DNA from: an uncultured Lactobacillales bacterium
GTDB lineage: Bacteria > Pseudomonadota > Alphaproteobacteria > CAAHEQ01 > UBA3637
Reading direction: 5' to 3'
DNA length: 64,000 nucleotides
Assembly (NCBI GenBank): GCA_964414185.1
Contig: CAYPVK010000005.1
Coordinates: 30,876-94,875, forward strand
Shown here: in pieces, positions 1 to 64,000 of the stretch
Layout of the letters: every line of letters begins with the position of its first letter
Position numbering within the stretch: position 1 is the first letter of the stretch
The notes under the pieces: model-generated
Told to the model about the DNA's origin: nothing
The model's database searches: none
What the model saw: the letters and a program-made list of their open reading frames with translations, nothing else
Translations under genes and position numbers: made by a program

Positions 1-1104
1 GCGGATTTTTTCCATTGCGGGCGTGCGTTGTAACATTTCACGGCTGACGTTGAGCGGCAAATCGCGCGTGTCGATAACGCCCGTCATAAAACGTAAAAAG
101 TTCGGCATCAATTCGGGTACATCGTCCGAAATAAATACGCGGTTGACGTATAGTTGCAAATTTGATTTGCGATCGGGTTGGAATAAATTAAACGGCGGTT
201 TTGTCGGACAGAACAGCAATGCCGTGTATTCAATGATACCTTCGGCCGTGTAATGCAAAGTCATCCACGGTTCATCAAAAGCATGCGAGATATTTTGGTA
301 AAAATCTTTGTACTGTTCGGGCGTAATGTCCGTTTTATTCCGCAACCACAGAGCCGATGCCGAGTTAATCGTTTCTTCTTTGCCGTCATTTTTAAGCACA
401 ATCGGAATCGAAATATGGTCGGAATATTGGCGCACCAAATGGCGCAAACGAATGGGTTCCAAATAATCCAAATCATCCGGTTTTAAATACAAGGTAATCG
501 AGGTGCCGAACGGCGCATCTTTGTCATCGGTAATCGTAAACGACCCTTCGCCGTCAGATTCCCATTTGTAACCCATGTTATCGCCCGCTTTTTTCGTGCG
601 AACAACCACTTTATCGGCCACCATGAACGATGCATAAAACCCGACGCCGAATTGCCCGATGAGCGCCATGTCTTTTTTCTTGTCGCCCGTCAGCATTTTA
701 ATAAATTCGGCGGACCCCGATCTTGCAATCGTCCCCAAGTGATTAATCAAATCATTCTTGTCCATCCCGATGCCGTTGTCGGTAACGGTCAATGTTTTTT
801 CCTTTTTATCCGGCGTTAAAATAATTTTAAAAACACCCGTGTCTTTGGCTAATTCCGGATGTGTCAAAAGGGCATAGCGCAACTTATCGCACGCATCGGA
901 TGCATTTGAAATCAATTCGCGCAAAAAGATTTCCTTATTGGAATAAAGCGAATGGATAACGATGTCCAGGACTTTGGCGACTTCGGCCTTAAATTCAATT
1001 TTCTCTGCGGTTTTAACGTCCATCTGTTCGGGAGAGGCGTTGCTTGTATCCTCACATACATTTGCTTTTGTATTCTTTTTTGTTTCGGATTTCTTTTCTT
1101 TCAT
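1..1104 (-). CDS. htpG: Molecular chaperone HtpG (Hsp90), N-terminal ~368 codons; the gene runs off the window start
   Basis: Reverse-strand translation from the ATG at 1104 gives MKEKKSETKK...LISNASDACDKLRY...DNGIGM...GQFGVGFYASFMVADKV, the GHKL/Hsp90 ATPase motifs. There is no stop before position 1, which is why the ORF track omits it. Confidence 0.9.
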   Translation of the reverse strand, partial: MKEKKSETKKNTKANVCEDTSNASPEQMDVKTAEKIEFKAEVAKVLDIVIHSLYSNKEIFLRELISNASDACDKLRYALLTHPELAKDTGVFKIILTPDKKEKTLTVTDNGIGMDKNDLINHLGTIARSGSAEFIKMLTGDKKKDMALIGQFGVGFYASFMVADKVVVRTKKAGDNMGYKWESDGEGSFTITDDKDAPFGTSITLYLKPDDLDYLEPIRLRHLVRQYSDHISIPIVLKNDGKEETINSASALWLRNKTDITPEQYKDFYQNISHAFDEPWMTLHYTAEGIIEYTALLFCPTKPPFNLFQPDRKSNLQLYVNRVFISDDVPELMPNFLRFMTGVIDTRDLPLNVSREMLQRTPAMEKIR

Positions 1105-1326
1105 ATCTTTTCTCCTTTATTGATTTATTGTTTGTATATAGGCGCCCGGCATAAAAAATGCAAGGGATAAATGCATGCTTTTGTATGTGCCGGATATGAA
1201 AACATACGGGCGTTTGAAAGTCTGAGACAAGATTTCTGTCTAAATTATTTACGCATTAAATCTTGCGCGGATGGCAAACTAATGCTATACATAGGGATAA
1301 CAAACAGCATTTCCAAAGGAGACAAA

Positions 1327-2958
1327 ATGGATATTAAAGCTATTAAAACAAAACCTTATATGGATCAAAAAACGGGTACGTCGGGATTGCGCAAAAAGGT
1401 CAAAGTTTACGCTCAGGAAAATTATGTTGAAAACTTTGTGCAATCCGTTTTTGATTCGTTGGAAGGGTTTGAAGGCAAAACTTTAATCTTAGGCGGCGAC
1501 GGGCGGTATTTTTCCGAACATGCCATCCAAGTCATTATGAAAATGGCGATTGCCAATCAATTCGGGCGAATCGTCGTCGGTCAAAACGGTATTTTGTCAA
1601 CGCCTGCTTTATCGCATTTGATTGTTAAAAGAGGCGCTTTCGGCGGGTTGGCTTTAACCGCTTCGCATAATCCCGGCGGCCCCGATCATGATTTCGGCAT
1701 TAAATATAATATTGCAACGGGGGCGGGCGCGCCGGATGCGTTGACCAATAAAATTATTGAACGCACGAAAGTCATTGACCGTTATTGGATGGTGGATATC
1801 CCCGATATTGACTTGTCGAAAATCGGCGAACAACAAATCGGGTCGATGATTGTTGAAGTGATTGATCCCGTTGATGATTATTTGGCATATATGCGGGAAA
1901 TTTTTGATTTTGATTTGTTGAAAAAATTATTTGCTTCCGATTTTACCTTTGCCTATGATGCGATGAACGCCGTGACGGGGCCCTATGCCAAACGGATTTT
2001 TGAACAAACGTTGGGTGCTAAAGAAGGGTCGGTTATGAATGCAAAACCGTTGCCCGATTTCGGCGGTTTGCATCCCGAACCGAATTTGACCTATGCCAAA
2101 CATGTTGTGGATTTGGCCTATTCGGACAAAGCGGCCGATTTTACGGCGGCGTCTGACGGGGATGGAGACCGCTATATGATTTTGGGGAAAAGCTTTTTCT
2201 TAAATCCGTCCGATTCGTTGGCGGTTATGGCACGGTTTTTGGATCGTATTCCTTTTTACAAAGGAAAAATGTACGGCGTGGCGCGCACAATGCCGACTTC
2301 CGCGGCAACGGATGCCGTCGCGCGGGCAGAAAATTTGCCGTTGTATGAAACGCCGACTGGTTTTAAATATTTCGGCAATTTGTTGGATGCCAAGCTTATT
2401 TCATTATGCGGCGAAGAAAGTTTCGGCAGCGGGTCTTCCCATTTGCGTGAAAAGGATGGTTTATGGGCGATTTTGGTTTGGTTGTCGATTGTTGCGATGA
2501 CGGGCAAATCGGTTGAACAAATCATGCGCGAACATTGGGAAAAATACGGCCGTGTTTATTGTTCGACACATAATTATGAAGAATTGGAAGCCGATGCGGC
2601 CAACACGATGTTGCAAGCGTTAAACGATAAATTGGGTACTTTGGTCGGTACCGAGTATGCCGGTTTAAAAGTAACCAAAGCGCATATTTTCGATTACGAA
2701 GATCCCGTTACGCATGAAAAGGTCGAAAATCAAGGCTATGAAATCCATTTTGATGGCGGCTGTCGATTTGTTTGCCGATTATCGGGCACAGGATCTGTCG
2801 GGGCTACGTTGCGCGTTTATTATTCAAAAGAAACGACCGATAAAAAATTGTTGAACGAAAATGTGCAAGATATGTTGGCCGATGTTATTGCCGCTTCAAA
2901 AGAGATTTTGGAAATTAAAAAGTATGTCGGGCGCGATGTTGCTTCCGCCATCACTTAA
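1327..2958 (+). CDS. pgm: Phosphoglucomutase, alpha-D-glucose phosphate-specific
   Basis: The track ORF is 1171..2958. The likely start is MDIKAIKTKPYMDQKTGTSGLRKK at 1327, preceded by AAGGAG. The active-site signature TASHNPGGPDHDFGIKYN and a GDGDGDR metal-binding loop are present. Confidence 0.85.
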   Translation: MDIKAIKTKPYMDQKTGTSGLRKKVKVYAQENYVENFVQSVFDSLEGFEGKTLILGGDGRYFSEHAIQVIMKMAIANQFGRIVVGQNGILSTPALSHLIVKRGAFGGLALTASHNPGGPDHDFGIKYNIATGAGAPDALTNKIIERTKVIDRYWMVDIPDIDLSKIGEQQIGSMIVEVIDPVDDYLAYMREIFDFDLLKKLFASDFTFAYDAMNAVTGPYAKRIFEQTLGAKEGSVMNAKPLPDFGGLHPEPNLTYAKHVVDLAYSDKAADFTAASDGDGDRYMILGKSFFLNPSDSLAVMARFLDRIPFYKGKMYGVARTMPTSAATDAVARAENLPLYETPTGFKYFGNLLDAKLISLCGEESFGSGSSHLREKDGLWAILVWLSIVAMTGKSVEQIMREHWEKYGRVYCSTHNYEELEADAANTMLQALNDKLGTLVGTEYAGLKVTKAHIFDYEDPVTHEKVENQGYEIHFDGGCRFVCRLSGTGSVGATLRVYYSKETTDKKLLNENVQDMLADVIAASKEILEIKKYVGRDVASAIT

Positions 2959-3046
2959 AATTTGTAATCCCAAAAAAGGGTATAATTCGGGGATTGATTA
3001 AAAAAACGGGCGTTTTTTCAAACACCCGTTTTTAATTTGCGGCAAA

Positions 3047-4855
3047 TTATTTTTCAACGGCGCGTTCCAAGCGATATTCCAATAAATCCAATTCGGCATT
3101 AAAATCTTTCGGTCGCCGTGTGAATGTTTTTAAATAATCGCGTTGAGCTCGTACGTCTTCAAGAGCTGTTTTCGCATCGACGTCCATCAATGCTTCAAAC
3201 GCTCGGACGGACATATCCAAACCGCGCCAGTCCAAATCACCGTGAGCCGGCATCCAACCCGACGTTGTTTCAACCGCCCCTTTTTGTCCGTTTGCGCGAC
3301 CCGCTATCCATTCAAGAACACGCATGTTTTGTCCGTATCCCGGCCACATAAATTTGCCGTTTTTATCTTTTCGAAACCAATTGACACGGAAGATAAGAGG
3401 TTTGTGTTTCAGCTTAGCCCCCATATCAAGCCAATGTTGCCAATAATCGCCCATGTTATAGCCGCAAAACGGCAACATTGCGAACGGGTCGCGGCGAATT
3501 TCGCCCATTTTGCCTTCGGCAGCCGCCGTTTTTTCCGACCCCATTGTGCTGGCCAAATACACACCGTGTTGCCAATTAAAGCTTTGGTAAACCAACGGTG
3601 TATTGGTTGCCAATCGGCCGCCGAACACAAACGCGTCAATGGGTACGCCGGCGGGATTTTCCCAATCTTTGTCAATGGTCGGGCATTGTGCGGCGGGTGC
3701 CGTAAAACGAGAATTCGGATGTGCCGCGGGCGTATCGGATTTCGGTGTCCAATCATTGCCTTGCCAATCAATTAAATGTTTCGGCGGCGTATCTGTCATG
3801 CCTTCCCACCAAACGTCGCCGTCATCGGTTAATGCAACGTTTGTAAAAATCGTATTGGCGCGACAAGAATCCAATGCGTTTTTATTTGTTTTTTTCGACG
3901 TGCCGGGGGCTACGCCGAAGAAGCCCGCTTCGGGATTGATAGCATACAATTTGCCGTCTTTGCCCGGTTTAAGCCAAGCAATATCGTCGCCGACCGTGGT
4001 TACTTTCCAACCTGTCATGGCTTTCGGCGGGATAATCATTGCCAAATTCGTTTTGCCGCAAGCGGACGGGAAAGCCCCGCAAATATAGGTTTTTTGTTTG
4101 CCTTTTTGCACACCGACAATCAACATATGTTCGGCAAGCCATCCTTCGTCGCGTGCCATTGTCGAAGCGATTCGCAACGCCAAACATTTTTTGCCCAACA
4201 ACGCGTTGCCGCCGTACCCGCTGCCGACCGAAATAATTTCACGCGTTTCGGGGTAATGTGTAATGTATGTATTTTCGGGATTGCACGGCCAAGGCACGTC
4301 TTTTTCGCCTTTTTTCAGCGGTGCCAATACCGAGTGCATACATTTGACAAAATCGCCGTTCCCAAGGACTTTCCATACGGCTTTGCCCATGCGTGTCATG
4401 ATGCGCATATTGGCGACCACATACGGCGAATCGGTAATTTCAATACCGATTTGGGCGATTTTTGACCCCAACGGCCCCATTGAAAACGGAATGACATACA
4501 TTGTACGGCCGTGCATGCACCCTTTCATCAATTTTGTTAAAGTGGCTTTCATCTTTTTGGGATCCGCCCAATTGTTCGTCGGGCCGGCATCAATTTCTTT
4601 TTCACAGCATATGAACGTGCGCGATTCGACCCGCGCAACGTCTTTCGGATTGGATCGGGCCAAAAAACTGTTCGGGCGCAATTTTTCGTTGAGTTTGATA
4701 AAAGTGCCCGATGCAACGAGTCCGTCACAGATTTTTTTATATTCTTTTTCTGACCCGTCACACCAATAAACGGCATCGGGTTCGCATAAATCCGCCATTT
4801 CTTGGACCCATTGAATGACTTTTTTATTTGTTGTCGGCAATAATTTTTTTGGCAT
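3047..4855 (-). CDS. pckG: Phosphoenolpyruvate carboxykinase (GTP-dependent)
   Basis: 602 aa. It carries [12 protein letters not shown] (GTP-PEPCK kinase-1a) and the length and architecture of the GTP-type rather than the ATP-type PckA. Confidence 0.9.
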
Positions 4856-4953
4856 AAGTTCCTCCTTTTGTTGATTGATAAGAACAGTCTAAGCATCTTT
4901 TTTTTTGATGTCAAATCGAAATGGACGAATTTTAAGCAAAAAAAACTTTCATT

Positions 4954-5745
4954 ATGTGTAAAAATAAAGTCATGATAAAAAACATGACAAAATTAAATAA
5001 ACTTCTTTTACTAAATTCAAACAATCCATCGCATATTCAAAATGCTCTTCAAGAAAACGGTTTTGCCCAAGTGACGCAAAGCGGGCGTATCTGTGTGCCG
5101 TTTGCCCCTTCAAATATTCATGTTTCCCAAAAGGGGAATCGTCTCGGCACGACTTTGCAACAATTTTCGCAAACGGATGCAGATGCTTCGGCAAAGAAAC
5201 GGCCGGTATATTCCAAAGAACAAGTGCGTATCGGTACACAACGGTTCCGTATAGTGCGGATTGTCAGACGGAACAAAAAAGAATTTACGGCAATTATCCG
5301 AGCGTTTGAAGTTTTGGCACAAACGCCGACCGGACGGCAAACATTGTTGACAATCCCCGAATCGGCTTCATATGCCGTGTCAAAGTTGCCGTCAATGGCT
5401 CAAATGTGCGGTAATAAACGACAAATTATTTTTTCTGATGACAAAAGTTTGTATAAACGCTCGTTAGCCGAAACGGTTGATACCGTCGGGCATGAATATA
5501 CGCATTTGGTTAACCATCGAAACATTTACGGTAAAAATTTTGAAGAAACAGAAGCCGATTTTTTCACCATTAAAATACTGGATGAAATAATGGCATGGAT
5601 GCAAGCGTCGCAAATGGTTCATGAAGCGCGCGAAATGGAATTGTTGCCGTGCAAATCGAACAGTCGTCCGTTGACGGTCAGTCAAGCTTTTGATGAAACG
5701 TTATCGTGCGGTTTATCCCGATATGTTTATTTTGTCAATTTGTGA
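4954..5745 (+). CDS. Hypothetical HExxH-motif protein (putative zinc metalloprotease-like), no signal peptide; probably disrupted near its 3' end
   Basis: Contains VGHEYTHLVNH followed by EETEADFF. The body is homologous to the downstream 6056..7024 protein, and the homology continues in a different frame in ORF 5690..6013. Confidence 0.35.
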   Translation: MCKNKVMIKNMTKLNKLLLLNSNNPSHIQNALQENGFAQVTQSGRICVPFAPSNIHVSQKGNRLGTTLQQFSQTDADASAKKRPVYSKEQVRIGTQRFRIVRIVRRNKKEFTAIIRAFEVLAQTPTGRQTLLTIPESASYAVSKLPSMAQMCGNKRQIIFSDDKSLYKRSLAETVDTVGHEYTHLVNHRNIYGKNFEETEADFFTIKILDEIMAWMQASQMVHEAREMELLPCKSNSRPLTVSQAFDETLSCGLSRYVYFVNL

Positions 5746-6013
5746 AAAACGGCATATTTCTCCCTTTTTATTGGTACAATCCGAACATGCGCATTCGGAT
5801 TATTTCAAGCAAAAGGCTATCCCGTATTTTTTATCGGCATATCCGGCTTTAAAAGAAGAATCGTTATTGAAAAATATTGAATCTCTTTATAAAAAATCAA
5901 TTGCAAAAAGGGTCGGAGAATTGATTTCGACGGGATGCAAAATTCCTCCCGCAATGGTGGCGGCCTCGGGCGAAAAGGGCGTTAAGCGCATATATGAAAC
6001 GGTAAAATTTTAA
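5690..6013 (+). pseudogene. Out-of-frame C-terminal continuation of the 4954..5745 gene (frameshifted paralogue of the 6056..7024 gene)
   Basis: YPDMFILSICEK...DYFKQKAIPYFLSAYPALK aligns with FMPDIFEILQK...AFYEIQSAYFELHPELK of the downstream protein. The two ORFs overlap by 56 nt. Confidence 0.3.
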
Positions 6014-6055
6014 AAATTTTTAAGTATGTAATTAATCATAAACAAGGTAACGCGT

Positions 6056-7024
6056 ATGTATAAAGGGCCTTATGCTGATTTGATTTTTAAAGAAGAAGAA
6101 AATTTCATCGCACCGAATGGCGAATTAAAGGCGCATGTGGAAATTTTAAAGAAAAACGCTCAATCTTGTTTAATCGCCGGATTTGAAAAAGCAACACCTG
6201 CACAAAATAAAAAACGGTATCGGGCGCTTTGCGAAGCATTGGATAATTTATACCAAATAAATATCGGGCGCCAAATTTTGATGCAATTGACCCAAAATGT
6301 AACGTTGGTCAGTTTAAAAGCCGAACCGGATGGCCCGTTTGCGGGAGTGCACGGCATTTCTTGGGGACATTTGGAATTAGCCGACATTACACCCGATACA
6401 TTGTTAAAATGCCCATACTATGAAACGATGGAAGCTGTCGCGCATGAATTGATGCATATTGCTCATTATTATTTGGAACAAGATGTGTTGAATGAAGTTC
6501 GGCAAGCGGACGGGCGCGATTTAACGGATGAATTGCAACATGCCGATGAAGCGTATCATTTAAATGCGTATGATTTATTTACTTTAAGGTTTTTAAATGA
6601 AGCGGGCGCTTATTTAACCGGGCAAAGCGTGGCGTATTGTTTTATGCCCGATATTTTCGAAATTTTACAAAAAACAAAAAAGATGGCATTTTCTTTAAAC
6701 CCGTTGTTGCGCAATGACATTTATTGGCGGGAAAATTATCAGGAAACCTTAGAGCGCATTTCGCAATCGGCGGACAGGGAACAAGAATTGGCGACACATC
6801 ATACTAAAGCTTTTTATGAAATTCAAAGCGCTTATTTTGAATTGCATCCTGAACTTAAAAACGCCCGCTTGACAAGGTATATTCACAAAGGGTTTAAAAT
6901 GTTATCCGATGCCGTTTTGAAAGATATGCATGTTTGTGACGAAAAAAAGTTGATGCCCGCACGCTCTTTGTCGGCGTTTATAAGACCCTTGTCCCGCATT
7001 TGGTCGAAACGGTTCAAAAATTAA
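6056..7024 (+). CDS. Hypothetical HExxH-motif protein, intact paralogue of the upstream gene
   Basis: 322 aa with AVAHELMHIAHYY followed by an acidic DELQHADEAYH segment. No signal peptide. Sits in an AT-rich context. Confidence 0.4.
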   Translation: MYKGPYADLIFKEEENFIAPNGELKAHVEILKKNAQSCLIAGFEKATPAQNKKRYRALCEALDNLYQINIGRQILMQLTQNVTLVSLKAEPDGPFAGVHGISWGHLELADITPDTLLKCPYYETMEAVAHELMHIAHYYLEQDVLNEVRQADGRDLTDELQHADEAYHLNAYDLFTLRFLNEAGAYLTGQSVAYCFMPDIFEILQKTKKMAFSLNPLLRNDIYWRENYQETLERISQSADREQELATHHTKAFYEIQSAYFELHPELKNARLTRYIHKGFKMLSDAVLKDMHVCDEKKLMPARSLSAFIRPLSRIWSKRFKN

Positions 7025-7231
7025 GGGTATAAATGTCGGCACATCACCTTTTTTTTGCGCATTTGTTTTTCCGAATGCCGCCTTTGTCGAAATTAAATCC
7101 GAAAAAAGTAAGTTTTCAACAAAAGCATTTGTATCTTATCGTGACACGAATTTGTTAATTTTAAATAAAAAAGTTGAAATTATTTAAAAATATCTCTAAG
7201 ATGTGGATAGATAAGAAAAAGGGAAAATTTC

Positions 7232-7981
7232 ATGATGAAAAAATGGCTGTTGATTGGATTTTTGGGCGTGTTTTTGTCTGCTTGTGCCGCCGACAACACG
7301 ATCCCCGACCGTCCGCCCGAAGAATTGTATAAAGAGGGGATGCGCCTGTTTGATGAAACCGATTATGACGAAGCGGCGCGTTATTTCGATGAAATCGAAC
7401 GCCAACACCCTTATTCCGAATGGGCGGCGCGTTCGCAAATCATGGCGGCGTATGCTTTTTACCGCAAAAACCAATATGACGATGCGATTTTGGCATTGGA
7501 CAGGTTTATCCAGTTGCACCCCGGCAATAAAAATACGCCGTACGCTTATTATTTAAAAGGTTTGTGCTATTATGAACAAATGAGCGATATTGCCCGTGAA
7601 CAACAAATGGCAATCGATGCCAAAGATACGTTCCAAGAATTAATTGCCCGTTTTCCCGATTCCGTGTATGTTGCCGATGCAACGGCCAAGCTCGGGTTGA
7701 TTGAGGACAATTTGGCGGGTAAAGAAATGGCCGTCGGCCGGTATTATTTAAAAACGCATGAGTACTTGGCCGCGATGAACCGATTCCAAAACGTTATCAC
7801 GTATTATGCGTCAACCAACCAGGCGGATGAAGCTTATTACCGGTTGGCGGCTTGTTATGTATCGCTCGGCATGATGAAACAAGCGCGTGAATTGGCACTT
7901 GCGCAGGAAAATTTATATAAAGGCAGCAAATGGGCAAAACGGACGCTTTCTTTGTTGCAGAAATACGGTAAGGCAAAATAA
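7232..7981 (+). CDS. bamD: Outer membrane protein assembly factor BamD (lipoprotein, TPR-like)
   Basis: Signal peptide with lipobox FLSAC followed by TPR-like repeats. The N-terminus PEELYKEGMRLFDETDYDEAARYF is typical of BamD/ComL. Confidence 0.8.
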   Translation: MMKKWLLIGFLGVFLSACAADNTIPDRPPEELYKEGMRLFDETDYDEAARYFDEIERQHPYSEWAARSQIMAAYAFYRKNQYDDAILALDRFIQLHPGNKNTPYAYYLKGLCYYEQMSDIAREQQMAIDAKDTFQELIARFPDSVYVADATAKLGLIEDNLAGKEMAVGRYYLKTHEYLAAMNRFQNVITYYASTNQADEAYYRLAACYVSLGMMKQARELALAQENLYKGSKWAKRTLSLLQKYGKAK

Positions 7982-7987
7982 AAACGA

Positions 7988-11831
<3,844 letters not shown>

Positions 11832-11877
11832 AAATATGGTTATGATTGAAAAAAAATTTAATTATGAGGGGGCGAAG

Positions 11878-14610
11878 ATGGACGATTTCGACAAGCAGTT
11901 TTCGAACAGATATCCAAGCGGGCAGGATAATCAATTTTTTGCACCGCAGCCGCCGCAGCCTGCCGAGCCGCCGTTTGATGCTTCGTCGTCGTTGGAACCC
12001 GAAGAAATTCAGCAGCAACCCGAAAATGATTTATTGGCGCAAATTTCCGCTAATGATGCCGAAGAGGAAGCCAAACGTTCCAAATCTTCGCATTCTTATA
12101 TGATGGAATTTGTCGTCTTGTTTATGAAGATGACTTTCATATTGGACGACGCCAGACGCAAATACCATAAAATTTTTGATGTTCTGGCTTTTGTTTGGGC
12201 CGGGATTATGAGCGTGATTTACGCGGGCGGTTTGGCGATGTTGATTTTGCTTGTTTATACCTATATCCAATTTCCCGCCGTTTTGCAGGAAAATTTGGAA
12301 CGCCAGGGGATTAAGGTTAAAGATTTTAAAGTCGACAATTATACATTTTCGTTGATTGAGCTGGACGATTTGGTCGGTGTCGACGATATGTTTACGATTA
12401 AGAAAATGTCGATTCATTCCACTTTTTCCGATTTTATCAAACGCCGTGTCAAATCGGTAACTTTGGATGGTGTGCGTATTAAAATCAAAGCATCTAAAAA
12501 AGGGTTTGAGTTGGGAACATTGCCCAAAACGCTTGTTACGTTGAATCACAGTCCGTTGACAAAAACCGTCAAAGTGGACAATTTAATGATTCAAAATGCC
12601 GTTTTGGAAATTAACGGCCAAGATTTTACATTGCCGGTTTCTTTTTCGTTGACGGGTATTTATGAAAAAGATTCCAAAATTTCGATGCCGATTTATATCA
12701 AAGAAAAAAATGTCAATGCCGTGGGTACGCTTGATATTAACGGCAATATCAAGGAAATGACGTTTACGTTTGAAATTAAGGCCGGGACATTGACATTGCC
12801 GCGCCGTTCGCCCGAAAATATTTCGGGAAAAATTGATGTTTTGACAAAGAATATGAGAATTGTTCGTATTCAAGGCGATGCCACAATGTCATACGGCGAC
12901 AATGCCAAAAAATTGCAATTGAATTTAGATCGTTCGAACAATGATCTCTACAAAGGAACGCTTGATTTTTCGTATGCCAGCTCTGACTCGTACGGCAAAG
13001 AAAAAGATGTGCAGATGACGGCTTCTTTGAATTTTGACGGCATTGCGATTACGAAAGAAAATCAAATTCTGTCGGATAAAACAATTAAAATTGTTGTGCA
13101 AAATTTCCAAAAACAAGGTCTCAACCTGTCTAATTTCAGTGCTACCTTAAACGGCCAGTTGAAATGTAAAGAAATGATGTGCGGCTATAGAATCAAACGT
13201 TCTTCCCCCGTTTTTATTCGCGAATCATCATTATTGTTTAACGGGGATACGATTCGTTCGTCCGGAGAATACTCTTTCTTGCTTGCTCCCAATAACCGTC
13301 AGACTGTTATGTGGCGCAATAACCGTGTTGCGTTTGATGTTTCGGTGGAAAGGATGAATTTTTCGGGATTCCGCAATTCTCAAATATCTCCCGTTTCTTT
13401 GACGATACCGTCGGGGGCGTACAAAGGGGAGATCAATTTGGCCCAAGGGACTCAGACAATGTCCGTCAATGTGCAGGATACCAGTATTAAAACGCCCGAA
13501 TTTTCGGCTTCAAAAGTCGCATTCAAAAGTACCGATTTATTCAATGAACGTGCCCGTATAGAAATTAATGCCGGCAATGTTGAATTGACCGAAAGTGAAA
13601 TTTTCAGACAGCCGTTTAAATTGACATTGGAGCAAACGGGTTTGGATACAAAAGCTTTAATCAGCATGTCGGACAATGCAATACGTTTGTCTTTTTCCGG
13701 TGCCGCACGATTGTTGTCGGGCGAATTCAGAGGGAACGTTTTCTTGCATGAATTTGATTTAAGCCAAATTAATACACCGTTGAATCGAGTTTCATCGTTA
13801 TTCCCTGAATTTATGCAAAATGCCAAAGGGAAAATCGGTGCACTCGGTACCGTTTATTGGAAAAATGCCAGACAAATCACGGGGCCGTTGTATGTTTCGT
13901 TAAAGGATGTCGGCTTCGGCGTTAACGGTTGGTCGGTTGAAGGGCTTAACACCGTTTTAACATTGCAAAGTTTGGAACCGTTAGTAACGCCTTCGGGTCA
14001 GAAAATTTTTATTTCTGATTTTAAAGGGCCGATTGTTTTGCAAAATATTGTGCTCGACGGTAAGGCGGACAGCCAATTCTTTAAACTTAATAAAGCCGAT
14101 GCAACGTTATCGAATGTTCCTTTGAAGGCCGATTCGGCGTTGATTCCTCGCAAAACAACAAACGTGACGGTTTTTTTCAAAAACAATTCGGTCAATTGGA
14201 CGGATGCTAACGGCGGATTGGATTTGGACGGAATGCTTATAAGCGGCCGTGGCAGTGTGTTGTTGCCGATTGAATTCCGCGACGGCCGTGCCAATATTAA
14301 AAATGCCGAAATCAAAATGTCCGACGGCGATATGGATTTGTCGAAACTGACGAATAAAAAGCTTAAAGCCTATTTCGGCGATGCAACGCGTTACGTTGTT
14401 CGTACCGGTACGATTTCGCTTAACTCTTCCGATACGGATGAAAACATGACAACCGTCAATATTTCATTGGACGGCCGTTTAATACCCGGACAACAAATTA
14501 AAACCGTTCGTGAAAATTTGGAAGAGAACCTGACAAAATATATTCGCATGACGACGCCGCAGGCCGTTCCGGAAGATATTTTGAAAAAACAACAAATTAT
14601 TGCCAAATAG
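11878..14610 (+). CDS. Large membrane-anchored beta-rich protein, AsmA/TamB-like architecture
   Basis: The track ORF starts at 11782 and overlaps ligA. The plausible start is MDDFDKQF at 11878, after GAGGGGG. It has a Pro/Gln-rich N-terminus, one TM helix (VLAFVWAGIMSVIYAGGLAMLILLVY) and about 800 aa of repetitive beta-strand-like sequence. Confidence 0.45.
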   Translation: MDDFDKQFSNRYPSGQDNQFFAPQPPQPAEPPFDASSSLEPEEIQQQPENDLLAQISANDAEEEAKRSKSSHSYMMEFVVLFMKMTFILDDARRKYHKIFDVLAFVWAGIMSVIYAGGLAMLILLVYTYIQFPAVLQENLERQGIKVKDFKVDNYTFSLIELDDLVGVDDMFTIKKMSIHSTFSDFIKRRVKSVTLDGVRIKIKASKKGFELGTLPKTLVTLNHSPLTKTVKVDNLMIQNAVLEINGQDFTLPVSFSLTGIYEKDSKISMPIYIKEKNVNAVGTLDINGNIKEMTFTFEIKAGTLTLPRRSPENISGKIDVLTKNMRIVRIQGDATMSYGDNAKKLQLNLDRSNNDLYKGTLDFSYASSDSYGKEKDVQMTASLNFDGIAITKENQILSDKTIKIVVQNFQKQGLNLSNFSATLNGQLKCKEMMCGYRIKRSSPVFIRESSLLFNGDTIRSSGEYSFLLAPNNRQTVMWRNNRVAFDVSVERMNFSGFRNSQISPVSLTIPSGAYKGEINLAQGTQTMSVNVQDTSIKTPEFSASKVAFKSTDLFNERARIEINAGNVELTESEIFRQPFKLTLEQTGLDTKALISMSDNAIRLSFSGAARLLSGEFRGNVFLHEFDLSQINTPLNRVSSLFPEFMQNAKGKIGALGTVYWKNARQITGPLYVSLKDVGFGVNGWSVEGLNTVLTLQSLEPLVTPSGQKIFISDFKGPIVLQNIVLDGKADSQFFKLNKADATLSNVPLKADSALIPRKTTNVTVFFKNNSVNWTDANGGLDLDGMLISGRGSVLLPIEFRDGRANIKNAEIKMSDGDMDLSKLTNKKLKAYFGDATRYVVRTGTISLNSSDTDENMTTVNISLDGRLIPGQQIKTVRENLEENLTKYIRMTTPQAVPEDILKKQQIIAK

Positions 14611-14918
14611 CGCAAACGGGATTCTCGTTAAAAATGCGTAACGCAAGGAAAAGCGGCAGTTGTCAGCAACAGGGGAAGCGGAATTCGGAAAAAGTCGCGC
14701 TTCGGGTGTCGAAAGTGTGTGTCGTAGCGAAAAAATGGTTCGGGATATAAAAATAACGGATTGAAAACCGGTTGAAAAATGATATTTATCAAACGGGCAT
14801 ATAAAAATATTGCTTGCTTTTTTTTATAAATGTGGTATAAGAAAGTCCTTATGTGAAATGTGGGTTTGTTTTTTTTAGAACAAACCGCAATGAAAACTGT
14901 AGAAAAGAGAGAATTACA

Positions 14919-15104
14919 ATGGCTGTACCTAAAAAGAAAACTTCAAAGTCAAAAAAGAACATGCGCCGTTCACACGAAGCTTTGGCATCCAATACGTATG
15001 CCGAATGCCCTCAATGCGGTGAATTTGTTCGTCCGCACCATGTTTGTGATGCTTGCGGTTATTATAATAAAAAAGAAATTATCGTAAAAGAAAAAACCGT
15101 TTAA
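14919..15104 (+). CDS. rpmF: 50S ribosomal protein L32
   Basis: MAVPKKKTSKSKKNMRRSHEAL with a CPQCG...CDACG zinc ribbon. Lies immediately upstream of plsX. Confidence 0.9.
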   Translation: MAVPKKKTSKSKKNMRRSHEALASNTYAECPQCGEFVRPHHVCDACGYYNKKEIIVKEKTV

Positions 15105-15118
15105 GGAAGGATTTCACT

Positions 15119-16168
15119 TTGAGTGATACTCTGGTTATTTCAGTAGATGCTATGGGGGGCGATAATGCCCCTGACTCAATTATTGAAGGGGTTAGCATTG
15201 CCTTGAAAAAGAACGAGAACGTCTTCTTTTTCCTGTATGGTAATGAAGAAAAACTGATGCCGCTTATCGAGAAATACAAAATTCCCGCCGAACGGTATAA
15301 AATTCATCATACCGATGCGGTTATTAAGGCGGAAGATAAACCGTCGCATGCGATTCGTTCCGGTCGGGAAAGCAGCATGTGGAAAGCGATTATGTCCGTT
15401 CGTAACGGGTATTCCGGAGCGGTTGTATCCGCCGGTAACACGGGTGTTTTGATGGCGATGAGCAAAATTTGCCTTGGTACGGCGGCGGGTATTGACCGAC
15501 CGGCGATTGCGGCGATTTTACCGTCTTTGTCCGGGCCGATTGTGGCACTTGATTTGGGTGCCAATGCGGAATGCAATTCGCAAAATTTGGTGGAATTTGC
15601 CATTATGGGCGATGTGTTTTATCGTATCATGTTCAAAAAAGATCGCCCGAGTGTCGGTTTGTTAAACATCGGGTCGGAAGAAACCAAAGGCCGTGAAGAA
15701 ATCCGCGAAGCGGCGGGGGTTTTGAAAAGTTTCGGCAAGAAAATTAATTTTTACGGATTTGTCGAAGGCAATGATATCGGTTTGGGCACGACCAACGTTA
15801 TTGTAACCGACGGTTTTTCGGGCAATGTTGCTTTGAAAACCGTTGAAGGGACGGCGAAACTGATTACAACGACTTTAAAAGATATCATTAAAAAATCTGT
15901 TTTGTCCAAAATCGGATTTTTGTTGGCTTTGCCCGGATTGCGGACTTTAAAGAAAAAAATGGATCCGCGTATGTATAACGGCGCCATGTTTTTGGGGTTA
16001 AACGGTATTTCGGTCAAAAGTCATGGCGGTGCGGATGCTTTTGCATTTTCGCATGCTATTGAAACGGCAATTAATTTGGCTCAAAACAACCTTTGTTCAA
16101 AAATCACGGATGAATTGGAACATGTTATGAGCATGACCGATTCGGAAAACGGCGAAACTGTTGCCTAA
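15119..16168 (+). CDS. plsX: Phosphate acyltransferase PlsX
   Basis: 349 aa starting from TTG, with the conserved DAMGGD N-terminal motif. Part of the rpmF-plsX-fabH order. Confidence 0.9.
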   Translation: MSDTLVISVDAMGGDNAPDSIIEGVSIALKKNENVFFFLYGNEEKLMPLIEKYKIPAERYKIHHTDAVIKAEDKPSHAIRSGRESSMWKAIMSVRNGYSGAVVSAGNTGVLMAMSKICLGTAAGIDRPAIAAILPSLSGPIVALDLGANAECNSQNLVEFAIMGDVFYRIMFKKDRPSVGLLNIGSEETKGREEIREAAGVLKSFGKKINFYGFVEGNDIGLGTTNVIVTDGFSGNVALKTVEGTAKLITTTLKDIIKKSVLSKIGFLLALPGLRTLKKKMDPRMYNGAMFLGLNGISVKSHGGADAFAFSHAIETAINLAQNNLCSKITDELEHVMSMTDSENGETVA

Positions 16169-16189
16169 ATAATTAATGATGGGGAGTTT

Positions 16190-17161
16190 ATGATCCGCTC
16201 AGAAATCGCAGGTATCGGCAGTTATCTGCCATCCAGAGTGTTGACTAATTCCGATTTGGAAAGAATTGTCGATACGTCTGACGCATGGATTACCGAACGG
16301 ACCGGCATTAAATCGCGCCATATCGCCGCGAAAAGTGAATACACTTCTGATTTAGCCGTTAAGGCGGCCTTAAATGCACTTGACAATGCCGGCATGGCTG
16401 TCAAAGATTTGGATATGATAATTTTGGCTACGACAACGCCGGATGAAACGTTGCCCGCTACGGCGACCAAAGTGCAAAAAGCATTGGGTATGACGCATGG
16501 GTTCGCTTTTGATATTCAAGCCGTGTGTTCGGGATTTATGTTTGCGTTGGCGACGGCGGATAATTATATTCGTTCAAAGGCTGTGCAAACCGTTTTGGTT
16601 ATAGGAGCGGAAACGTTATCTAAAATCGTTGATTGGACGGATCGCAATACGTGCGTTTTGTTCGGTGATGGAGCAGGTGCCGTGATATTACAGGCATCTG
16701 AAGGCGACGGGACAAGCAAAGATACCGGTATTTTGGCAACGGCTTTGCGGTCGGACGGTACGTATCACGATATATTGAAAACAACGGGCGGCCCATCAAC
16801 GACCGGTACGGCCGGATATATTTATATGGAAGGGCGGGAAGTGTTCCGCCATGCCGTTACCAATTTGGCGGACATTGCGCGTCAGGTAATGACCGAGGCG
16901 GGCGTTGAATCGCAAGATATTGATTGTTTGGTACCTCATCAGGCGAATTCGCGTATTATTGAAGGGACGGCTAAAAAGTTGAGTATGCCGATGCAAAAAG
17001 TTGTGTTGTCATTGCCGACACACGGCAATACGTCGGCCGCTTCAATCCCGCTGGCTTTGGATTTCGGAGTTAAGTCGGGTCAAATCAAAAAGGGCGACTT
17101 GTTGTTGCTTGAATCAATGGGCGGTGGTTTTACATGGGCGGGAGGTTTAATCAGGTTTTAA
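16190..17161 (+). CDS. fabH: 3-oxoacyl-ACP synthase III
   Basis: 323 aa with the active-site Cys in AFDIQAVCSGF and a His/Asn-bearing C-terminal half (PHQANSRII...GNTSAAS). Confidence 0.9.
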   Translation: MIRSEIAGIGSYLPSRVLTNSDLERIVDTSDAWITERTGIKSRHIAAKSEYTSDLAVKAALNALDNAGMAVKDLDMIILATTTPDETLPATATKVQKALGMTHGFAFDIQAVCSGFMFALATADNYIRSKAVQTVLVIGAETLSKIVDWTDRNTCVLFGDGAGAVILQASEGDGTSKDTGILATALRSDGTYHDILKTTGGPSTTGTAGYIYMEGREVFRHAVTNLADIARQVMTEAGVESQDIDCLVPHQANSRIIEGTAKKLSMPMQKVVLSLPTHGNTSAASIPLALDFGVKSGQIKKGDLLLLESMGGGFTWAGGLIRF

Positions 17162-17264
17162 TTAAGCCTTTTGACGGTCGATTATAAAAACACTTGCAAA
17201 TATAAAAAAGATATGTCATCTTCTAGGTGATATTGCGTATATAAATTCTTAAAAAGGAAATAAA

Positions 17265-17552
17265 ATGACTACTAAAACCATTACTCGTGCAGACATTGCC
17301 GAAGCGATTTATCGTGAATTGGGTTTTTCCCATGCAGAAGCTTTTAAGCTGATTGAACAAATTATACAAAATGTGATTGATGCGTTGCAAGCCGGCGAAG
17401 AAGTTAAAATAGCCAAATTCGCGACTTTTACACCGCATGCCAAAAAACAACGTATGGGACGCAACCCGAAAACGGGCGAAAATCATCCGATTTGTTCAAG
17501 AACCGTTGTTTCTTTTAAAGCGTCAAATTCTTTAAAAGGGGCTTTATGCTGA
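17265..17552 (+). CDS. ihfA: Integration host factor subunit alpha
   Basis: 95 aa with the HU/IHF fold and the arm motif GRNPKTGE. Its position after fabH and before a MerR gene is a conserved alphaproteobacterial arrangement. Confidence 0.75.
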   Translation: MTTKTITRADIAEAIYRELGFSHAEAFKLIEQIIQNVIDALQAGEEVKIAKFATFTPHAKKQRMGRNPKTGENHPICSRTVVSFKASNSLKGALC

Positions 17553-17584
17553 ATATAACGGGATAAAAATTTTAAGAGAATTCC

Positions 17585-17929
17585 ATGATGAAGGCCGATA
17601 ATGCTTACAGAACGATTACGGAAGTTGCGGATTTGTTGCAAGTCCAAGCATCGGTTTTGCGTTTTTGGGAAACTCAATTTCATCAGATAAAACCGATTAA
17701 ACGTATGGGCGGCCGGCGGTATTATCGCGCCGAAGATGTCGTTTTATTGGCTCAGATTCGCGATTACCTGTATAAAGAAGGTTTTACGATTAAAGGCGTT
17801 CAAAAACGGTTGAAATCTGATTTCAAAGACGGGCATGAACCTCAAGGCAGCGAAACCGATATACAGGTTGTGGATGCATTTGTTCAGGAAATAACCGATA
17901 TTAAAAGTTATCTGTCCGATTATATATAA
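17585..17929 (+). CDS. MerR-family transcriptional regulator
   Basis: The N-terminal HTH is [25 protein letters not shown]...GRRYY. Confidence 0.8.
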
Positions 17930-17948
17930 AATGCGTTTTTTTAATTTT

Positions 17949-17977
17949 AAAAGCCCTTTTTGTTAGGGCTTTTTTTG
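17949..17977 (+). terminator. Rho-independent terminator after the merR-family gene
   Basis: AAGCCC-TTTTTGTTA-GGGCTT hairpin followed by a T7 run. Confidence 0.7.
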
Positions 17978-18076
17978 TAAGGAAAAATTACGGGCAAAAG
18001 GCAACTGTCCAATTTTTCCTTGCATAAAACATTGTTATCATGCTACTATTCAAACAGCAGTGATTAAAGGAAAAAG

Positions 18077-18844
18077 ATGGAAAAGTTATCGGTTTATATT
18101 GTTACGTTAAATGAAGAACAACGTCTCGGGAAAACATTGGCGGCGGCGAAAAAAATAGCGGATGAAATTATCGTGGTGGATTCCGGTTCGTCGGATAAAA
18201 CATGTGAAATTGCCGAAAGTTACGGGGCAAAAGTTATTTTTCACAAATGGAAAAATATTTCGTCGCAAAAACGGTATGCGCAAAATCAATGTAAATACGA
18301 TTATGTATTGTCTTTGGATGCGGATGAAGTATTATCCGATAAATTGATTGATGAAATCAATAACGTGAAATTGCATCCCGATTGTAAAGCATATTGTATT
18401 AAAATCGCGGACATGTATCCGGGGGATAAAAAACCGTCTGCATTTGCCAAAAGTTATGAGTTGGTGCGTTTATATCACAAAAAATATGCAACGATGCCCG
18501 ATGATTTAACGCATGACCGTGTGATTGTGAAACAAGGTGTTCAAGTCGGTCGATTGAAAGGGAAAGTTTATCATTATTCATATTTATCGCTTAAAAAAAC
18601 GTGGGACAAATATAACGATTACACCGATGAGTTGTTAAAAACCGCAATAGCAACCGGCAAAAGATATTCCGCTTTTCGTTTAGGTATCGAATTTCCGTAT
18701 CAGTTCATGCGTTATTATTTTATGAAACGGATGTTTTTGCAAGGCAAGTTCGGATTTATCAATGCCGTCACTTTGGCGTATTTTCGTTTCTTAAAAATTG
18801 CCAAATGGCATGAATATAAAGAAGGGCAAAAGGACAAAGAATGA
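18077..18844 (+). CDS. Family-2 glycosyltransferase (LPS-core KdtX/WaaE-like)
   Basis: 255 aa. Carries LSVYIVTLNEEQRLGKTL...IVVDSGSSDKT and a DAD (DxD) motif in SLDADEVL. Confidence 0.75.
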   Translation: MEKLSVYIVTLNEEQRLGKTLAAAKKIADEIIVVDSGSSDKTCEIAESYGAKVIFHKWKNISSQKRYAQNQCKYDYVLSLDADEVLSDKLIDEINNVKLHPDCKAYCIKIADMYPGDKKPSAFAKSYELVRLYHKKYATMPDDLTHDRVIVKQGVQVGRLKGKVYHYSYLSLKKTWDKYNDYTDELLKTAIATGKRYSAFRLGIEFPYQFMRYYFMKRMFLQGKFGFINAVTLAYFRFLKIAKWHEYKEGQKDKE

Positions 18845-19620
18845 ATTTTATATCAAACCTGTTTAATCGAAACGGTACAATAAAGCCCGAAGGGTTTCCT
18901 TTGACGTTAAAACATATTCAAACCATTCGTTTGGCAATGTCTGTATTGGAAATGAATCCCGAAATGCAAATGCCGCTTGCTTCAAAAAGCATATTTGATT
19001 ATCTGAATTCTTATTTTGAGCTGGATGTCACATATTATGCGCATTCTTGGCAGGTGCGAATGAGAAAAGACATATCGTTCGATCATCAAAAACCGTCAGT
19101 CACAGTCGGGGACGTAACACGTCCGTTGGTATTTCCGCGGCAGATGTTGGCTAAGTGCCGTGGCGGGTGGGCGAATACCGATACGATTACTTTTTCGGAA
19201 TTTAAAACGCCTCAGCGTATTGCCGCTTTAAAACAATGGTTGAAAAATACTTATGATGCGGATGTGGATTTGGAAAAAGAAGCGGGCTATGATGACAACA
19301 ACGTTAAAATCGTTTGGAGTTCAAACGGGCGCCAGTTTCCGCAAAAGGCATGGGATGTACCCTATTATGACGAATTGCTTTCCAGCGGCTTTGTTTTATG
19401 CCCGGACGGCGATTTTATTTGGACCTATCGTTTTTTCGAAGCCGTTATTTGCGGGGCGATACCGATTATTGAAAATATGTGTGAACTGTATGAAGGGTTT
19501 TATTTTTATGATATGAAAACGCCGCGCGAAGAGTTGATTTACCGACCCGAGCAGGCGGGAAACAATTTTAAATTACTGATGCAAAAATTCACATTGCCGG
19601 AGAAAACGAATGCGCGATAA
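18841..19620 (+). CDS. Putative glycosyltransferase-like protein (exostosin/GT47-like C-terminal motif)
   Basis: Overlaps the upstream stop by 4 nt (ATGA). The C-terminal FVLCPDGDFIWTYRFFEAVICGAIPII resembles the exostosin-family motif. The N-terminus has no signal peptide. Confidence 0.4.
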   Translation: MNFISNLFNRNGTIKPEGFPLTLKHIQTIRLAMSVLEMNPEMQMPLASKSIFDYLNSYFELDVTYYAHSWQVRMRKDISFDHQKPSVTVGDVTRPLVFPRQMLAKCRGGWANTDTITFSEFKTPQRIAALKQWLKNTYDADVDLEKEAGYDDNNVKIVWSSNGRQFPQKAWDVPYYDELLSSGFVLCPDGDFIWTYRFFEAVICGAIPIIENMCELYEGFYFYDMKTPREELIYRPEQAGNNFKLLMQKFTLPEKTNAR

Positions 19621-20434
19621 CATAATTAACTTATTCTATTGCAAGGGTAAAAACTTTGGGGATGCGGTCAATCCGATATTGGTTGAGCGCGTTTTCGGCA
19701 TCGCTTGCAAAAGTGTTCCGAAAACACAAGCGGAATTGATTGCCGTCGGCAGTATTATGCAAAGGTTTACGGCAGAAAATTTGGTATCGTCCGTTCAAAA
19801 GATGTTTTATCCTTTTTTGCATGTTTGGAGTTCGGGTTTCATTGCCGACGAAGAGCGCAAGTATTTCAAAAGAAATATTGACATTTATGCCGTTCGCGGT
19901 CGTTTGACGAAACAAAAGTGCGAAAAAATTTTAGGCAAAGAATTGGATATCCCGCTTGGCGATGGCGGTTTGTTGTTATCCGAGCTGTTGGACAGGAAAG
20001 TTCCGAAAAAGTATGAATTGGGCATTATTCCCCATGTAGCGGATTTTAAAAATCCGATTTTTGAAAAAATAAATGATGCCGTCAACAATTCCGTGATTAT
20101 TGACTTGTCCCAAGACCCCATGAAAGTTTTGAAAAGAATTGCAGCATGCAACTGTGTCATTTCCACCGCCATGCACGGATTGATTGCTGCCGATTCTTTG
20201 GGCATTCCCAATAAATGGATTGAAGTATCCGACCAAATCAATGGTACCGGGTTTAAATTCAGGGATTATTATTCCGCTTTCGGGTTGGACGGTATGGCGG
20301 CCAAGTATTTGACACCGGAAGAATCTTTTTATGAACGTGATTTAAAAGATGTGTACGACGATTATAAAATAAAAATGTCCGATGTTGAAGAGATTAAGAA
20401 AAAATTGTACAACGCTTTTCCGTTTAAACCGTAA
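19610..20434 (+). CDS. Putative polysaccharide pyruvyl transferase family protein
   Basis: 274 aa. The N-terminal CKGKNFGDAVNPIL resembles the PS_pyruv_trans NxGD motif. Translationally coupled to the upstream gene. Confidence 0.4.
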   Translation: MRDNIINLFYCKGKNFGDAVNPILVERVFGIACKSVPKTQAELIAVGSIMQRFTAENLVSSVQKMFYPFLHVWSSGFIADEERKYFKRNIDIYAVRGRLTKQKCEKILGKELDIPLGDGGLLLSELLDRKVPKKYELGIIPHVADFKNPIFEKINDAVNNSVIIDLSQDPMKVLKRIAACNCVISTAMHGLIAADSLGIPNKWIEVSDQINGTGFKFRDYYSAFGLDGMAAKYLTPEESFYERDLKDVYDDYKIKMSDVEEIKKKLYNAFPFKP

Positions 20435-20453
20435 TTTAAAACAGGGTTTCAAA

Positions 20454-21536
20454 ATGGCCAAAATATTGCACATTGCCAATTTTAATATGCTTAAAACCGT
20501 CGGACCGTCTCAAAATGCCATGCAACGTAAAATTTCAAACGGCTTGGCGCGCATCGGGCATAACGTCATTGATTATTCGGACCGAGATTTATGCCGTATG
20601 TTCGGATTCGGGCATATGAACTTTTGGGGCAGGAAAAAGTTAAATGAACATTTAATAAGATTTTGCAAAGCGGTTAAACCCGACGCCATTGTGATGGGCC
20701 ATGTCGATACGATTGATTTGGACACTTTTTCGGAAATTAAAAAATTGTTTCCGGGTATTCGCATTTTGGAATGGTGTGTTGATGCCATTGTTCCGGATGC
20801 GGGTGCGGACAAACGTTTCAATGACGATTGTGCATTTATGATGGCGCGCCTTAAAAAACAAAGTGCGGTGACGGATGCCATATTAATGACGACGGGCGAC
20901 AAAAATGCCTTAAAGAAATTGAAAACGGATACGAACTTTGTCGGATTCTTTCCCAATATTGTCGATAAAAGTATAGAAACGGGTGTCGCCTATGAAAAGG
21001 AAACATTGCCGTATGATTTGTTGTTTGCCGCCAATCCGACGTTAAAACGAAAAGTTTGCGGCAATTGGATGAACATGGACGACATTGCCCGCAGTATCGG
21101 CGTGGCCATGCCCGCCTTAAACGGTTTGTTCCCGGGATTAATCGGAACGCCGAAATTGCGCGGGGCCGATTATCAAAATGCTTGTGAACAAAGCGCGATG
21201 GGTTTATCCGTCAGCCATATCAACGATGTTTATTTATACCAATCCGACAGGCTTGCGCATATTGTCGGTAATGGCGCACTTGCCTTTTTGGAAGGTCGTT
21301 CGGGTTATAAAGATTTTTTTAATGATGACGAAATGGCCTTTTACGAAACGGTGGATGAATTATATGATAAAATCAAATTTTATCTGAACAATCCCGTTTC
21401 ACGCCAAAAAGTTGCCAAAGCGGGCCATGACAAGTATGTCAATCTGTTTAATGAAATTCGTGTTGCCACGTATATGTCCGATGTATTGTTCAATGGCAAA
21501 GATTTGCATGGCATTCCGTGGGCCGTAGAAGTTTGA
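20454..21536 (+). CDS. Glycosyltransferase, CgeB-like / GT1-like C-terminal domain (DUF3880-type)
   Basis: The track ORF starts at 20382. The likely start is MAKILHIANFNML at 20454. The C-terminal FYETVDELYDKIKFYLNNPVSRQKVAKAGHDKYVNLF matches the CgeB-type glycosyltransferase tail. Confidence 0.5.
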   Translation: MAKILHIANFNMLKTVGPSQNAMQRKISNGLARIGHNVIDYSDRDLCRMFGFGHMNFWGRKKLNEHLIRFCKAVKPDAIVMGHVDTIDLDTFSEIKKLFPGIRILEWCVDAIVPDAGADKRFNDDCAFMMARLKKQSAVTDAILMTTGDKNALKKLKTDTNFVGFFPNIVDKSIETGVAYEKETLPYDLLFAANPTLKRKVCGNWMNMDDIARSIGVAMPALNGLFPGLIGTPKLRGADYQNACEQSAMGLSVSHINDVYLYQSDRLAHIVGNGALAFLEGRSGYKDFFNDDEMAFYETVDELYDKIKFYLNNPVSRQKVAKAGHDKYVNLFNEIRVATYMSDVLFNGKDLHGIPWAVEV

Positions 21537-21554
21537 TTTTTTTGGGAGAAAAGT

Positions 21555-22355
21555 ATGCAAAAATTCAGTTATCATTGCCATACAACCAATTCGGACGGAA
21601 AAAATACGCCGCTTGAAATGATTGAACAGGCACAAGAGCTTGGTTTTCAATCTATCGGCATTACCGACCATTTCAGCTATCACCCCGATAATGATGACCA
21701 TTCGCCGTGGGATATGTCCACCGTGAACAAAGCAATTGATTATTGGAAGCGGTGTTATGATAAAGTTCAGGAAGCCGCCGCGCAGGCGAAAATAAAAGTT
21801 TTGTTCGGATTTGAAGTCGATTTTTACAAAAGTGCGCGATGGCGCCATGATTTTGAAAAAATTTTGGCACATTGTCCCTATGATTATTTATTAACGTCAA
21901 CGCATTATTTGCGAAATGCGGACGAAAGCAAACGCATATCGTTATTCCACACAAGCTCCAATGTTCAATATGATGACGAATTGTTGGACAGTTTTTGGGA
22001 TACGACGGCGGCGGCGGTCCAAAGCGGTTATTTTGCTTTTGTCGGGCATATGGATTTATTCGAACACCGCGGTATTGCCAAAAAAGCATATACGGATGAA
22101 AAGGTACGCGTGTTTGAGTTAATGCAAAAACATCAAATCGCAACGGAATTAAATACGGGCGGCAAACGCCACGGTGCCTTGTTTTATCCCACGCGTGCCT
22201 TTTTGGAAGAAATGTTGCCCTATCACATTAAATTAATGATTAATGACGATGCGCATAATATCGGGCAAACGGGCGCTTTTTTCAATGAAGCCGAAGAATT
22301 GCTTGCACAAATCGGATATATCGACCGCATTGATTTGGCCAATAAAATAAAATAA
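21555..22355 (+). CDS. PHP-family phosphoesterase (histidinol-phosphatase-like)
   Basis: 266 aa. Shows the HCHTTNSDG N-terminus and GITDH, with His/Asp metal ligands spread through the protein (HMDLFEH, NDDAHN). Confidence 0.7.
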   Translation: MQKFSYHCHTTNSDGKNTPLEMIEQAQELGFQSIGITDHFSYHPDNDDHSPWDMSTVNKAIDYWKRCYDKVQEAAAQAKIKVLFGFEVDFYKSARWRHDFEKILAHCPYDYLLTSTHYLRNADESKRISLFHTSSNVQYDDELLDSFWDTTAAAVQSGYFAFVGHMDLFEHRGIAKKAYTDEKVRVFELMQKHQIATELNTGGKRHGALFYPTRAFLEEMLPYHIKLMINDDAHNIGQTGAFFNEAEELLAQIGYIDRIDLANKIK

Positions 22356-22370
22356 GTTTTACCGAAATAT

Positions 22371-22955
22371 TTATTCTTGTTCCAATTCGTCATAAACACG
22401 GCGGATTTCTCGGATATCCTGCCACATCAACCATTTCGGACTGCCCGGTGTACGTTGCTGGTTACGCAATAAATACGACGGGTGGAATATCGGCATCATT
22501 TTGGCGCCGTTCGGGCCGTCAAACCATTGACCGCGAACTTTTGTAATGCCCAAATCCGTATCAACGAATGATTTTAAAGCCACTTTGCCGCACAGCAAAA
22601 TAATGCGCGGTTTGATAATTTCCAATTGTGCATCCAAAAATTCACGGCAGGCGTCTTTTTCCTGCGGTGTCGGGTCGCGGTTGTCAGGCGGGCGGCATTT
22701 GATGGTATTGCAAATATAAATGTCTTTTTCGCGTGAAAAGTCGACGGATTCAAATATTTTATCCAATAATTGGCCCGCTTTCCCGATGAACGGTTTGCCT
22801 TGTTGGTCTTCATAAAAACCGGGGGCTTCCCCGATCAACATCATTTTGGCGGCCGGATTGCCGTCGGAAAAAACCGTATTTGTCCGAGAAAGAGCTAAAC
22901 CGCATTTTTGGCAATGGGCGCATTTTTCGCGCCAAATTTCAAGCTCCGGAATCAT
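22371..22955 (-). CDS. udg: Uracil-DNA glycosylase, family 4 (Fe-S type)
   Basis: 194 aa. Has an N-terminal Cys cluster (CAHCQKCGL), the GEAPG motif (LIGEAPGFYEDQQGKPFIGKAG) and HPS. Confidence 0.8.
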   Translation of the reverse strand: MIPELEIWREKCAHCQKCGLALSRTNTVFSDGNPAAKMMLIGEAPGFYEDQQGKPFIGKAGQLLDKIFESVDFSREKDIYICNTIKCRPPDNRDPTPQEKDACREFLDAQLEIIKPRIILLCGKVALKSFVDTDLGITKVRGQWFDGPNGAKMMPIFHPSYLLRNQQRTPGSPKWLMWQDIREIRRVYDELEQE

Positions 22956-23053
22956 AGTGTTTGCCTCCTTGTTGTTCGGACGGTTTATTGTGCCTGAAAT
23001 TTTATGTGTTTACAAGTTATTTTTTATGTTTTTTTGGGTACGACGGATACGAA

Positions 23054-23092
23054 AATGCCTCTTTGGGGAGATATGAAAACCAAAGAGGCATT
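23054..23092. other. Perfect 13-bp inverted repeat between the udg and peroxiredoxin genes
   Basis: AATGCCTCTTTGG-n13-CCAAAGAGGCATT. It lies downstream of the minus-strand peroxiredoxin gene, but no strong U-run follows it on that strand. Confidence 0.5.
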
Positions 23093-23115
23093 CCCTAAGA
23101 CCCTCGTTAAAGGAT

Positions 23116-23850
23116 CTAACTTGTGCGCTTATTTGTTTTTTGTTTCTTTTTTAATTTTTCATCGATTTTTTCTTTTTGCAGCGGTTCAGTCGATAAAAAC
23201 CAAGCGCAAGAGGTTTGTTTGTTTTTGCCCGAACATTTATCGGCACCGTCCAATGTGGACGGATTCGGAACGATGACATCGTCGCCCGGTTGCCAATCGG
23301 CGGGTGTGGAACGGCCGAATTCGTCGGCGACTTGCAAACTCATTAAAATCCGTTTAATCTCTTCAAAATTGCGTCCCGTTGAGGCAGGATAATACAAAAT
23401 CGTTCGGATTATTCCTTTCGGGTCGATAAAGAACACGGCGCGGACGGCTTTCGTATCGCTGGAGCCCGGATGAATCATGCCGTATTTTTTGGCGATATGC
23501 ATACTTAAATCGGCAATCAGCGGGAAATTGATACGCATGTTTTCCATGCCGTTAAATTTAACTTGTTTTTCAATTTCGTGCAACCAAGCGATATGGCTGG
23601 AAAGGCTGTCAACCGACAACCCGATTAATTCGGTATTTAATGCTTTGAATTGATCGGCCAGTTTTGAAAAAGTCATGAATTCCGTCGTACAAACGGGTGT
23701 AAAATCGGCCGGATGGCTGAATAAAATGACCCATTCTCCGATGAAATCTTTAGGAAAATCAATCATGCCCTGAGTCGTTTCGGCCGTAAAGGCAGGCGCT
23801 TTGTCGCCGATAAGCGGCAACCGGTCTTTACTTGTGTCTGTGTTTGTCAT
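23116..23850 (-). CDS. Peroxiredoxin (1-Cys/Prx6-like, AhpC/TSA family)
   Basis: 244 aa with the peroxidatic Cys in FTPVCTTE. The C-terminus carries a Lys-rich tail (KEKIDEKLKKKQKTNKRTS). Confidence 0.85.
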   Translation of the reverse strand: MTNTDTSKDRLPLIGDKAPAFTAETTQGMIDFPKDFIGEWVILFSHPADFTPVCTTEFMTFSKLADQFKALNTELIGLSVDSLSSHIAWLHEIEKQVKFNGMENMRINFPLIADLSMHIAKKYGMIHPGSSDTKAVRAVFFIDPKGIIRTILYYPASTGRNFEEIKRILMSLQVADEFGRSTPADWQPGDDVIVPNPSTLDGADKCSGKNKQTSCAWFLSTEPLQKEKIDEKLKKKQKTNKRTS

Positions 23851-24044
23851 TATGATTTTCTCCCCCTAAAAATCTGAACTTTCTATGAGCACATAGGCAT
23901 AAATTTTTTAAAATTCAAGAGGCATTTTGACAATTGTTAAAAAATATTTATCCCCCTTGATTTTAAGCCGAAATATGGTAGTATGTTTTACAAATTTATT
24001 GAAAGCCTTAGGGCAGAAACCGTTAAAAAGGAAAAGGAGGAAAA

Positions 24045-24683
24045 ATGCGTAAAATTTTATTGACATTGGTATTGGCATCGTTGTTGACCGCTTGTGCAAC
24101 CGACCCGTATACGGGCGAAAGCAAAGTATCCAAGACCGCTTGGGGAACGGGTATCGGTGCGGCCGCCGGTGCGGGAATCGGCGCTTTGGCGGGCGGTAAA
24201 AAAGGCGCTTTAATCGGCGCCGGCGCCGGTGCTTTGGTCGGTGTCGGGGGTGGTGCCTATATGGACATTCAAGCGCGCAAATTGCGTGAAGAATTGCAAG
24301 GCACCGGCGTACAGGTAGCACAGGAAGGCGGCCGCGTTTATTTGATTATGCCGGGCAATGTAACGTTTGATACAAACCAAGCGACCATTCGTCCCGGGTT
24401 TCAACCGGTTTTAAATTCCGTTGCTAAGGTTATTAACGAATACGACAAAACAATGGTGGAAATCATCGGGTATACCGATTCGACGGGCAGTGCCGCTACC
24501 AATAATGCATTATCGTTGCGCCGCGCCAATGCCGTTTCGAATTATTTGCGCTTGCAAGGCGTTGACGGCAACCGTATCGTAACGGATGGGTTGGGTTCTC
24601 AAAATCCGATTGCTTCCAATGCAACGGCCGCCGGGCGCGAACAAAACAGACGAGTGGAAATTACGTTAATTAACCGTCAATAA
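24045..24683 (+). CDS. OmpA-family lipoprotein with glycine-zipper segment
   Basis: Lipobox LLTAC, then the Gly-zipper GIGAAAGAGIGALAGGKKGALIGAGAGALVGVGGG, then an OmpA_C-like domain (IIGYTDSTGSAATNNALSLRRANAV). Confidence 0.75.
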   Translation: MRKILLTLVLASLLTACATDPYTGESKVSKTAWGTGIGAAAGAGIGALAGGKKGALIGAGAGALVGVGGGAYMDIQARKLREELQGTGVQVAQEGGRVYLIMPGNVTFDTNQATIRPGFQPVLNSVAKVINEYDKTMVEIIGYTDSTGSAATNNALSLRRANAVSNYLRLQGVDGNRIVTDGLGSQNPIASNATAAGREQNRRVEITLINRQ

Positions 24684-24786
24684 TCAAGGCGTTAATTGTC
24701 GGGAAAGCTTGCTTGGGGAAACGGGCAGGTTTTTTTTATCCGATTATGTATAAAGGCATTGACAGCGGTTTAAAAGGAAAACAAAC

Positions 24787-25761
24787 ATGGAAAAGAAAAT
24801 AAACATCGGCGTTATCGGGTACGGCACGGTCGGGCGCGGTACCGTCCAAACGTTAATCGGAAATGCCGAAGAAATCAAACGCAAAACAAAAATAAATGCG
24901 GTTGTCGCGGGTGTAGCCGATACGCAGATTGCGGATAAAAATGATTTGTATCTGGAACGGGTGCCGATAAAAACCGTTGATGCGGACGAATTAATCGAAA
25001 ATCCCGATATCGACGTCGTTGTTGAACTTATCGGCGGTACGGGCGCGGCGTTTGATATTATTTTAAAAGCTTTAAAAAACGGCAAACATGTCGTTACGGC
25101 CAATAAAGCTTTGTTGGCAACGCGCGGCAAAGAATTGATTGCGGCGGCGGTACAATCGCACCGCCGTTTGATGTTTGAAGCCGGCGTGGGCGGCGGTATT
25201 CCGGTTTTAAGCGTTTTGCAAAATGATTTAACGGCCAATAAGATTTTAAAAATCGAAGGCATTGTCAACGGTACATGCAACTACATTTTAACGCGGATGG
25301 AACAAGAAAAGTTGCCCTTTGAAACGATTTTGGCTGATGCCCAGAAGTTGGGTTATGCCGAAGCGGATCCGAGCGGCGACGTCGAAGGGTACGACAGTGT
25401 TTATAAAATGATTATTTTGGCGTATTTGGCGTATGGCAAATGGGTGGATGTCAAAGACGTTACACGTGTCGGTATCACGAAAATCGATTTGGCTCAGATT
25501 GAAGCGGCCCATTTGGCGGGCAAGCGTATTAAATTAATCGGAACGGTTGAAAAGCAAGGTAATGATATTTTTGTTGCCGTTAAACCGACGGCTGTTGAAA
25601 TCGGCACGCAGCTTGCGGCTGTCAGTGGCGTTTTCAACGGCATTCAAATTACGGGCGATAAGGTCGGCCCGTTGTTTTTGCAAGGCCAAGGCGCGGGGTC
25701 TTTGGCAACCGCCAGTGCGGTTTGTGCCGATATTTTAAAAATTGCGGGTGCGGCCGAATAG
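24787..25761 (+). CDS. hom: Homoserine dehydrogenase (short form, no ACT domain)
   Basis: 324 aa. Has the NAD-binding GVIGYGTVGRG and the catalytic region ANKALLA...EAGVGGGIP. Confidence 0.85.
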   Translation: MEKKINIGVIGYGTVGRGTVQTLIGNAEEIKRKTKINAVVAGVADTQIADKNDLYLERVPIKTVDADELIENPDIDVVVELIGGTGAAFDIILKALKNGKHVVTANKALLATRGKELIAAAVQSHRRLMFEAGVGGGIPVLSVLQNDLTANKILKIEGIVNGTCNYILTRMEQEKLPFETILADAQKLGYAEADPSGDVEGYDSVYKMIILAYLAYGKWVDVKDVTRVGITKIDLAQIEAAHLAGKRIKLIGTVEKQGNDIFVAVKPTAVEIGTQLAAVSGVFNGIQITGDKVGPLFLQGQGAGSLATASAVCADILKIAGAAE

Positions 25762-25847
25762 AGTTATGTAATCTTGCAAGAAAAAAAAGGCGCCGTTTAA
25801 ACGTCCTTTATTTCATTTGTTAAAGTTTATTTATTGTTGACGGTTGA

Positions 25848-26507
25848 TTATGGCCGATAAATTTTGTCAATGAACTTTTGAACGGTCGGCAATATTTTTT
25901 GAACCATGATGTCAACGCCTTTCGCACTCGGGTGAATGTGGTCTGCCAATACGTTTTTGTTAGGCATTTGCAATGTTATCAACGAAGTCCCTTTAAAAAC
26001 GCCGTCCATGAAAAACGGATAAAAAACCAGGTTATGTTTTTGGGCCAAATCCGCATACATTTTTTTGAATTGTTGTTGATACGGGGCGGGTTTAATCAGC
26101 GGTGCCTGCATGCCGACCAACAAAACGGGAATATCATAATTTTGAAACGTTTGAATCAGCTGTTCCAAATTGCCGTTAATCGTTTCGATCGGTTCGTCGC
26201 GCAAAGCGTCATTAATGCCCAGTTCCAAAATGACCGCATCGGGTTTTTGAGCCAAAGCTGTTGAAAGTTTTTGAACGCCGCCCGCCGTTGTTTCGCCCGA
26301 ACGGCTGAAGTTGATGACAGTAAGGTTGTTATAGCCTTTGCTTTTTAGCGCCTTGCCCAATTTTGAATAAAATGAATCCATCGCGTTTAAACCGTAACCG
26401 GCACTTAAAGAATCCCCCATAACCATCAGGTTAAACGGTTTGGCTGCCGCTGTCAGCGAAACGGCGTTTATGAAAGCGGCACATATCAAAATCCATAAAT
26501 AATGCAT
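25848..26507 (-). CDS. SGNH/GDSL hydrolase, TesA-like arylesterase/lysophospholipase
   Basis: Signal peptide, the GDSLSAGYG block I, and a DxxH motif near the C-terminus (DHIHPS). Confidence 0.75.
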   Translation of the reverse strand: MHYLWILICAAFINAVSLTAAAKPFNLMVMGDSLSAGYGLNAMDSFYSKLGKALKSKGYNNLTVINFSRSGETTAGGVQKLSTALAQKPDAVILELGINDALRDEPIETINGNLEQLIQTFQNYDIPVLLVGMQAPLIKPAPYQQQFKKMYADLAQKHNLVFYPFFMDGVFKGTSLITLQMPNKNVLADHIHPSAKGVDIMVQKILPTVQKFIDKIYRP

Positions 26508-26711
26508 ATTTTCCTCCTTATCATATTTTTAACTATATATATTTTTGCCGATTGGTACAAGTATCGAATAGAAATGCCGTAAAAAAACGCCGACGATTCT
26601 AAATCATCGGCGAGAAAAAAAATAAAACAACGCATACCTTTGATTTATTTTTTATCATTTCGGTCGAACGGAAAAACATTTCGGCATAACATACCGATTT
26701 TGTTCGCCTGA

Positions 26712-28109
26712 TTAAGCGATTTTTTTATATTTGCCCGCGGTGGATTTATAAATGTAATTTTCGTATTTGATAATTTGATACTTTTGCGCGACCAATTCTT
26801 GACGCATTGTATTTTCTTTGTTAATGGCTTCAAGCAAATCTTTAAATTCCGCTTTGCCGTTATCATAACGGATTTGGTAGTATTTGGTAATTTTAACCGC
26901 GTTTTTGTAATTCGCTTCAAGGTTTTTGAAAATTTCCAAAGATTTTTCATAAGCGTAATAATAATAAGCCGTTTCATTTAACGCTTGGTTCAGCGTATCA
27001 TTAAATTCAATCAACGTTATTTCATAATCCGCTTTGGAAATTTTAATGTTGTTTTTGATTCGGTTGTAATCCAAAAACGGCAAATCAACACCGACCGAAC
27101 CGAACACAATCGGGAAATCAAACGTGCTGCGCGCTTTGTCGGAACTTGAACTGATGGCACCTTGTAATGATACGGTCGGATAGTAATTTTTTTCTTGCGC
27201 ATTTAAATTTTTAAACGCTTTTTCCAAACGGTATTGTGCGGCCATCAAATCCGGACGATTTGCCAAAACCGATAACGGTACATTCATATCAACCGACAAT
27301 ATTTTTTGATTGATTAGATTTTCATATTTCAAATCCAATGTGTCATCGGGTCCGGCGGCAACAATATTTTTTAAACTTTGCTCTGTTTCTTTAAACGTTG
27401 TCGTTAACGTCAATAATTTGTTTTTTTCGCTGAGCAAACTTTGGCGTGCTTGTGCCACTTCCAAATTGTCGACTTTGCCGCTTTTATATTTTTGTTCGGT
27501 AATTTTTAATGTATCTTGATAAGATTTAATATTTCGTTCGGCAAGTTTGATTGCGTTGTTTAAATAGGTCAGGTTGAAATATAAATCTATCGTCGAATTA
27601 ATTAACGACAATTTTGCGCTTTGGCGATCCAAAAAAGTAGCTTGGTATTCAAATTCCTGAGCCGTTCGGGCATCTCTGATTTTGCCGTATAAATCCGCTT
27701 CGTAATTTAATGCAAATTCGCCCGAAAAATTAGTTTTGGATTCGTGCCCTTTATTGAGCCCTTTTTGACCCGAAGTACCCAATGAACCGCTGAGCGTCGG
27801 AAATAAATCGCTGGTTGTTAAACTTAAACGAGCCAATTCTTTTTCAATATTGATTGCCGCCTTTAAATAATCCGGATTATTGGTTAAAGCTTTATCAACC
27901 AAAGCGGATAATTCGGGGTTGTCGTATCCTTGCCACCATGTTTCGTCAACACTGTAAGATTCACGTACTTCGGACGTATAATTTAATTTTTGCGCTATGT
28001 CCGGTTCGGTATAGGGCGTAACGGTGCATGCAGCCGTTAAAACCAGGCAAATGCTTAGAGCCGAACCCAAAAGTTTTTGTTTTATTTGAAAGGTGTTGTG
28101 TCGCGTCAT
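26712..28109 (-). CDS. Outer membrane efflux lipoprotein, TolC/NodT family
   Basis: 465 aa. Lipobox LTAAC, then two coiled-coil/beta-barrel repeats typical of OEP proteins. Last gene of the macAB operon. Confidence 0.8.
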   Translation of the reverse strand: MTRHNTFQIKQKLLGSALSICLVLTAACTVTPYTEPDIAQKLNYTSEVRESYSVDETWWQGYDNPELSALVDKALTNNPDYLKAAINIEKELARLSLTTSDLFPTLSGSLGTSGQKGLNKGHESKTNFSGEFALNYEADLYGKIRDARTAQEFEYQATFLDRQSAKLSLINSTIDLYFNLTYLNNAIKLAERNIKSYQDTLKITEQKYKSGKVDNLEVAQARQSLLSEKNKLLTLTTTFKETEQSLKNIVAAGPDDTLDLKYENLINQKILSVDMNVPLSVLANRPDLMAAQYRLEKAFKNLNAQEKNYYPTVSLQGAISSSSDKARSTFDFPIVFGSVGVDLPFLDYNRIKNNIKISKADYEITLIEFNDTLNQALNETAYYYYAYEKSLEIFKNLEANYKNAVKITKYYQIRYDNGKAEFKDLLEAINKENTMRQELVAQKYQIIKYENYIYKSTAGKYKKIA

Positions 28110-28121
28110 TTTATTATCCTA

Positions 28122-30062
28122 TCATTCACTCGCTAAAGCATCTATGGGGTTTAAATTGGAAGCGTTTTTGGCCGGCATGTATCCGAAAATAATGCCGATG
28201 GCACTTGAACAAACCAATGCAAAAACCATTGACGATGTGGAAAAATCCATACCGAAACTTTCCGAAAAGGTATTGAACGCCCATCCGATTAATAATGACA
28301 ATCCCACGCCGAAAGCGCCGCCGACAATACAAATTAAAACAGCTTCAATTAAAAATTGTTGCAAAATATCCGCTTGTTTCGCACCGATTGCCATGCGGAT
28401 GCCGATTTCTTTCGTGCGTTCGGTTACCGATACCAACATGATGTTCATCACGCCGATACCGCCGACAATCAACGAAATAACGGCAATCGAAGCAATCAAC
28501 AACCGCATGGTATTGGTTGTGCTTTCGATTGTTTGTTTAATGCTGTCGGTATTAATCATAAAGAAATCTTTTTTGCCGTGCAATGATGTTAAAATGTGTT
28601 CAATGCTTTCTTCGGCCACTTGCGAATTAATAAAGTCGGACACTTTTACCGTTATGGAATTGATGTCGTCATTCCCGTTGATTTTATACATAGCCGTCGT
28701 ATAAGGCGTCCATATGTTCATTGTTTCGCTCATAGGCCCGGAATTGTTGTCTTTTTCGGTAATGCCGATGACTTTCAACGGTTTTTTGTTGATGATAATT
28801 ATTTCGCCGACAGGATTCGGATTGTCGGGAAAAATTTCATTTAATGTATTATCGTCGATAACGGCAACCGATGCCATTTGATTCACTTCATCTTTCGTGA
28901 AAATTCGGCCTTGGGCTATCTTGCGTCCTTTTACTTCAAAGTACGATTCGCCGACGCCGCGCAAGGACGCCGTTGCGGAAAGGTTCCCGTAAACCAACGT
29001 GCCGCTTGCCGATACGTTCGGTGTCGAATTGTCAATAAACCCTTGTTTGGCCAAATAATTCGAATCGCTGACCTTCAATGTTTTGACTTTGCCCGACCGC
29101 ATGTCGCCGAAACCGGTCCCCGGCATAATGTCAATCGTGTTTGTTCCCATTTGATTGATGCGTTCCATGATTTTGGCTTGGCTTGCATTGCCGAGCGCCA
29201 CGACGCATACCACTGACGCAATGCCGATAATGATACCCAACATTGTCAATAAAGAACGCATTTTGTTGGCTAAGATTGCATGCATGGACATGTTAAGTGA
29301 TTCGAAAAATCCGTCTTTAAGCGCTTCAAATTTGTGTTTTTGAATTTTATTGATTTTATCCTTTAATTCCGAAAATTTGTTTGCTTTGCGTTCATCCTTG
29401 ACGATTTGCCCGTCTTTGATTTCGATGATTCGGCTGGCTTGGGACGCAATGGAAGTATCATGCGTAACAAGGATAATCGTATGGCCTTGTTCATGCAAAC
29501 TTTTAATGATTTCCATGACCATTTTTCCGCTTTGAGAATCAAGTGCGCCCGTCGGTTCGTCCGCCAAAATGATTTCGCCGCCGTTCATCAATGCTCTTGC
29601 AATGCTGACGCGTTGTTGTTGGCCGCCGGACAGTTCGTTGGGGCGGTTATTTAATTTGTCACCCATATTTAATTTTTTCAAAAGCTCAATGGCGCGTTTT
29701 GTTCTGTCTTGCGCGCTTAAGCCCAAATAAATGGCGGGCAGAGCGGTATTGTCGGTCGCTTTTAAAGATGATAATAAATTATAGCGTTGGAAAATAAAAC
29801 CGAATGTTTTGCAACGTAAATCCGCCAATTGGTCTTTGTTCATTTTGCCCGCTTCGACACCGTTGATTTTGTACGAACCGGTTGTCGGCACGTCCAAGCA
29901 TCCGATAATGTTCATCATTGTGGATTTGCCCGAACCCGATTGCCCGATAATGGCAACAAAATCGCCCTTTTCAATGCTTAAATCAATGTCTTTCAGCACA
30001 TGTACGCGATTTGCGCCGCTCCCGAAAAATTTATTGATTTTTTTCAGTTCAATAATGTTCAT
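28122..30062 (-). CDS. macB: MacB-type ABC transporter (fused ATPase-permease)
   Basis: 646 aa with Walker A GQSGSGKST, the LSGGQQQR signature and a C-terminal FtsX-like 4-TM permease domain. Confidence 0.9.
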   Translation of the reverse strand: MNIIELKKINKFFGSGANRVHVLKDIDLSIEKGDFVAIIGQSGSGKSTMMNIIGCLDVPTTGSYKINGVEAGKMNKDQLADLRCKTFGFIFQRYNLLSSLKATDNTALPAIYLGLSAQDRTKRAIELLKKLNMGDKLNNRPNELSGGQQQRVSIARALMNGGEIILADEPTGALDSQSGKMVMEIIKSLHEQGHTIILVTHDTSIASQASRIIEIKDGQIVKDERKANKFSELKDKINKIQKHKFEALKDGFFESLNMSMHAILANKMRSLLTMLGIIIGIASVVCVVALGNASQAKIMERINQMGTNTIDIMPGTGFGDMRSGKVKTLKVSDSNYLAKQGFIDNSTPNVSASGTLVYGNLSATASLRGVGESYFEVKGRKIAQGRIFTKDEVNQMASVAVIDDNTLNEIFPDNPNPVGEIIIINKKPLKVIGITEKDNNSGPMSETMNIWTPYTTAMYKINGNDDINSITVKVSDFINSQVAEESIEHILTSLHGKKDFFMINTDSIKQTIESTTNTMRLLIASIAVISLIVGGIGVMNIMLVSVTERTKEIGIRMAIGAKQADILQQFLIEAVLICIVGGAFGVGLSLLIGWAFNTFSESFGMDFSTSSMVFALVCSSAIGIIFGYMPAKNASNLNPIDALASE

Positions 30063-30065
30063 GTG

Positions 30066-31244
30066 CTAAAATCCTCTCGGGCCTCTGATTGATGCCGTTT
30101 TATCCGAAATTTGAGAAGAAGATAGGGCAGCTATGACAATTTTTTCCCCTTCTTGAACGCCTTCCGTAACGGCAATGTTTAATCCGTCGGAAATGCCGGT
30201 TTTGATATGCCGTTTTTGCGTCCCTTCATCGGTTAATATTTCGACATATTTATCATTTCCGCTGCCTTTGACGGCGATGGAAGGCACTGTCAAAACATTT
30301 TCGGCATTTTCGACATAAATAACGTTTTGCGTGGTCATGCCGATACGCAATTTCCCGTCTGCATTCGGAACGATTAAACGGCCGTAATAATAAATGGCTT
30401 CGCTTGACCCGACTACTTCGGCGTATTCCCCGTTAGTCAGCAATGTCAATCCCGGGTCGATAGATTTCAAAATTGTTTCATATGTTTTGTCCAAATCGGC
30501 CAAAGTATGATAAGTCACTTTTACGCCCGGTTTTATATTGTTGATGTCACCTTCGGAAATTTCAATCAAAATTTCCATTTCCGCCAAATCCGCAATTTGT
30601 ACGATTGTCGGCGTATTCATGGCGGCGTTGACCGTTTGTCCTTCTTTGACGGGGACGGATACAACCGTTCCGTCAAGCGGTGCGGTGATTTTTGTATAAC
30701 CTAAGTTTGTTTCGGCGGTGCTGAGAGCAATTTTGGTTTCTTTAATCGCCGATTGCAATTCGATGACTTTTGATTTCGCGCTTTCGTATGCATCGTTTGC
30801 GTTTTCCAAATCTTCCGCCGATGCGGCATTTTGTTTGTTAAGGGATTGCATACGTTCATATTGTTTTTTTGCGATTTTAAGCGATATATCCGCAGCATTT
30901 AATTGCGCTTCATAACTGGTTAATTTGGCTTTTGTGCTGTCCACTTCGTTTTGTTGTGTCGTCAAATCGATTTGGGCAATCATGTCTCCCTTTTTGACTT
31001 GGTCGCCGACTTTGACATACAATTTTTCGATTTTCCCGGAAGCCTGTGCACCGACCGTTACCAATTCGATGGCCCGTACTTCGCCCGTTGCGTTGACGAC
31101 TTTTTGAATATTTTGTCGCTTGACGGTATCGGTAATATATTCAATGGTATCCGCCGGCGCGAAATATTTGTAGGCATAAAAGCCGATAACTAAAATTATC
31201 AAACTGTAAATAAAAAATTTCGTATGTTTCTTTAAAAAATTCAT
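30066..31244 (-). CDS. macA: Periplasmic adaptor (membrane fusion protein), MacA/HlyD family
   Basis: 392 aa with an N-terminal TM, a coiled-coil hairpin and beta-barrel domains. The 4-nt gap to macB suggests translational coupling. Confidence 0.85.
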   Translation of the reverse strand: MNFLKKHTKFFIYSLIILVIGFYAYKYFAPADTIEYITDTVKRQNIQKVVNATGEVRAIELVTVGAQASGKIEKLYVKVGDQVKKGDMIAQIDLTTQQNEVDSTKAKLTSYEAQLNAADISLKIAKKQYERMQSLNKQNAASAEDLENANDAYESAKSKVIELQSAIKETKIALSTAETNLGYTKITAPLDGTVVSVPVKEGQTVNAAMNTPTIVQIADLAEMEILIEISEGDINNIKPGVKVTYHTLADLDKTYETILKSIDPGLTLLTNGEYAEVVGSSEAIYYYGRLIVPNADGKLRIGMTTQNVIYVENAENVLTVPSIAVKGSGNDKYVEILTDEGTQKRHIKTGISDGLNIAVTEGVQEGEKIVIAALSSSQISDKTASIRGPRGF

Positions 31245-31253
31245 GACAAGCCT

Positions 31254-31688
31254 TTACAATACTTTTTCAATAATGCGGTTAATGTTTTCAAGACATGATT
31301 TAAGTTCGTTTAAATCCTTCTCGGATAATTTGGAAAAGGTGGCCGATATGACATTTCTGGCTTTGCTTTGGTTTTCATCAAGCGTTTTTTCCCCTTTCCC
31401 GGTCAAAAAATAATATGTGTTGCGCCGATCGTTTTTATCGATTTCGCGCCCGACAAGGCCTTCTTTGACCAAGCCGTTGTACAGGCTGCACAAATTTTGG
31501 GTTGAATGGCCGGTTTGAAGTGCAATATCTTTTAATCTTGCTTTACCCACTTCGCGCAAATCGTCCAACATAAAAATCTTTGGCGGCCTTTCTTTCGGTT
31601 CTTCAACACAATTCCATAGCATTTTGCCGAACCGGCGGTGGTTGCCGGCCATTTTTATAAATTCCGAAACGACTTCGTTAACGTTCAT
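31254..31688 (-). CDS. MarR-family transcriptional regulator
   Basis: The track ORF extends to 31766. The likely start is MNVNEVVSEF at 31688 (AAGGA RBS), giving 144 aa. The winged HTH is LHSTQNLCSLYNGLVKEGLV. First gene of the efflux operon. Confidence 0.75.
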   Translation of the reverse strand: MNVNEVVSEFIKMAGNHRRFGKMLWNCVEEPKERPPKIFMLDDLREVGKARLKDIALQTGHSTQNLCSLYNGLVKEGLVGREIDKNDRRNTYYFLTGKGEKTLDENQSKARNVISATFSKLSEKDLNELKSCLENINRIIEKVL

Positions 31689-31971
31689 TTTCGTCCTTTT
31701 TACCTTTTTGTTGGTTCTAAACCTTGTACCGAAATTTTGTGCACAATCATTCAATAATTTAATCATTAAATTTTTTAATAGTCAAGTACAATTATCGTTT
31801 TTGTGTTGTTTTTTATTGATACGGCTCATTTGGCGAAAAGTTGCGCAAAAAATAATTTTTTACGAAAATTTTATTGGAAAATTCAGGATAATCTTCAAAA
31901 AAAACTTGATTTTTCATTTGTTTTGTTATAGCTTCCCTTTACTCATCGGAGGATGTTCGTCGCAACGGATA

Positions 31972-32020
31972 AGCCGGATAAGATGGCGGGTGCGCCCGTT
32001 TTTCTTATCGGCTTTTTTTA
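31972..32020 (+). promoter_or_regulatory. Terminator-like compound hairpin plus T8 in the 5' leader of the MATE gene (candidate attenuator)
   Basis: GCCGGATAAGA...TCTTATCGGC encloses an inner GGCGGG/CCCGCC stem and is followed by TTTTTTTT 18 nt before the start codon. The CGGATAA motif recurs three times. Confidence 0.45.
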
Positions 32021-32037
32021 TTTAACGGATAAAGAAA

Positions 32038-33363
32038 ATGAATATGGCTTTAAACAGGAATACAAAATTATTTTTATCTTATGTGCTGCCGTCAATGGTC
32101 GGTATGTTGATTGTCGGTTCTTACAGTATTGTCGATACGATTTTTATCGGGCAAGCTACCGGAGAATTGGGATTGGCATCCGTTGCCGTTACTTGGCCGT
32201 TGGTGATGTTGTTCGGAGCTATCGGCGATATGCTCGGGACAGGGGGTGCCATTATCATTTCGCAATCCCGCGGCAGCGATAATTTGTCAAAAGCGCGGTT
32301 GATTTTTGGGAATATGTTGTGTTTTCAAGTCATTTTCGGTTTTATCCTGATGGGAATAATAATTTATTTCCTTGTTGACATTTTGCGTTTATTCGGTGCC
32401 GAAGAAGAATTGTTGCCCGGTGCGATATGCTATTCTCGGATAATTATTTACGGTGCTTTGGCGTGTATGTTGATGATGGCGGTGTCGTCGGTTATTCGCA
32501 ATGACGGCCGTCCCGTATTGTCGATGTGGCTGACAATTGGCGGTTTGTTTTTAAATATTTTGCTTGATTACATCTTTATTTTCCCTTTAAACGGCGGTAT
32601 TGCGGGCGCGGCGTATGCAACGGTTGTTTCCGAATCGATTATCGCCGTTGCGGGATTGGTTTATTTCGCCACAAAATATACGGATTTGCGTTACGGTTGG
32701 AATATGTTCAAATTGAAAACGGCATATTTAAAAGAAATTATAATCAACGGTTTTCCCTCTTTGGGCAATCAGCTGTCTATTATCGCCATGTTGTTTTTTC
32801 ATAATTATCAATCTCTTAAATATGGCGGAATCAATGGTTTGGCCGCGTATACTTTTATCGGCGCGGTTGAATCTTTGGGATCGCTTTTGATGACCGGTTT
32901 GTCTCTCGGCGTACAACCGTTGGCGGCTTATCTTTATGGTGGAAAAAAATACCGCCGTCAAAATATTATAGGCACCATGGGATATTTTACGGCTTTTGTT
33001 TTGGGAATTATTTTGATGCTGGTTTCATTGGCAGGACATAATATTTTCCCGGCTTGGTTTAATTTAAGCGGTGAAGCGGCAATTTTGGCTTCCCATGGTT
33101 TGATTATCAGCTCTACGGCATTTATTTTGCTGGGGGTTGTTCGCGTTGCCGGATATTATTATCAAGCAACGGGAAAAGTGTTGGATTCGTCTTTGTTAAT
33201 TTACGGCGATGCTTTTTTTGCTTTGCCCTTATGCCTGTTTACTTTGCCGTATTGGTTCGGTTTGGACGGTGTTTGGCTGGCAATGCCGGTTTCCCGCCTT
33301 ATTCTTTTTGCTTTCGTTTGTTGGTTGTGGTTTGGCAAAAAAAGCGCTGTCTTTCGCAGATAA
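32038..33363 (+). CDS. MATE-family multidrug/toxin efflux transporter
   Basis: 441 aa with 12 predicted TM helices. The N-terminus LFLSYVLPSMVGMLIVGSYSIVDTIFIG is typical of NorM/DinF-like MATE proteins. Confidence 0.85.
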   Translation: MNMALNRNTKLFLSYVLPSMVGMLIVGSYSIVDTIFIGQATGELGLASVAVTWPLVMLFGAIGDMLGTGGAIIISQSRGSDNLSKARLIFGNMLCFQVIFGFILMGIIIYFLVDILRLFGAEEELLPGAICYSRIIIYGALACMLMMAVSSVIRNDGRPVLSMWLTIGGLFLNILLDYIFIFPLNGGIAGAAYATVVSESIIAVAGLVYFATKYTDLRYGWNMFKLKTAYLKEIIINGFPSLGNQLSIIAMLFFHNYQSLKYGGINGLAAYTFIGAVESLGSLLMTGLSLGVQPLAAYLYGGKKYRRQNIIGTMGYFTAFVLGIILMLVSLAGHNIFPAWFNLSGEAAILASHGLIISSTAFILLGVVRVAGYYYQATGKVLDSSLLIYGDAFFALPLCLFTLPYWFGLDGVWLAMPVSRLILFAFVCWLWFGKKSAVFRR

Positions 33364-33560
33364 AATTATTTAAATATCGATATGTCGAATGGGGTGTTTG
33401 ATAGGATATCCCCGACTTTTAAATCATTTTAACGGGGCAAAAGGCGTATTTGCGAATCGGAAATGATTTAGGGCAGGGGGGATAAAAGAGACTTCAAAAT
33501 TTTTCGAAAGCTCAAAAAAATGTTTAGAATCGGCAAAAGCCAAGCAAGAACAATTTTAAA

Positions 33561-33598
33561 AAATAAACAAAAAAAGCCTTTGATAAATCAAAGGCTTA
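33561..33598 (-). terminator. Intrinsic terminator downstream of tRNA-Lys
   Basis: AAGCCTTTGAT-AAA-TCAAAGGCTT hairpin followed on the minus strand by a U-rich run. Confidence 0.6.
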
Positions 33599-33601
33599 AA
33601 A

Positions 33602-33677
33602 TGGTGAGCGTGCAGGGATTCGAACCCTGGGCCCTCTGATTAAAAGTCAGATGCTCTACCGGCTGAGCTACACACTC
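33602..33677 (-). tRNA. tRNA-Lys (anticodon UUU)
   Basis: The reverse complement GAGTGTGTAGCTCAGCCGGTAGAGCATCTGACTTTTAATCAGAGGGCCCAGGGTTCGAATCCCTGCACGCTCACCA folds as a cloverleaf: 7-bp acceptor stem, anticodon loop CTTTTAA, T-loop GGTTCGAATCC, encoded CCA. Confidence 0.9.
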
Positions 33678-33966
33678 ATAATCTGTAAAACAGATAGACT
33701 GAATTATGCATAAAAAAATCCGTAAGTCAACCTTTTTTTTGCGTATTTTTTATTTTTTTGTTGTTTTTAACAAAAATTAAATTTTTTCAAACATAATTTG
33801 GGTTTATAAATTCCCCGAAACCGTTATTTTAAAAGCGGTTTTGTCATGTATTGTATTTTTCCCCGTTGCCATGTAAAAATTTCAACACTATTTTCATGCC
33901 TGTAAATTTCTTTTTAAAAATGTTTGATTTTTATGGCATAAAATGATGTAATATTTATAAAAAAGA

Positions 33967-35076
33967 ATGAAAAGGGGAAATAAAATGTTTTTTGTCGTCG
34001 CTTCGCTTATTAATTTGTTTATGGCCGTCTATATTATTATCAGTTTATTGGGACCGTTGCATGTCAATAATGTGATAAAGTTGGCAATGGCGGCCGTTAT
34101 TTTGTTGTTGTCGCAAAAAATATGGCTGACCGCGGCTTTGTCTTATTTCAACCATTCATTTAATCCGTCCGATTATTGGTTTACGACGGCTACGGGCTTT
34201 ATCCAAATTTTGCTGTTTTGTTTTTTTGTCATTGCATTGGCGGCGGATATCGTCAGTATCCCGCTGGTCTTTATGCATGTGTCATTGGCATGGAAAGTTC
34301 CCGTCGTAACGGTTGTTGCCGCTGTTATCGCATTGTACGGATTTTACGAAGCCGTTAAGGTTCCCGCCGTTAAAGCCGTTACCGTCGAATCGGAATTGTT
34401 GCCCGAAAATTTTAAACCGGCTACGATTGCCGTTTTATCCGATTTGCATATCGTTACGAATTCGGCATATGAAAAAAAATGGTTGGAAAAAACGGTAGAA
34501 AAAACGAATGCTTTGAATGCCGATATGATTTTTGTCACGGGCGATATAATTGACGCATCGGTTGATTATTTAAAAGACCAAGTTAAACCGTTGTTTGATT
34601 TAAAGGCAAAAGGCGGCGTATATTATGTATTCGGCAATCATGAAACGTATCGGGGCGCCAAAGCATGGCAGGATTATTTTGACAAGCATGGCGTTCAGGT
34701 CATCAACGATAAATGGGTGGGTGCCGATTTGGGCGATAATCCCGTTTTAGTGGCGGGCATTTACGAAAACCCGCATTTGTTGGATAATATGAAATCGGGG
34801 CGCCCCGTTATTTTGTTGGCACATTATCCCGATATCGTTTTGAAAATTCCGGAAGATTTGGTTGTTCTGCAAATATCGGGCCATACGCACGGCGGACAAA
34901 TTAAACCGTTGGCCCCGTTGGTTGCACGCATGAACGGCGGATTTGTAAACGGTTTATATGATGTCGGGCAAACAAAATTGTATGTGCACCCGGGAACCGG
35001 TTTGTGGCGCGGCTTTCCGTTTCGATTCTTAACGCCGTCGGAAATAACGTTGATTACCCTTAAGCCTAAAGGGTAA
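33967..35076 (+). CDS. Membrane-anchored metallophosphoesterase (calcineurin-like)
   Basis: Three to four N-terminal TM helices, then the phosphoesterase motifs SDLH, GDIID, GNHE and GHTHGGQ. Confidence 0.75.
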   Translation: MKRGNKMFFVVASLINLFMAVYIIISLLGPLHVNNVIKLAMAAVILLLSQKIWLTAALSYFNHSFNPSDYWFTTATGFIQILLFCFFVIALAADIVSIPLVFMHVSLAWKVPVVTVVAAVIALYGFYEAVKVPAVKAVTVESELLPENFKPATIAVLSDLHIVTNSAYEKKWLEKTVEKTNALNADMIFVTGDIIDASVDYLKDQVKPLFDLKAKGGVYYVFGNHETYRGAKAWQDYFDKHGVQVINDKWVGADLGDNPVLVAGIYENPHLLDNMKSGRPVILLAHYPDIVLKIPEDLVVLQISGHTHGGQIKPLAPLVARMNGGFVNGLYDVGQTKLYVHPGTGLWRGFPFRFLTPSEITLITLKPKG

Positions 35077-35163
35077 AGTTGCAGCTTGCGGAACGTATCC
35101 GTGAAAATTGAAAAAAAAGAATGACTTTTTTGTTTTTTTTTGCTATTGTGACTTTCATATGAA

Positions 35164-36279
35164 ATGAAGGCCAAAATGAATTTAATATTGTTCCGCTATA
35201 TTTTAAAACATTTTATTGTGATTTTTTTTGCGACGCTGTTTGTGTTGACGGCGATTATTTTGTTGTTCGATACCATTGAACTGTTGCGCGGTGCATCTAA
35301 ACGGGACGGTGTCGCGTTTTTGGATATCGGCGTGTTGGCATTATTGAAATCGCCGCAAATGATTCATATTATTTTGCCGTTTGTTACGTTGATTGCCGCC
35401 ATTATTTTCTTTTTGAAATTTTCGCGTTCATCCGAATTAATTGTCATGCGCGCCGTCGGGATGTCCGTTTGGAATTTTATTTTGCCGATTGTTTTGGCTA
35501 CCCTTGTTATCGGTGTGTTTGATATGACCATTTTTAACCCTTTTGCCGCTCTTACCGCCAAAAAATATGAACGGTTGGAAGAAGCGGTCGGCATGACCAA
35601 TTCAAATCCTTTTAATTGGTCCGAAGACGGATTATGGTTGCGTGAAAGCCGTCCGTACGGTTCGGTTGTCGTACGGGCTTCGCGTGTGCGCCAAGGTGAA
35701 AATAACACTGTTTTGCTGGACAAAGTAACCGTTTTTGAACTCAGCGACAAAAATGAATTTTTGCGCCAATCCGATGCCGATACGGCCGTGCTCGGCGACG
35801 GCGTTTTGACGCTTAAAGACCCGTTGGTTGTTAACCCTATCAAAGAAGAAGGCGAAGTTCAAAAAGAATTGTCTTTCATTACCGATTTAAACCTTGAACG
35901 TATTTTGGAAAAATTTGATGAGCCGCAAACAATGTCTTTTTGGCGTTTCCCGAAATTTATCAAGTTCTTGAAAGATTCGGGTTTTTCAACCGTCAATCAC
36001 CGCATGTATTATCATGAATTAATCGCTTATCCCGCTACCATGGTTGCCATGATATTCATCGCGGCCGTTTTTGCGTTGCCGACTACCAATCGCCAAGGCA
36101 AAATCCTTTTGCGCCTTATTTTCGCCATTTCGTGCGGTTTTCTTCTTTATTTCCTTACCCGTATCACCAATGTTTTGGGCTTATCGCAAAGCCTTCCGAT
36201 GGTTCTTGCCGCCTGGGGGCCCGCATTGATTGTCATACCCTTAAGCATTTCGGCATTACTGCACACCGAAGACGGGTAA
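35164..36279 (+). CDS. LPS export ABC permease, LptF/LptG family
   Basis: 371 aa. The N-terminus ILFRYILKHFIVIFFATLFVLTAI is the YjgP/YjgQ signature. It has six TM helices and a periplasmic beta-jellyroll insert. Confidence 0.65.
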   Translation: MKAKMNLILFRYILKHFIVIFFATLFVLTAIILLFDTIELLRGASKRDGVAFLDIGVLALLKSPQMIHIILPFVTLIAAIIFFLKFSRSSELIVMRAVGMSVWNFILPIVLATLVIGVFDMTIFNPFAALTAKKYERLEEAVGMTNSNPFNWSEDGLWLRESRPYGSVVVRASRVRQGENNTVLLDKVTVFELSDKNEFLRQSDADTAVLGDGVLTLKDPLVVNPIKEEGEVQKELSFITDLNLERILEKFDEPQTMSFWRFPKFIKFLKDSGFSTVNHRMYYHELIAYPATMVAMIFIAAVFALPTTNRQGKILLRLIFAISCGFLLYFLTRITNVLGLSQSLPMVLAAWGPALIVIPLSISALLHTEDG

Positions 36280-36372
36280 TTGCCGTGATAAAGCGATTTT
36301 TGCCGTATCGCTTTTTGTCGCGCAATAACTGTACAGGTAAAAATGTTCGGCGAATTTGTCCGAACGGAAAAA

Positions 36373-37029
36373 TTAATCTTCAATTTCCCCTTTAAGGGCT
36401 TTAACGGCGGTTTCATAAGAAAAACCGGCACGTCCCAAAGCGGCCAAATCTTTTTTATAATAATCCGCACGCAGAGATTCGTCGCGCAAATAGCCCATTT
36501 TTTTCCGTTGTACCAAACGCAACGCGCGATTCATTTCGTCGCACGGCGCCGTCTCAATCAACATTTGTATCGTATCCGCATCCAATCCCGCCGCCGCCAA
36601 TTTCATGCCGATGAATCGGGTGGATTTGCCTTGGGCGGATAATTGGCGCACTTGGTTTTCGCCGTACCTTGAATCATCAATGTATTGCAATTCTTTCATA
36701 CGCGCAATGATTTGTTCAATCCATTCGTCGGCTTCGGGTGCAATAATGCCGCCTTTCATTTTCGTACGTAACAATTTGCGTTTCAACATGTTGCGCACTT
36801 TGCCCGCCGACGCATCGAATCTTGACAGGTAGTACAGCGTCACATTATATAATCTGCGGTAAGTAATGGGTTTAACGGCATTATTTTTTGAAAGAGAACT
36901 TGTTTTATCCGATTGATTCCGTTTGAATTTTTCTTGTGAATCGGGCGCGGGTACCTTTGCGGCGTCATCACCGGCGGTCAACGGATTGTCAAAATTGAAA
37001 TCAGACGATAAAATTTTATGTTTTGGCAT
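36373..37029 (-). CDS. recX: Regulatory protein RecX-like
   Basis: Three-helix repeat organisation with YRRLYNVTLYYLSRFDASAGKVRNML. The alternative upstream start is at 37050. Confidence 0.5.
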   Translation of the reverse strand: MPKHKILSSDFNFDNPLTAGDDAAKVPAPDSQEKFKRNQSDKTSSLSKNNAVKPITYRRLYNVTLYYLSRFDASAGKVRNMLKRKLLRTKMKGGIIAPEADEWIEQIIARMKELQYIDDSRYGENQVRQLSAQGKSTRFIGMKLAAAGLDADTIQMLIETAPCDEMNRALRLVQRKKMGYLRDESLRADYYKKDLAALGRAGFSYETAVKALKGEIED

Positions 37030-37081
37030 TGACAAAATCTCTCCTTTCAAACATAATACAAAATACGAAAAGGAAAATCAA

Positions 37082-37921
37082 ATGGATATTATCAAACCTT
37101 TTATTTTGGAAGACGGATTGTTCCGAGGCTTTTTTATTGCCGCCGACGAAACGGTGGCGGCCATGACGGCGCATCACAAATATCCCAAGGTGGTTAAAGA
37201 TTATTTGGGCCAAATGGCCGTATTGGCATTGGCTTTGTCCGCCGGCATTAAATATGACGGCACTTTTTCATTGCAAATTAAAGGCGGCGGACCGATAACC
37301 ACGGCTTTTGTCGATGTGACGAAAGACCATAAAATCCGCGGTTATGCGGTATATGATGAAAAGGCATTGCCCGCGGATTCAAAAGATATCAAGACGGCTT
37401 TCGGCAACGGGCAGATGATTTTTTCGGCGGCTTTTGTTGCAAGCGAACTGTATCAAGGCATTGTGCAATTAACGGGCCAAACGCTTGGCGATACGGTCAA
37501 GGAATATTTTAATTTATCCGAACAAATTAAGACGGATTTGGTGTTGCGCCGGCAAAAAGGTGAAACGCGGTTGATTTTGTTGCAACAAATGCCGATTAAA
37601 ACGGATGTTTCAAAGGAAAAGCAAGACGATTTGTTTGAAACATTAAGCGTTTTGATGCAATCGGTCAAAGATATTGAATTGTTTTCGGGCAAATTGACGC
37701 CGGATGAAATTTTATTCCGATTGTTTCACGCCAATGAATTAAAGGTGTTTCCCGATAATATCCCGTCCCATGAATGCCGTTGTTATCGCGGCAAAATGTT
37801 GGACTTTTTGAAAAAGCTTTCGCCGGCCGAAAGAGCTGATTTGTTTCAAGACGGCAAAATTACCGCCGGATGCCAATTTTGTAATGAACAATATATTTTT
37901 ACCGAGGATGATTTTAAATGA
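37082..37921 (+). CDS. hslO: Redox-regulated chaperone Hsp33
   Basis: The track ORF starts at 36923. The likely start is MDIIKPFILEDGLFRGFFI at 37082. The C-terminal zinc centre is CRCYRG...CQFCNEQY (CxC...CxxC). Confidence 0.85.
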   Translation: MDIIKPFILEDGLFRGFFIAADETVAAMTAHHKYPKVVKDYLGQMAVLALALSAGIKYDGTFSLQIKGGGPITTAFVDVTKDHKIRGYAVYDEKALPADSKDIKTAFGNGQMIFSAAFVASELYQGIVQLTGQTLGDTVKEYFNLSEQIKTDLVLRRQKGETRLILLQQMPIKTDVSKEKQDDLFETLSVLMQSVKDIELFSGKLTPDEILFRLFHANELKVFPDNIPSHECRCYRGKMLDFLKKLSPAERADLFQDGKITAGCQFCNEQYIFTEDDFK

Positions 37922-38472
37922 AAAAAATTTTAATTGCTGTTGTTGCCTGTTTAATATTGAACGCTTGTACCGCTACCCCCGAACAATCGTTTAAGGTGAA
38001 AGATTTTACCGATGAACCCCAAATTGATTTGGCGGCGGGAGATATCAATATCCAATCCGTGGTTGTTCGAAACGACCGTGCACCGCATATGGAATATAAA
38101 ATGCCGATGCGCCCGGAAGAAGCATTATATACTTGGGCGAATAACCGTTATACGGCTTTGTCGATGTCGTCGCCCACTACGGCAAAAATCGTTATTCGCG
38201 ATGCGTCCATGACGGAAGAAATGCAACCGGCCGATAATTGGTATACCTATGACAATGTCAAATATCGTTTGGCGTACGATGTTGCGGTGCAATTTGAAAA
38301 GAACGGCGTTGTTGTACATGCTCAGGAAGTTGCCGGTTGGGAAGAAGCGTCTATTCCGCAAAAAAGCACGATTAATGAAAAAGAAAAAGCTTGGGAAAAT
38401 ATGTTGAACAACATGGTAACAAAAGTCGATGCAAAGGTAAATGCCGATATCCCGTCCGATTTTATTTTGTAG
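37918..38472 (+). CDS. Hypothetical lipoprotein
   Basis: Lipobox ILNAC. 184 aa. Translationally coupled to hslO (ATGA overlap). Confidence 0.5.
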   Translation: MKKILIAVVACLILNACTATPEQSFKVKDFTDEPQIDLAAGDINIQSVVVRNDRAPHMEYKMPMRPEEALYTWANNRYTALSMSSPTTAKIVIRDASMTEEMQPADNWYTYDNVKYRLAYDVAVQFEKNGVVVHAQEVAGWEEASIPQKSTINEKEKAWENMLNNMVTKVDAKVNADIPSDFIL

Positions 38473-38494
38473 CTTTTTATTCAAGTTCCGAATG

Positions 38495-38526
38495 AAAAAA
38501 AAGCGCCGTTTATCGGCGTCTTTTTT
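38495..38526 (+). terminator. Intrinsic terminator after the lipoprotein gene
   Basis: GCGCCG-TTTAT-CGGCGTC hairpin followed by T6. Confidence 0.6.
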
Positions 38527-38667
38527 ATCGGATATACAAAAGGGTTAATATTTAATCGGTTGTCATGGCATTGCCGTAAGTGGGGAATTTATCAGGCAAA
38601 TAGGTTGATAAAAAGGGCGTTGCCAAGGCAACTCCCCGCGAAAGGATTTAAATCATAGAGGCTATGT

Positions 38668-38966
38668 TTAACAATCCGCCTTTTCGCCCGTTTCGATACA
38701 AAAACCGTTTTTCGGCGGTATGTGGATTTGAGCGTCCAAACGCAATTTAAACCCGTATAAACACATCAGGCAAATTATTTTCCAAAAATGTTTCATATCA
38801 ATTTTGCCCATTTCCATTTTTTCCAACAAAGGTAAATCCCATTCGAAACCACGGGCGACTTGGCTGAGCCTTAATCCCTTTTGTAAACGGCATTCGTATA
38901 ATAAGCGCCCTAAATTTTTTTGAATTCTTGTACGTGCAAGCGTGTACGTGTACTTTGTTTCATCAT
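38668..38966 (-). pseudogene. XRE-family HTH regulator gene disrupted by a frameshift in an A7/T7 homopolymer tract
   Basis: ATGATG at 38966 opens MMKQSTRTRLHVQEFKKI and then stops. The +2 frame continues NLGRLLYECRLQKGLRLSQVARGF...LPLLEKMEMGKIDMKHFWKIICL, a canonical XRE HTH. The two frames join if the T7 run at 38915-38921 were T8. Confidence 0.35.
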
Positions 38967-39372
38967 TTTAAACTCCTTTTTTGTCAAATTGCCTAAAATT
39001 TAATTAAAAAAATTTGGCAATGTTGTTAATTTCCGAAAAAGGTTCGGATAATTATCCAATACTTTTCGGATACAAAATTCCCACCTAAATTGTTTTAGGT
39101 GGGCGGAGCTGAAAACTGTAACAAGAACAGTGTGTCTTATTCACAAAAATCGTATTATTCGACACCATCCGCCCATTTGAAGTGAGCGAATCTTGTTAAA
39201 GAGTTTTCAGACTCTGCCGATACCTTATCGGCGCGTGGATGATAACATAACAAATGCAGCAAGTCAAGGTTATTTTTTAGTCAAAATGGTTAAATTATAA
39301 GCGATTGATTTTAAATATTCATGCTTACAATTTTGTTGTATGAACATAAGATTTTATGTTATAACTTAAGCC

Positions 39373-41442
39373 ATGAGCATGAGCGAAAAAGTAAAAGAAT
39401 CACTTTACCCGGAATTGCCGCACTTATGGTTATGGTGCGGTGTGTTTTTTGCGCTGGGCATCGGGATTTATTTTGCATTGCCTTGTGAACCCGATATTTG
39501 GTTGTCCGTTTTGTGCGCCTTTATGTCGGGCGTGCTTTTGTTTTTGGGACGCAAGGAATATTTTTCGCGGTTGATTTTAAGTTATCTGTTCTTTTGTGCT
39601 TTGGGTTTTTGTGTCGTCACCGTTAAAGCTTATTTGGTCGCGGCGCCGGTGCTCGGCGACCCTTTGTTCGACACCGAAATTTCGGGAACGGTGGTTAAAG
39701 TCGAACCGCGAAATGACGGTCAACGAATTACGCTTGGGGATTTGCAAATCGGGATGTTAAACCCTTATGAAACGCCGCATTTGGTGCGCGTAAATTTCAA
39801 AGAGCAATATCCTATGCTGAAAGTCGGCGACGAAATTTCGGGTTATGCGCATTTGTATGCGCCGATGTTGCCGGTTCAAATCGGCGCCTATAATTTTGCG
39901 CGGGAAGCTTGGTTTAAGCGGTTGGGCGCGACAGGCAAATTGACAGAGTTGGAAGAATATCATCCGAAGCGGGCTCGCGGGATTGACCAAAAATTAGAAC
40001 GGTTGCGCCAAACGATTATGCTGCGCGTTATGGAAGTTTTGCCGCCCGAATCCGCCGCGGTGGCCATTCCGTTGATTGTCGGCGAACAAGGTACCGTTAC
40101 CGAAGAAATATACGATTTATACCGCCAATCGGGTATTGTTCATGTTTTATCGGTTTCAGGATTCCATTTAACTTTATTGGCCGGGTTGGTGTTTTTCCTG
40201 ATACGCGGATTATTATCGTTATTCCCGATTTTGGACGGACGTGTGAACACCAAAAAAATCGCCGCCTTTTTATCCTTATTGGTTGTCGGGTTTTATTTAT
40301 TGATTTCGGGAATGCAAGTTCCGGCGGTCAGATCTTTTTTTATGATCGCTTTTGTTTTGTTGGCAGTCATGTTTGACCGCCAATCCATATCGTTGCGTAC
40401 GACGATGATGGCCGGGATTTTAATATTGTTTTTGTGGCCCGAAACGTTGATAGGGGTTAGTTTCCAACTTTCTTTTATGGCGGTATTTGCATTGGTTACC
40501 TTGTACGATGTTTTAATGCACCGGTTGACGTTTTCGCATTTGCGCGGTTATTGGATTTATAAAATGTGGCTGTTGGTCTTGGGAACGGTTATGGTCAGCT
40601 TGCTTGCATCAATCGCCACGGCACCGTATTCGATTTATCATTTTAACCAATACGCGTTGTACAGCGTTTTGGGCAATTTAATGACTTCCGTTTTGTTTTC
40701 GTTTGTCATTATGCCGTTGTTATTGGCGGCTGTTTTGTTAATGCCGTTGGGGTGGGATGCGCCGTTTTTAAAAATATCGGGTTGGTTTTTTGACATCATT
40801 GAAAAAGTGTGCCGTTGGATTACAACGTTGCCTTATGCCGATTTGACGGTGCCCGGTTTTGACAATTGGGGTTTATGGGTCATGACATTCGGATTCTTAA
40901 TCTTATTTTTGTGTGTGACGAAAATCCGGTGGATCGGCCTTGTCATTGTGTGTTTGGGTATTTTTTCTTTTTATACGGTGGACAAACCCGACGTATTGGT
41001 ATCTGAAGGCGGCCGTGCCATAGCGGTGCGCAAAGAAGACGGAACGTTAATGGTTTCAAATTTGACGCAAAGCAAGCTTGTAACCGACACGTGGTTGCGA
41101 CGTAACGGGCAAAATCCGAAAAAATACAATGCACGCGAATTGTTTTATAATACCGCTTGGTATACCAAGGGCAAAAAAATCGCATTCAGCTCTCTTAATT
41201 GTGCCAATGCGGATTTGACGATAATGGCAAAATACGGTTTCGGAGATTGTATCGGCGATGTGGTCGAAAAATCGGATTTGTGGAAGAATAAAACATACGA
41301 AGTTTATATTGTTGATGATGCCGTCGTGGTTAAGAACGTATGTGAAGAATTGGGTAAAAGATTTTGGAACAAAACTTTTTTGTTGAAACCCCTGAAAAAA
41401 CAAATTATAATGAAGGCGATGATTTATAATCCTTGCGTTTGA
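39373..41442 (+). CDS. ComEC/Rec2-family membrane protein (DNA-uptake channel-like)
   Basis: 689 aa with an N-terminal TM pair, a DUF4131-like OB region and a polytopic Competence domain (HVLSVSGFHLTLLAG). It has no full C-terminal metallo-beta-lactamase domain. Confidence 0.6.
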   Translation: MSMSEKVKESLYPELPHLWLWCGVFFALGIGIYFALPCEPDIWLSVLCAFMSGVLLFLGRKEYFSRLILSYLFFCALGFCVVTVKAYLVAAPVLGDPLFDTEISGTVVKVEPRNDGQRITLGDLQIGMLNPYETPHLVRVNFKEQYPMLKVGDEISGYAHLYAPMLPVQIGAYNFAREAWFKRLGATGKLTELEEYHPKRARGIDQKLERLRQTIMLRVMEVLPPESAAVAIPLIVGEQGTVTEEIYDLYRQSGIVHVLSVSGFHLTLLAGLVFFLIRGLLSLFPILDGRVNTKKIAAFLSLLVVGFYLLISGMQVPAVRSFFMIAFVLLAVMFDRQSISLRTTMMAGILILFLWPETLIGVSFQLSFMAVFALVTLYDVLMHRLTFSHLRGYWIYKMWLLVLGTVMVSLLASIATAPYSIYHFNQYALYSVLGNLMTSVLFSFVIMPLLLAAVLLMPLGWDAPFLKISGWFFDIIEKVCRWITTLPYADLTVPGFDNWGLWVMTFGFLILFLCVTKIRWIGLVIVCLGIFSFYTVDKPDVLVSEGGRAIAVRKEDGTLMVSNLTQSKLVTDTWLRRNGQNPKKYNARELFYNTAWYTKGKKIAFSSLNCANADLTIMAKYGFGDCIGDVVEKSDLWKNKTYEVYIVDDAVVVKNVCEELGKRFWNKTFLLKPLKKQIIMKAMIYNPCV

Positions 41443-41479
41443 AAGCGATGTTTCTTATGTAAGGAAGGGGGATAAATAT

Positions 41480-42157
41480 ATGGAACTGAAGTATATTGCC
41501 TATTTGATTTTGTTTTATACCGGGCTGGCAATTGTCTTGTGCGTATATTTGTTTTTGTTTTTTATGGATTTGTACCGTCGCGGCACATGGTTTTCTTTAA
41601 AAAAGAAACCCCATACGCCAAAGGCATCTCCGGCGTCTCCCCCCGTAGATTTAAATCAGCCGAATATATTTGGGCAAACACCGTTGATAGGGCTTGTCCG
41701 ACATGCCAAATCGGTGGATATGGTTGAGCGGGTTTTGGAAAAGTCCGATGTCAATGTAACCGATGAAAACGGTTATACGGCTTTGATGGCGGCGGCCGAA
41801 TTCAATACGAATGCCGCTATTATGGCGGCTTTGGTCAGTTCGGGTGCCGATGTATTTGCCACCGAATACAGAAAAAGGCGGACGGCGTTGCATATTGCCG
41901 CTTGCAACAATACGAATCCGGATGTTATTCGTGTTTTGTCGGCGGCCGGTGCAGATGTCAATGCGGCGGATGTGAAAGGAAAAACACCGTTGATGCGCGC
42001 GGCGCAACATAATCCCAATCCGGCTGTGATTGACGTTTTGTTGAAAGCGGGCGCAGATAAGACCATGCGCAGTTTGTCCGGGAAGACCGCTTTTGATTAT
42101 GCCCATGAAAATGGGGAAATATATAAAACACAAAGTTATTATGATTTAGAGGTATAG
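41480..42157 (+). CDS. Membrane-anchored ankyrin-repeat protein
   Basis: An N-terminal TM helix (YIAYLILFYTGLAIVLCVYLFLFF) is followed by about four ANK repeats (GYTALMAAAEFN, RRTALHIAACNN, GKTPLMRAAQHN, GKTAFDYA). Confidence 0.75.
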   Translation: MELKYIAYLILFYTGLAIVLCVYLFLFFMDLYRRGTWFSLKKKPHTPKASPASPPVDLNQPNIFGQTPLIGLVRHAKSVDMVERVLEKSDVNVTDENGYTALMAAAEFNTNAAIMAALVSSGADVFATEYRKRRTALHIAACNNTNPDVIRVLSAAGADVNAADVKGKTPLMRAAQHNPNPAVIDVLLKAGADKTMRSLSGKTAFDYAHENGEIYKTQSYYDLEV

Positions 42158-42160
42158 TTA

Positions 42161-42469
42161 ATGAAGTTTAAAATTTTATGTGCCGCGTGTGCATTATTAA
42201 TGTTGTCGGCATGTGCAACAAAACCGGTACCGTCGGACGGCGCGGAAAATGATGCTCCTCAAACGGTTGATGAATTTGTCGGCAAAAACCGCGGGCAAAT
42301 CCGCAGCATAATGGGGGGGCCGGCGGCAATGCGTGCGGAAGAAGAATATACGCTGTGGTCTTATGCGCAAGGGGATTCCCATGCGGTATTGGTTTACTTT
42401 GACAAAGCCGGCCTTTGTTGCCATGCAGAAATTAGAACGGCCACTTTACAAACAAAAAAATCAAAATAA
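42161..42469 (+). CDS. Small lipoprotein, possibly BamE (SmpA/OmlA)-like
   Basis: Lipobox MLSAC. 102 aa. The segment GKNRGQIRSIMGGPAAMRAEEEYTLWSY...LVYFDKAG resembles the BamE fold signature. Confidence 0.4.
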   Translation: MKFKILCAACALLMLSACATKPVPSDGAENDAPQTVDEFVGKNRGQIRSIMGGPAAMRAEEEYTLWSYAQGDSHAVLVYFDKAGLCCHAEIRTATLQTKKSK

Positions 42470-42497
42470 AATTTTCAAATAAACAGAAAGAATATCT

Positions 42498-43856
42498 ATG
42501 AAAAATAAAGTCTCTCCGAAAATTATGTCCGGGTTTATGGAATTATTGCCCGCCGAACAAATTGTTTTTGATCAAATGAAACACATCATTGAACAAACTT
42601 ATCAAACGTATGGGTTTGTTTCGCTTGATACCCCCGTGATGGAACTCAGCGAAGTGTTATTGGCCAAAGCGGGCGGCGAAACGGAAAAACAAATTTACCG
42701 TTTTCAAAAAGGCGATACGGATATTTCTTTGCGTTTTGATTTGACGGTGCCGTTGGCACGCTATGTTGCGGCTCACCAAAACGATTTGGCATTCCCGTTC
42801 CGTCGTTGCCAGATTTCGAAATCTTATCGCGGAGAACGTCCCCAACGCGGCCGTTTGCGCGAATTTTATCAAGCCGACATCGATATTATCGGCAGCGAAA
42901 AATTGTCTGTTTTGGCCGATGCCGAATTGCCGAGCATTATTTATCAAACCTTTAAAAATTTAGGGCTTGAACACTTTATTATCCGATTGAACAACCGCAA
43001 AGTTTTAAAAGGTTTTTATGAATCAATCGGTTTGGCGGATAAACAAGTTGACATTTTGCGCTTGATTGACAAAATCGATAAAATCGGTATTCAAAATGTG
43101 ATGGAAGGGTTAACGGATTTGGGCTTGGATAAAACGAAATGTGATGCCATCCGATCCTTGATTGATATTAAGGGTACTTCGGTTGAAGTTATTGATGCGC
43201 TAAGGGGGCTTGGCATTCAAAACGATATGTTTACCCAAGGGGTGGATGAACTTGAAAAAGTTGCCGAAGCGATGATCAATTTGGGTACGCCCGAAAGCCA
43301 CTTTAAAATTGATTTGACGATTGCGCGCGGGCTTGATTATTACACGGGTACCGTTTATGAAACGAATGTCATCGGTCATGAAGAATGGGGATCGATTTGT
43401 TCGGGGGGCCGCTATGAAAATTTGGCGGAAAATTATACCGACCGCAAATATCCCGGTGTCGGGATGAGTATCGGCCTGAGCCGCTTGTTCGACTTTTTAC
43501 GCGGGGCGGGAATGCTTAAAATCGGTACTACCACGCCGGCCGACGTTTTGATTGTCCCTATGACAAACGATACGCGCTATGCATTAAAAGTGGCCACAAT
43601 GTTGCGGGGCGCGGGCGTTAAAACCGAAGTTTATTTTGCCGATACCAAGTTTAAAAATAAAATGGCATATGCCAATAAGATTAAAGTGCCGTATGTGTTG
43701 ATTTTGGGCGAAGATGAAGAAAAAAATATGTCCGTATCTCTTAAAAATATGACAACGGGTGAACAAAGAAATATTGCCGCGGATGATTTGATTCCCACTA
43801 TGAAAGAAACACTTTCGGCTTGTCCTTCCGAAAAACCGGTGCACCAAGGGGAATGA
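42498..43856 (+). CDS. hisS: Histidyl-tRNA synthetase
   Basis: 452 aa. Shows class II motifs (RFDLTVPLARY; FYQADIDIIG), the HisRS GGRYE box (SGGRYENL) and a C-terminal anticodon-binding domain. Confidence 0.85.
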   Translation: MKNKVSPKIMSGFMELLPAEQIVFDQMKHIIEQTYQTYGFVSLDTPVMELSEVLLAKAGGETEKQIYRFQKGDTDISLRFDLTVPLARYVAAHQNDLAFPFRRCQISKSYRGERPQRGRLREFYQADIDIIGSEKLSVLADAELPSIIYQTFKNLGLEHFIIRLNNRKVLKGFYESIGLADKQVDILRLIDKIDKIGIQNVMEGLTDLGLDKTKCDAIRSLIDIKGTSVEVIDALRGLGIQNDMFTQGVDELEKVAEAMINLGTPESHFKIDLTIARGLDYYTGTVYETNVIGHEEWGSICSGGRYENLAENYTDRKYPGVGMSIGLSRLFDFLRGAGMLKIGTTTPADVLIVPMTNDTRYALKVATMLRGAGVKTEVYFADTKFKNKMAYANKIKVPYVLILGEDEEKNMSVSLKNMTTGEQRNIAADDLIPTMKETLSACPSEKPVHQGE

Positions 43857-43879
43857 GAATTTAACATTGATTCCAAAAC

Positions 43880-43912
43880 AAAAAAAGGGAGGCTCTTTTC
43901 CTCCCTTTTTTT
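43880..43912. terminator. Bidirectional intrinsic terminator between hisS and a convergent gene
   Basis: A7-GGGAGGCTCTTTTCCTCCC-T7. Confidence 0.75.
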
Positions 43913-43956
43913 AGTGTTGAATCGAATCCGAATAACGGCTTCCCGTTTTCATTGAA

Positions 43957-44748
43957 TTACCTTGTAAATGAACTCCAAGATTTGGGAGAAGGTAATAATT
44001 GCCATTCATCGTCGTCGGGAAAATGCGTTTTGATAAATGTTCGCGGGCGTGAAAAGAAAAACATATCGTTCAGCCGTTTGCTTTGCGTTACCGTAGACAA
44101 AGACGGTGTTTTTTTCATGCGTTTTTCCAAAAAGCGTTTGAATTGGCTTTCGCTCATTTCATTACCGGTACGCAATTCGCCGTCTATCATCCAATAAGTG
44201 TCAACCAATTTCCATTCATCGTCGATTTTGACGGCATTCCAAGCGGCGGCATACCGTTGCAAACGATTGGCAGCGCTGTTGCGGTTGACGGTATTCAAAG
44301 CGGGTTCCAAAGCTTGCATTACCGGTTTTTCATAACGGTTCGATGGTACGCGCCAACCGGCGTATCCCGTAATTGTGGTAACGTTTAATCCGGCCATGGA
44401 CGATAATTCGGCATATAAAGTTGCAAATTCTTGCGGCGTGCCGATACGCGTTTTGAAAATATCGTTCGGCAACGGCGGATCGGCCGGTTTCCCCACATTT
44501 GATGCTTTAATTAACTTTTGATATTCAAAGCCGTTGCGTTGAATTTGAAAAACCATCCAAGAGGCTAAAATACGCGCTTTTGCTTCATCGGAATCCAAAC
44601 CGCCCGTTAATTGTTCGACTAATTGTTCTTTTGTTTGAGCTTGCCTGATGGGCAATGTGCGCGCTTTTCTGTCCAACGTATTCATACCCATGGCCAAAGC
44701 GGCCGAAGAAAACAACAAAATTAAACAATAGATTGCAAATTTTTTCAT
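43957..44748 (-). CDS. Secreted transglutaminase-like domain protein whose catalytic positions are apparently not conserved
   Basis: Signal peptide MKKFAIYCLILLFSSAALA. GTPQEFATLYAELSSMAGLNVTTITGY aligns with the transglutaminase-core G-x-C-x-x-F-A block but has Pro at the Cys position. AAWNAVKIDDEWKLVDTYW aligns with the H-x-W block but has Ala at the His position. Confidence 0.35.
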   Translation of the reverse strand: MKKFAIYCLILLFSSAALAMGMNTLDRKARTLPIRQAQTKEQLVEQLTGGLDSDEAKARILASWMVFQIQRNGFEYQKLIKASNVGKPADPPLPNDIFKTRIGTPQEFATLYAELSSMAGLNVTTITGYAGWRVPSNRYEKPVMQALEPALNTVNRNSAANRLQRYAAAWNAVKIDDEWKLVDTYWMIDGELRTGNEMSESQFKRFLEKRMKKTPSLSTVTQSKRLNDMFFFSRPRTFIKTHFPDDDEWQLLPSPKSWSSFTR

Positions 44749-44839
44749 TTTTTACCTGTCTTTACTTTTGTGTGCCGCAGCAGTGTGTAAAAAAACTTTT
44801 TGCGACGATGTTTGCTTTTCTTTTAAGGGGGAAATTTAT

Positions 44840-45835
44840 TTATTTCCTTCCCCTTTGCCTTTGAGCCCATGTAAACAATGCGAACGGGTCGGAATTTGAA
44901 GAATTGCTTTTTATTTTTACTGCGTTTCCCGGGTTGCCCACCGCTGTGGCGTTTTCCCCTTTTGCAGATTGATTTTCGGTATTGTTCCGCACTTTTTTTA
45001 AATCGATACTTCCTTCGGAATGTTTATCTTCAAAATTTAAATCGTAACGTTCTTTGTTCAAAATATATCCCAAATATAAATCGGTCGGCAATATTTTTTT
45101 TAAAATACCGTGAATGCGCCCGTAAACGCTTTTGGGATTTTTTGATGCCGTTTCTTTGAGCACTTTTGAAACTTGGACATCATCCAATGACAAATCCGCG
45201 ATTAAAACATTTGCATCCGTGTATTGATTTTCATAAGGTTTTAAATATTTTTCGGCCAAATAAAATTGTCCCATTTTGATAAATTCGCCGAACCATGAAC
45301 CGCTTTGTTTGAAATCCGACGGCAACAAAGCCGTTATGCGGCGGATAATATCGGCATTCTGTTGCGCTTTTGAAAAATCTTGCTCGTTCAACAGGTCTTC
45401 ATAGACGCCTTTGCGTTCATAAGGCATTAATTCGGTTATCTTTTTTATAACTTCGTTATCATCCGTTTTTAAGGCAGCACGCAAAAAATCACGATTTTTT
45501 AAATTGTCGGGGTCTTGCCGTGTTGCACCGTAAGCGCGTTCAAGGTATTTTAAAATTCCGTCGGTTTGGTTCAAATAATCGCCGCCGATTGCCGTGGAAA
45601 AAAGAGTTCTTCCTTTAAATTGTTTTTTTAAATCAACATGTTCATAATCAATGGGAACGGAATCAACATCTAAATTGTCATTGATAATGCCGCTTAAAAA
45701 AGTATTCACCCCGCCCATCAACAGCTTAATGTAATAAACACTTACTTCGTCCGGTTTGGCGTTTGCCAAATCGAAATTATATGTAATATAATCGTAATCG
45801 TGTTCTTTTTGAGGGGCGTCGGTTGTCTGATTCAT
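44840..45835 (-). CDS. Hypothetical cytoplasmic protein
   Basis: 332-347 aa depending on start (45835 or 45883). No signal peptide and no recognisable motif. AT-rich context. Confidence 0.4.
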   Translation of the reverse strand: MNQTTDAPQKEHDYDYITYNFDLANAKPDEVSVYYIKLLMGGVNTFLSGIINDNLDVDSVPIDYEHVDLKKQFKGRTLFSTAIGGDYLNQTDGILKYLERAYGATRQDPDNLKNRDFLRAALKTDDNEVIKKITELMPYERKGVYEDLLNEQDFSKAQQNADIIRRITALLPSDFKQSGSWFGEFIKMGQFYLAEKYLKPYENQYTDANVLIADLSLDDVQVSKVLKETASKNPKSVYGRIHGILKKILPTDLYLGYILNKERYDLNFEDKHSEGSIDLKKVRNNTENQSAKGENATAVGNPGNAVKIKSNSSNSDPFALFTWAQRQRGRK

Positions 45836-45996
45836 AATCAACTCTTTCAATTTTAATAATAAAATCAAAGCTTTTAACGGCAATTCGTAATACGATTATT
45901 TTAACATTTTTTTATTTTTTGTCAAGGTGCGAAATAACTTGAAAAGACGGGGCAAGTGTGCTAAAAAAACAATATAATCTAAAAAAAGGAGTTTTT

Positions 45997-46755
45997 ATGC
46001 GCAAAAAATTGATTGCCGGAAATTGGAAAATGAATTGTTTAAAGGCCGACGGGATTGCTTTGGTACAAGGAATCGCCGACGAAATTGCCAAAGCGGGTAC
46101 TTTGCCGTTTGATGTTTTGGTTTGTCCGCCGATGTCGGTTTTGGGCATAGTATGTGATGTGCCGCATGCCGGTTTGTTTATCGGGGCTCAAGATGTCGCG
46201 CAAACGCCGAAATCGTTTGGTGCGTTTACGGGCGATGTGTCGGCACAAATGGTTGCCGATTTGGGGGCTGATTTTACATTGGTCGGCCATTCGGAACGCC
46301 GCACAATGCACGGTGAAACGAATGAAATCGTCAAACAAAAGGCTCAAAACGCCATGGCACAGGATTTGACCGTCGTTATTTGCATCGGCGAAACCGAATC
46401 CGAACGTGAAGCGGGCAAGGCTTTGTCGGTTGTTGCCGAACAAATTCGCGGTTCCGTGCCGACGGGGGCTACGGCCGAAAATTGTGTGATTGCTTATGAA
46501 CCCGTTTGGGCTATCGGAACGGGGAAAGTGCCGACAACTGCCGATGTTGCTGAAGTACATAAAGCCATTCGCGAAGAATTGGCTAAGTTGCTCGGTGCCG
46601 ATGTTGCCGACGGTATGCGCATTTTATACGGCGGTTCGGTTAAACCGTCCAATGCTAAAGAGTTGTTGGCGGTTGAAAACGTTGACGGTGCTTTAATCGG
46701 CGGTGCCAGCTTGAATGTCGGCGATTTTTGGGGCATCGCTTCCAGCCAATTATAG
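45997..46755 (+). CDS. tpiA: Triosephosphate isomerase
   Basis: Starts MRKKLIAGNWKMN (the track ORF begins upstream at 45958). Carries the GHSERR catalytic motif and AYEPVWAIGTGK. Confidence 0.9.
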   Translation: MRKKLIAGNWKMNCLKADGIALVQGIADEIAKAGTLPFDVLVCPPMSVLGIVCDVPHAGLFIGAQDVAQTPKSFGAFTGDVSAQMVADLGADFTLVGHSERRTMHGETNEIVKQKAQNAMAQDLTVVICIGETESEREAGKALSVVAEQIRGSVPTGATAENCVIAYEPVWAIGTGKVPTTADVAEVHKAIREELAKLLGADVADGMRILYGGSVKPSNAKELLAVENVDGALIGGASLNVGDFWGIASSQL

Positions 46756-46823
46756 ACCGCATATTTTTGGGCGATACTTGGGAGAGGACGCTGCTTAAAA
46801 TACAGCGTTAAAATAGGGAACAG

Positions 46824-47489
46824 ATGAAAAAAACGCTAGCTTTGCTTCTTTTGTGCATTTTGTATTCGGCGCCCGCGGCGGCGGTGCCTGTTTTTGACGC
46901 ACAAAAAGTGAAACAAGAAACGCCGGCTGTCGTTGCGGATAAAAATCCTCATGGGCGCATTGATACGCAGAAGGTAAAGCAATGTATGTTTGATTTGCCC
47001 GAAAAAATTGAGTTGAAAGGGTTAAAAGAACCGCTGGTAAAAATTAAAAACCGTTTGGTCGATCACGAAGCGGCCCAAAAGGGGATGGGGTATTCTCAAA
47101 ATTACCAAAATGCCGTTTGTTGGTCTACCGTTTACGTGTATGATTTGGATCAAAAACAAATTACCAAAGCGGTCATTGAAGCGGATTTTTTGCGCAATCT
47201 GCAAGAAATCGGTTATGTATTTGATAAAATACAAAAAAAACAGTTAGAACAATTTCATTCTTATGAAATCCCGATGTTAGATACCAAATATTTGGCAAAT
47301 GTTGCGTTTTCCGATGCAACAAGCGAAGCCTTGATGGAGGGGGAATTTAATAACTATATATTGAAAGGGCGCGCAACCTGCCGTCGGCTGGAAGGTGTTG
47401 AAGCAGATGTTAATGCCAACATCGCCCTAAAACATTTGGCTGAATTGTTAAAGGCAAGTGCTGCGAAGTTGAGGCCTTGTTTAAAATAA
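46824..47489 (+). CDS. Secreted hypothetical protein inserted between tpiA and secG
   Basis: Signal peptide MKKTLALLLLCILYSAPAAA. 221 aa, no recognisable domain. Confidence 0.45.
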   Translation: MKKTLALLLLCILYSAPAAAVPVFDAQKVKQETPAVVADKNPHGRIDTQKVKQCMFDLPEKIELKGLKEPLVKIKNRLVDHEAAQKGMGYSQNYQNAVCWSTVYVYDLDQKQITKAVIEADFLRNLQEIGYVFDKIQKKQLEQFHSYEIPMLDTKYLANVAFSDATSEALMEGEFNNYILKGRATCRRLEGVEADVNANIALKHLAELLKASAAKLRPCLK

Positions 47490-47539
47490 AAAATTGAGTG
47501 AAAACCATTTAAGAACTGTAAATTAAAGGAGAACCACAT

Positions 47540-48067
47540 ATGGCATCAGTATTATTGGCAATTGATATTATTTTGGCAATCGGATTAACAATCCTTGTCT
47601 TGTTGCAACGATCGGAAGGCGGCGCTTTGGGCGCTTTGGGGGGCGGCGGAGGCAATTCGATGTTCACGGGGCGTCAGACGGGCAATATGCTTACGCGGTT
47701 GACGTGGTGGTTTTTTGCTTTGTTTGTCATCGTTAATTTGGCTTTGGTCGTGATTGCGAAAAAAGCGACGGTGGAAGAACCCGTGTCAATTTTGCCGACG
47801 GAACAAAGTGTCCCCGCCATGCCGCAACCTGCATCGGAACCGACGGCAGCTAAAGGTTTGCCGGCCGCAGCTCCCGTTCGTTTGGCAATGGCAAAACCCG
47901 TTGCCGAATATCAAGCGCCGACGGCTACATCCGAAGCGCAAATCGACATAAACGAAAAAAAACCGTCAATGGATATTCAAATTGAAGCGCCCGCTTTGCC
48001 GGAAGTGCCGACGGTTCAAGGCGGTGACCCGACAATTGATAATGGCGCGTTTCCTGCCGACGAATAA
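47540..48067 (+). CDS. secG: Preprotein translocase subunit SecG with extended Pro/Ala-rich C-terminus
   Basis: The N-terminal 75 aa are typical SecG (LLQRSEGGALGALGGGGGNSMFTGRQ, two TM helices). The remaining ~100 aa are low-complexity. Confidence 0.8.
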   Translation: MASVLLAIDIILAIGLTILVLLQRSEGGALGALGGGGGNSMFTGRQTGNMLTRLTWWFFALFVIVNLALVVIAKKATVEEPVSILPTEQSVPAMPQPASEPTAAKGLPAAAPVRLAMAKPVAEYQAPTATSEAQIDINEKKPSMDIQIEAPALPEVPTVQGGDPTIDNGAFPADE

Positions 48068-48135
48068 AAATATAAGGATTTCGGACATTAGGTTATAAAG
48101 TCCGAAATCTATCCCCTGATTCTTTTGAGGATAAT

Positions 48136-48960
48136 ATGCAAAAACAAATTAAATTAAATAATATCGTTTTTTCAAATGAAGCACCGTTTGTTTTAATCGC
48201 AGGCCCTTGCCAAATGGAAAGTGCCGCGCATGGCATGGAAATGGCTTCGGCCTTACAGGAAATGACAAACAAGCTTGGATTGGGATTTGTTTTTAAAGCC
48301 AGTTTTGACAAGGCCAATCGCACCAGCGTAAATGGCAAACGCGGTATGGGGTTGGAAGCCGGATTGCAAGCTTTTGCCGATATTAAGGCCAAATTGGGAT
48401 GCGCCGTTATTACGGATATTCACGAACCATGGCAATGTGCGCCGGCGGCGGAAGTCATGGATATTTTGCAAATTCCCGCTTTTTTATGCCGCCAAACGGA
48501 TTTATTGTTGGCTGCCGGCAAAACGGGCAAAATCATTAATGTAAAAAAAGGGCAATTTTTGGCACCTTGGGACATGAAAAACGTCGCCGCTAAAATTGCC
48601 AGTACGGGTAATGAAAATATTTTATTGACAGAACGCGGGGTATCATTCGGTTACAATACATTGGTTGTGGATATGCGTTCGTTGCCGATTATGAAACAAA
48701 CAGGCTATCCGGTTATTTTTGACGCAACGCATTCGGTGCAACAACCGGGCGGGCAGGGGACTTCCAGTGGCGGACAGCGTGAATTTGCGCCCATTTTGGC
48801 AAACGCGGCCATCACGACGGGAATTGCGGGAATATTTATCGAAACGCATGAAACACCCGATACGGCCCCGTCGGACGGTCCGAATATGATACCTTTGAAA
48901 GAGTTGGAAGGCGTTTTAAGAAAACTTATGCAATATGATGCGATTGCAAAGGGGAAATAG
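48136..48960 (+). CDS. kdsA: 3-deoxy-8-phosphooctulonate (KDO-8-P) synthase
   Basis: 274 aa. The N-terminus [12 protein letters not shown] and [10 protein letters not shown] are characteristic of the KdsA/DAHP-synthase family. Confidence 0.9.
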
Positions 48961-49105
48961 AATTTTTTGATAATTAGTTAAAAAAAAGGGAAAAAGAAAA
49001 TGGCTGAACATGAACGCAAATAAACTTAATGAGGTGCGTTGTCAGCAGCGAAGTTAGGGAATATGGTTTATGTTCGGATAAGGTTAAATCTCAAACAGCA
49101 TATGA

Positions 49106-50401
<1,296 letters not shown>

Positions 50402-50755
50402 TTTAAAGCACTCATTAACGTCGAAGATGCGTATCACTCATGTAGTAAGTCTACATGAGGACCCGCATCTTCTAGTTTCTAATCACTTTAAATTACTTTT
50501 TTATCCTTAAATAATTCCTGCTCAAACCCCGCTCTTATGTACTTAATTATGTACACTATGAGCGGGGTTTGTTTGATAAAATTATTTTTTTTTTAAATTG
50601 GATGGATTAAAGTTGTTTAATAGGGGAACGGTGCCTTTAGACAAGTTTTTTTCCGATAAATTTTGTCGAATTATTAAAATGGTTTTTATCATACTTTTTA
50701 CGTGCAAATAGTGCATTAGTTTATTATACTTATTTAAACAACAAAAGGATAATAT

Positions 50756-50830
50756 ATGTCTACTGTCGGAATTATCGCACTGACAATTGTCAATGCCGTT
50801 TTGGCGGTTATTATTGCGGTTCATGGATAA
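50756..50830 (+). CDS. Candidate 24-aa hydrophobic single-TM peptide
   Basis: AAAAGGATAATAT precedes ATG, then MSTVGIIALTIVNAVLAVIIAVHG and TAA. It sits in an AT-rich intergenic stretch. Not in the ORF track because it is under 60 aa. Confidence 0.3.
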   Translation: MSTVGIIALTIVNAVLAVIIAVHG

Positions 50831-50923
50831 TGCTTGTTGAAAAAACAACTTGAATAACCTATATATCAGCTTGCAGTTGATAGAATGGCTGTTTAAAGAA
50901 AATCAACAAAAATCGGAGGGCAT

Positions 50924-51487
50924 ATGGCAAAAATCAATCAGGTTATCAGTGATGGCGGCATCGTTGTTTTCCCCACTGAAACGGTATACGGGTTGGGATG
51001 TGATGCGACAAATGAAAACGTCGTCGCGCGTATTTATAAACTTAAAAAGCGTGATAATAAACCTTTAAGCATTATTGTGCCCGATTTGGCAACAGCCAAA
51101 AAATATGCTTTATTTTCTCCGCGCGAAGAAGCTTTGGCACGCCAATATTGGCCCGGCCCGTTGACTTTGATTTTAAAAAAACGCACCGGCACGGATTTGG
51201 CCGACGGCATAACATTAGGCAGTGCCAATATCGGAATTCGTATTCCGGCATATCCGCCGTTATTGGATGTTATGGTTGAAACGGGCAAAGTGTTGGTCGC
51301 TACCGGTGTCAACAATTCGGGCGAAAAAGAATATTTGACGGCTGAAGAGATTCGCCAAGCTTTTCCAAAGGGTATAGATTATATTTGGGAAGATGACGCA
51401 GCCATTAACGGAGAGGCTTCCACGGTCGTATTTGTAAAGGATGAACAACCGGCGATTATCCGCCAAGGTGCTCTAAAGATTAAATAA
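50924..51487 (+). CDS. tsaC: L-threonylcarbamoyladenylate synthase (YrdC/TsaC type)
   Basis: 187 aa with VVFPTETVYGLGCDATNENVVARIYKLKKRDNKPLSIIV, the YrdC/Sua5 signature. Confidence 0.8.
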   Translation: MAKINQVISDGGIVVFPTETVYGLGCDATNENVVARIYKLKKRDNKPLSIIVPDLATAKKYALFSPREEALARQYWPGPLTLILKKRTGTDLADGITLGSANIGIRIPAYPPLLDVMVETGKVLVATGVNNSGEKEYLTAEEIRQAFPKGIDYIWEDDAAINGEASTVVFVKDEQPAIIRQGALKIK

Positions 51488-51541
51488 GGTATTGCCGTAC
51501 TGGCAGAAAGTTTGGCGCAAATGCTTTTATAGGGGAAAATA

Positions 51542-52558
51542 TTATCTCGAATTTTCGCGTAAAACGGGTCGCCCCTTAAAAAAATAAGGCCTGTAGCGCA
51601 TTTCGGGCGTTGTATATCCGTCGTTCGGGCGATTTGCCAAACGTTCCGTGATAAGGGGTTTAAATTTTTTGTCAAAAAGATTTGAAGCTGTTTTGAGAGC
51701 ATGAGCAGAGACTTGAACAGGATTTTCGTATGCTTTGTAAACTTCATCTTGTCCGGAAAAAATTTTAAACAGCTGAGCCAATTGCATATCGCGTACCAAA
51801 TTGATATCAATGAATATCGGAATCTTTTTTTCCAGCGAATTATAATGTTCGACAATTTTTTCGGTTAATACCCACGGCAAAACGTCTGGTTTATTTACAG
51901 TGGGTGCAAAATCGGCATAAATATCTTGGCAGCAAATCATTTGCCCGAAATCAATAACGGATACTTTTTGGGTGTTTTTATCGTATAAAATGTTTTCGGA
52001 ACGTAAATCATCGTGTGCGATTGATTGCGTTTGACCGATAAAGTCCAATTTATAAACATCCATAACCTTTTGATAAACCGATGCCATTTCAGAACCGGTT
52101 ATTTTTTCAATATTTTTATCGAAACGCCAATCCGAAAAATTGCTTCTTGGTTTTACATTTTCTTCAATCGACAAACGGCTTTGATGCATTTCATTGAGAA
52201 AGACTGCGATATTTTGGGCAATTTTGTTTTGTTCCGCCGGGGTAAGCGAAGCATACAATTTTGATGTTAATTGTTCGCCCGATGCGTATTCTTCAATGAC
52301 ATAATTTGAACTTTTTTTTAAGATTTTGGGAATAAAAACGGGCACATTCAAATTTTCGATGCTTTTTAACCCTTCGCAAGCAAAATCCATTTCATCTTGC
52401 CAACGTTCTTTGCTTATTCCTTGTCGCGGGCGTTTGATTACGATGGGCATACCGTCTTTTTCGGTTAAATAAGCGGTGGAAAAATATCCTTTTCCCAAAA
52501 ATTTTTCTTCTTTTTCGGAATGTTGTTTTCTTTTTAAAATTTGAATCAATTTGGACAT
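51542..52558 (-). CDS. Kinase-fold phosphotransferase (APH/ePK-like), paralogue 1
   Basis: Gly-rich loop FLGKGYFSTAY, beta3 Lys in PIVIKRP, hinge EEYASG, catalytic loop HDDLRSENILYD and VIDFG. Start at MSKLIQIL (52558) or 52603. Confidence 0.6.
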   Translation of the reverse strand: MSKLIQILKRKQHSEKEEKFLGKGYFSTAYLTEKDGMPIVIKRPRQGISKERWQDEMDFACEGLKSIENLNVPVFIPKILKKSSNYVIEEYASGEQLTSKLYASLTPAEQNKIAQNIAVFLNEMHQSRLSIEENVKPRSNFSDWRFDKNIEKITGSEMASVYQKVMDVYKLDFIGQTQSIAHDDLRSENILYDKNTQKVSVIDFGQMICCQDIYADFAPTVNKPDVLPWVLTEKIVEHYNSLEKKIPIFIDINLVRDMQLAQLFKIFSGQDEVYKAYENPVQVSAHALKTASNLFDKKFKPLITERLANRPNDGYTTPEMRYRPYFFKGRPVLRENSR

Positions 52559-52662
52559 GTTTTTTATCCGTTTGCGTTTATAAATTTTATTATAACATAA
52601 CAAACGGATTTTGTCATAAAATTTTAAATTTGTTTCGAAAACTTTTTTGTTATGGAAAATGT

Positions 52663-53721
52663 TTATTCGCGTATACGCACATAAGATTTATACCGTTGAA
52701 TAATGTTTTGTTGCAGATTGTGCGTTTTGCAAATGCCGATACGGTTACCCAAGCGTTCGTTAATTAACGGTTTAAATTCATTTTCATAAAATTCGGATGC
52801 TTGTTGCACCGTTTGTTCGGGAATATCGCCGATTTGCACGTTGCCTTGATAGGTATTGAAAGAAGTTCCCGATGCCGTATGAAAAATTCGAGGCAATTCC
52901 AAATTTGATTTAAAAATTTTACATTCAAATAATTTTAAGATTTGTTGGATTTGTAAATCTCGAACCAATTCCATGTCAATATGGACAGGCATTTTTTTAT
53001 CAAGGCTGTTATAAATTTTAATGATTTTTTGTGTTAATTCCCAAGGTAACAAGCCCGCTTTGCTGATGGTCGGAGCAAAATCGTAATATAAGTCCTTATC
53101 ATTGCCCGCTTCGCCGAAATCAATAATTTTCACCCTTTTTGTGCTCATGTCATAAAGTACGTTGCCGGGCCGTAAATCTTGGTGCGTGTAAGCAATATGC
53201 TTGCCCAAATGTTTCGTATCGTAAATATGGTGCATATTTGATTGAAACAAATCCCAATCTTTATTGCCGATTGCATATCGGATAATTGCGCTGCTGGCGT
53301 ATCCCAACGGTTCGGGGGTAACCGGCACTTTATTTTCGATTGTTTCCAAATGAAATTGGTGTAATGTATTCAAAAAAACGGCAATATCATAGGCAATTTG
53401 ATTTTGTTCTTGTTTCGGCAAAGAAGCATATAAAAGGTTAGTCAACGGTTGACCGGGTAAATAATTTTCAATTAACGTATTGTCTTGAAAAGATTCTATT
53501 TCGGCAGTTTGAACCGGCGTATTGAATTCGCGGAGTACTTTTTGCATATCATAAGCTTTTTGAGCCGATTCGCGCCACGGAATAATCATTTGTTCGTTTT
53601 TGGGTTTTTTGACGGCATATGCTTTATCGCCCGTCTCATAAACATTGACTACGCTGAAATTTCCAAGGAATTGATGGGTTCGTTTGTATCCTTTTAAAAT
53701 TAAAAAATTTTCGGAAATCAT
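52663..53721 (-). CDS. Kinase-fold phosphotransferase (APH/ePK-like), paralogue 2
   Basis: 352 aa with AYAVKKP, catalytic loop HQDLRPGNVLYD and IIDFGEAG. The C-terminal FKPLINERLGNR is shared with paralogue 1 (FKPLITERLANR). AAGAGG RBS 4 nt upstream of the ATG. Confidence 0.6.
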   Translation of the reverse strand: MISENFLILKGYKRTHQFLGNFSVVNVYETGDKAYAVKKPKNEQMIIPWRESAQKAYDMQKVLREFNTPVQTAEIESFQDNTLIENYLPGQPLTNLLYASLPKQEQNQIAYDIAVFLNTLHQFHLETIENKVPVTPEPLGYASSAIIRYAIGNKDWDLFQSNMHHIYDTKHLGKHIAYTHQDLRPGNVLYDMSTKRVKIIDFGEAGNDKDLYYDFAPTISKAGLLPWELTQKIIKIYNSLDKKMPVHIDMELVRDLQIQQILKLFECKIFKSNLELPRIFHTASGTSFNTYQGNVQIGDIPEQTVQQASEFYENEFKPLINERLGNRIGICKTHNLQQNIIQRYKSYVRIRE

Positions 53722-53747
53722 GATGCCTCTTTTATTGACAAGAAAAT

Positions 53748-53776
53748 ATTATATACGAAGGACGATATTTTGTCAA
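53748..53776 (-). promoter_or_regulatory. Consensus sigma-70 promoter driving the kinase pair
   Basis: The minus strand reads TTGACA (53776-53771), a 17-nt spacer, then TATAAT (53753-53748), about 27 nt upstream of the paralogue-2 start codon. Confidence 0.6.
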
Positions 53777-53837
53777 AAAACTTTTAAAACGATAAGGGAA
53801 GCTTGCATTCTTGATGATTATTACGGACGGATATTTT

Positions 53838-53868
53838 TATAAACAAAAACGCCCCGTAAAGGGGCGTT
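53838..53868 (-). terminator. Intrinsic terminator at the end of the pil-like operon
   Basis: AACGCCCC-TTTAC-GGGGCGTT hairpin followed by TTTTTGTTTAT on the minus strand, 20 nt after the pilR-like stop. Confidence 0.7.
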
Positions 53869-53888
53869 CCCGTATTTTGCCGCAGTTG

Positions 53889-55028
53889 TTACGAACCCAA
53901 CCCCATGCCGGACACCATTTGGTCTTGCATGGCGAACGTTCCCATAACCACCCATGCGATAATGGTCGCAATCATCAAAATCGCGATACCGTTTAACACG
54001 GCGGCTTTTTGTTCAATATCTTGAACCGAAGATTCCAACCAATCGTCGGACAAGTGTTCCAATGCTTCGGGGAAGTTATCCAATTCGGCGTAAATGCGCA
54101 AATCGCCGACAACTTCTTCATCCGGAAAGCCTTGGCCCGTTTTATAAAGTGCATCGCCCAAGTTATCACCGTTGTTGACGAAAATCAATGCTCTGTCAAT
54201 TCGGTAAAGCAAATATGGCGATGCGTCAGAGCGCAAAGACCGCAATGCTTTGGAAACAGGCGTGCCGGCCTTAACCAAAGCCGCCAAAGAAAGCAACCAA
54301 CCCACGCCGATAAAAATACGGTAAATGGACCACGGCGGAAATTTATCGAAGTTTTTACGCATACCCGATTTCCAACGCGGAAAAGTTAAAACGATAACCG
54401 TAAAAATAATCGGCAACGTGGCAAACAAAATAACAGGGTGTTGGTCCACAAAATTTGACAAGCCGACCAAAGAACCGGCCAACCCCGTCCAAATCAATGT
54501 CGGAACAGCGTCTACCATCGGCGGCACCATGAATTTGCCGACACCCCAAATCAAGAAAATAACCATGACCATCAAGAACATCGGATAACCCACGGCATTA
54601 TAAACGGGAGCTTTCATCCGATTCATCCCTTCCACCACTTTAATGGTGTTGGCAATGGCTTCTTCCAAATTGGCGACATCACCGACGGACAGCATCAAAA
54701 TTTCGGTTGACGGTGCCCAACCGCGCAACGCAACCGAAAAAGATTCACCGTTTTGGATTTTTTTCATCCATTCGGCAACGGCAATTGCCATCGTATCATC
54801 GGGTGATTTACCGTCTTTTGAAGCAATTTGATACATGCGGTCCAATGCATCCATCAAAGAGAATCTGTTTTTCAATAAGGCTCTGAGCTTTTTGTAAAAG
54901 GCCAAACGATCGCTTGTATACATACGAACCGTGGTACGCGCGTACCAATAATTGAGTACGTTCGTTCGGCTCATCCCCTTTTGAGCGATTTTACTGCGGC
55001 TGGATTTCGGCGGTTGCATTTCGGCCAT
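53889..55028 (-). CDS. Type IV pilus/T2SS inner-membrane platform protein, GspF/PilC family (R64 PilR-like)
   Basis: 379 aa. A cytoplasmic helical domain is followed by three TM segments (PMFLMVMVIFLIWGVGKFMVPP; VILFATLPIIFTVIVLTF; AAVLNGIAILMIATIIAWVVM). Last gene of the operon. Confidence 0.65.
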   Translation of the reverse strand: MAEMQPPKSSRSKIAQKGMSRTNVLNYWYARTTVRMYTSDRLAFYKKLRALLKNRFSLMDALDRMYQIASKDGKSPDDTMAIAVAEWMKKIQNGESFSVALRGWAPSTEILMLSVGDVANLEEAIANTIKVVEGMNRMKAPVYNAVGYPMFLMVMVIFLIWGVGKFMVPPMVDAVPTLIWTGLAGSLVGLSNFVDQHPVILFATLPIIFTVIVLTFPRWKSGMRKNFDKFPPWSIYRIFIGVGWLLSLAALVKAGTPVSKALRSLRSDASPYLLYRIDRALIFVNNGDNLGDALYKTGQGFPDEEVVGDLRIYAELDNFPEALEHLSDDWLESSVQDIEQKAAVLNGIAILMIATIIAWVVMGTFAMQDQMVSGMGLGS

Positions 55029-55042
55029 CGGTCAAACTCCTT

Positions 55043-57340
55043 TTAAACTGTAACGTCATTGAATAAACCTGTCCATCTTTCGACTTCGTCAATGTCAATG
55101 ACCCCTTTTAACATGCGTGCTTGGGCTGCTTCACGCAATGTGTGCCCGTTTAATTCCGTTACCCAATAATCCATGGCTTTTTTGGATTCGCCGCGGATCA
55201 TCAAATCCAAGAATGTTGCGTCGGGCAACAAAAATTCGCCCACGACGGTTCGCCCTTTCACACCGCGATATTCACAATGCTTACAACCCGGACCCCTTAA
55301 ATACGATAATTCAACCCCCATGTCGCCATACGCTTGGCGCAAACGTTGTACCGCCGGATTATCTAAACGGTCCTTTGCCCGGATACGGCAGTAAGGGCAA
55401 ATTTTACGGAACAAACGTTGAGACAACATCCCTTTCATAATACTCGGGTCTTGCAATTTAAAATCTTCCACGCCCATATCTTTTAAACGCATCATAATAG
55501 CCGGTGCCGAATTGGCGTGCAAAGTCGTCCAAACGCTGTGACCCGACAAAGCTCCGCGGAAAGCCAAGTCCGCCGCGGCCAATGTACGAATTTCCCCAAT
55601 CATCAATGCATCCGGGTCAGAACGCAAAGCGGCCGCCAAAGCTTTAGTAAATTCGCGGTCTTTAGCCTCTTCGGATGTTGCATTGGTCACGGGCATTTGG
55701 CGAGCACCCGGAATCGGGTATTCCGGCGGGTCTTCCACCGTAATCAGGTTGAGTTCGTAATTGCGTTCTTGCAACATTGAAATCATATTGCGTTGCAATG
55801 TTGTCGATTTACCGGAACCCGTCGGGCCGGCTACAATAACCATGCCGGTCGGAATAGCACGCATCCGATAAAATAATTCCGTTTCTTGCGGTTCAAAACC
55901 CAAAACGCTTAAATCACCGGCCGATTCGGCGTTGTCTTCATCATACAACAAACGCATAACAACATAACGCGTACCGAATGCAATCGGGTTAAATTGTAAA
56001 CGAATACCTTGTACGTTGCGTGGCAAAGTCAATTTGCCGTTTGAGCCGCGCAATGCCGTTTTTCCGACTTTTTGTGCAGCTTGATATTCATTTTGCGCGT
56101 AGTTGGCATCCGAAATATCGGCGGATGCAAATGCTGCGCGGACAAAGCTTTCACCCCAATCGCGATTATATTCCATTTCCGTTTGCATCAAACCGTTCAT
56201 ACGGAACATGACGGTCGTGTGGTCGGCCACAACAATGTGAATATCCGAAATGTGGTTAGCAGCGGCTTTTGAAACAATCGTTACAAAGTCGCGTTGCATA
56301 CGTGCTTGTTCTTGATTGGTTTCTTCCACGTCCGCCGGTGTTTTGGACCGCATTTTGCCGGCGTATTCGTAAATGTTGTTGATGACAACTTGGGGAACAT
56401 ATTCGGGTTGCCCGATTTGCAAACGGCGACGGCGCGTATCGGTTACGAACAACAGCGGCGGTCCGTCATATTTATGATTTTCGGCAACAAAAAAACGTCC
56501 GTTTGAAAAAAGTGCCAACATCGACCGTGTCGTATCGGATATGACATATGATCCGCCCGGTGCCGTAATACATTCGTTGCCGTTAGAAAATAATTCCTTT
56601 AGAAAATTCGATGAAGCATAATTTACTTTTTGGAGAGCATCTTCCCGCTTCAGTTGCTGAGTATTGCCTTTTTGAAGCGGCAATTGCGATTTAATGTTGT
56701 CTTTCGGTTTCGGTTGAATATTAATGCGTTCAATCGGAAACGATACTTTATCGGACGTATCTCTTGCTTGTGGGTGCAAATCCTTCGTCCGGAAATTTGT
56801 TGCTTCCCCGACGTTATTTGAAGATACAGTATCGGTGGAAATGGGATGGTCGGATTCGTTATTTGATTCGTTGGTGTTTTTGGTAAAATCGTCCGTATTT
56901 TCGGAGTCGTCTTCCGACATTTGCGGGATAACGGGCGTAGTCGGTATGACAGGGGGCATCGGTTCATCAGGTGAATTAATCATATTTTCTCCGCTGTCCG
57001 ATTCGATTGAATTTTCACCCTGTTTCGATTGTTCGAAAACAGTATCGTCCGTTTGACGATCAGATATATTTTCGATTTCATTTTGTGTTTCGTCAAAAGA
57101 ACGATTATTTTGTTCGCCGTTGTTTTCAAACGAACCATATTCGTCCGAATCTTTCGGCAAATTGGGTTCAAAGCCGGACGATTCGTTCGTATCTCCGCCG
57201 ATTTCGGGCAAAACGGGGGCATCATCCATAAATATGGCTTCAGTATCGACAAACGCATTTTTGTCATAAAAAGAACTCCCGCGCACCGGAGACGGCACGA
57301 GTTCCGAATTTGAAGAAAGCGTTTTATCCTGTTCAGCCAA
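55043..57340 (-). CDS. GspE/PilB-family secretion ATPase with ~270-aa acidic disordered N-terminal extension (R64 PilQ-like)
   Basis: Walker A VVAGPTGSGKSTTLQ, Asp/His boxes and the tetracysteine motif CPYCR...CKHCEYRG typical of GspE/PilB extension ATPases. The N-terminal third is Asp/Glu/Ser/Asn-rich low complexity. Confidence 0.8.
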   Translation of the reverse strand: MAEQDKTLSSNSELVPSPVRGSSFYDKNAFVDTEAIFMDDAPVLPEIGGDTNESSGFEPNLPKDSDEYGSFENNGEQNNRSFDETQNEIENISDRQTDDTVFEQSKQGENSIESDSGENMINSPDEPMPPVIPTTPVIPQMSEDDSENTDDFTKNTNESNNESDHPISTDTVSSNNVGEATNFRTKDLHPQARDTSDKVSFPIERINIQPKPKDNIKSQLPLQKGNTQQLKREDALQKVNYASSNFLKELFSNGNECITAPGGSYVISDTTRSMLALFSNGRFFVAENHKYDGPPLLFVTDTRRRRLQIGQPEYVPQVVINNIYEYAGKMRSKTPADVEETNQEQARMQRDFVTIVSKAAANHISDIHIVVADHTTVMFRMNGLMQTEMEYNRDWGESFVRAAFASADISDANYAQNEYQAAQKVGKTALRGSNGKLTLPRNVQGIRLQFNPIAFGTRYVVMRLLYDEDNAESAGDLSVLGFEPQETELFYRMRAIPTGMVIVAGPTGSGKSTTLQRNMISMLQERNYELNLITVEDPPEYPIPGARQMPVTNATSEEAKDREFTKALAAALRSDPDALMIGEIRTLAAADLAFRGALSGHSVWTTLHANSAPAIMMRLKDMGVEDFKLQDPSIMKGMLSQRLFRKICPYCRIRAKDRLDNPAVQRLRQAYGDMGVELSYLRGPGCKHCEYRGVKGRTVVGEFLLPDATFLDLMIRGESKKAMDYWVTELNGHTLREAAQARMLKGVIDIDEVERWTGLFNDVTV

Positions 57341-57366
57341 AGATTGTTACCCCCTTAATAATATCC

Positions 57367-58332
57367 TTATTCAACGGGATCGGCCGGTACCGTCGGCGTT
57401 GAAACTTTTTTCGGGCCTGCTAAAACAAGAGAACTTTCGTTATCGCCGTAAACGACAAAAACGGCATCTTTCGTGATTTTTTTGACAATATGACCGGATG
57501 GTAACCTGTCATCTACACTGACAGTCAATACAGAATCGTCTTCCAAATCACGCAATTGAGCTTTTAATATGCCGCGAATCCCTTTTACGCTGGTCAGAAC
57601 ATATAAATCGCTGAAAACAGCATTCGTTTTTATCGGATTGATTTCGATAGCCGGAGCATCGCTCGTGTTATCATTTGCCGCTTGTGCTTTTTCCAACGCT
57701 TCGGCACGCAATTGTTCACGCAAAGCTTCCGCTTCGGCAATTTTTTGTTCAAGTGCTGCGGCTTCTTCTTTCTTTTGTTCGGCTTCTAAACGGATTTTTT
57801 CCTGTTCCTGCCACCATTTGATACGGCTGCGAACAACTTCTTCGCGTTTGGCAATTTCATCCAAACGGGCTTGACGATAAGTTGCTTTTAATTTTTCCAA
57901 ATCATTTTTAAGCGTTTCTTTTTGCGTTTGCAATTTCAAAAAGACATTGCCGCGTTCCAAGTCAGCCATTTCTTGGAAAACTTCACTGGTAATACGCCCG
58001 AGCAATTGTTCACTCGGTAAATCGCGCGGAGAAACGGAACGTTCCATCGAAGACGGACCGGTAATAATGCTTTCCGAAACACCGGGCAAAGGTGCTAATT
58101 CCAACGAACCCAAAGTCGGACGATTGGGGAAATCGACGACTTGCTTGGATTCCGTAGGGACGTCATTTAATTCTTTTTCAAGAAGGGCGCGGCTCGCTTC
58201 ATCCAAAACTTTCGGAGCTTCCAAATTTGTGTTTGCTTCCTGAGCCTTAACCGGCATACCGACAAGGGCAACGGTCAGCATTAAAGCGCTTAATAATGAT
58301 AAAGGTTTATTTGGCATAAATTCTCCCTTCAT
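57367..58332 (-). CDS. Periplasmic coiled-coil protein, PilP-like
   Basis: Signal peptide, then ~90 aa of Glu/Lys/Ala-rich coiled coil (EEKIRLEAEQKKEEAAALEQKIAEAEALREQLRAEALE), then a C-terminal beta domain. Position matches pilP in R64-type operons. Confidence 0.4.
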   Translation of the reverse strand: MKGEFMPNKPLSLLSALMLTVALVGMPVKAQEANTNLEAPKVLDEASRALLEKELNDVPTESKQVVDFPNRPTLGSLELAPLPGVSESIITGPSSMERSVSPRDLPSEQLLGRITSEVFQEMADLERGNVFLKLQTQKETLKNDLEKLKATYRQARLDEIAKREEVVRSRIKWWQEQEKIRLEAEQKKEEAAALEQKIAEAEALREQLRAEALEKAQAANDNTSDAPAIEINPIKTNAVFSDLYVLTSVKGIRGILKAQLRDLEDDSVLTVSVDDRLPSGHIVKKITKDAVFVVYGDNESSLVLAGPKKVSTPTVPADPVE

Positions 58333-59638
58333 ACTTCCATTTGTTATTGACTGATTCTACTGCTGGGTTATACTCGATTTTTAACAATTCCAGGCCTGAA
58401 AACTTATCAAAGAACGGTTTCCATTCCCATGGCGTATAGGCCGATACGACCGTAAAGGCGTAATAAGTATAATTTTGTTGATTCGGCGGCGGTGTACCGT
58501 CGGGATTGTTTGGCGGATCTTGAACCGTTTGCACCGAAAATTGGATGGGCAAGTTGGTCGCTTGCGAAATATCCGTTAATTCTTCACGGATTTGAGAAGC
58601 CGTTAACGTCGGAATGGAAGCTTCCAACGGAATATCGTTAAATGTGATACGACCCGACGCAATATTGCCCGATTCGTTTAATTGAATGTCGATACGGGAA
58701 ATTTTATATTCTTCAATCGCTTTTTTTACCCAAGCTATACGCCCGCCCGGATTCCATGATTTTGTCCAATTTGTCGTGATGCCGGTCGGCGTGCAAACAA
58801 CCGTACCCAATTGCCAACCCGGTATTGTCAGGTTGTTTAATTGATACGAATTGTTCCAACATTTATTTAAAAAGACATTTATATCCGGTAATTTTTCCCA
58901 CGGTTTCGGCTTTTCAGGCGCCGGCACGACCGGTTCAATGACAGTTGGTGTCGGTACGGCCACAATCTTTTCTTGAGTAAAGACGGTTTCCCACAGCGAA
59001 CTGACCAAATAAACAACGCCGCCCAATAACGCAATAACCACTAAGGTAATGCCGATTAAAAATTGCGTGCGTTTTACGGCGCTGAGTTCGACTAAACGAA
59101 TTTTGCGTGCGTTCTTAACGACGGGTGCCAGTTCAACTTCTTCGGATCCTTCAATTTCCCAATTTTTAGGCGCGATTTTTATGTCCCAATCCGGAACGGC
59201 CATCATTGAAAAAAACGCGCGTTGAGCATCTTCTTCATTCGTAAACAGACGGTCTTCTTCGGACAAAATCAAATCGTTACGGATGGAAACAAACCACCAA
59301 CCTTCTTTGACCTTAAAGACGGCACAAACGGATGTTTTGTCGGCGTAATAGCTGGCAACGGCGGCAGCGGCAGACGGTTGCCCTTCGCGATGGCCCATTG
59401 ATTTGCGTCCGACACCGTATTGGGGAGCGGATGCGGGCCTTAAACAATACAGATCCAAGCCCGGTTCGCTTTCAATAACTTCGCGAATTTCGGGAATCGG
59501 ATCATCCGGATTTTGCAACGATTGCCACATCAACCCGACGGCATAAATCGTACCGCCGACGACAATGGTACCCAATAGATCTTGTCGTTCCTGATATTGT
59601 GTCGGTGCGCCCGCTTGCGAAATGTCTGTATTTTCCAC
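58307..59638 (-). CDS. Bitopic inner-membrane protein, PilO (R64/PF06864)-like
   Basis: 443 aa with a single central TM (LIGITLVVIALLGGVVYLVSSLW). Size and position match R64 PilO (431 aa). Overlaps the downstream gene by 26 nt. Confidence 0.4.
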   Translation of the reverse strand: MENTDISQAGAPTQYQERQDLLGTIVVGGTIYAVGLMWQSLQNPDDPIPEIREVIESEPGLDLYCLRPASAPQYGVGRKSMGHREGQPSAAAAVASYYADKTSVCAVFKVKEGWWFVSIRNDLILSEEDRLFTNEEDAQRAFFSMMAVPDWDIKIAPKNWEIEGSEEVELAPVVKNARKIRLVELSAVKRTQFLIGITLVVIALLGGVVYLVSSLWETVFTQEKIVAVPTPTVIEPVVPAPEKPKPWEKLPDINVFLNKCWNNSYQLNNLTIPGWQLGTVVCTPTGITTNWTKSWNPGGRIAWVKKAIEEYKISRIDIQLNESGNIASGRITFNDIPLEASIPTLTASQIREELTDISQATNLPIQFSVQTVQDPPNNPDGTPPPNQQNYTYYAFTVVSAYTPWEWKPFFDKFSGLELLKIEYNPAVESVNNKWKYEGRIYAK

Positions 59639-59668
59639 TGAAGCTTACTCCTACTTAACTTACCCTAT

Positions 59669-61345
59669 TTAAAAGTCGCGCATCCGGGTTTCGGGCGATA
59701 AAGGCGATTCCAAAACCTCAGGTGTCAACAAGATAACCAATACGTTGCGTACGCGTTTCGAATAGGATTTTCCGCCCAGTAAGCTCATTTTCGCTCTGCC
59801 GATGCCGGAAGTTTCCGTTTGGTTTTGAATGCTTTCAAAACCGGTCAAAACAAGAGTGGAACCCGAACGCATGGCAATTTCTTGCATAAAGCCGCGCATT
59901 TGCATTTTCGGCAATTGTACGATGGATTGGTCCGTATCTCCGGTATTGTCATCGTCATCTTCGTTTTCGTTTTCGTTTTCGTCTTCATCGGAATTATTAT
60001 TATTATTTGAATTTGTTCCCGAAGACGAGAATGTTGTCAATGAAATAAGATCCGTCAAATTCAATGAGAACAAAACAATCAAACGGCCGTGATCCAAAAT
60101 CCGCGGTAAAATTTCCATCGTGAAACCGTAATTCAACGTATCCGTTTCATAATCGACTTCCGTATTTCTGTCCGTACCGCTGCCGTTTGTTGTAACATTT
60201 GTTTCTTTCACATAGTTTTCTGATGTTGAAATTTGAACGGGCGCAATTTTATTGTTCAACGTCGTAACGGAAGAGCTGGTCACCAATGATGTTTTTCCTT
60301 GAGTTGACAATGCTTGAATAATGGCACCCGAATCTTTCCATCTGGAATTCGGATCAATCAAAGTCATCGAAAGCAAGCCCGCGACACCGGATGTGCCGGA
60401 ACCGGCCGCAGCGTCAATGAAGTACGGACTGTAATAATTGCCGGACAATTTATTGCTGTTGAAAACGGCTTTTAAATCCAAACCGTAATTGTCTTCGGCA
60501 TTGATTTCAACTTGCAAAATTTTTACCGAAATAGCAACTTGTCTGGACATTTTTTCATTCCAGTTATTAATATATGACGCTACTTTGCGCATGACAAACG
60601 GGCTGGCCGTAACGGTAACGGTACCCGTTGCGCGGCTGAAAGAAAGTTTCCCTTCTTCACCGACCACTTGTTCAATCCCTTTTTCAATGCTGTCCCATAA
60701 GGCCAAATTGGCGGAAGTGGACAAATTCGACGAAGAATTGCCTTCCGTGGAACCGTTTGCCCCCATTGACGCCCCTTGAATTGAAGCATCCATTTGTGTT
60801 TCATTCGGTAAAGCATACAATGTAAAGACACGTGTTTCTTTCGTATAGAAAGTTATTACGCCGCCGCGGTAACGCCACCAAACGCCATAGCGGTTGGAAA
60901 TATAATTCAACAGACCGCTGAGTTTACCCGAATAATTAACGGGCACCGTTTCGGTCGGTACGGCGTTTTCGGCCTTCAAATCATCCAAACGAACCGAAAT
61001 GCCCGTCATATCCGTCAATTCTTGGGCTAAAACAGGCAAAGTTTCTTCCTCGGCAATGGAAACGGTAATACCGTCATCTTTTTCAGCCCAAGCGGGCAGG
61101 GCATCACCTTCCATAATCTTAACGCTTTGATTACCGAGCCAAATATCGTTTTTGGAACGGACCGTGTCGACCGGCTCCGGAATATCGGGTACTTGCGCTT
61201 GTTGCAAAGCTTCTTCAGCGCGTTCCAAAGTCGTTTCGATTTTGGCATTGGTTTCTTTCGTGTATTTTTCACAGGAGGTTAAGGCTAAAACCCCTAAAAC
61301 AACACCGACAAATAACCCCAGTTTCTTATTAATCTGCATTTTCAT
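59669..61345 (-). CDS. Secretin lipoprotein (R64 PilN-like) with acidic low-complexity insert
   Basis: Lipobox ALTSC. The C-terminal secretin domain ends ...GIGRAKMSLLGGKSYSKRVRNVLVILLTPEVL. An internal insert NSNNNNNSDEDENENENEDDDDNTGD is encoded partly by (GTTTTC)3 on the plus strand. Confidence 0.7.
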   Translation of the reverse strand: MKMQINKKLGLFVGVVLGVLALTSCEKYTKETNAKIETTLERAEEALQQAQVPDIPEPVDTVRSKNDIWLGNQSVKIMEGDALPAWAEKDDGITVSIAEEETLPVLAQELTDMTGISVRLDDLKAENAVPTETVPVNYSGKLSGLLNYISNRYGVWWRYRGGVITFYTKETRVFTLYALPNETQMDASIQGASMGANGSTEGNSSSNLSTSANLALWDSIEKGIEQVVGEEGKLSFSRATGTVTVTASPFVMRKVASYINNWNEKMSRQVAISVKILQVEINAEDNYGLDLKAVFNSNKLSGNYYSPYFIDAAAGSGTSGVAGLLSMTLIDPNSRWKDSGAIIQALSTQGKTSLVTSSSVTTLNNKIAPVQISTSENYVKETNVTTNGSGTDRNTEVDYETDTLNYGFTMEILPRILDHGRLIVLFSLNLTDLISLTTFSSSGTNSNNNNNSDEDENENENEDDDDNTGDTDQSIVQLPKMQMRGFMQEIAMRSGSTLVLTGFESIQNQTETSGIGRAKMSLLGGKSYSKRVRNVLVILLTPEVLESPLSPETRMRDF

Positions 61346-62153
61346 CCTCCTGCGTGTTAATTACCAACACTCTGTTTCCTTTATAGAATGTGCCGATGGG
61401 GGCAGGCGTCGCCCTGGCAAAAGAGCGAATGAGAGCACCGGATACTTCCGTGAATGTGCCGCGGAATACAACGCCTGCTTCCAAATGATAATCTCTTTCC
61501 AATTTCCAAATAATCGTCCAACCGGATTTTTCACCCCAATCCATCAACAAAGTACGCAATGTTGAACCGGCCGTTGCTTCCCAGTCATGGCATTCTTCGC
61601 CATAAGCAACTTTTTTGGCCAATGCGGATTTTTGGTTGACAACCGTTTTGATTGTTTTTTCTTCAACTTTTGAAGGAGCGACAACCGATACGACAGGCGC
61701 GTTTGTGCTTTCGGTTGTTGTTGTTTCCACGACGGTTGTTTCAACAACTTTTGTTCCCGTTTTATCTGCTGCTTTCGTTTCGATGACTTTCGTTTCGGAG
61801 GCTTGTGTTTGTGCTTCAATTTCAACGACTTGCGGCTTTTGCGCTTTGTCCTTTACGGATACGCCTTTGTCTCCGGCCGGTTTTGAACGGGCCAAATCGC
61901 CGTTTCCCGCAGAAATAACCACCGGTTTTTTATTTGACGTTGTCGTGGTAACCGTATATGTATCGGAAGAAAATTCGGGCAAATACATGCCGGTTTGATT
62001 ATCCGTTACCATAACACATTCAATCCCGGCTTCATCGTAGCAATCCGGGACAATAACAATGTCTTCTTGGTCGTTTGCGGCGCAACCTGCCAATCCCAAC
62101 GAGCAGGAAATGACGGCCACATACGCGGTTTGTTTCAATAAACTGGGTTTCAT
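61329..62153 (-). CDS. Lipoprotein with TcpQ-like C-terminal domain (PilL-like)
   Basis: Lipobox LAGCAAND, a Thr/Val/Glu-rich linker, and the C-terminal ECHDWEATAGSTLRTLLMDWGEKSGWTIIWKL...GTFTEVSGALIRSF resembling the TcpQ-type domain of PilL proteins. Overlaps the secretin gene by 17 nt. Confidence 0.45.
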   Translation of the reverse strand: MKPSLLKQTAYVAVISCSLGLAGCAANDQEDIVIVPDCYDEAGIECVMVTDNQTGMYLPEFSSDTYTVTTTTSNKKPVVISAGNGDLARSKPAGDKGVSVKDKAQKPQVVEIEAQTQASETKVIETKAADKTGTKVVETTVVETTTTESTNAPVVSVVAPSKVEEKTIKTVVNQKSALAKKVAYGEECHDWEATAGSTLRTLLMDWGEKSGWTIIWKLERDYHLEAGVVFRGTFTEVSGALIRSFARATPAPIGTFYKGNRVLVINTQEDENAD

Positions 62154-62237
62154 TTTTTACTCCTTCTTTTTACAATATCGTATTTTTGGGGAATATACAA
62201 TATTATTTTTTTATTTTCCTTTTTTACTTTGACGCAT

Positions 62238-63275
62238 CTACCATGCCGTTGTTTGTTTTTCAATCTTTCTGCCCGTGCTCGATTCGGTAACGATTACCTG
62301 TTGAGGATCGCTTTTAAGCGCGGTGCGCAAAACCAAACTGTTCGGTTCGCGGTTTGTTTGAAGCATGCGGATTTGGTGAGATGACAAACCGTTGCTCATC
62401 AAAGTATTGCGCACAAGTGCCAATCGTTTGTATTGAATTTCGGGGTCTTGATTGCTGACGCGGACTTCTACAACAAGACGCGGGTCGGCCAAAGCGCTTT
62501 TGGCATACGCTTTAATCCACTTTAAAGTTTGTCCCGAAAAATCGGTTGCGTTTTTATAAAAAGATACTTTGATTTCCTGAGGCATGATAAAACCGGGCTT
62601 TTCCCCTTGTTCGGAAGCACTCAAGAATTGATCGGCGTATTCCGACGGAATGACGTGGCGCACATACTTGTCGGGAGTGGGTTCGACCGTCGGTTTTTCG
62701 GGTAATGGTGCCAACGGAATAAGTATCGGCGTTGTCCGAGCCGTTTTGGTTACGCGTGTCGTGGTCGTTGTTGTCGTTGTTCCGCCGGCGGTGTGGCCGG
62801 TACCGAGTTGTTTCGGCGTACGTGTGCCGTTTGGCGATGTTGTGCCGGTTGCATTCGCGGATAACGAAGCGACATCAATGTCAATATTGATATCTTCACC
62901 GACGGGGGCAGGTGTCGCACCGACGTTTTGCGATGTTAAAACGATCGGCAATTCTTGCGTTGTCGTACGGGTCATTGTCGTGGTGGTGGTTGTTGTTTTT
63001 GTACTTTCGCCTTCTTTGACTTCAATCATGTCATTAGAGGCGGTTTCGCCTTCGACGGGCAACAAATAAGTCGGTAATAAGAAATCGCCTTCGGCGGTAA
63101 TGGTTGCAACGGCATCTTCGGCCGTATCGTCTTTTTCATCCGTCAACAGTTCGGCGGTTTCGTTCGGGTCACCGTCGCCTTGCGCAATTTCCGCATAAAC
63201 GGGATGTATGCACAGCATTCCCAAAATCATGCAGATGCCTAATGACGAAGTAAAAAAGAGTTTATGTTTTACCAT
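62238..63275 (-). CDS. Secreted Thr-rich protein with OmpA-like peptidoglycan-binding C-terminal domain (first gene of operon)
   Basis: Signal peptide, two poly-Thr runs (TKTTTTTTTMTRTTT; GGTTTTTTTTRVTKTARTT), then a C-terminus ...LVVEVRVSNQDPEIQYKRLALVRNTLMSNGLSSHQI matching the OmpA_C pattern. Confidence 0.4.
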   Translation of the reverse strand: MVKHKLFFTSSLGICMILGMLCIHPVYAEIAQGDGDPNETAELLTDEKDDTAEDAVATITAEGDFLLPTYLLPVEGETASNDMIEVKEGESTKTTTTTTTMTRTTTQELPIVLTSQNVGATPAPVGEDINIDIDVASLSANATGTTSPNGTRTPKQLGTGHTAGGTTTTTTTTRVTKTARTTPILIPLAPLPEKPTVEPTPDKYVRHVIPSEYADQFLSASEQGEKPGFIMPQEIKVSFYKNATDFSGQTLKWIKAYAKSALADPRLVVEVRVSNQDPEIQYKRLALVRNTLMSNGLSSHQIRMLQTNREPNSLVLRTALKSDPQQVIVTESSTGRKIEKQTTAW

Positions 63276-63532
63276 GGCTTGTTCGTCCCTTCATAAGAGT
63301 TTAAGCGGTTTTCCCGATAAAATTATACAATTCATATCATCCTATGAAACTGTTTTATAGCATAGAATGTTTTGGAATGAAAGAAAAATATTTAATTTTT
63401 TACTAACAATTTAGCATTTTTTTTGTTATTTCAAAAAAACAGTAAAAAAGGACTGGACAAAACACCGAAAACAATGTAAAATAATATTAAGCTCTTGAAA
63501 CGGGGCTTAATTACTTAAACAAGGAGGTTATT

Positions 63533-63895
63533 ATGAATACTTTTGTTAAATATTTGTCCTTTTTTGCTATCGTGTCTATAGCTTTCTTGGCAACGGATGC
63601 GTTAGCACAAACTGCCGGCGGTGTCGGTAGTAAGGATGCTTTTTCTGTTGTTTTGACACGTATGGTTACGACATTCAGAAACGTTCGTTCCGTGATTTTC
63701 GTCGTCGGCGGTTTCGGTTTGGTCGGTTTGGCCTTTGCCGCTATTTTCGGTAAAGTTAAATGGGCTTGGTTGGCGGCTTTGGCTGTCGGTTTGGCTATCG
63801 TTGCCATCGCCGGTGCGGTTGTTGACTATGTTACGCAAGCAGACTCTGCACAAAACGTATACACACCGAGCCAATTCGGCGATACGTTGTACTAA
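63533..63895 (+). CDS. VirB2/TrbC-family T4SS pilin-like protein
   Basis: AAGGAGG RBS. Sec signal ending ALA, then a mature N-terminus QTAGGVG (compare QSAGGG of VirB2), then two hydrophobic helices (VIFVVGGFGLVGLAFAAIF and WLAALAVGLAIVAIAGAVV) separated by GKVKWA. 120 aa. Confidence 0.45.
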   Translation: MNTFVKYLSFFAIVSIAFLATDALAQTAGGVGSKDAFSVVLTRMVTTFRNVRSVIFVVGGFGLVGLAFAAIFGKVKWAWLAALAVGLAIVAIAGAVVDYVTQADSAQNVYTPSQFGDTLY

Positions 63896-63911
63896 AAAAT
63901 CTTTTGGTTTT

Positions 63912-63942
63912 AAAGGCCGCTTTTTTAAGCGGCCTTTTTTTT
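63912..63942 (+). terminator. Intrinsic terminator after the VirB2-like gene
   Basis: AAAGGCCGC-TTTTTTAA-GCGGCCTTT hairpin followed by T8. Confidence 0.75.
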
Positions 63943-64000
63943 ATATCGACCTTGTCGGGATTTTTTAATTTTGTTTCGGTTTTTCCAATACATTATTCCG

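Follow-up and report, generated by a model that had tools for sequence, protein, structure and literature searches.

Among the curated families, only Pfam PF20573 (DUF6782), an uncharacterised family of putative metallopeptidases, was matched significantly by a member of the protein family analyzed here. A literature search on DUF6782 and on UBA7488, the metagenome-assembled genome with the only locus found in our scan of GTDB representative genomes, returned no papers. The closest known systems otherwise are the following. In MEROPS family M34, which includes anthrax lethal factor and PPEP-1, approximately 39–45 residues separate HExxH from the glutamate ligand, and the members are secreted toxins, or secreted proteases, that carry a signal peptide or a delivery domain. 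Family M91 contains the NleD type III effectors, and families M48 and M56 are membrane-embedded proteases. The minigluzincins (selecase, abylysin/projannalysin) are archaeal proteins of approximately 100–110 amino acids, consisting of a minimal core in which a small sheet is combined with an HExxH helix and a glutamate helix. In SprT, the third ligand is a histidine and not a downstream glutamate.

We have analyzed a stretch of 64,000 nucleotides from an uncultured alphaproteobacterium, hereafter called the window, in which two adjacent genes with HExxH motifs, A and B, are located between pckG and bamD. We consider it probable that they represent a lineage-specific, gluzincin-like pair that has been duplicated in tandem and is decaying in this genome by real and recent indels.

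Similarity to known metallopeptidase families

The significant match to DUF6782 was obtained for one family member, P0015, with 32.6 bits as compared to a gathering threshold of 27. It covers profile positions 17–137, which take in the GR motif, HExxH and the downstream glutamate, and is thus confined to the N-terminal half of the profile, leaving the C-terminal helical region uncovered. Another seven members, of both paralogue types, overlapped the same part of the profile below the threshold (12.7–16.3 bits, E 0.006–0.08). In all, 21 of the 22 aligned members were below the DUF6782 threshold, and no match was obtained for genes A and B of the window. We would place the family as an outlier of DUF6782 or a divergent sister to it, the link being marginal. 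Scans of the window proteins against Pfam and NCBIfam gave no match, 21 of the 22 family members were below every threshold in these two collections, and the PADLOC defence models revealed nothing relevant.

The gap from HExxH to the glutamate is long, as in M34 (27 residues in gene A and 48 in gene B). PPEP-1 and lethal factor were the top PDB matches to the predicted structure (E 0.36 and 0.65, respectively), although not significantly so (TM 0.25, rmsd approximately 12–22 Å), and there was no match to M34 at the sequence level. Like A and B, the M91 proteins are small and soluble, contain HExxH and lack a signal peptide. P0013 matched this family with 19.1 bits against a gathering threshold of 25 (E 0.0018), and the window proteins did not match. 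Resemblance to SprT-like proteins and Spartan was limited to approximately 45 residues around a strand and the HExxH helix (SprT-like in Pfam, P0013, E 0.00069, below the threshold; Spartan in PDB, E 0.062 with the family profile). A Peptidase_M48 match was seen in a single member (E 0.017), and transmembrane segments of the M48/M56 type were not found in A or B, which have no 19-residue stretch with a mean hydropathy above 1.6. The minigluzincins have the same minimal core, and selecase was superimposed on the model with an rmsd of 3.0 Å over 80 columns (Foldseek probability 0.85, E 1.5). The minigluzincin matches were not significant (E 1.4–2.8), and these proteins are without the N-terminal helices and the C-terminal bundle of approximately 120 residues of the family described here.

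Genomic context and paralogy

The original prediction had placed three open reading frames at 4954..5745, 5690..6013 and 6056..7024, and all three were found there. The features of the locus are as follows.

3047..4855, minus strand: pckG, GTP-dependent PEP carboxykinase, conserved left border of the array
4984..5713, plus strand: gene A (A-type paralogue), original-frame part with the predicted catalytic core, within the listed ORF 4954..5745
5491..5505, plus strand: HEYTH motif of gene A, predicted to be zinc-binding and catalytic; H and E invariant in the 22-sequence alignment
5584..5586, plus strand: Glu codon of the ILDE motif of gene A, predicted third zinc ligand; column invariant (22 of 22)
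5712..5714, plus strand: TTT run with one extra T, frameshift of gene A, from alignment to L004 and frame repair
5714..6013, plus strand: continuation of gene A in the +1 frame, C-terminal helical region (mechanical ORF 5690..6013)
5964..5967, plus strand: second indel of gene A, one base missing; CCTC as compared to CCTTC or TCTTC in relatives
6056..7024, plus strand: gene B (B-type paralogue), 322 amino acids as now read
6443..6457, plus strand: HELMH motif of gene B, within the predicted helix 121–151 of the model
6599..6601, plus strand: Glu codon of the FLNE motif of gene B (E182), predicted third zinc ligand, on the helix after the active-site helix
6964..6967, plus strand: CTCT for the CT of relatives, 2-base duplication in gene B
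7053..7136, no strand: scar of a deletion of approximately 610 bp; two PQ-loop (SemiSWEET-like) genes are located here in relatives
7232..7981, plus strand: bamD, YfiO-type lipoprotein, conserved right border of the array

The start of gene A that is conserved among the orthologues is the ATG at 4984 (MTKLNK) rather than the one at 4954, and a 2-base difference at approximately 4971 places the ATG at 4954 out of frame in L004. The ILDE glutamate of gene A, 27 residues past the second histidine, corresponds to E182 in the numbering of P0001. The deletion of approximately 610 bp is common to the window and L004. The stretch had been described as AT-rich, which is only modestly so: the GC content is 40.1% in genes A and B as compared to 42.9% in the whole window, with 46–48% in pckG, bamD and recN. 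A scan for consensus promoters and terminators revealed nothing that would define the operon structure. Thirty of the approximately 55 ORFs of the window, mostly the larger ones, were scanned for secretion genes; these include a type IVb-pilus-like cluster approximately 47 kb away and a MacAB-TolC-like pump.

In the lineages examined, the family was always found between pckG and bamD, in 1, 2 or 4 tandem copies, and in every one of them a housekeeping backbone surrounds the array at this fixed chromosomal site. That the two genes are tandem paralogues, as had been proposed, is supported by similarity above chance in both the pairwise and the profile alignments. BLASTP aligned A and B with 22% identity over 145 amino acids (E 9e-6), placing the HExxH motifs opposite each other, and the hhalign profile-profile comparison gave a probability of 95.5% (E 1.5e-8, 195 columns). 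One of the two peptide matches cited previously, DYFKQKAIPYFLSAYPALK versus AFYEIQSAYFELHPELK, was recovered by both hhalign and MAFFT. The other, PDMFILSICEK versus PDIFEILQK, was aligned by neither program and is probably due to chance. A neighbour-joining tree separated an A-type and a B-type clade, each with several lineages. Judging from the sequences, genes A and B are ancient and distantly related paralogues.

The family contains approximately 14 real clusters among 1.84 billion representatives, and a homologue search with the family profile identified no further members. Three candidates of 974–3570 amino acids, P0018, P0023 and P0026, aligned in many short stretches and were set aside as probable repeat artefacts. 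The family is rare and unstudied, consists of soluble proteins of approximately 300 amino acids and is confined to a single group of uncultured Alphaproteobacteria.

Conserved motif and predicted fold

The HExxH motifs that had been noted in both genes fall in conserved alignment columns, with H and E in 22 of the 22 members and the second His in 21. The invariant residues are G71, H130, E131, E182, A185 and P265 (with H134 in 21 of 22), in a family where non-orthologous members share 16–32% identity with P0001. The candidate third metal ligand, the glutamate downstream of HExxH, is found in all 22 aligned members. P0020 has HEAAY at the position of the motif, and hence not every copy need be catalytic.

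The alignment of 22 sequences yielded a good AlphaFold2 model (pLDDT 88.4, pTM 0.88), whereas six close orthologues gave a pLDDT of 47, which was unusable. In the model, the strands 83–85, 100–103 and 108–111 precede a long helix (121–151) that holds HExxH at residues 130–134, so that the motif helix is predicted to follow a small beta-sheet. E182 is placed in the next helix (171–196), the position of the third ligand in gluzincins, and is the predicted ligand here. The top Foldseek matches were enriched for zincins, including PPEP-1, anthrax lethal factor, selecase, abylysin, deuterolysin, IrrE-like and SprT-like proteins. None was significant, the best match having E 0.36 in PDB (PPEP-1) and E 0.07 among the viral structures. 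Sequence searches of PDB with three profiles also gave no significant match, with Spartan as the best (E 0.062). The suggestion of zincin-like proteins agrees with the core seen in the model, and no significant match to NleD, lethal factor or M48/M56 was obtained. The fold is most likely, according to the model, that of a gluzincin-type zinc metallopeptidase. With no significant structural neighbour and 21 of 22 members failing the family thresholds, we infer metal binding and proteolysis from the motifs and the model.

Frame disruptions in genes A and B

Gene A is split by a single extra T at 5712–5714, where every intact orthologue has TT, as seen from a comparison of GGTTTATCCC in the window with GGTTATCCC in L004. 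The insertion cuts the gene after approximately codon 243, counting from 4984, and detaches approximately 90 C-terminal residues. Intact orthologues are 333–338 amino acids long for gene A and 324 for gene B. In P0008–P0012 (299–338 amino acids) the segment '...ETLSCGYPDMFILSICEKRH...' is read without a break across the junction, and removal of one T from the run at 5712–5714 regains '...SCGYPDMFILSICEKRH...' in the window. The homology of gene A had been said to continue in the frame of ORF 5690..6013, which is borne out by the orthologues reading through the junction. A direct BLASTP comparison of ORF 5690..6013 alone with gene B was not significant (E 2.2), and the orthologues and the profile comparison were therefore needed to show the continuation.

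Two additional indels had been overlooked. A 1-base deletion near 5966 changes the frame of gene A once more, in sequence that is already out of frame, and the ancestral end FGRKGR (stop codon at 5983–5985) now reads SGEKGVKRIYETVKF. In gene B, the 21 C-terminal residues, which are conserved as FVGVYKTLVPHLVETVQKLRV (ancestral stop codon at 7030–7032), have been converted into SLSAFIRPLSRIWSKRFKN by a CT duplication at 6964–6967. All three indels were mapped against L004. Undoing them yields orthologue-like proteins, and the repaired C-terminus of gene B is identical to that of P0001, which identifies pseudogenisation as the right reading. The case rests on frame-disrupting changes relative to intact, conserved orthologues and on their reproduction in independent data. 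The frameshift or pseudogenisation predicted for the upstream gene is confirmed by the intact orthologues, by the indel repair and by the same allele in independent assemblies. The truncated product of gene A retains the entire predicted catalytic core, and ORF 5690..6013 has possible starts of its own (TTG at 5690 and ATG at 5693). Conceivably, gene A could still function as a split pair.

Selection and decay

The dN/dS values between the window and the intact alleles were 0.21–0.39 for gene A and 0.17–0.19 for gene B, as compared to 0.38 and 0.20, respectively, between two intact alleles. Since the values for the window are no higher than those between intact alleles, the mutations are inferred to be recent. 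The absence of relaxation in the window lineage is compatible with recent loss and with retained function alike. The neighbouring genes pckG, bamD and recN have exactly unchanged lengths and dN/dS values of 0.03–0.07, whereas genes A and B have acquired three indels within 2 kb, suggesting that relaxed selection is confined to this locus. In a second species, codon 217 of gene B has changed from TTG to TAG in four samples, which supports the dispensability of the locus. We conclude that the three indels are real and recent mutations and represent pseudogenisation at the strain level, that is, ordinary gene decay. Our best guess is that the product is a putative accessory cytoplasmic protease that the cell can dispense with.

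Alternative explanations

The genes had been proposed as candidates for translocated effectors on account of their lack of a secretion signal. The latter holds, in that a crude hydropathy scan revealed neither a signal peptide nor a transmembrane segment in A or B. However, a cytoplasmic enzyme would lack a signal peptide just as well, and nothing in our analysis backs the effector idea. Effector proteases that are exported or translocated independently of Sec, with fast evolution and inactivation driven by selection from targets or host immunity, would also account for dN/dS values that are 3–10 times those of the neighbouring genes, for the 1 to 4 copies across lineages and for the independent disruptions in two species. 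Weak matches to M91/NleD (E 0.0018), PPEP-1 and lethal factor point in the same direction, and some of the source samples are possibly gut metagenomes, going by their labels. Yet no type III, IV or VI secretion genes were identified among the 30 ORFs scanned, and every match to an effector family is below the threshold. The fixed housekeeping locus is seemingly inherited vertically, with no island features and a GC content that is just slightly low, and dN/dS values of 0.2–0.4 with a conserved core fit a cytoplasmic accessory enzyme equally well. We therefore consider the effector explanation unlikely. Its extended form, that a probably gut-dwelling clade exports proteases Sec-independently from a private, fast-evolving array that grows and shrinks between 1 and 4 copies, to attack proteins of the host or of competitors, with the strain-level knock-outs in this and the second species as adaptive losses under host or target pressure, is more doubtful still; if true, the exported array would constitute a novel family of effectors in a gut lineage that has been little studied.

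The zincin-like fold could also serve a non-proteolytic role, for instance in regulation or sensing, as with ImmA/IrrE or SprT, or in binding or scaffolding, which we find rather improbable. An IrrE-like protein is the best viral structural match (E 0.07), SprT-like and Spartan proteins are the best sub-threshold sequence matches outside DUF6782, and one member is missing the second His. On the other hand, none of the loci has an adjacent ImmR-kind HTH partner gene, and the full H-E-H...E set, present in 21 of the 22 members, speaks for a functional metal site. As ImmA/IrrE and SprT are themselves proteases, this explanation overlaps with the gluzincin-like pair that we favour.

A sequencing error in gene A, an option of the original prediction, or an assembly error would mean that the gene is intact in the true genome. 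Such an error would agree with the change being a single base within a short T run and with the intact genes in close relatives, such as the intact alleles in SRR22923231/232/234 and SRR10277272. However, the broken allele with all three indels was 100% identical over 2.6 kb in the Logan assemblies of SRR22923249 and SRR14160765. A contig of SRR14160763 also matched exactly over its span, which stops short of all three indel sites. The runs with the window allele come from two accession series, and the allele is also present in the NCBI record. The identical allele in independent assemblies rules out a one-off error and largely refutes this option. Moreover, three consecutive T do not form an error-prone homopolymer, and the flanking genes have no indels. 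We regard an error as very improbable. Possibly, the runs represent one circulating strain, in which case the sequence is real but the frequency of the allele is little informed by them.

Equally hard to credit is that gene A is made whole by programmed +1 ribosomal frameshifting or by transcriptional slippage on the three T. There is an overlap of 56 bases between the two ORFs, with the downstream frame open through the junction, but every orthologue (54% to >90% identity) has a single frame and a shift is thus not conserved. As judged by direct reading against established knowledge of prfB-type frameshift sites, GGU UUA UCC gives no +1 re-pairing and has no stop or rare codon at which the ribosome would pause, no slippery motif is present at 5708–5719, and three T are insufficient for transcriptional slippage. 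Even after recoding, the C-terminus would be garbled by the indel near 5966, and gene B has a separate indel. Finally, phase variation was rejected as the three-T run is too short, a toxin-immunity pair as both genes have the same catalytic motif, and a mobile island on the basis of the fixed synteny and the lack of mobility genes.

Proposed model and implications

We propose that an ancient tandem duplication at a single pckG-bamD site founded the family, and that the lineages have since come to differ in copy number. In the proteins, the two histidines of HExxH and the glutamate on the following helix would bind zinc, with the motif glutamate acting as the catalytic base, as suggested by the motifs and the model, and a C-terminal helical bundle would complete the protein. 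In this strain, the extra T at 5712–5714 truncates gene A past the catalytic core, the second indel being located further downstream, and the CT duplication alters the C-terminus of gene B, such that the locus appears to be decaying.

We recommend that the annotation treats 4954..5745 and 5690..6013 as one merged pseudogene and marks the C-terminus of gene B as altered. The current view of proteases or secretion is unchanged unless a substrate or an export route emerges. Through the analysis, the zincin metallopeptidases gain a small, almost unannotated family that has a confident predicted fold, invariant residues and, marginally, a connection to DUF6782. Gene decay at the strain level is also recorded for an uncultured alphaproteobacterium, as evidenced by the three indels, with a separate nonsense allele in a sister species.

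The tandem gene pair

The upstream HExxH gene (gene A) is split over two ORFs and the downstream one (gene B) is covered by one; all three ORFs of the original prediction were recovered where it had placed them. Gene A orthologues share a start that corresponds to the ATG at 4984 rather than 4954.

Genes A and B and their neighbours
3047..4855, minus strand: pckG, left neighbour
4954..5745, plus strand: 5' part of gene A, 263 aa
5491-5505, plus strand: HEYTH motif of gene A
5690..6013, plus strand: 3' part of gene A, 107 aa, +1 frame relative to 4954..5745
6056..7024, plus strand: gene B, 322 aa
6443-6457, plus strand: HELMH motif of gene B
7232..7981: bamD, right neighbour, followed by recN

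The region had been described as AT-rich, which holds only mildly (GC 40.1%, as compared to 46–48% in three flanking genes and 42.9% in the whole window).

The proposed homology of the two genes was confirmed by BLASTP (E 9e-6, 22% identity over 145 residues, HExxH motifs aligned) and by hhalign comparison of the A and B orthologue profiles (95.5% probability, E 1.5e-8, 195 columns). The hhalign alignment spans the post-frameshift region and pairs HSDYF..YPALKE with HTKAFY..HPELKN, one of two peptide matches originally suggested; the other, PDMFILSICEK with PDIFEILQK, was aligned by neither hhalign nor MAFFT. In a neighbour-joining tree, the A-type and B-type clades are apart and each contains several lineages, which shows that the duplication is old. 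Thus, genes A and B are ancient paralogues.

Family distribution and predicted fold

When 1.84 billion representatives were searched exhaustively with a combined profile (HMMER), no more than 17 proteins scored at E 0.001 or better, and 14 of these are of the same kind (approximately 275–335 aa). The family genes are located between pckG and bamD in all recovered loci with either gene in view.

Family gene copies in related loci
One copy: L013, an NCBI MAG labelled 'Alphaproteobacteria bacterium'
Two copies: the window's lineage, MAG UBA7488 (L007) and several others
Four tandem copies: L015, 5160-8897, between pckG and bamD (330, 289, 298 and 298 aa)

All four copies in L015 match the family profile (E 2e-31 to 5.5e-101), and the tree indicates that both the A-type and the B-type gene were duplicated again to give the array. 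The same arrangement is seen in part in locus L012. In most relatives (L008, L009, L016 and L020), gene B and bamD are separated by two minus-strand PQ-loop (SemiSWEET-like) genes of 87–88 aa (7059-7582 in L020). In the window (7053-7136) and in the related locus L004, approximately 610 bp with both PQ-loop genes are replaced by approximately 83 bp, a derived deletion adjoining the decaying genes.

In an alignment of 22 sequences, the B-type protein P0001 showed 16–32% identity to non-orthologous members. Invariant columns are G71 (in an 'xGRxxL' motif), H130, E131, E182, A185 and P265, and H134 is present in 21 sequences, in agreement with the HExxH motif noticed originally. The AlphaFold2 model from this alignment was confident (pLDDT 88.4, pTM 0.88), with N-terminal helices followed by three short strands, the long HExxH helix, a disordered loop, the E182 helix and a helical bundle; the predicted fold is a gluzincin arrangement. 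Foldseek returned no significant structural neighbour of the model, and the top non-significant matches were enriched in zincins (PPEP-1, lethal factor, selecase, abylysin, deuterolysin, IrrE-like and SprT-like). One distant member scored above the Pfam threshold for DUF6782 ('putative metallopeptidase'), which is not mentioned in the literature searched, and seven others weakly matched an overlapping part of this profile. A simple hydropathy scan showed no signal peptide or transmembrane helix, in line with the lack of a secretion signal noted originally. We infer that the proteins are soluble gluzincin-like zinc hydrolases. One member, P0020, has HEAAY instead of HExxH; with the second histidine lost, this copy may be catalytically dead.

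Frame changes in genes A and B

The 263-aa ORF retrieved only six clusters among 5.8 billion proteins, one being the identical truncated protein and five containing proteins of 299–338 aa. The five longer orthologues read LTVSQAF(D/N)ETLSCGYPDMFILSICEKRHISPFLL in a single frame, a stretch that corresponds to the end of 4954..5745 joined to the interior of 5690..6013. The upstream copy is thus split by a frameshift, as proposed. Alignment to L004 (locus 94% identical at the DNA level) mapped the split to 5712-5714 (window GGTTTATCCC vs L004 GGTTATCCC) and revealed two further frame changes that had been overlooked, three indels in total. One base is absent from gene A near 5966, which converts the ancestral ending FGRKGR* to SGEKGVKRIYETVKF*, and a CT duplication at 6964-6967 converts the conserved ending of gene B, FVGVYKTLVPHLVETVQKLRV*, to SLSAFIRPLSRIWSKRFKN*. 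Removal of the extra T and the CT restored orthologue-like proteins, and the repaired C-terminus of gene B is identical to that of P0001. The lengths of pckG, bamD and recN are exactly equal in the window and its relatives, showing that the indels are concentrated in genes A and B.

In pairwise comparisons of the window with intact alleles, dN/dS was 0.21–0.39 for gene A and 0.17–0.19 for gene B. Two intact alleles compared with each other gave values at least as high (0.38 and 0.20, respectively), and flanking genes gave 0.03–0.07. These values suggest a recent origin of the disruptions and a family that is normally under purifying but comparatively weak constraint.

In a second species (a UBA7488-like strain, gene B 79% identical), it is gene B that has been knocked out, independently, by a single TTG to TAG change at codon 217. 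The allele was found in four samples (DRR848748, ERR13993911, ERR13993889 and ERZ28565829), with loci 99.9% identical.

Gene B in the second species
L016, 4001-4975 (also L017, L018 and L019): split gene B, 216 + 107 aa

Alternative explanations

The suggestion that the proteins are translocated effectors gained no support from anything tested. Several features are compatible with a role in interactions and do not demonstrate it, namely the fast evolution, the variable copy number and the occurrence of independent knock-outs in two species; we consider the effector reading improbable. The locus has a fixed place in a backbone of housekeeping genes (htpG, pgm, pckG / A, B / bamD, recN, ligA, ydbH-like) with no mobility genes, and a scan of part of the window ORFs found no genes for type III, IV or VI secretion. 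Expression of gene A by programmed frameshifting is unlikely, since the shift is shared by no orthologue, slippery or pausing features are absent at the site, and the downstream indels would damage both proteins regardless.

Sequencing error was ruled out as the cause of the split, since window 4700-7300 is 100% identical to contigs independently assembled from SRR22923249 and SRR14160765 and the truncated gene A protein also occurs in an NCBI record. The contig from SRR14160763 matches exactly over the part that it covers, which stops before the indel sites. Intact alleles occur in SRR22923231/232/234 (94% nucleotide identity) and SRR10277272 (approximately 96%).

Other features of the window

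1171-2958: phosphoglucomutase, mechanical ORF of 595 aa vs 543 aa from gene callers in the identical locus L001; the true start is probably approximately 52 codons downstream of 1171
11782-14610: YdbH-like (AsmA-like) gene, 942 aa, in a second low-GC stretch (approximately 37–39% GC, 12000-13250); it follows ligA in every related locus
26712-31244, minus strand: MacA/MacB/TolC-type tripartite efflux set (OEP protein, ABC protein with MacB_PCD and FtsX domains, HlyD-type protein)
44840-45883, 57367-58332 and 62238-63275: three ORFs of 320–347 aa without a Pfam match (E cutoff 1e-5)
51542-53721, minus strand: second tandem paralogue pair, two adjacent ORFs of approximately 352 aa with matches to APH/choline-kinase-type phosphotransferase domains in both
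53889-63275, minus strand: type IVb pilus-like cluster (T2SSF, 764-aa T2SSE ATPase, PilO-like (PAP_PilO), secretin, TcpQ-like, two ORFs without Pfam matches), approximately 47 kb from genes A and B, to which no link was found

Conclusion

The paralogy, the zincin motif and the authentic frameshift of the original prediction stand, and the effector status has gained no support. Genes A and B are a recently pseudogenised tandem pair, and the family of putative metallopeptidases to which they belong is rare and lineage-specific. The case brings no surprise; it is useful for annotation and, as an uncharacterised family, modestly interesting.

Follow-up and report, generated by a model that had tools for sequence, protein, structure and literature searches.

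Two tandem paralogs downstream of a pil-like operon

The window analysed here, a 64-kb stretch of DNA, carries two tandem genes downstream of a pil-like operon: kinA (52663-53721, minus strand), which starts with ATG and encodes a 352-aa phosphotransferase of the APH/ELK fold, and kinB (51542-52558, minus strand), which encodes a 338-aa paralog of the same fold. The two proteins are 35% identical over 317 aligned residues (E = 2e-59) and their catalytic apparatus is intact, in agreement with the initial annotation, which had described tandem paralogous kinase-fold phosphotransferases. The length of kinB is counted from its ATG; the mechanical list of open reading frames runs on to a TTG at 52603, and we favour the ATG at 52558 because the kinB promoter lies downstream of that TTG. 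The upstream operon has the gene order PilL(TcpQ)-PilN-PilO-PilP-PilQ-PilR and ends with a PilR-like T2SSF platform protein (53889-55028, minus strand; PF00482, 89 bits). On the other side, the kinase slot is bounded by a convergent housekeeping gene of the Sua5/YciO/YrdC family (50924-51487, plus strand; PF01300, 176 bits) that is present in all relatives. The GC content of the kinase genes is 37%, compared with 44-49% for the adjoining genes.

Upstream of kinA lies a promoter that matches TTGACA-N17-TATAAT at 12/12 positions (53748-53776, minus strand). It is the sole exact match in the window, and none was found in 100 shuffles. In four orthologous loci its -35 element is invariant and its -10 element conserved, while the spacer around them has diverged. 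The Shine-Dalgarno sequence AAGAGG (53726-53731, minus strand), read from the sequence, stands 4 nt upstream of the ATG; it and the promoter had both been pointed out before and are confirmed here. kinB has a near-consensus promoter of its own, which the earlier description lacked, in the kinA-kinB spacer (52589-52617, minus strand; ATGACA-N17-TATAAT with an extended -10 TG, 11/12 match). This promoter is conserved in two relatives (L002 and L006), with TTGACA in the L006 version.

As had been proposed, an intrinsic terminator of the pil-like operon divides it from the kinases (53848-53868, minus strand); it consists of an 8-bp GC-rich stem followed by the T-run TTTTGTTT, and relatives keep a hairpin and T-run at this site with differing stem sequences. 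Given this terminator and the kinases' own promoters, the kinases appear to be transcribed separately from the operon, which speaks against co-transcription. Given the conserved consensus promoters and the upstream terminator, we infer that kinA and kinB are each transcribed strongly, from their own sigma-70-type promoters and independently of the pil-like operon. Inverted repeats flank both promoters (53731-41/53770-80 and 52566-74/52601-09); we do not read them as operators, since the two differ in sequence and the kinB repeat is not kept in L006.

A small and fast-diverging family

Among 1.84 billion representatives the kinase family has just two strong clusters, and among 5.8 billion proteins it has 7. 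It is limited to a single clade of uncultured Alphaproteobacteria, whose sample labels point to human-microbiome assemblies; the taxonomy and ecology given here derive from the labels of MAGs and samples, as the NCBI entry reads only 'unclassified Alphaproteobacteria'. Among these relatives the copy number is one or two, and those whose PilR is 97-98% and whose enolase is 99% identical have a kinA of only 66-83% identity. The dN/dS of the kinases is 0.13-0.23, compared with 0.01-0.10 for their neighbours, and the dS of kinA exceeds that of its neighbours by a factor of 1.5-2.2, with a local drop in nucleotide identity; no sharp mosaic boundary was resolved that would point to recombination as the source of this excess divergence. 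The few clusters, low GC content, high divergence and variable copy number lead us to regard the kinases as accessory. The nearest outgroup kinases (P0010, P0016, P0017 and P0018) are found in unrelated contexts, bear only generic 'phosphotransferase' names and offered no clue to function.

Such fast-evolving, AT-rich genes of variable copy number could encode anti-phage defence kinases, resembling PD-T4-6 or the conflict-system TCAD9. In favour are weak PADLOC matches to PD-T4-6 (best E = 8e-10, 36 bits, in the N-lobe of kinB only) and to mad6, and Pfam TCAD9 scores of 21-24 bits. The matches are, however, short and partial, of the sort that any pair of kinase domains would give; the other PADLOC matches (13-26 bits) lie over the catalytic loop, and the TCAD9 score is under its 40-bit cut-off. 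Furthermore, no defence or mobile-element genes were found next to the kinases, and homologs were not found in phage or plasmid records, which makes a defence role hardly credible. A mobile resistance gene is likewise unsupported, as tblastn searches of plasmids with kinA and of phages with kinB gave no match at E <= 1e-5.

An APH-type fold with a kinase-like catalytic loop

The lysine, catalytic-loop, DFG and C-terminal motifs quoted in the initial annotation are all present in both proteins, as the pairs AVKKP/VIKRP, HQDLRPGNVLYD/HDDLRSENILYD, IIDFG/VIDFG and FKPLI(N/T)ERL(G/A)NR. The Gly-rich loop is a GxGxxS (GKGYFS) in kinB and only GNFS in kinA. The catalytic residues of kinA are K38, H180-x-D182-xxxx-N187 and D201-F-G. 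Across 30 sequences of the family, among them the divergent P0013, there is no variation at K38, H180, D182, N187 or D201-F202-G203; the acidic residue of alpha-C is not strictly conserved among kinA orthologs. These invariant residues, together with the dN/dS values given above, indicate that kinA and kinB are active enzymes.

Profile searches, which had been recommended for PF01636 (APH), place both proteins above its gathering threshold of 23.2 bits: kinB with 42.1 bits over profile positions 4-211 of 239, and kinA with 42.5 bits over positions 21-210. Against PDB sequences the best profile match is APH(2'')-Ia (E = 3.5e-14), whereas ePKs match with E values of at least 1e-5 over ~45 residues; the top ranks of antibiotic kinases partly reflect sampling, since these enzymes are over-represented among solved structures. 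The criteria for ELKs are a pre-catalytic-loop insert, a C-terminal helical subdomain and the lack of a long activation segment and GHI helices (PMC4702295). The AF2 models of kinA and kinB show this architecture, with a helix before the catalytic loop (residues 141-168 in kinA and 144-170 in kinB), ~24 residues separating the DFG from the long helix that follows, and C-terminal helices that reach residue 324 (kinA) or 307 (kinB). In structure comparisons APH chains align over 214-252 residues, compared with ~160 for ePKs, and the APH-fold peptide-phosphorylating enzymes TvaE and LxmK are also among the matches. Neither protein has a full-length PF00069 Pkinase match that extends through the activation segment/APE and subdomains IX-XI. 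The resemblance of the catalytic loop to that of protein kinases is superficial.

The initial annotation had left a choice between small-molecule kinases and host-directed effector kinases; of these, the APH-type small-molecule alternative is favoured and the effector alternative found no support. Secreted effectors of a host-associated bacterium would fit the sample labels of the relatives, the fast evolution of the kinases, an ankyrin-repeat protein gene 10 kb away, and weak partial matches to the LegK1, XopAU and OspG models. These matches, however, lie far below the cut-offs (LegK1, 21.3 and 17.4 bits against 550; XopAU, 16.6 against 450; OspG_kinase, 16.3 against 27) and, at 16-21 bits, cover the catalytic loop only. 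In addition, the fold is of the small-molecule-kinase type, and neither a T3SS nor a complete T4SS was seen in the locus, which has just a lone TrbC/VirB2-like gene. Neither kinase has a signal peptide, as previously noted, nor a hydrophobic or transmembrane segment, so that both are predicted to be cytoplasmic. We therefore consider effector kinases extremely unlikely.

Adjacency to the pil-like operon

In R64, pilS and pilV follow pilR, and kinA and kinB occupy the corresponding position, which had been called unusual. Related loci do not support a meaningful link to the operon. We fetched 24 related pil loci and inspected the available flank downstream of PilR: 23/24 (PilR 39-66% identical) have no kinase there while keeping PilN-O-P-Q-R synteny, and the one remaining locus (L019, PilR 99% identical), which belongs to the window's own clade, carries the kinases. 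Most of the 23 kinase-free loci also lack a pilin after PilR, which argues that the kinases do not replace pilS and pilV. When all six frames of the window were scanned by regex for type IV prepilin-like N-termini, none turned up, and tblastn gave no match to pilin-like proteins of distant loci.

The kinases might nonetheless be APH-fold peptide or protein kinases that act on, and so regulate, the adjoining pilin-less type IVb-like machine, for example through the N-terminal extension (the first ~340 residues) of its PilQ-like ATPase (55043-57340), which is hypervariable, acidic and rich in Ser/Thr. A functional tie would be compatible with the persistence of a kinase after PilR down to a relative whose PilR is 89% identical and whose kinase is only 26-30% identical, and with the fact that divergence within the locus peaks in kinA and in the PilQ-like extension. 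However, all kinase-carrying genomes are close relatives, and the shared position may thus be simple inheritance. The kinases' own promoters, the dividing terminator, the 23 loci without kinases, and AF2 models that lack an ePK-type activation segment or protein-substrate lobe all speak against such regulation, which we consider quite improbable. The specific proposal, in which a protein of this machine (e.g., the PilQ-like extension) or one of its cargoes is the target of a fast-evolving APH-fold kinase, is, in our estimate, highly improbable; were it true, this would be the first case of an APH-fold protein kinase that governs a type IV filament or secretion system. Our best reading is that kinA and kinB are unrelated to the pilus machinery and that their adjacency to the operon is superficial.

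Accessory small-molecule kinases as the favoured explanation

With moderate confidence, we favour the explanation that kinA and kinB are cytoplasmic, strongly expressed, pil-independent accessory small-molecule kinases with an APH fold and an exogenous, hydroxyl-bearing substrate. Judging from the fold and the invariant residues, they would be nucleotide-dependent O-phosphotransferases of the APH/eukaryotic-like small-molecule kinase fold, in which the N-lobe lysine (K38 in kinA) and the DFG aspartate (D201) would hold the nucleotide and Mg2+, and the aspartate of HxDLRxxN (D182) would serve as catalytic base on the substrate hydroxyl. The substrate site would be flanked by the core and by a C-terminal helical region that is specific to the family and contains the conserved motifs YNxLxKKxPxxID and FKPLIxERL. 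Most probably the enzymes modify, and thereby inactivate or capture, a hydroxyl-bearing small molecule of exogenous origin, for instance an antibiotic-like compound, and each of the two diverged paralogs probably has substrates of its own.

Aminoglycosides are only one candidate substrate, and a doubtful one as judged from charge, since kinA and kinB are neutral to basic overall (pI 7.2 and 8.7, respectively) whereas the pockets of APH(2''), APH(3') and APH(4) are negatively charged, that of APH(2'') being formed together with the helical subdomain (PMC3691515). The C-terminal segments have pI values of 8.9 and 9.75, which describe whole-segment charge rather than pocket electrostatics.

Alternatively, the kinases could serve ordinary metabolism rather than xenobiotic modification, phosphorylating, in metabolism or salvage, a small molecule that is endogenous or taken up as a nutrient (choline/ethanolamine, a sugar or amino sugar, methylthioribose, homoserine or aminopropanol). 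We found no transporter, biosynthetic, catabolic or other pathway gene linked to kinA or kinB, and an Rfam search in and around them returned nothing even at E <= 1, hence no riboswitch or leader hinting at a ligand. Metabolic kinases of this kind are also at odds with genes that are missing from near relatives, are limited to one clade, diverge fast and vary in copy number. The homoserine kinase model scores 23.5 against a cut-off of 271, and all these metabolic families rank below antibiotic kinases. For homoserine kinase II, fructosamine kinase and the YihE/SrkA family, named at the outset as the competing housekeeping assignments, we found neither a curated model above its cut-off nor a top structural match. 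We thus regard a metabolic role as rather unlikely.

If the accessory small-molecule explanation is right, the kinA/kinB family is a small, previously undescribed branch of the APH superfamily on the chromosome of uncultured, apparently human-microbiome Alphaproteobacteria, driven by consensus promoters and diversifying quickly, and a candidate reservoir resistance or xenobiotic-modifying enzyme. The understanding of kinases and of type IV pili is unchanged by these genes, and the main value of the analysis is a clean negative: the kinase-like catalytic loop and the pil adjacency are both superficial.

Comparison with known systems

The APH(2'') enzymes (APH(2'')-Ia, -Ib/IIa, -IIIa and -Id/IVa) are only 14-22% identical to the window proteins, which score 37.1 and 35.4 bits with the NCBIfam APH(2'') model NF033692 (cut-off 475) and 17-35 bits with the other NCBIfam APH(2'') models (cut-offs 600-625). 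The sequence similarity ends at about residue 220-242, short of most of the substrate-binding region. Unlike APH(2''), the window proteins extend ~40-50 residues further at the C terminus, with motifs specific to the family and a basic tail that is disordered, and are neutral to basic overall rather than acidic; their genes lie on the chromosome of an uncultured alphaproteobacterium, and no homolog was found in plasmid records. Nor do the window proteins show sequence-level membership in the families of other APH-fold antibiotic kinases, namely the Mph macrolide 2'-phosphotransferases (MphL, 21 bits against 612), APH(9) spectinomycin kinases, and viomycin, corramycin and amicoumacin kinases. 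The upstream operon resembles the type IVb pilus loci (pilL-pilV) of R64 and PAPI-1 in its PilL(TcpQ)-PilN-PilO-PilP-PilQ-PilR order, but the window kinases form a separate transcription unit that is missing from the 23 related operons. With the Hanks Ser/Thr protein kinases (PF00069), finally, the window proteins have the catalytic core in common: their HxDLRxxN resembles HRDLKPEN, and the DFG is present.

A paralogous kinase pair and its expression signals

The kinase genes kinA (52663-53721, minus strand; 352 aa, ATG start) and kinB (51542-52558, minus strand; 338 aa counted from ATG, with the ORF list extending the start to a TTG at 52603) are paralogs, with 35% identity over 317 residues (E 2e-59). 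All motifs quoted for them in the initial annotation were found, as were the exact kinA promoter (TTGACA-N17-TATAAT at 53776..53748) and the Shine-Dalgarno AAGAGG, 4 nt ahead of the ATG. This promoter sequence occurs only here in the 64 kb window and in none of 100 shuffles, and both hexamers are conserved in four orthologous loci, where the intergenic DNA around them diverges. Overlooked in the initial annotation was a separate kinB promoter (52617..52589, minus strand; ATGACA-N17-TATAAT with an extended -10 TG), which lies in the 104-nt spacer between the genes and is kept in two relatives; its position suggests that kinB probably starts at the ATG at 52558. The spacer showed no terminator, suggesting that kinB may additionally be transcribed from the kinA promoter.

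Inverted repeats flank the promoters of both kinA (TTTATTGACAA/TTGTCAAAAAA, 10/11 matching, arms 28 nt apart, 53731-53780) and kinB (ATCCGTTTG/CAAACGGAT, 9 nt perfect, arms 26 nt apart, 52566-52609). Since the two repeats are unlike in sequence and conserved in part, they may be chance occurrences or operator-like sites. No RNA element was found near either gene.

Genomic surroundings

Upstream of kinA, on the same strand, lies the type IVb-like pil operon (53889-63275, minus strand), encoding an unassigned, exported Thr-rich protein of 345 aa (62238-63275), TcpQ/PilL (61329-62153), a secretin (59669-61345), PilO (58307-59638), a PilP-like protein (57367-58332), a PilQ-like T2SSE ATPase (55043-57340) and the T2SSF platform protein PilR (53889-55028). 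The terminator said to divide this operon from the kinases is present at 53848-53868 (minus strand), as a GC-rich hairpin followed by TTTTGTTT; relatives retain the hairpin and T-run despite changed stem sequences, which supports a genuine terminator. Genes for a prepilin, a prepilin peptidase or PilM/T/V are missing next to the operon, and no prepilin-like N-terminus was found in the entire window. Divergent from the operon is a solitary TrbC/VirB2-family gene (63533-63895, plus strand; 120 aa with a signal peptide); in one related locus (L009) its counterpart precedes the gene of a 145-aa protein and one on the opposite strand, with no trb operon.

Downstream of kinB, a convergent Sua5/YciO-family gene (50924-51487, plus strand) and enolase start a housekeeping run, and the remainder of the window has the gene content of an ordinary Gram-negative chromosome (PEPCK, BamD, RecN, LigA, PlsX, FabH, MacAB-TolC, LptF/G, ComEC, HisS). 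Two conserved genes in housekeeping surroundings lack a Pfam match, one (44840-45883, minus strand; 347 aa) with a GC content of 37.5%, as low as that of the kinases, the other (46824-47489, plus strand; 221 aa) with 41%. Between ComEC and HisS lies a 225-aa ankyrin-repeat protein (41480-42157, plus strand), which relatives also have. Ankyrin repeats are uncommon among free-living bacteria, and their presence hints at a lifestyle associated with a host or eukaryote.

The kinases are a clade-specific addition

A metagenome scan with PilR as the query returned 24 loci. Both kinases are present in one of them, L019, a member of the same clade as the window with 99% identical PilR. PilR identity is 39-66% in the remaining 23, of which those with sufficient upstream DNA share the order PilN-O-P-Q-R. 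No kin-family kinase was found in the available downstream flank of any of the 23; in three (L032, L036 and L038) proteins after PilR have pilin-like or related N-termini, and most others have unrelated genes directly after PilR. This absence argues that the kinases are a clade-specific insertion between the operon end and the housekeeping block, and they do not appear to be a component of the pil system. The earlier proposal that they sit where pilS/pilV would be expected thus does not translate into a replacement of those genes, and their constant position in close relatives is as expected from simple inheritance. That they are peptide or protein kinases targeting the pil machine, beside which they lie on the same strand, is improbable given that no such kinase was found in the available downstream flanks of the 23 loci.

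The genes with type IV pilin-like N-termini after PilR are at 6841-8121 in L038, 5391-8444 in L032 and 6134-6685 in L036 (PilR 53-57%), a position where most other relatives have nothing that resembles a pilin; one such N-terminus reads ...GRSMVEMLGVLAIIGVL, and a 1017-aa protein after PilR has the pilin-like start ...QRGALMVEAIALLGL.

Divergence and distribution

Across the same relatives, the kinases are far more diverged than their neighbours, with amino-acid identities to the window of 66-83% (kinA) and 80-89% (kinB) as against 97-98% for PilR and 99% for enolase. Their dN/dS is 0.13-0.23 (0.013-0.10 in neighbour genes), and their GC content is 37% each versus 44-49%. A sliding nucleotide comparison gave two local divergence troughs, at kinA and at the N-terminal extension of the PilQ-like ATPase, the latter being the deepest of the locus (53-75% identity versus about 90% in the flanks). 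This acidic, Ser/Thr/Asn-rich low-complexity extension (~340 residues; 56320-57340, minus strand) varies in length among relatives, the whole protein having 666-821 aa.

Among 5.8 billion proteins, a word-indexed search picked up 7 kinA clusters (58-94% identity). HMMER, run exhaustively on 1.84 billion representatives, gave two strong clusters, one for kinA (E 4e-192) and one for kinB (E 2e-120). The third HMMER match, P0009, is a repetitive 1069-aa protein matched in 15 short stretches (E 2.9e-40), beyond which came only distant APH-like proteins (E about 1e-30 or weaker) with generic names and unrelated gene contexts. With tblastn at E <= 1e-5, no homolog of kinA was found in plasmid records and none of kinB in phage records. 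The kinA/kinB loci share one order (TrbC-like gene, pil operon, kinA, kinB, Sua5, enolase), from which L001 departs in having kinA without kinB, with Sua5 28 nt later. In L010, a more distant relative (PilR 89% identical, enolase 99%), the slot is occupied (8001-9131) by a single kinase, P0013 (376 aa), with 26-30% identity to kinA and kinB; the slot therefore contains extremely diverged family versions. A distant outgroup protein from outside the window, P0011 (640 aa), has two APH domains fused in tandem, so duplication of this kinase type recurs elsewhere. The relatives include the MAG 'Alphaproteobacteria bacterium UBA7488', and sample labels on several relatives' contigs (HMPC19, ASCI21) resemble those of human-microbiome studies.

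Predicted function

Both proteins match the Pfam APH 'phosphotransferase enzyme family' over most of the profile (42 bits; cut-off 23.2), and the Pkinase match covers just 30-37 residues, from catalytic loop to DFG. When the family profile was compared with all PDB sequences, APH(2'') enzymes ranked top (E 3.5e-14 to 1.6e-11); protein kinases appeared only at E >= 1e-5, over ~45 residues. The kinA and kinB models show the ELK hallmarks given in PMC4702295, with helices inserted ahead of the catalytic loop, a short stretch after DFG in place of an activation loop, and a helical region at the C terminus. The very divergent P0013 has the family C-lobe motif YNxLxKKxPVHID and an ordinary APH catalytic loop, HGDLGAPN. 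Hence the resemblance of 'DLRP' to HRDLKPEN is local and gives no evidence for the proposed hybrid of APH and eukaryotic protein kinases. All 30 family sequences compared keep the beta3 Lys, H-x-D-xxxx-N and DFG unchanged. From this and the dN/dS values above, kinA and kinB are predicted to be functional, catalytically competent enzymes, whose chemistry can be inferred from the invariant residues.

Neither protein has a signal peptide or a membrane segment, the former as initially noted. The host-directed effector option is not supported, as the LegK1, XopAU and OspG models scored far under their cut-offs and matched the catalytic loop only; we consider a secreted effector kinase very unlikely. 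Just as unlikely is a defence kinase, for which PADLOC gave no more than partial matches to PD-T4-6 and mad6, with TCAD9 under its cut-off.

Judged from sequence, the best-supported reading is that kinA and kinB would be an accessory pair of cytoplasmic, APH-type small-molecule O-phosphotransferases, strongly expressed and each independent of the pil-like operon. The observations of the initial annotation stand, and its interpretation is supported in part. We suggest an exogenous substrate, for instance an antibiotic-like molecule, in preference to one of core metabolism, because the genes evolve fast, have low GC and vary in copy number, and because they lack pathway partner genes and are structurally near antibiotic kinases, an argument weakened by the over-representation of the latter in the PDB. 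Metabolite salvage, which such a kinase might serve, is a less likely role in view of the missing partner genes.

The pair adds a narrow new branch to a well-known superfamily and gives no evidence for a new mechanism; its chief use is as a cheap target in resistance or substrate screening. It does not correspond to a named resistance enzyme, since curated NCBIfam APH(2'') models give 17-37 bits against cut-offs of 475-625. Aminoglycosides are doubtful substrates, because the pI values of the kinases (7.2 and 8.7) lie in the neutral to basic range, whereas the pockets of APH(2'') carry a negative charge (PMC3691515), and, if the organism is an anaerobe, because aminoglycoside resistance is intrinsic to anaerobes (PMC3691515). 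The same doubt follows from the comparison with the APH(2'') enzymes themselves, to which kinA and kinB are similar in sequence, but not into the substrate-binding subdomain.

What the first reader, a model, noticed from the sequence alone, without database searches (positions are those of the whole stretch)
53889..63275. Complete R64/PAPI-1-style type IVb pilus biogenesis operon with no pilin, peptidase or adhesin genes
Seven tightly packed minus-strand genes (gaps of 30 nt or less, or overlaps) encode, in order: an OmpA-like Thr-rich protein, a TcpQ-domain lipoprotein, a lipoprotein secretin, a bitopic PilO-like protein, a coiled-coil PilP-like protein, a GspE-type ATPase with Zn tetracysteine, and a GspF-type platform. 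The order matches pilL-pilN-pilO-pilP-pilQ-pilR of the IncI1 R64 thin pilus and the PAPI-1/ICE type IVb pili. Here the operon stops at a strong terminator directly after the pilR-like gene. I find no class-III prepilin (no G|FTLIE-type N-terminus in any ORF), no prepilin peptidase, no PilT/PilV and no adjacent relaxase or T4SS core genes. In known systems this module is plasmid- or ICE-borne and serves conjugation in liquid. A chromosomal copy lacking its filament subunit may be a remnant, may use a pilin encoded elsewhere, or may work as a stand-alone secretion machine.
Basis: partly seen in the sequence, partly recalled or inferred. Interest (0 to 1): 0.7.

Follow-up and report, generated by a model that had tools for sequence, protein, structure and literature searches.

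The report
Pilus machine operon beside lone virB2
This is a conserved, working-looking type IVb pilus assembly operon in an uncultured gut alphaproteobacterium whose pilin genes lie elsewhere in the genome, and whose overlooked neighbour is a virB2 pilin gene that in sister lineages begins a whole type IV secretion operon; it is an interesting variant, not a new kind of machine.

Summary
The seven minus-strand genes are real. Five are confirmed by Pfam (TcpQ, Secretin, PAP_PilO, T2SSE, T2SSF). The secretin scores best with the PilN type IVB family, and the coiled-coil protein is PilP-like at family level. "OmpA-like" for gene 1 is not supported.

No prepilin, prepilin peptidase or T4SS core gene was found in the 64-kb window or about 8 kb beyond it in near-identical relatives.

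The operon is conserved in order in about 60 species of gut and rumen Alphaproteobacteria MAGs. Against a near relative, dN/dS is 0.03–0.18, so it is not a remnant.

The clade encodes many unlinked PilS/Bundlin-type pilins with a distinctive G|RSMVEML class-III signal. A sister lineage has such a pilin directly after the platform gene.

In sister lineages the pil operon lies back-to-back with virB2(s), a VirB3-sized ORF and virB4. The window keeps only virB2.

Best reading: a chromosomal R64-family type IVb pilus machine that uses pilins encoded in trans, next to one surviving gene of an associated T4SS. This is a new variant of a known kind, of moderate interest.

The parts
62238..63275 (-). 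Gene 1: 345-aa secreted, Thr-rich protein of unknown family with a conserved C-terminal domain. It is the first gene of the operon and is specific to this lineage and its sister group.
   Evidence: ORF. No Pfam or NCBIfam hit. Orthologs in 55 loci. 0 of 30 orthologs hit OmpA and there is no PDB profile hit. Single-sequence AF2 gives beta-alpha-beta-alpha-beta-beta at pLDDT 59, and Foldseek returns only IF3-C-like generic hits. The C-terminus is 38-43% identical in most sister-group loci (26% in L136).
61329..62153 (-). Gene 2: TcpQ-domain lipoprotein (PilL/TcpQ-like), with lipobox LAGC.
   Evidence: PF10671 TcpQ, 61.7 bits. Sequence.
59669..61345 (-). Gene 3: PilN-type lipoprotein secretin, with lipobox LTSC.
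   Evidence: PF00263 Secretin. TIGR02520 PilN type IVB scores 280.3 bits (cut-off 287.65) against 32 bits for GspD. 26-28% identical to annotated plasmid PilN proteins.
58307..59638 (-). Gene 4: bitopic PilO2-like protein (PF06864).
   Evidence: PAP_PilO, 105 bits, over the full model length. More than 276 homologs, some annotated 'type 4b pilus protein PilO2'. 26% identical to PilO2 of a Bosea plasmid.
57367..58332 (-). Gene 5: PilP-like periplasmic coiled-coil protein.
   Evidence: TIGR03021 pilP_fam scores 27.6 bits (cut-off 34.65) for the window copy. 25 of 30 orthologs hit it, best 2.1e-9.
55043..57340 (-). Gene 6: GspE/PilB-class assembly ATPase (PilQ-like) with a tetracysteine motif and an acidic N-terminal extension of about 340 aa whose length varies between species.
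   Evidence: T2SSE, 228 bits. GspE 231 bits and PilB 210 bits, both far below their equivalog cut-offs. CPYC...CKHC and the Walker A motif are visible. 64% identical to the sister-group ATPase.
53889..55028 (-). Gene 7: GspF/PilC-class inner-membrane platform (PilR-like).
   Evidence: T2SSF, 89 bits, in two stretches.
53839..53868 (-). Intrinsic terminator that ends the operon (8-bp GC-rich stem followed by TTTTTGTTT).
   Evidence: Read directly. The hairpin is listed. The next gene has its own perfect TTGACA-17-TATAAT promoter at 53776..53748.
63276..63532 (.). Divergent 257-bp control region between gene 1 and the virB2-like gene. It holds two conserved non-coding blocks at about 63442..63462 (TTTTGTCCAG..CTTTTTTA, covering the TGGACA -35-like hexamer of the virB2 promoter) and about 63385..63409 (TTGTTAGTAAAAAATTAAATATTTT).
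   Evidence: Alignment of nine intergenic regions from species whose synonymous sites are saturated. Promoter-like site at 63454..63482 on the + strand. Sequence.
63533..63895 (+). TrbC/VirB2-family pilin gene (120 aa). It has a Sec signal peptide ending ALA|Q, two TM helices and a GK..W loop. It sits where sister lineages have the first gene of a virB2 / VirB3-sized ORF / virB4 T4SS operon.
   Evidence: PF04956, 33.2 bits (cut-off 27.9). All 32 aligned orthologs hit TrbC, best 5.4e-12. AF2 gives a helical hairpin at pLDDT 68. It is the divergent neighbour of gene 1 in about 38 of 55 species loci. dN/dS is 0.10-0.16. Layout in relatives.
63912..63937 (+). Intrinsic terminator directly after the virB2-like gene (11-bp stem plus a T-run). 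In this lineage no virB3 or virB4 follows.
   Evidence: Sequence. Downstream content in near-identical relatives L001 and L080.

Best explanation
The seven genes encode the envelope-spanning assembly core of a chromosomal type IVb pilus of the R64/PAPI-1 (PilN/PilO2) family. The parts are a TcpQ-domain lipoprotein and a PilN lipoprotein secretin in the outer membrane, PilO2-like and PilP-like connectors, a PilQ-like extension ATPase, a PilR-like platform, and one lineage-specific secreted protein (gene 1).

The filament subunits are not missing from the organism's lineage. They are PilS/Bundlin-type pilins with a short basic leader and a characteristic G|RSM(V/I)EMLGVLA N-terminus. They are encoded at unlinked and variable chromosomal sites, often in several copies, and some carry very large C-terminal domains. 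An unlinked prepilin peptidase must process them. It was not found here; that step is inferred, and PAPI-1 sets a precedent by using the T4aP peptidase PilD. The machine then polymerises the pilins through the secretin, most plausibly for adhesion or aggregation in the gut (inferred).

The divergent virB2/trbC gene is what remains, at this locus, of a VirB-type T4SS operon that lies back-to-back with the pil operon in sister lineages. This echoes the pairing of thin pilus and T4SS in R64 and in ICEs. Whether the window's genome keeps the rest of that T4SS elsewhere is unknown.
For: Family assignment. The same core order in annotated Bosea and Thalassospira plasmid loci, which also carry a pilin and/or PilV, plus in Thalassospira a peptidase and Dot/Tra genes.

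Maintained, not decaying:
- 62 loci from about 60 species keep all seven genes in order.
- dN/dS against L001 is 0.03-0.18 for all eight genes.
- Both flanks are highly variable, with about 21 and 31 neighbour families.

Pilins in trans:
- G|RSMVEML proteins occur in 7 clade loci at variable positions, one directly after gene 7 (L009) and one directly before gene 1 (L061).
- The L029 protein hits Pfam PilS at 31.4 bits (cut-off 22).
- The L151 protein passes both PilS and Bundlin.
- The family has 2,965 members at E<=1e-3, several per genome.
- The sister locus L071 has gene 1 to gene 7, a 196-aa ORF and then a Bundlin/PilS pilin with the same N-terminus. Its machine is 33-64% identical to the window's.
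- The distant L067 also has a canonical prepilin after the platform gene.

virB2 origin:
- 14 metagenome loci show g6..g1 <-|-> virB2 x1-4, a VirB3-sized ORF and VirB4.
- VirB4 is confirmed by Pfam at 59.9 bits (cut-off 21), and by 36% identity over 98% of its length to an annotated VirB4.
- These loci group with L071.

Precedent for an unlinked peptidase: PMC3984277.
Against: - No pilin and no prepilin peptidase from the window's own genome was seen. Only 64 kb, plus about 8 kb in near-identical relatives, could be inspected.
- The link between the G|RSMVEML pilins and this particular machine rests on one sister locus with the pilin in cis and on proximity in 7 of about 60 loci.
- No peptidase was found in any flank.
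- Arg at +1 of the predicted cleavage site is unusual. The N_methyl motif scores are below threshold (14-15 bits against 21.2), although they equal that of the L067 pilin used as control.
- The cis pilin and the adjacent T4SS operon of the sister group were not seen together on one contig.
- Adhesion as the function is pure inference.
Confidence: 0.66

Rival explanations
1. Hybrid machine. After the T4SS genes left this locus, the retained VirB2-like membrane protein was co-opted by the type IVb machine, as a subunit, substrate or inner-membrane partner. A type IV filament machine would then be handling a T4SS-type pilin.
For: - The virB2-like gene is the immediate divergent neighbour of gene 1 in about 38 of 55 species loci, despite about 21 different far-side neighbours.
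- Three reciprocal look-ups from the VirB2 side all land next to gene 1.
- It is under purifying selection, with dN/dS 0.10-0.16.
- The divergent promoter region has conserved blocks.
- No VirB4 lies within 10 kb in any of the roughly 60 GTDB loci of the window's clade.
- It has no detectable similarity to any plasmid T4SS pilin by tblastn.
Against: - Relatives show the plain origin of the adjacency: a divergent virB2 / VirB3-sized ORF / virB4 operon.
- The gene is absent from the locus in about 4 monophyletic subclades (17 species) whose operon is intact.
- Orphan copies sit in housekeeping contexts elsewhere (L083, L145, L151), so cis linkage is not required.
- A T4SS core elsewhere in the genome is not excluded.
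- No known type IV filament machine uses a Sec-cleaved two-TM subunit (my own knowledge).
- Conventional pilins exist in the clade.
Confidence: 0.09
2. The operon works mainly as a type II-secretion-like or surface-display device. A short pseudopilus would export or present large proteins that carry the class-III signal, rather than building long adhesive pili.
For: - Some G|RSMVEML proteins are 700-1040 aa long (L018, L061, L063).
- No retraction ATPase and no PilV adhesin is encoded in cis.
- The ATPase scores slightly higher with GspE than with PilB (231 vs 210 bits).
Against: - The secretin is clearly PilN-type, not GspD (280 vs 32 bits).
- PilO2, PilP and TcpQ are type IVb pilus parts.
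- No GspC/L/M and no pseudopilin set is present.
- Short Bundlin/PilS-type major-pilin-like proteins are abundant.
- Both ATPase scores are far below either equivalog cut-off, so they do not discriminate.
Confidence: 0.12
3. Decaying remnant of an integrated plasmid or ICE pil module that lost its pilin, peptidase and adhesin and no longer functions.
For: - Canonical relatives are plasmid-borne and carry pilS, pilV, a peptidase and T4SS genes in cis.
- Here those genes are absent, and only one T4SS gene (virB2) remains nearby.
Against: - All seven ORFs are intact in about 60 species spanning PilO identities of roughly 50-99%.
- dN/dS is 0.03-0.18 at unsaturated dS.
- GC content is not atypical, and no integrase or tRNA boundary lies nearby.
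- Promoter blocks and terminators are conserved.
Confidence: 0.03

Closest known systems
IncI1 plasmid R64 thin pilus (pilI-pilV) and related S. Typhi / IncI2 TP114 systems
   Same: PilL/TcpQ-domain lipoprotein, PilN lipoprotein secretin, PilO (PF06864), PilP, PilQ ATPase and PilR platform in the same order. The pilus system is paired with a T4SS in related lineages.
   Different: - Only about 26-28% identity to the nearest plasmid PilN/PilO2 proteins.
- Chromosomal and vertically inherited.
- No pilS, pilT, pilU or pilV and no shufflon in cis.
- An extra first gene (gene 1).
- The partner T4SS in relatives is VirB-type (virB2, VirB3-sized ORF, virB4) rather than the IncI Tra/Trb type. The IncI type is from my own knowledge.
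- No relaxase seen.
PAPI-1 / pKLC102 ICE pil2 cluster (pilL2N2O2P2Q2R2S2T2V2M2) of P. aeruginosa
   Same: Same L-N-O-P-Q-R core order. No dedicated prepilin peptidase in the cluster, and the pilin is processed by a peptidase encoded elsewhere (PMC3984277).
   Different: PAPI-1 keeps the pilS2 pilin, pilT2, the pilV2 adhesin and pilM2 in cis, and is part of a mobile ICE. Here the pilins are unlinked and the locus sits among housekeeping genes.
Burkholderia pseudomallei Tfp7 locus (chromosome 2; PilO2Bp)
   Same: A chromosomal R64-variant type IVb locus with TcpQ, without pilU2, and with a proposed trans-acting peptidase (PMC3984277).
   Different: Tfp7 retains pilS2 and pilV2 in the operon. It has no virB2 neighbour and no gene 1 homolog. 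Neither point was tested against Tfp7 directly.
Dispersed or amplified VirB-type T4SS genes of host-associated Alphaproteobacteria (Rickettsiales rvh; Bartonella Trw) - recalled from my own knowledge, not tested
   Same: virB2 paralogs are scattered or tandemly multiplied, away from the rest of the T4SS (orphans L083, L145 and L151; 1-4 tandem copies in L101, L136 and others).
   Different: No sequence-level comparison with rvh or Trw was made. The VirB5-like reading of the secreted proteins after VirB4 found no support. The pairing with a type IVb pilus operon is not a feature I know from those systems.

Membership tests
R64/PAPI-1-type (PilN/PilO2) type IVb pilus machinery | PilO2 protein (Pfam PF06864), bitopic | tested here: met
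   105.2 bits against a 26.7 cut-off, over the full model length. The TM helix is visible.
R64/PAPI-1-type (PilN/PilO2) type IVb pilus machinery | PilN-family lipoprotein secretin (TIGR02520) | tested here: inconclusive
   280.3 bits, just under the 287.65 cut-off, but far above MshL (108), GspD (32) and SctC (27). The lipobox LTSC is present.
R64/PAPI-1-type (PilN/PilO2) type IVb pilus machinery | TcpQ-domain lipoprotein (PilL/TcpQ), PilP, GspE-class ATPase and GspF-class platform in L-N-O-P-Q-R order | tested here: met
   The same order occurs in annotated Bosea and Thalassospira plasmid loci. PilP is below cut-off for the window copy, but 25 of 30 orthologs hit it.
R64/PAPI-1-type (PilN/PilO2) type IVb pilus machinery | Cognate PilS-type major pilin encoded in the cluster | tested here: not met
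   None in the window by regex or profile scans. PilS/Bundlin-type pilins exist unlinked in the clade, and in cis in sister locus L071.
R64/PAPI-1-type (PilN/PilO2) type IVb pilus machinery | Prepilin peptidase (PilU) in the cluster | tested here: not met
   No Pfam hit to a peptidase among the window ORFs scanned. None recurs in the clustered locus flanks. PAPI-1 and Tfp7 also lack it. Presence elsewhere in the genome is not testable here.
R64/PAPI-1-type (PilN/PilO2) type IVb pilus machinery | PilV adhesin/shufflon; plasmid or ICE location; role in conjugation | tested here: not met
   No PilV and no integrase or relaxase. The flanks are housekeeping genes. A role in conjugation is not testable with these tools.
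Type II secretion system (Gsp) | GspD secretin, GspC/L/M, pseudopilins GspG-K | tested here: not met
   GspD model scores 32 bits against a 351 cut-off. GspE and GspF models are far below their cut-offs. There are no further Gsp genes in the operon.
Tad/Flp (type IVc) pilus | CpaF/TadA ATPase, TadB/C platform pair, RcpA/CpaC secretin, Flp pilin | tested here: not met
   The TadA-family model scores 41 bits against a 373 cut-off. There is a single T2SSF platform, a PilN-type secretin and no Flp-like ORF.
TrbC/VirB2 T4SS pilin family (the 63533..63895 product) | Match to PF04956 above the gathering score; Sec signal peptide plus two TM helices joined by a short basic loop | tested here: met
   33.2 bits against 27.9. 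32 of 32 orthologs hit the model. Topology is seen in the alignment and the AF2 model. PDB sequence and fold searches were uninformative.
TrbC/VirB2 T4SS pilin family (the 63533..63895 product) | Encoded with VirB3/VirB4 and the other T4SS core genes | tested here: not met
   A terminator follows the gene. No T4SS genes occur in the window or 8 kb beyond it in relatives. The feature is met in sister lineages.
   0 of 30 orthologs hit it at E<=0.1. No PDB profile hit. The Foldseek list contains no OmpA-like hit, though the model is low-confidence. Positive control: window 24045..24683 scores 81.7 bits.

The most novel reading that the evidence does not exclude
In the window's clade the VirB-type T4SS core has been lost. 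The solitary, conserved VirB2-like membrane protein now works with the type IVb pilus machine, as a co-assembled subunit, substrate or inner-membrane partner. That would be the first case of a type IV filament machine using a T4SS-type pilin.
Probability: 0.08. Interest if true: 0.85.

Novelty: new variant of a known kind. Interest (0 to 1): 0.45.

Why it matters
- It shows that the R64/PAPI-1 thin-pilus machine, usually treated as an accessory of plasmids and ICEs, has been fixed in the chromosome and inherited vertically across a large uncultured clade of gut and rumen Alphaproteobacteria.
- The machine operon has been separated from its pilins. These have expanded into a very large family (about 3,000 sequences), including modular pilins of 700-1,000 aa. 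That pattern suggests diversifying surface interactions in the gut.
- The back-to-back arrangement with a VirB-type T4SS in sister lineages, and the retention of only virB2 here, gives a natural series for studying how type IVb pili and T4SSs are coupled and uncoupled.
- For annotation pipelines, it warns that 'pilin-less' type IVb loci need a genome-wide search with relaxed class-III motifs. Here Arg at +1 defeats the standard G|F motif.

Tried and rejected
- Exact look-up of the gene 1 protein found nothing on record.
- The strict prepilin regex (G-x4-E plus a hydrophobic tail) found nothing in the window. A relaxed regex and a profile were needed to find the G|RSMVEML pilins in relatives.
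- PDB profile search and Foldseek on the VirB2-like model were uninformative, with no hit at E<=0.001.
- tblastn of the VirB2-like protein against plasmids gave no match at E<=1.
The model is low-confidence.
- The idea that the secreted proteins after VirB4 are VirB5/TrbJ-like found no plasmid match and is left unverified.
- The VirB3 assignment rests on size and position only, since Pfam found nothing.
- My first context labelling of the VirB2 tree was wrong, because the large VirB2-domain query hit every VirB2 gene. It was redone.
- Literature searches found no description of a type IVb machine paired with VirB2 in this clade. A paper on Rs-D84/Enterousia gut alphaproteobacteria could not be tied to this clade.
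- Considered and rejected: a kinase-operon link. The two downstream kinases occur only in the nearest relative and have their own promoter.
Full report
**1. Observation**

The seven minus-strand ORFs are at the stated coordinates. Pfam supports five of them:
- TcpQ (61329..62153)
- Secretin (59669..61345)
- PAP_PilO (58307..59638)
- T2SSE (55043..57340)
- T2SSF (53889..55028)

NCBIfam places the secretin with the PilN type IVB family, at 280.3 bits and just under the 287.65 cut-off. GspD scores only 32 bits.

The coiled-coil protein is PilP-like. The window copy scores 27.6 bits against a 34.65 cut-off, but 25 of 30 orthologs hit TIGR03021.

The lipoboxes, the PilO TM helix, the Walker A motif and the CPYC...CKHC tetracysteine are visible in the translations.

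A GC-rich hairpin plus a T-run follows the platform gene. The next gene has its own perfect sigma-70 promoter.

Three details of the observation are wrong:
- 'OmpA-like' for gene 1 finds no support. None of 30 orthologs hits OmpA, there is no PDB profile hit, and the fold matches are generic. A true OmpA protein in the same window scores 81.7 bits.
- The gap between gene 1 and gene 2 is 84 nt, not 30 or less.
- A 120-aa TrbC/VirB2-family gene lies 257 bp upstream on the other strand, at 63533..63895. It scores 33.2 bits on PF04956 against a cut-off of 27.9.

**2. What the window lacks**

Regex and profile scans in six frames found no class-III prepilin in the 64 kb. A bona fide pilin in locus L067 was the positive control.

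Pfam scans of about 50 window ORFs show housekeeping genes: eno, kdsA, secG, tpiA, hisS, comEC, ligA, recN, bamD, plsX, fabH and a MacAB-TolC-type pump. No peptidase, relaxase or T4SS core gene appears.

In two near-identical relatives the DNA beyond the window edge carries a small regulator-like ORF, a two-component system, a superoxide dismutase and an epimerase. These relatives are L001 (PilO 99% identical) and L080 (VirB2-like protein 94% identical). Nothing pilus-related is there.

**3. Conservation**

The PilO-like protein has hundreds of homologs, almost all in uncultured Alphaproteobacteria MAGs.

A scan of one genome per GTDB species returned 62 loci, from ruminant, rabbit and human gut MAGs. 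Wherever the contig allows, all seven genes are present in the same order.

Against L001, where dS is unsaturated, dN/dS is 0.03-0.18 for all seven genes and for the virB2-like gene.

The genes on both sides of the block differ widely between species, with about 21 and 31 neighbour families.

This is a maintained chromosomal system, not a remnant.

**4. Relation to canonical systems**

The nearest annotated plasmid relatives are in Bosea, Thalassospira and Cupriavidus, at only 26-28% identity. They share the order TcpQ, PilN, PilO2, a hypothetical, ATPase, platform. In cis they also carry a second ATPase and a major pilin and/or PilV. Thalassospira adds a prepilin peptidase and Dot/Tra-type T4SS genes.

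PMC3984277 documents three relevant points:
- PAPI-1 is pilL2N2O2P2Q2R2S2T2V2M2 without pilU2, and its pilin is cut by the T4aP peptidase PilD.
- The chromosomal B. pseudomallei Tfp7 locus also lacks pilU2.
- All the loci it describes keep pilS2 in cis.

So the missing peptidase has precedent. The missing pilin is the unusual feature.

**5. The pilins are elsewhere**

A relaxed scan found proteins with a short basic leader, Gly at -1, Glu at +5 and the N-terminus G|RSM(V/I)EMLGVLAI(I/V)GVLS. They occur in seven clade loci at variable positions. One sits directly after gene 7 (L009) and one directly before gene 1 (L061). Sizes run from 155 to 1,041 aa.

Curated models support them as type IVb pilins:
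- The L029 protein passes Pfam PilS (31.4 bits against 22).
- The L151 protein passes both PilS and Bundlin.
- Their N_methyl scores equal that of the L067 control pilin.

The family has 2,965 members at E<=1e-3, several per genome.

The sister locus L071 has homologs of all seven genes, then a 196-aa ORF, then a Bundlin/PilS pilin with the same N-terminus. Identities to the window are ATPase 64%, platform 53%, TcpQ 52%, secretin 37% and PilO 33%.

The distant locus L067 also has a canonical prepilin after its platform gene.

I infer that the window's machine assembles trans-encoded pilins of this type, after cleavage by an unlinked peptidase. That peptidase has not been found.

**6. The virB2 neighbour**

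Its family shows a Sec signal peptide, two TM helices and a basic loop. All 32 aligned members hit Pfam TrbC.

It is the immediate divergent neighbour of gene 1 in about 38 of 55 species loci, sometimes in two tandem copies. It is absent from about four monophyletic subclades whose operon is intact.

Three look-ups that started from VirB2-like proteins all landed beside gene 1.

Two non-coding blocks in the shared intergenic region are conserved across species with saturated synonymous sites.

A metagenome scan seeded with the VirB2-like family explains the adjacency. Fourteen loci show this layout:

g6-g5-g4-g3-g2-g1 <-|-> virB2 (x1-4), a large protein with an internal VirB2-like domain, a VirB3-sized ORF, VirB4

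VirB4 is confirmed by Pfam at 59.9 bits against a cut-off of 21. It is also 36% identical over 98% of its length to an annotated VirB4.

These loci belong to the same sister group as L071.

Other copies are T4SS-linked without a pil operon, or are orphans among housekeeping genes.

None of the roughly 60 loci of the window's own clade has VirB4 within 10 kb.

The simplest reading is that the window's virB2 gene is the retained first gene of a T4SS operon that once lay back-to-back with the pil operon.

The data leave two things open: whether a T4SS core survives elsewhere in this genome, and whether the lone VirB2-like protein has taken on a role with the pilus machine. The second is the most novel reading, and I give it under 10%.

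**7. Verdict**

This is an R64-family type IVb machine operon, chromosomal and without a pilin in cis. It is not a remnant, it is not demonstrably pilin-less at genome level, and it is not isolated from T4SS genes.

It is a new variant of a known kind. Interest is moderate. The appealing aspects are the large unlinked pilin repertoire, the chromosomal fixation across a gut clade, and the series from coupled to uncoupled type IVb pilus and T4SS.

**Limits**
- The source genome could not be searched as a whole.
- Taxonomy below 'Alphaproteobacteria' was not established.
- The trees are neighbour-joining without support values.
- The VirB3 and VirB5-like assignments are unverified.

Noticed in passing
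window 51542..53721 (-): Two paralogous 352/353-aa APH/Pkinase-like kinase genes directly downstream of the operon, in the lowest-GC part of the window (36%). The first has a perfect TTGACA-17-TATAAT promoter. They occur only in the nearest relative (L001), not in other clade loci. They may be recently acquired, eukaryote-like kinases.
   Followed up: partly
window 41480..42157 (+): A 225-aa ankyrin-repeat protein among housekeeping genes. This is a eukaryote-like domain often seen in host-associated bacteria.
   Followed up: no
L018:1089-3257(-), L061:2953-6078(+), L063:2883-5306(+): Very large proteins (722-1,041 aa) that carry the same class-III G|R(S/T)M.E N-terminus as the short pilins. 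They may be modular pilins with bulky C-terminal domains. One has a Cys-rich repeat, and none has a Pfam domain.
   Followed up: partly
L137:7490-11002, L110:2739-5603, L148:2475-3866 and homologs in L111, L116, L158: In the sister-group T4SS operons, the tandem virB2 genes are followed by a 460-1,170-aa secreted protein with an internal, sub-threshold TrbC/VirB2-like domain (about 17.5 bits). This giant VirB2-fusion-like protein has unknown function.
   Followed up: no
L096:11280-16253, L099:4393-9384, L136:12629-16072: After VirB4 come several secreted paralogs (223-759 aa) whose mature N-termini share a (F/W)P(V/T)(F/L/I)D motif. I suspected VirB5/TrbJ-like proteins, but tblastn against plasmids found nothing.
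   Followed up: partly
window 55043..57340 (-), N-terminal ~340 aa: The ATPase has a long acidic, low-complexity N-terminal extension. Its length varies widely across the clade (total protein length about 550-980 aa).
   Followed up: no
L001:108-2706; about 24 clade loci; also L067:2288-4868: An OmpR-type response regulator, a HisKA kinase and a roughly 150-180-aa upstream ORF recur on the gene 1 side of the block in about 24 species, and also in the distant L067. This may be a regulator of the locus or simply old synteny.
   Followed up: no
L004:15278-21323 and about 10 other loci: A phage-like gene block (capsid, nozzle-like protein, cell-wall hydrolase) lies directly downstream of the platform gene in about 11 loci.
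   Followed up: no
window 63511..63807 (-): A 98-aa ORF on the strand opposite the virB2-like gene. It has no family hit and overlaps the conserved + strand gene, so it is almost certainly spurious.
   Followed up: yes
window 39373..41442 (+): A ComEC-family competence channel gene lies 12 kb from the pilus operon. Whether the type IVb machine contributes to DNA uptake was not examined.
   Followed up: no
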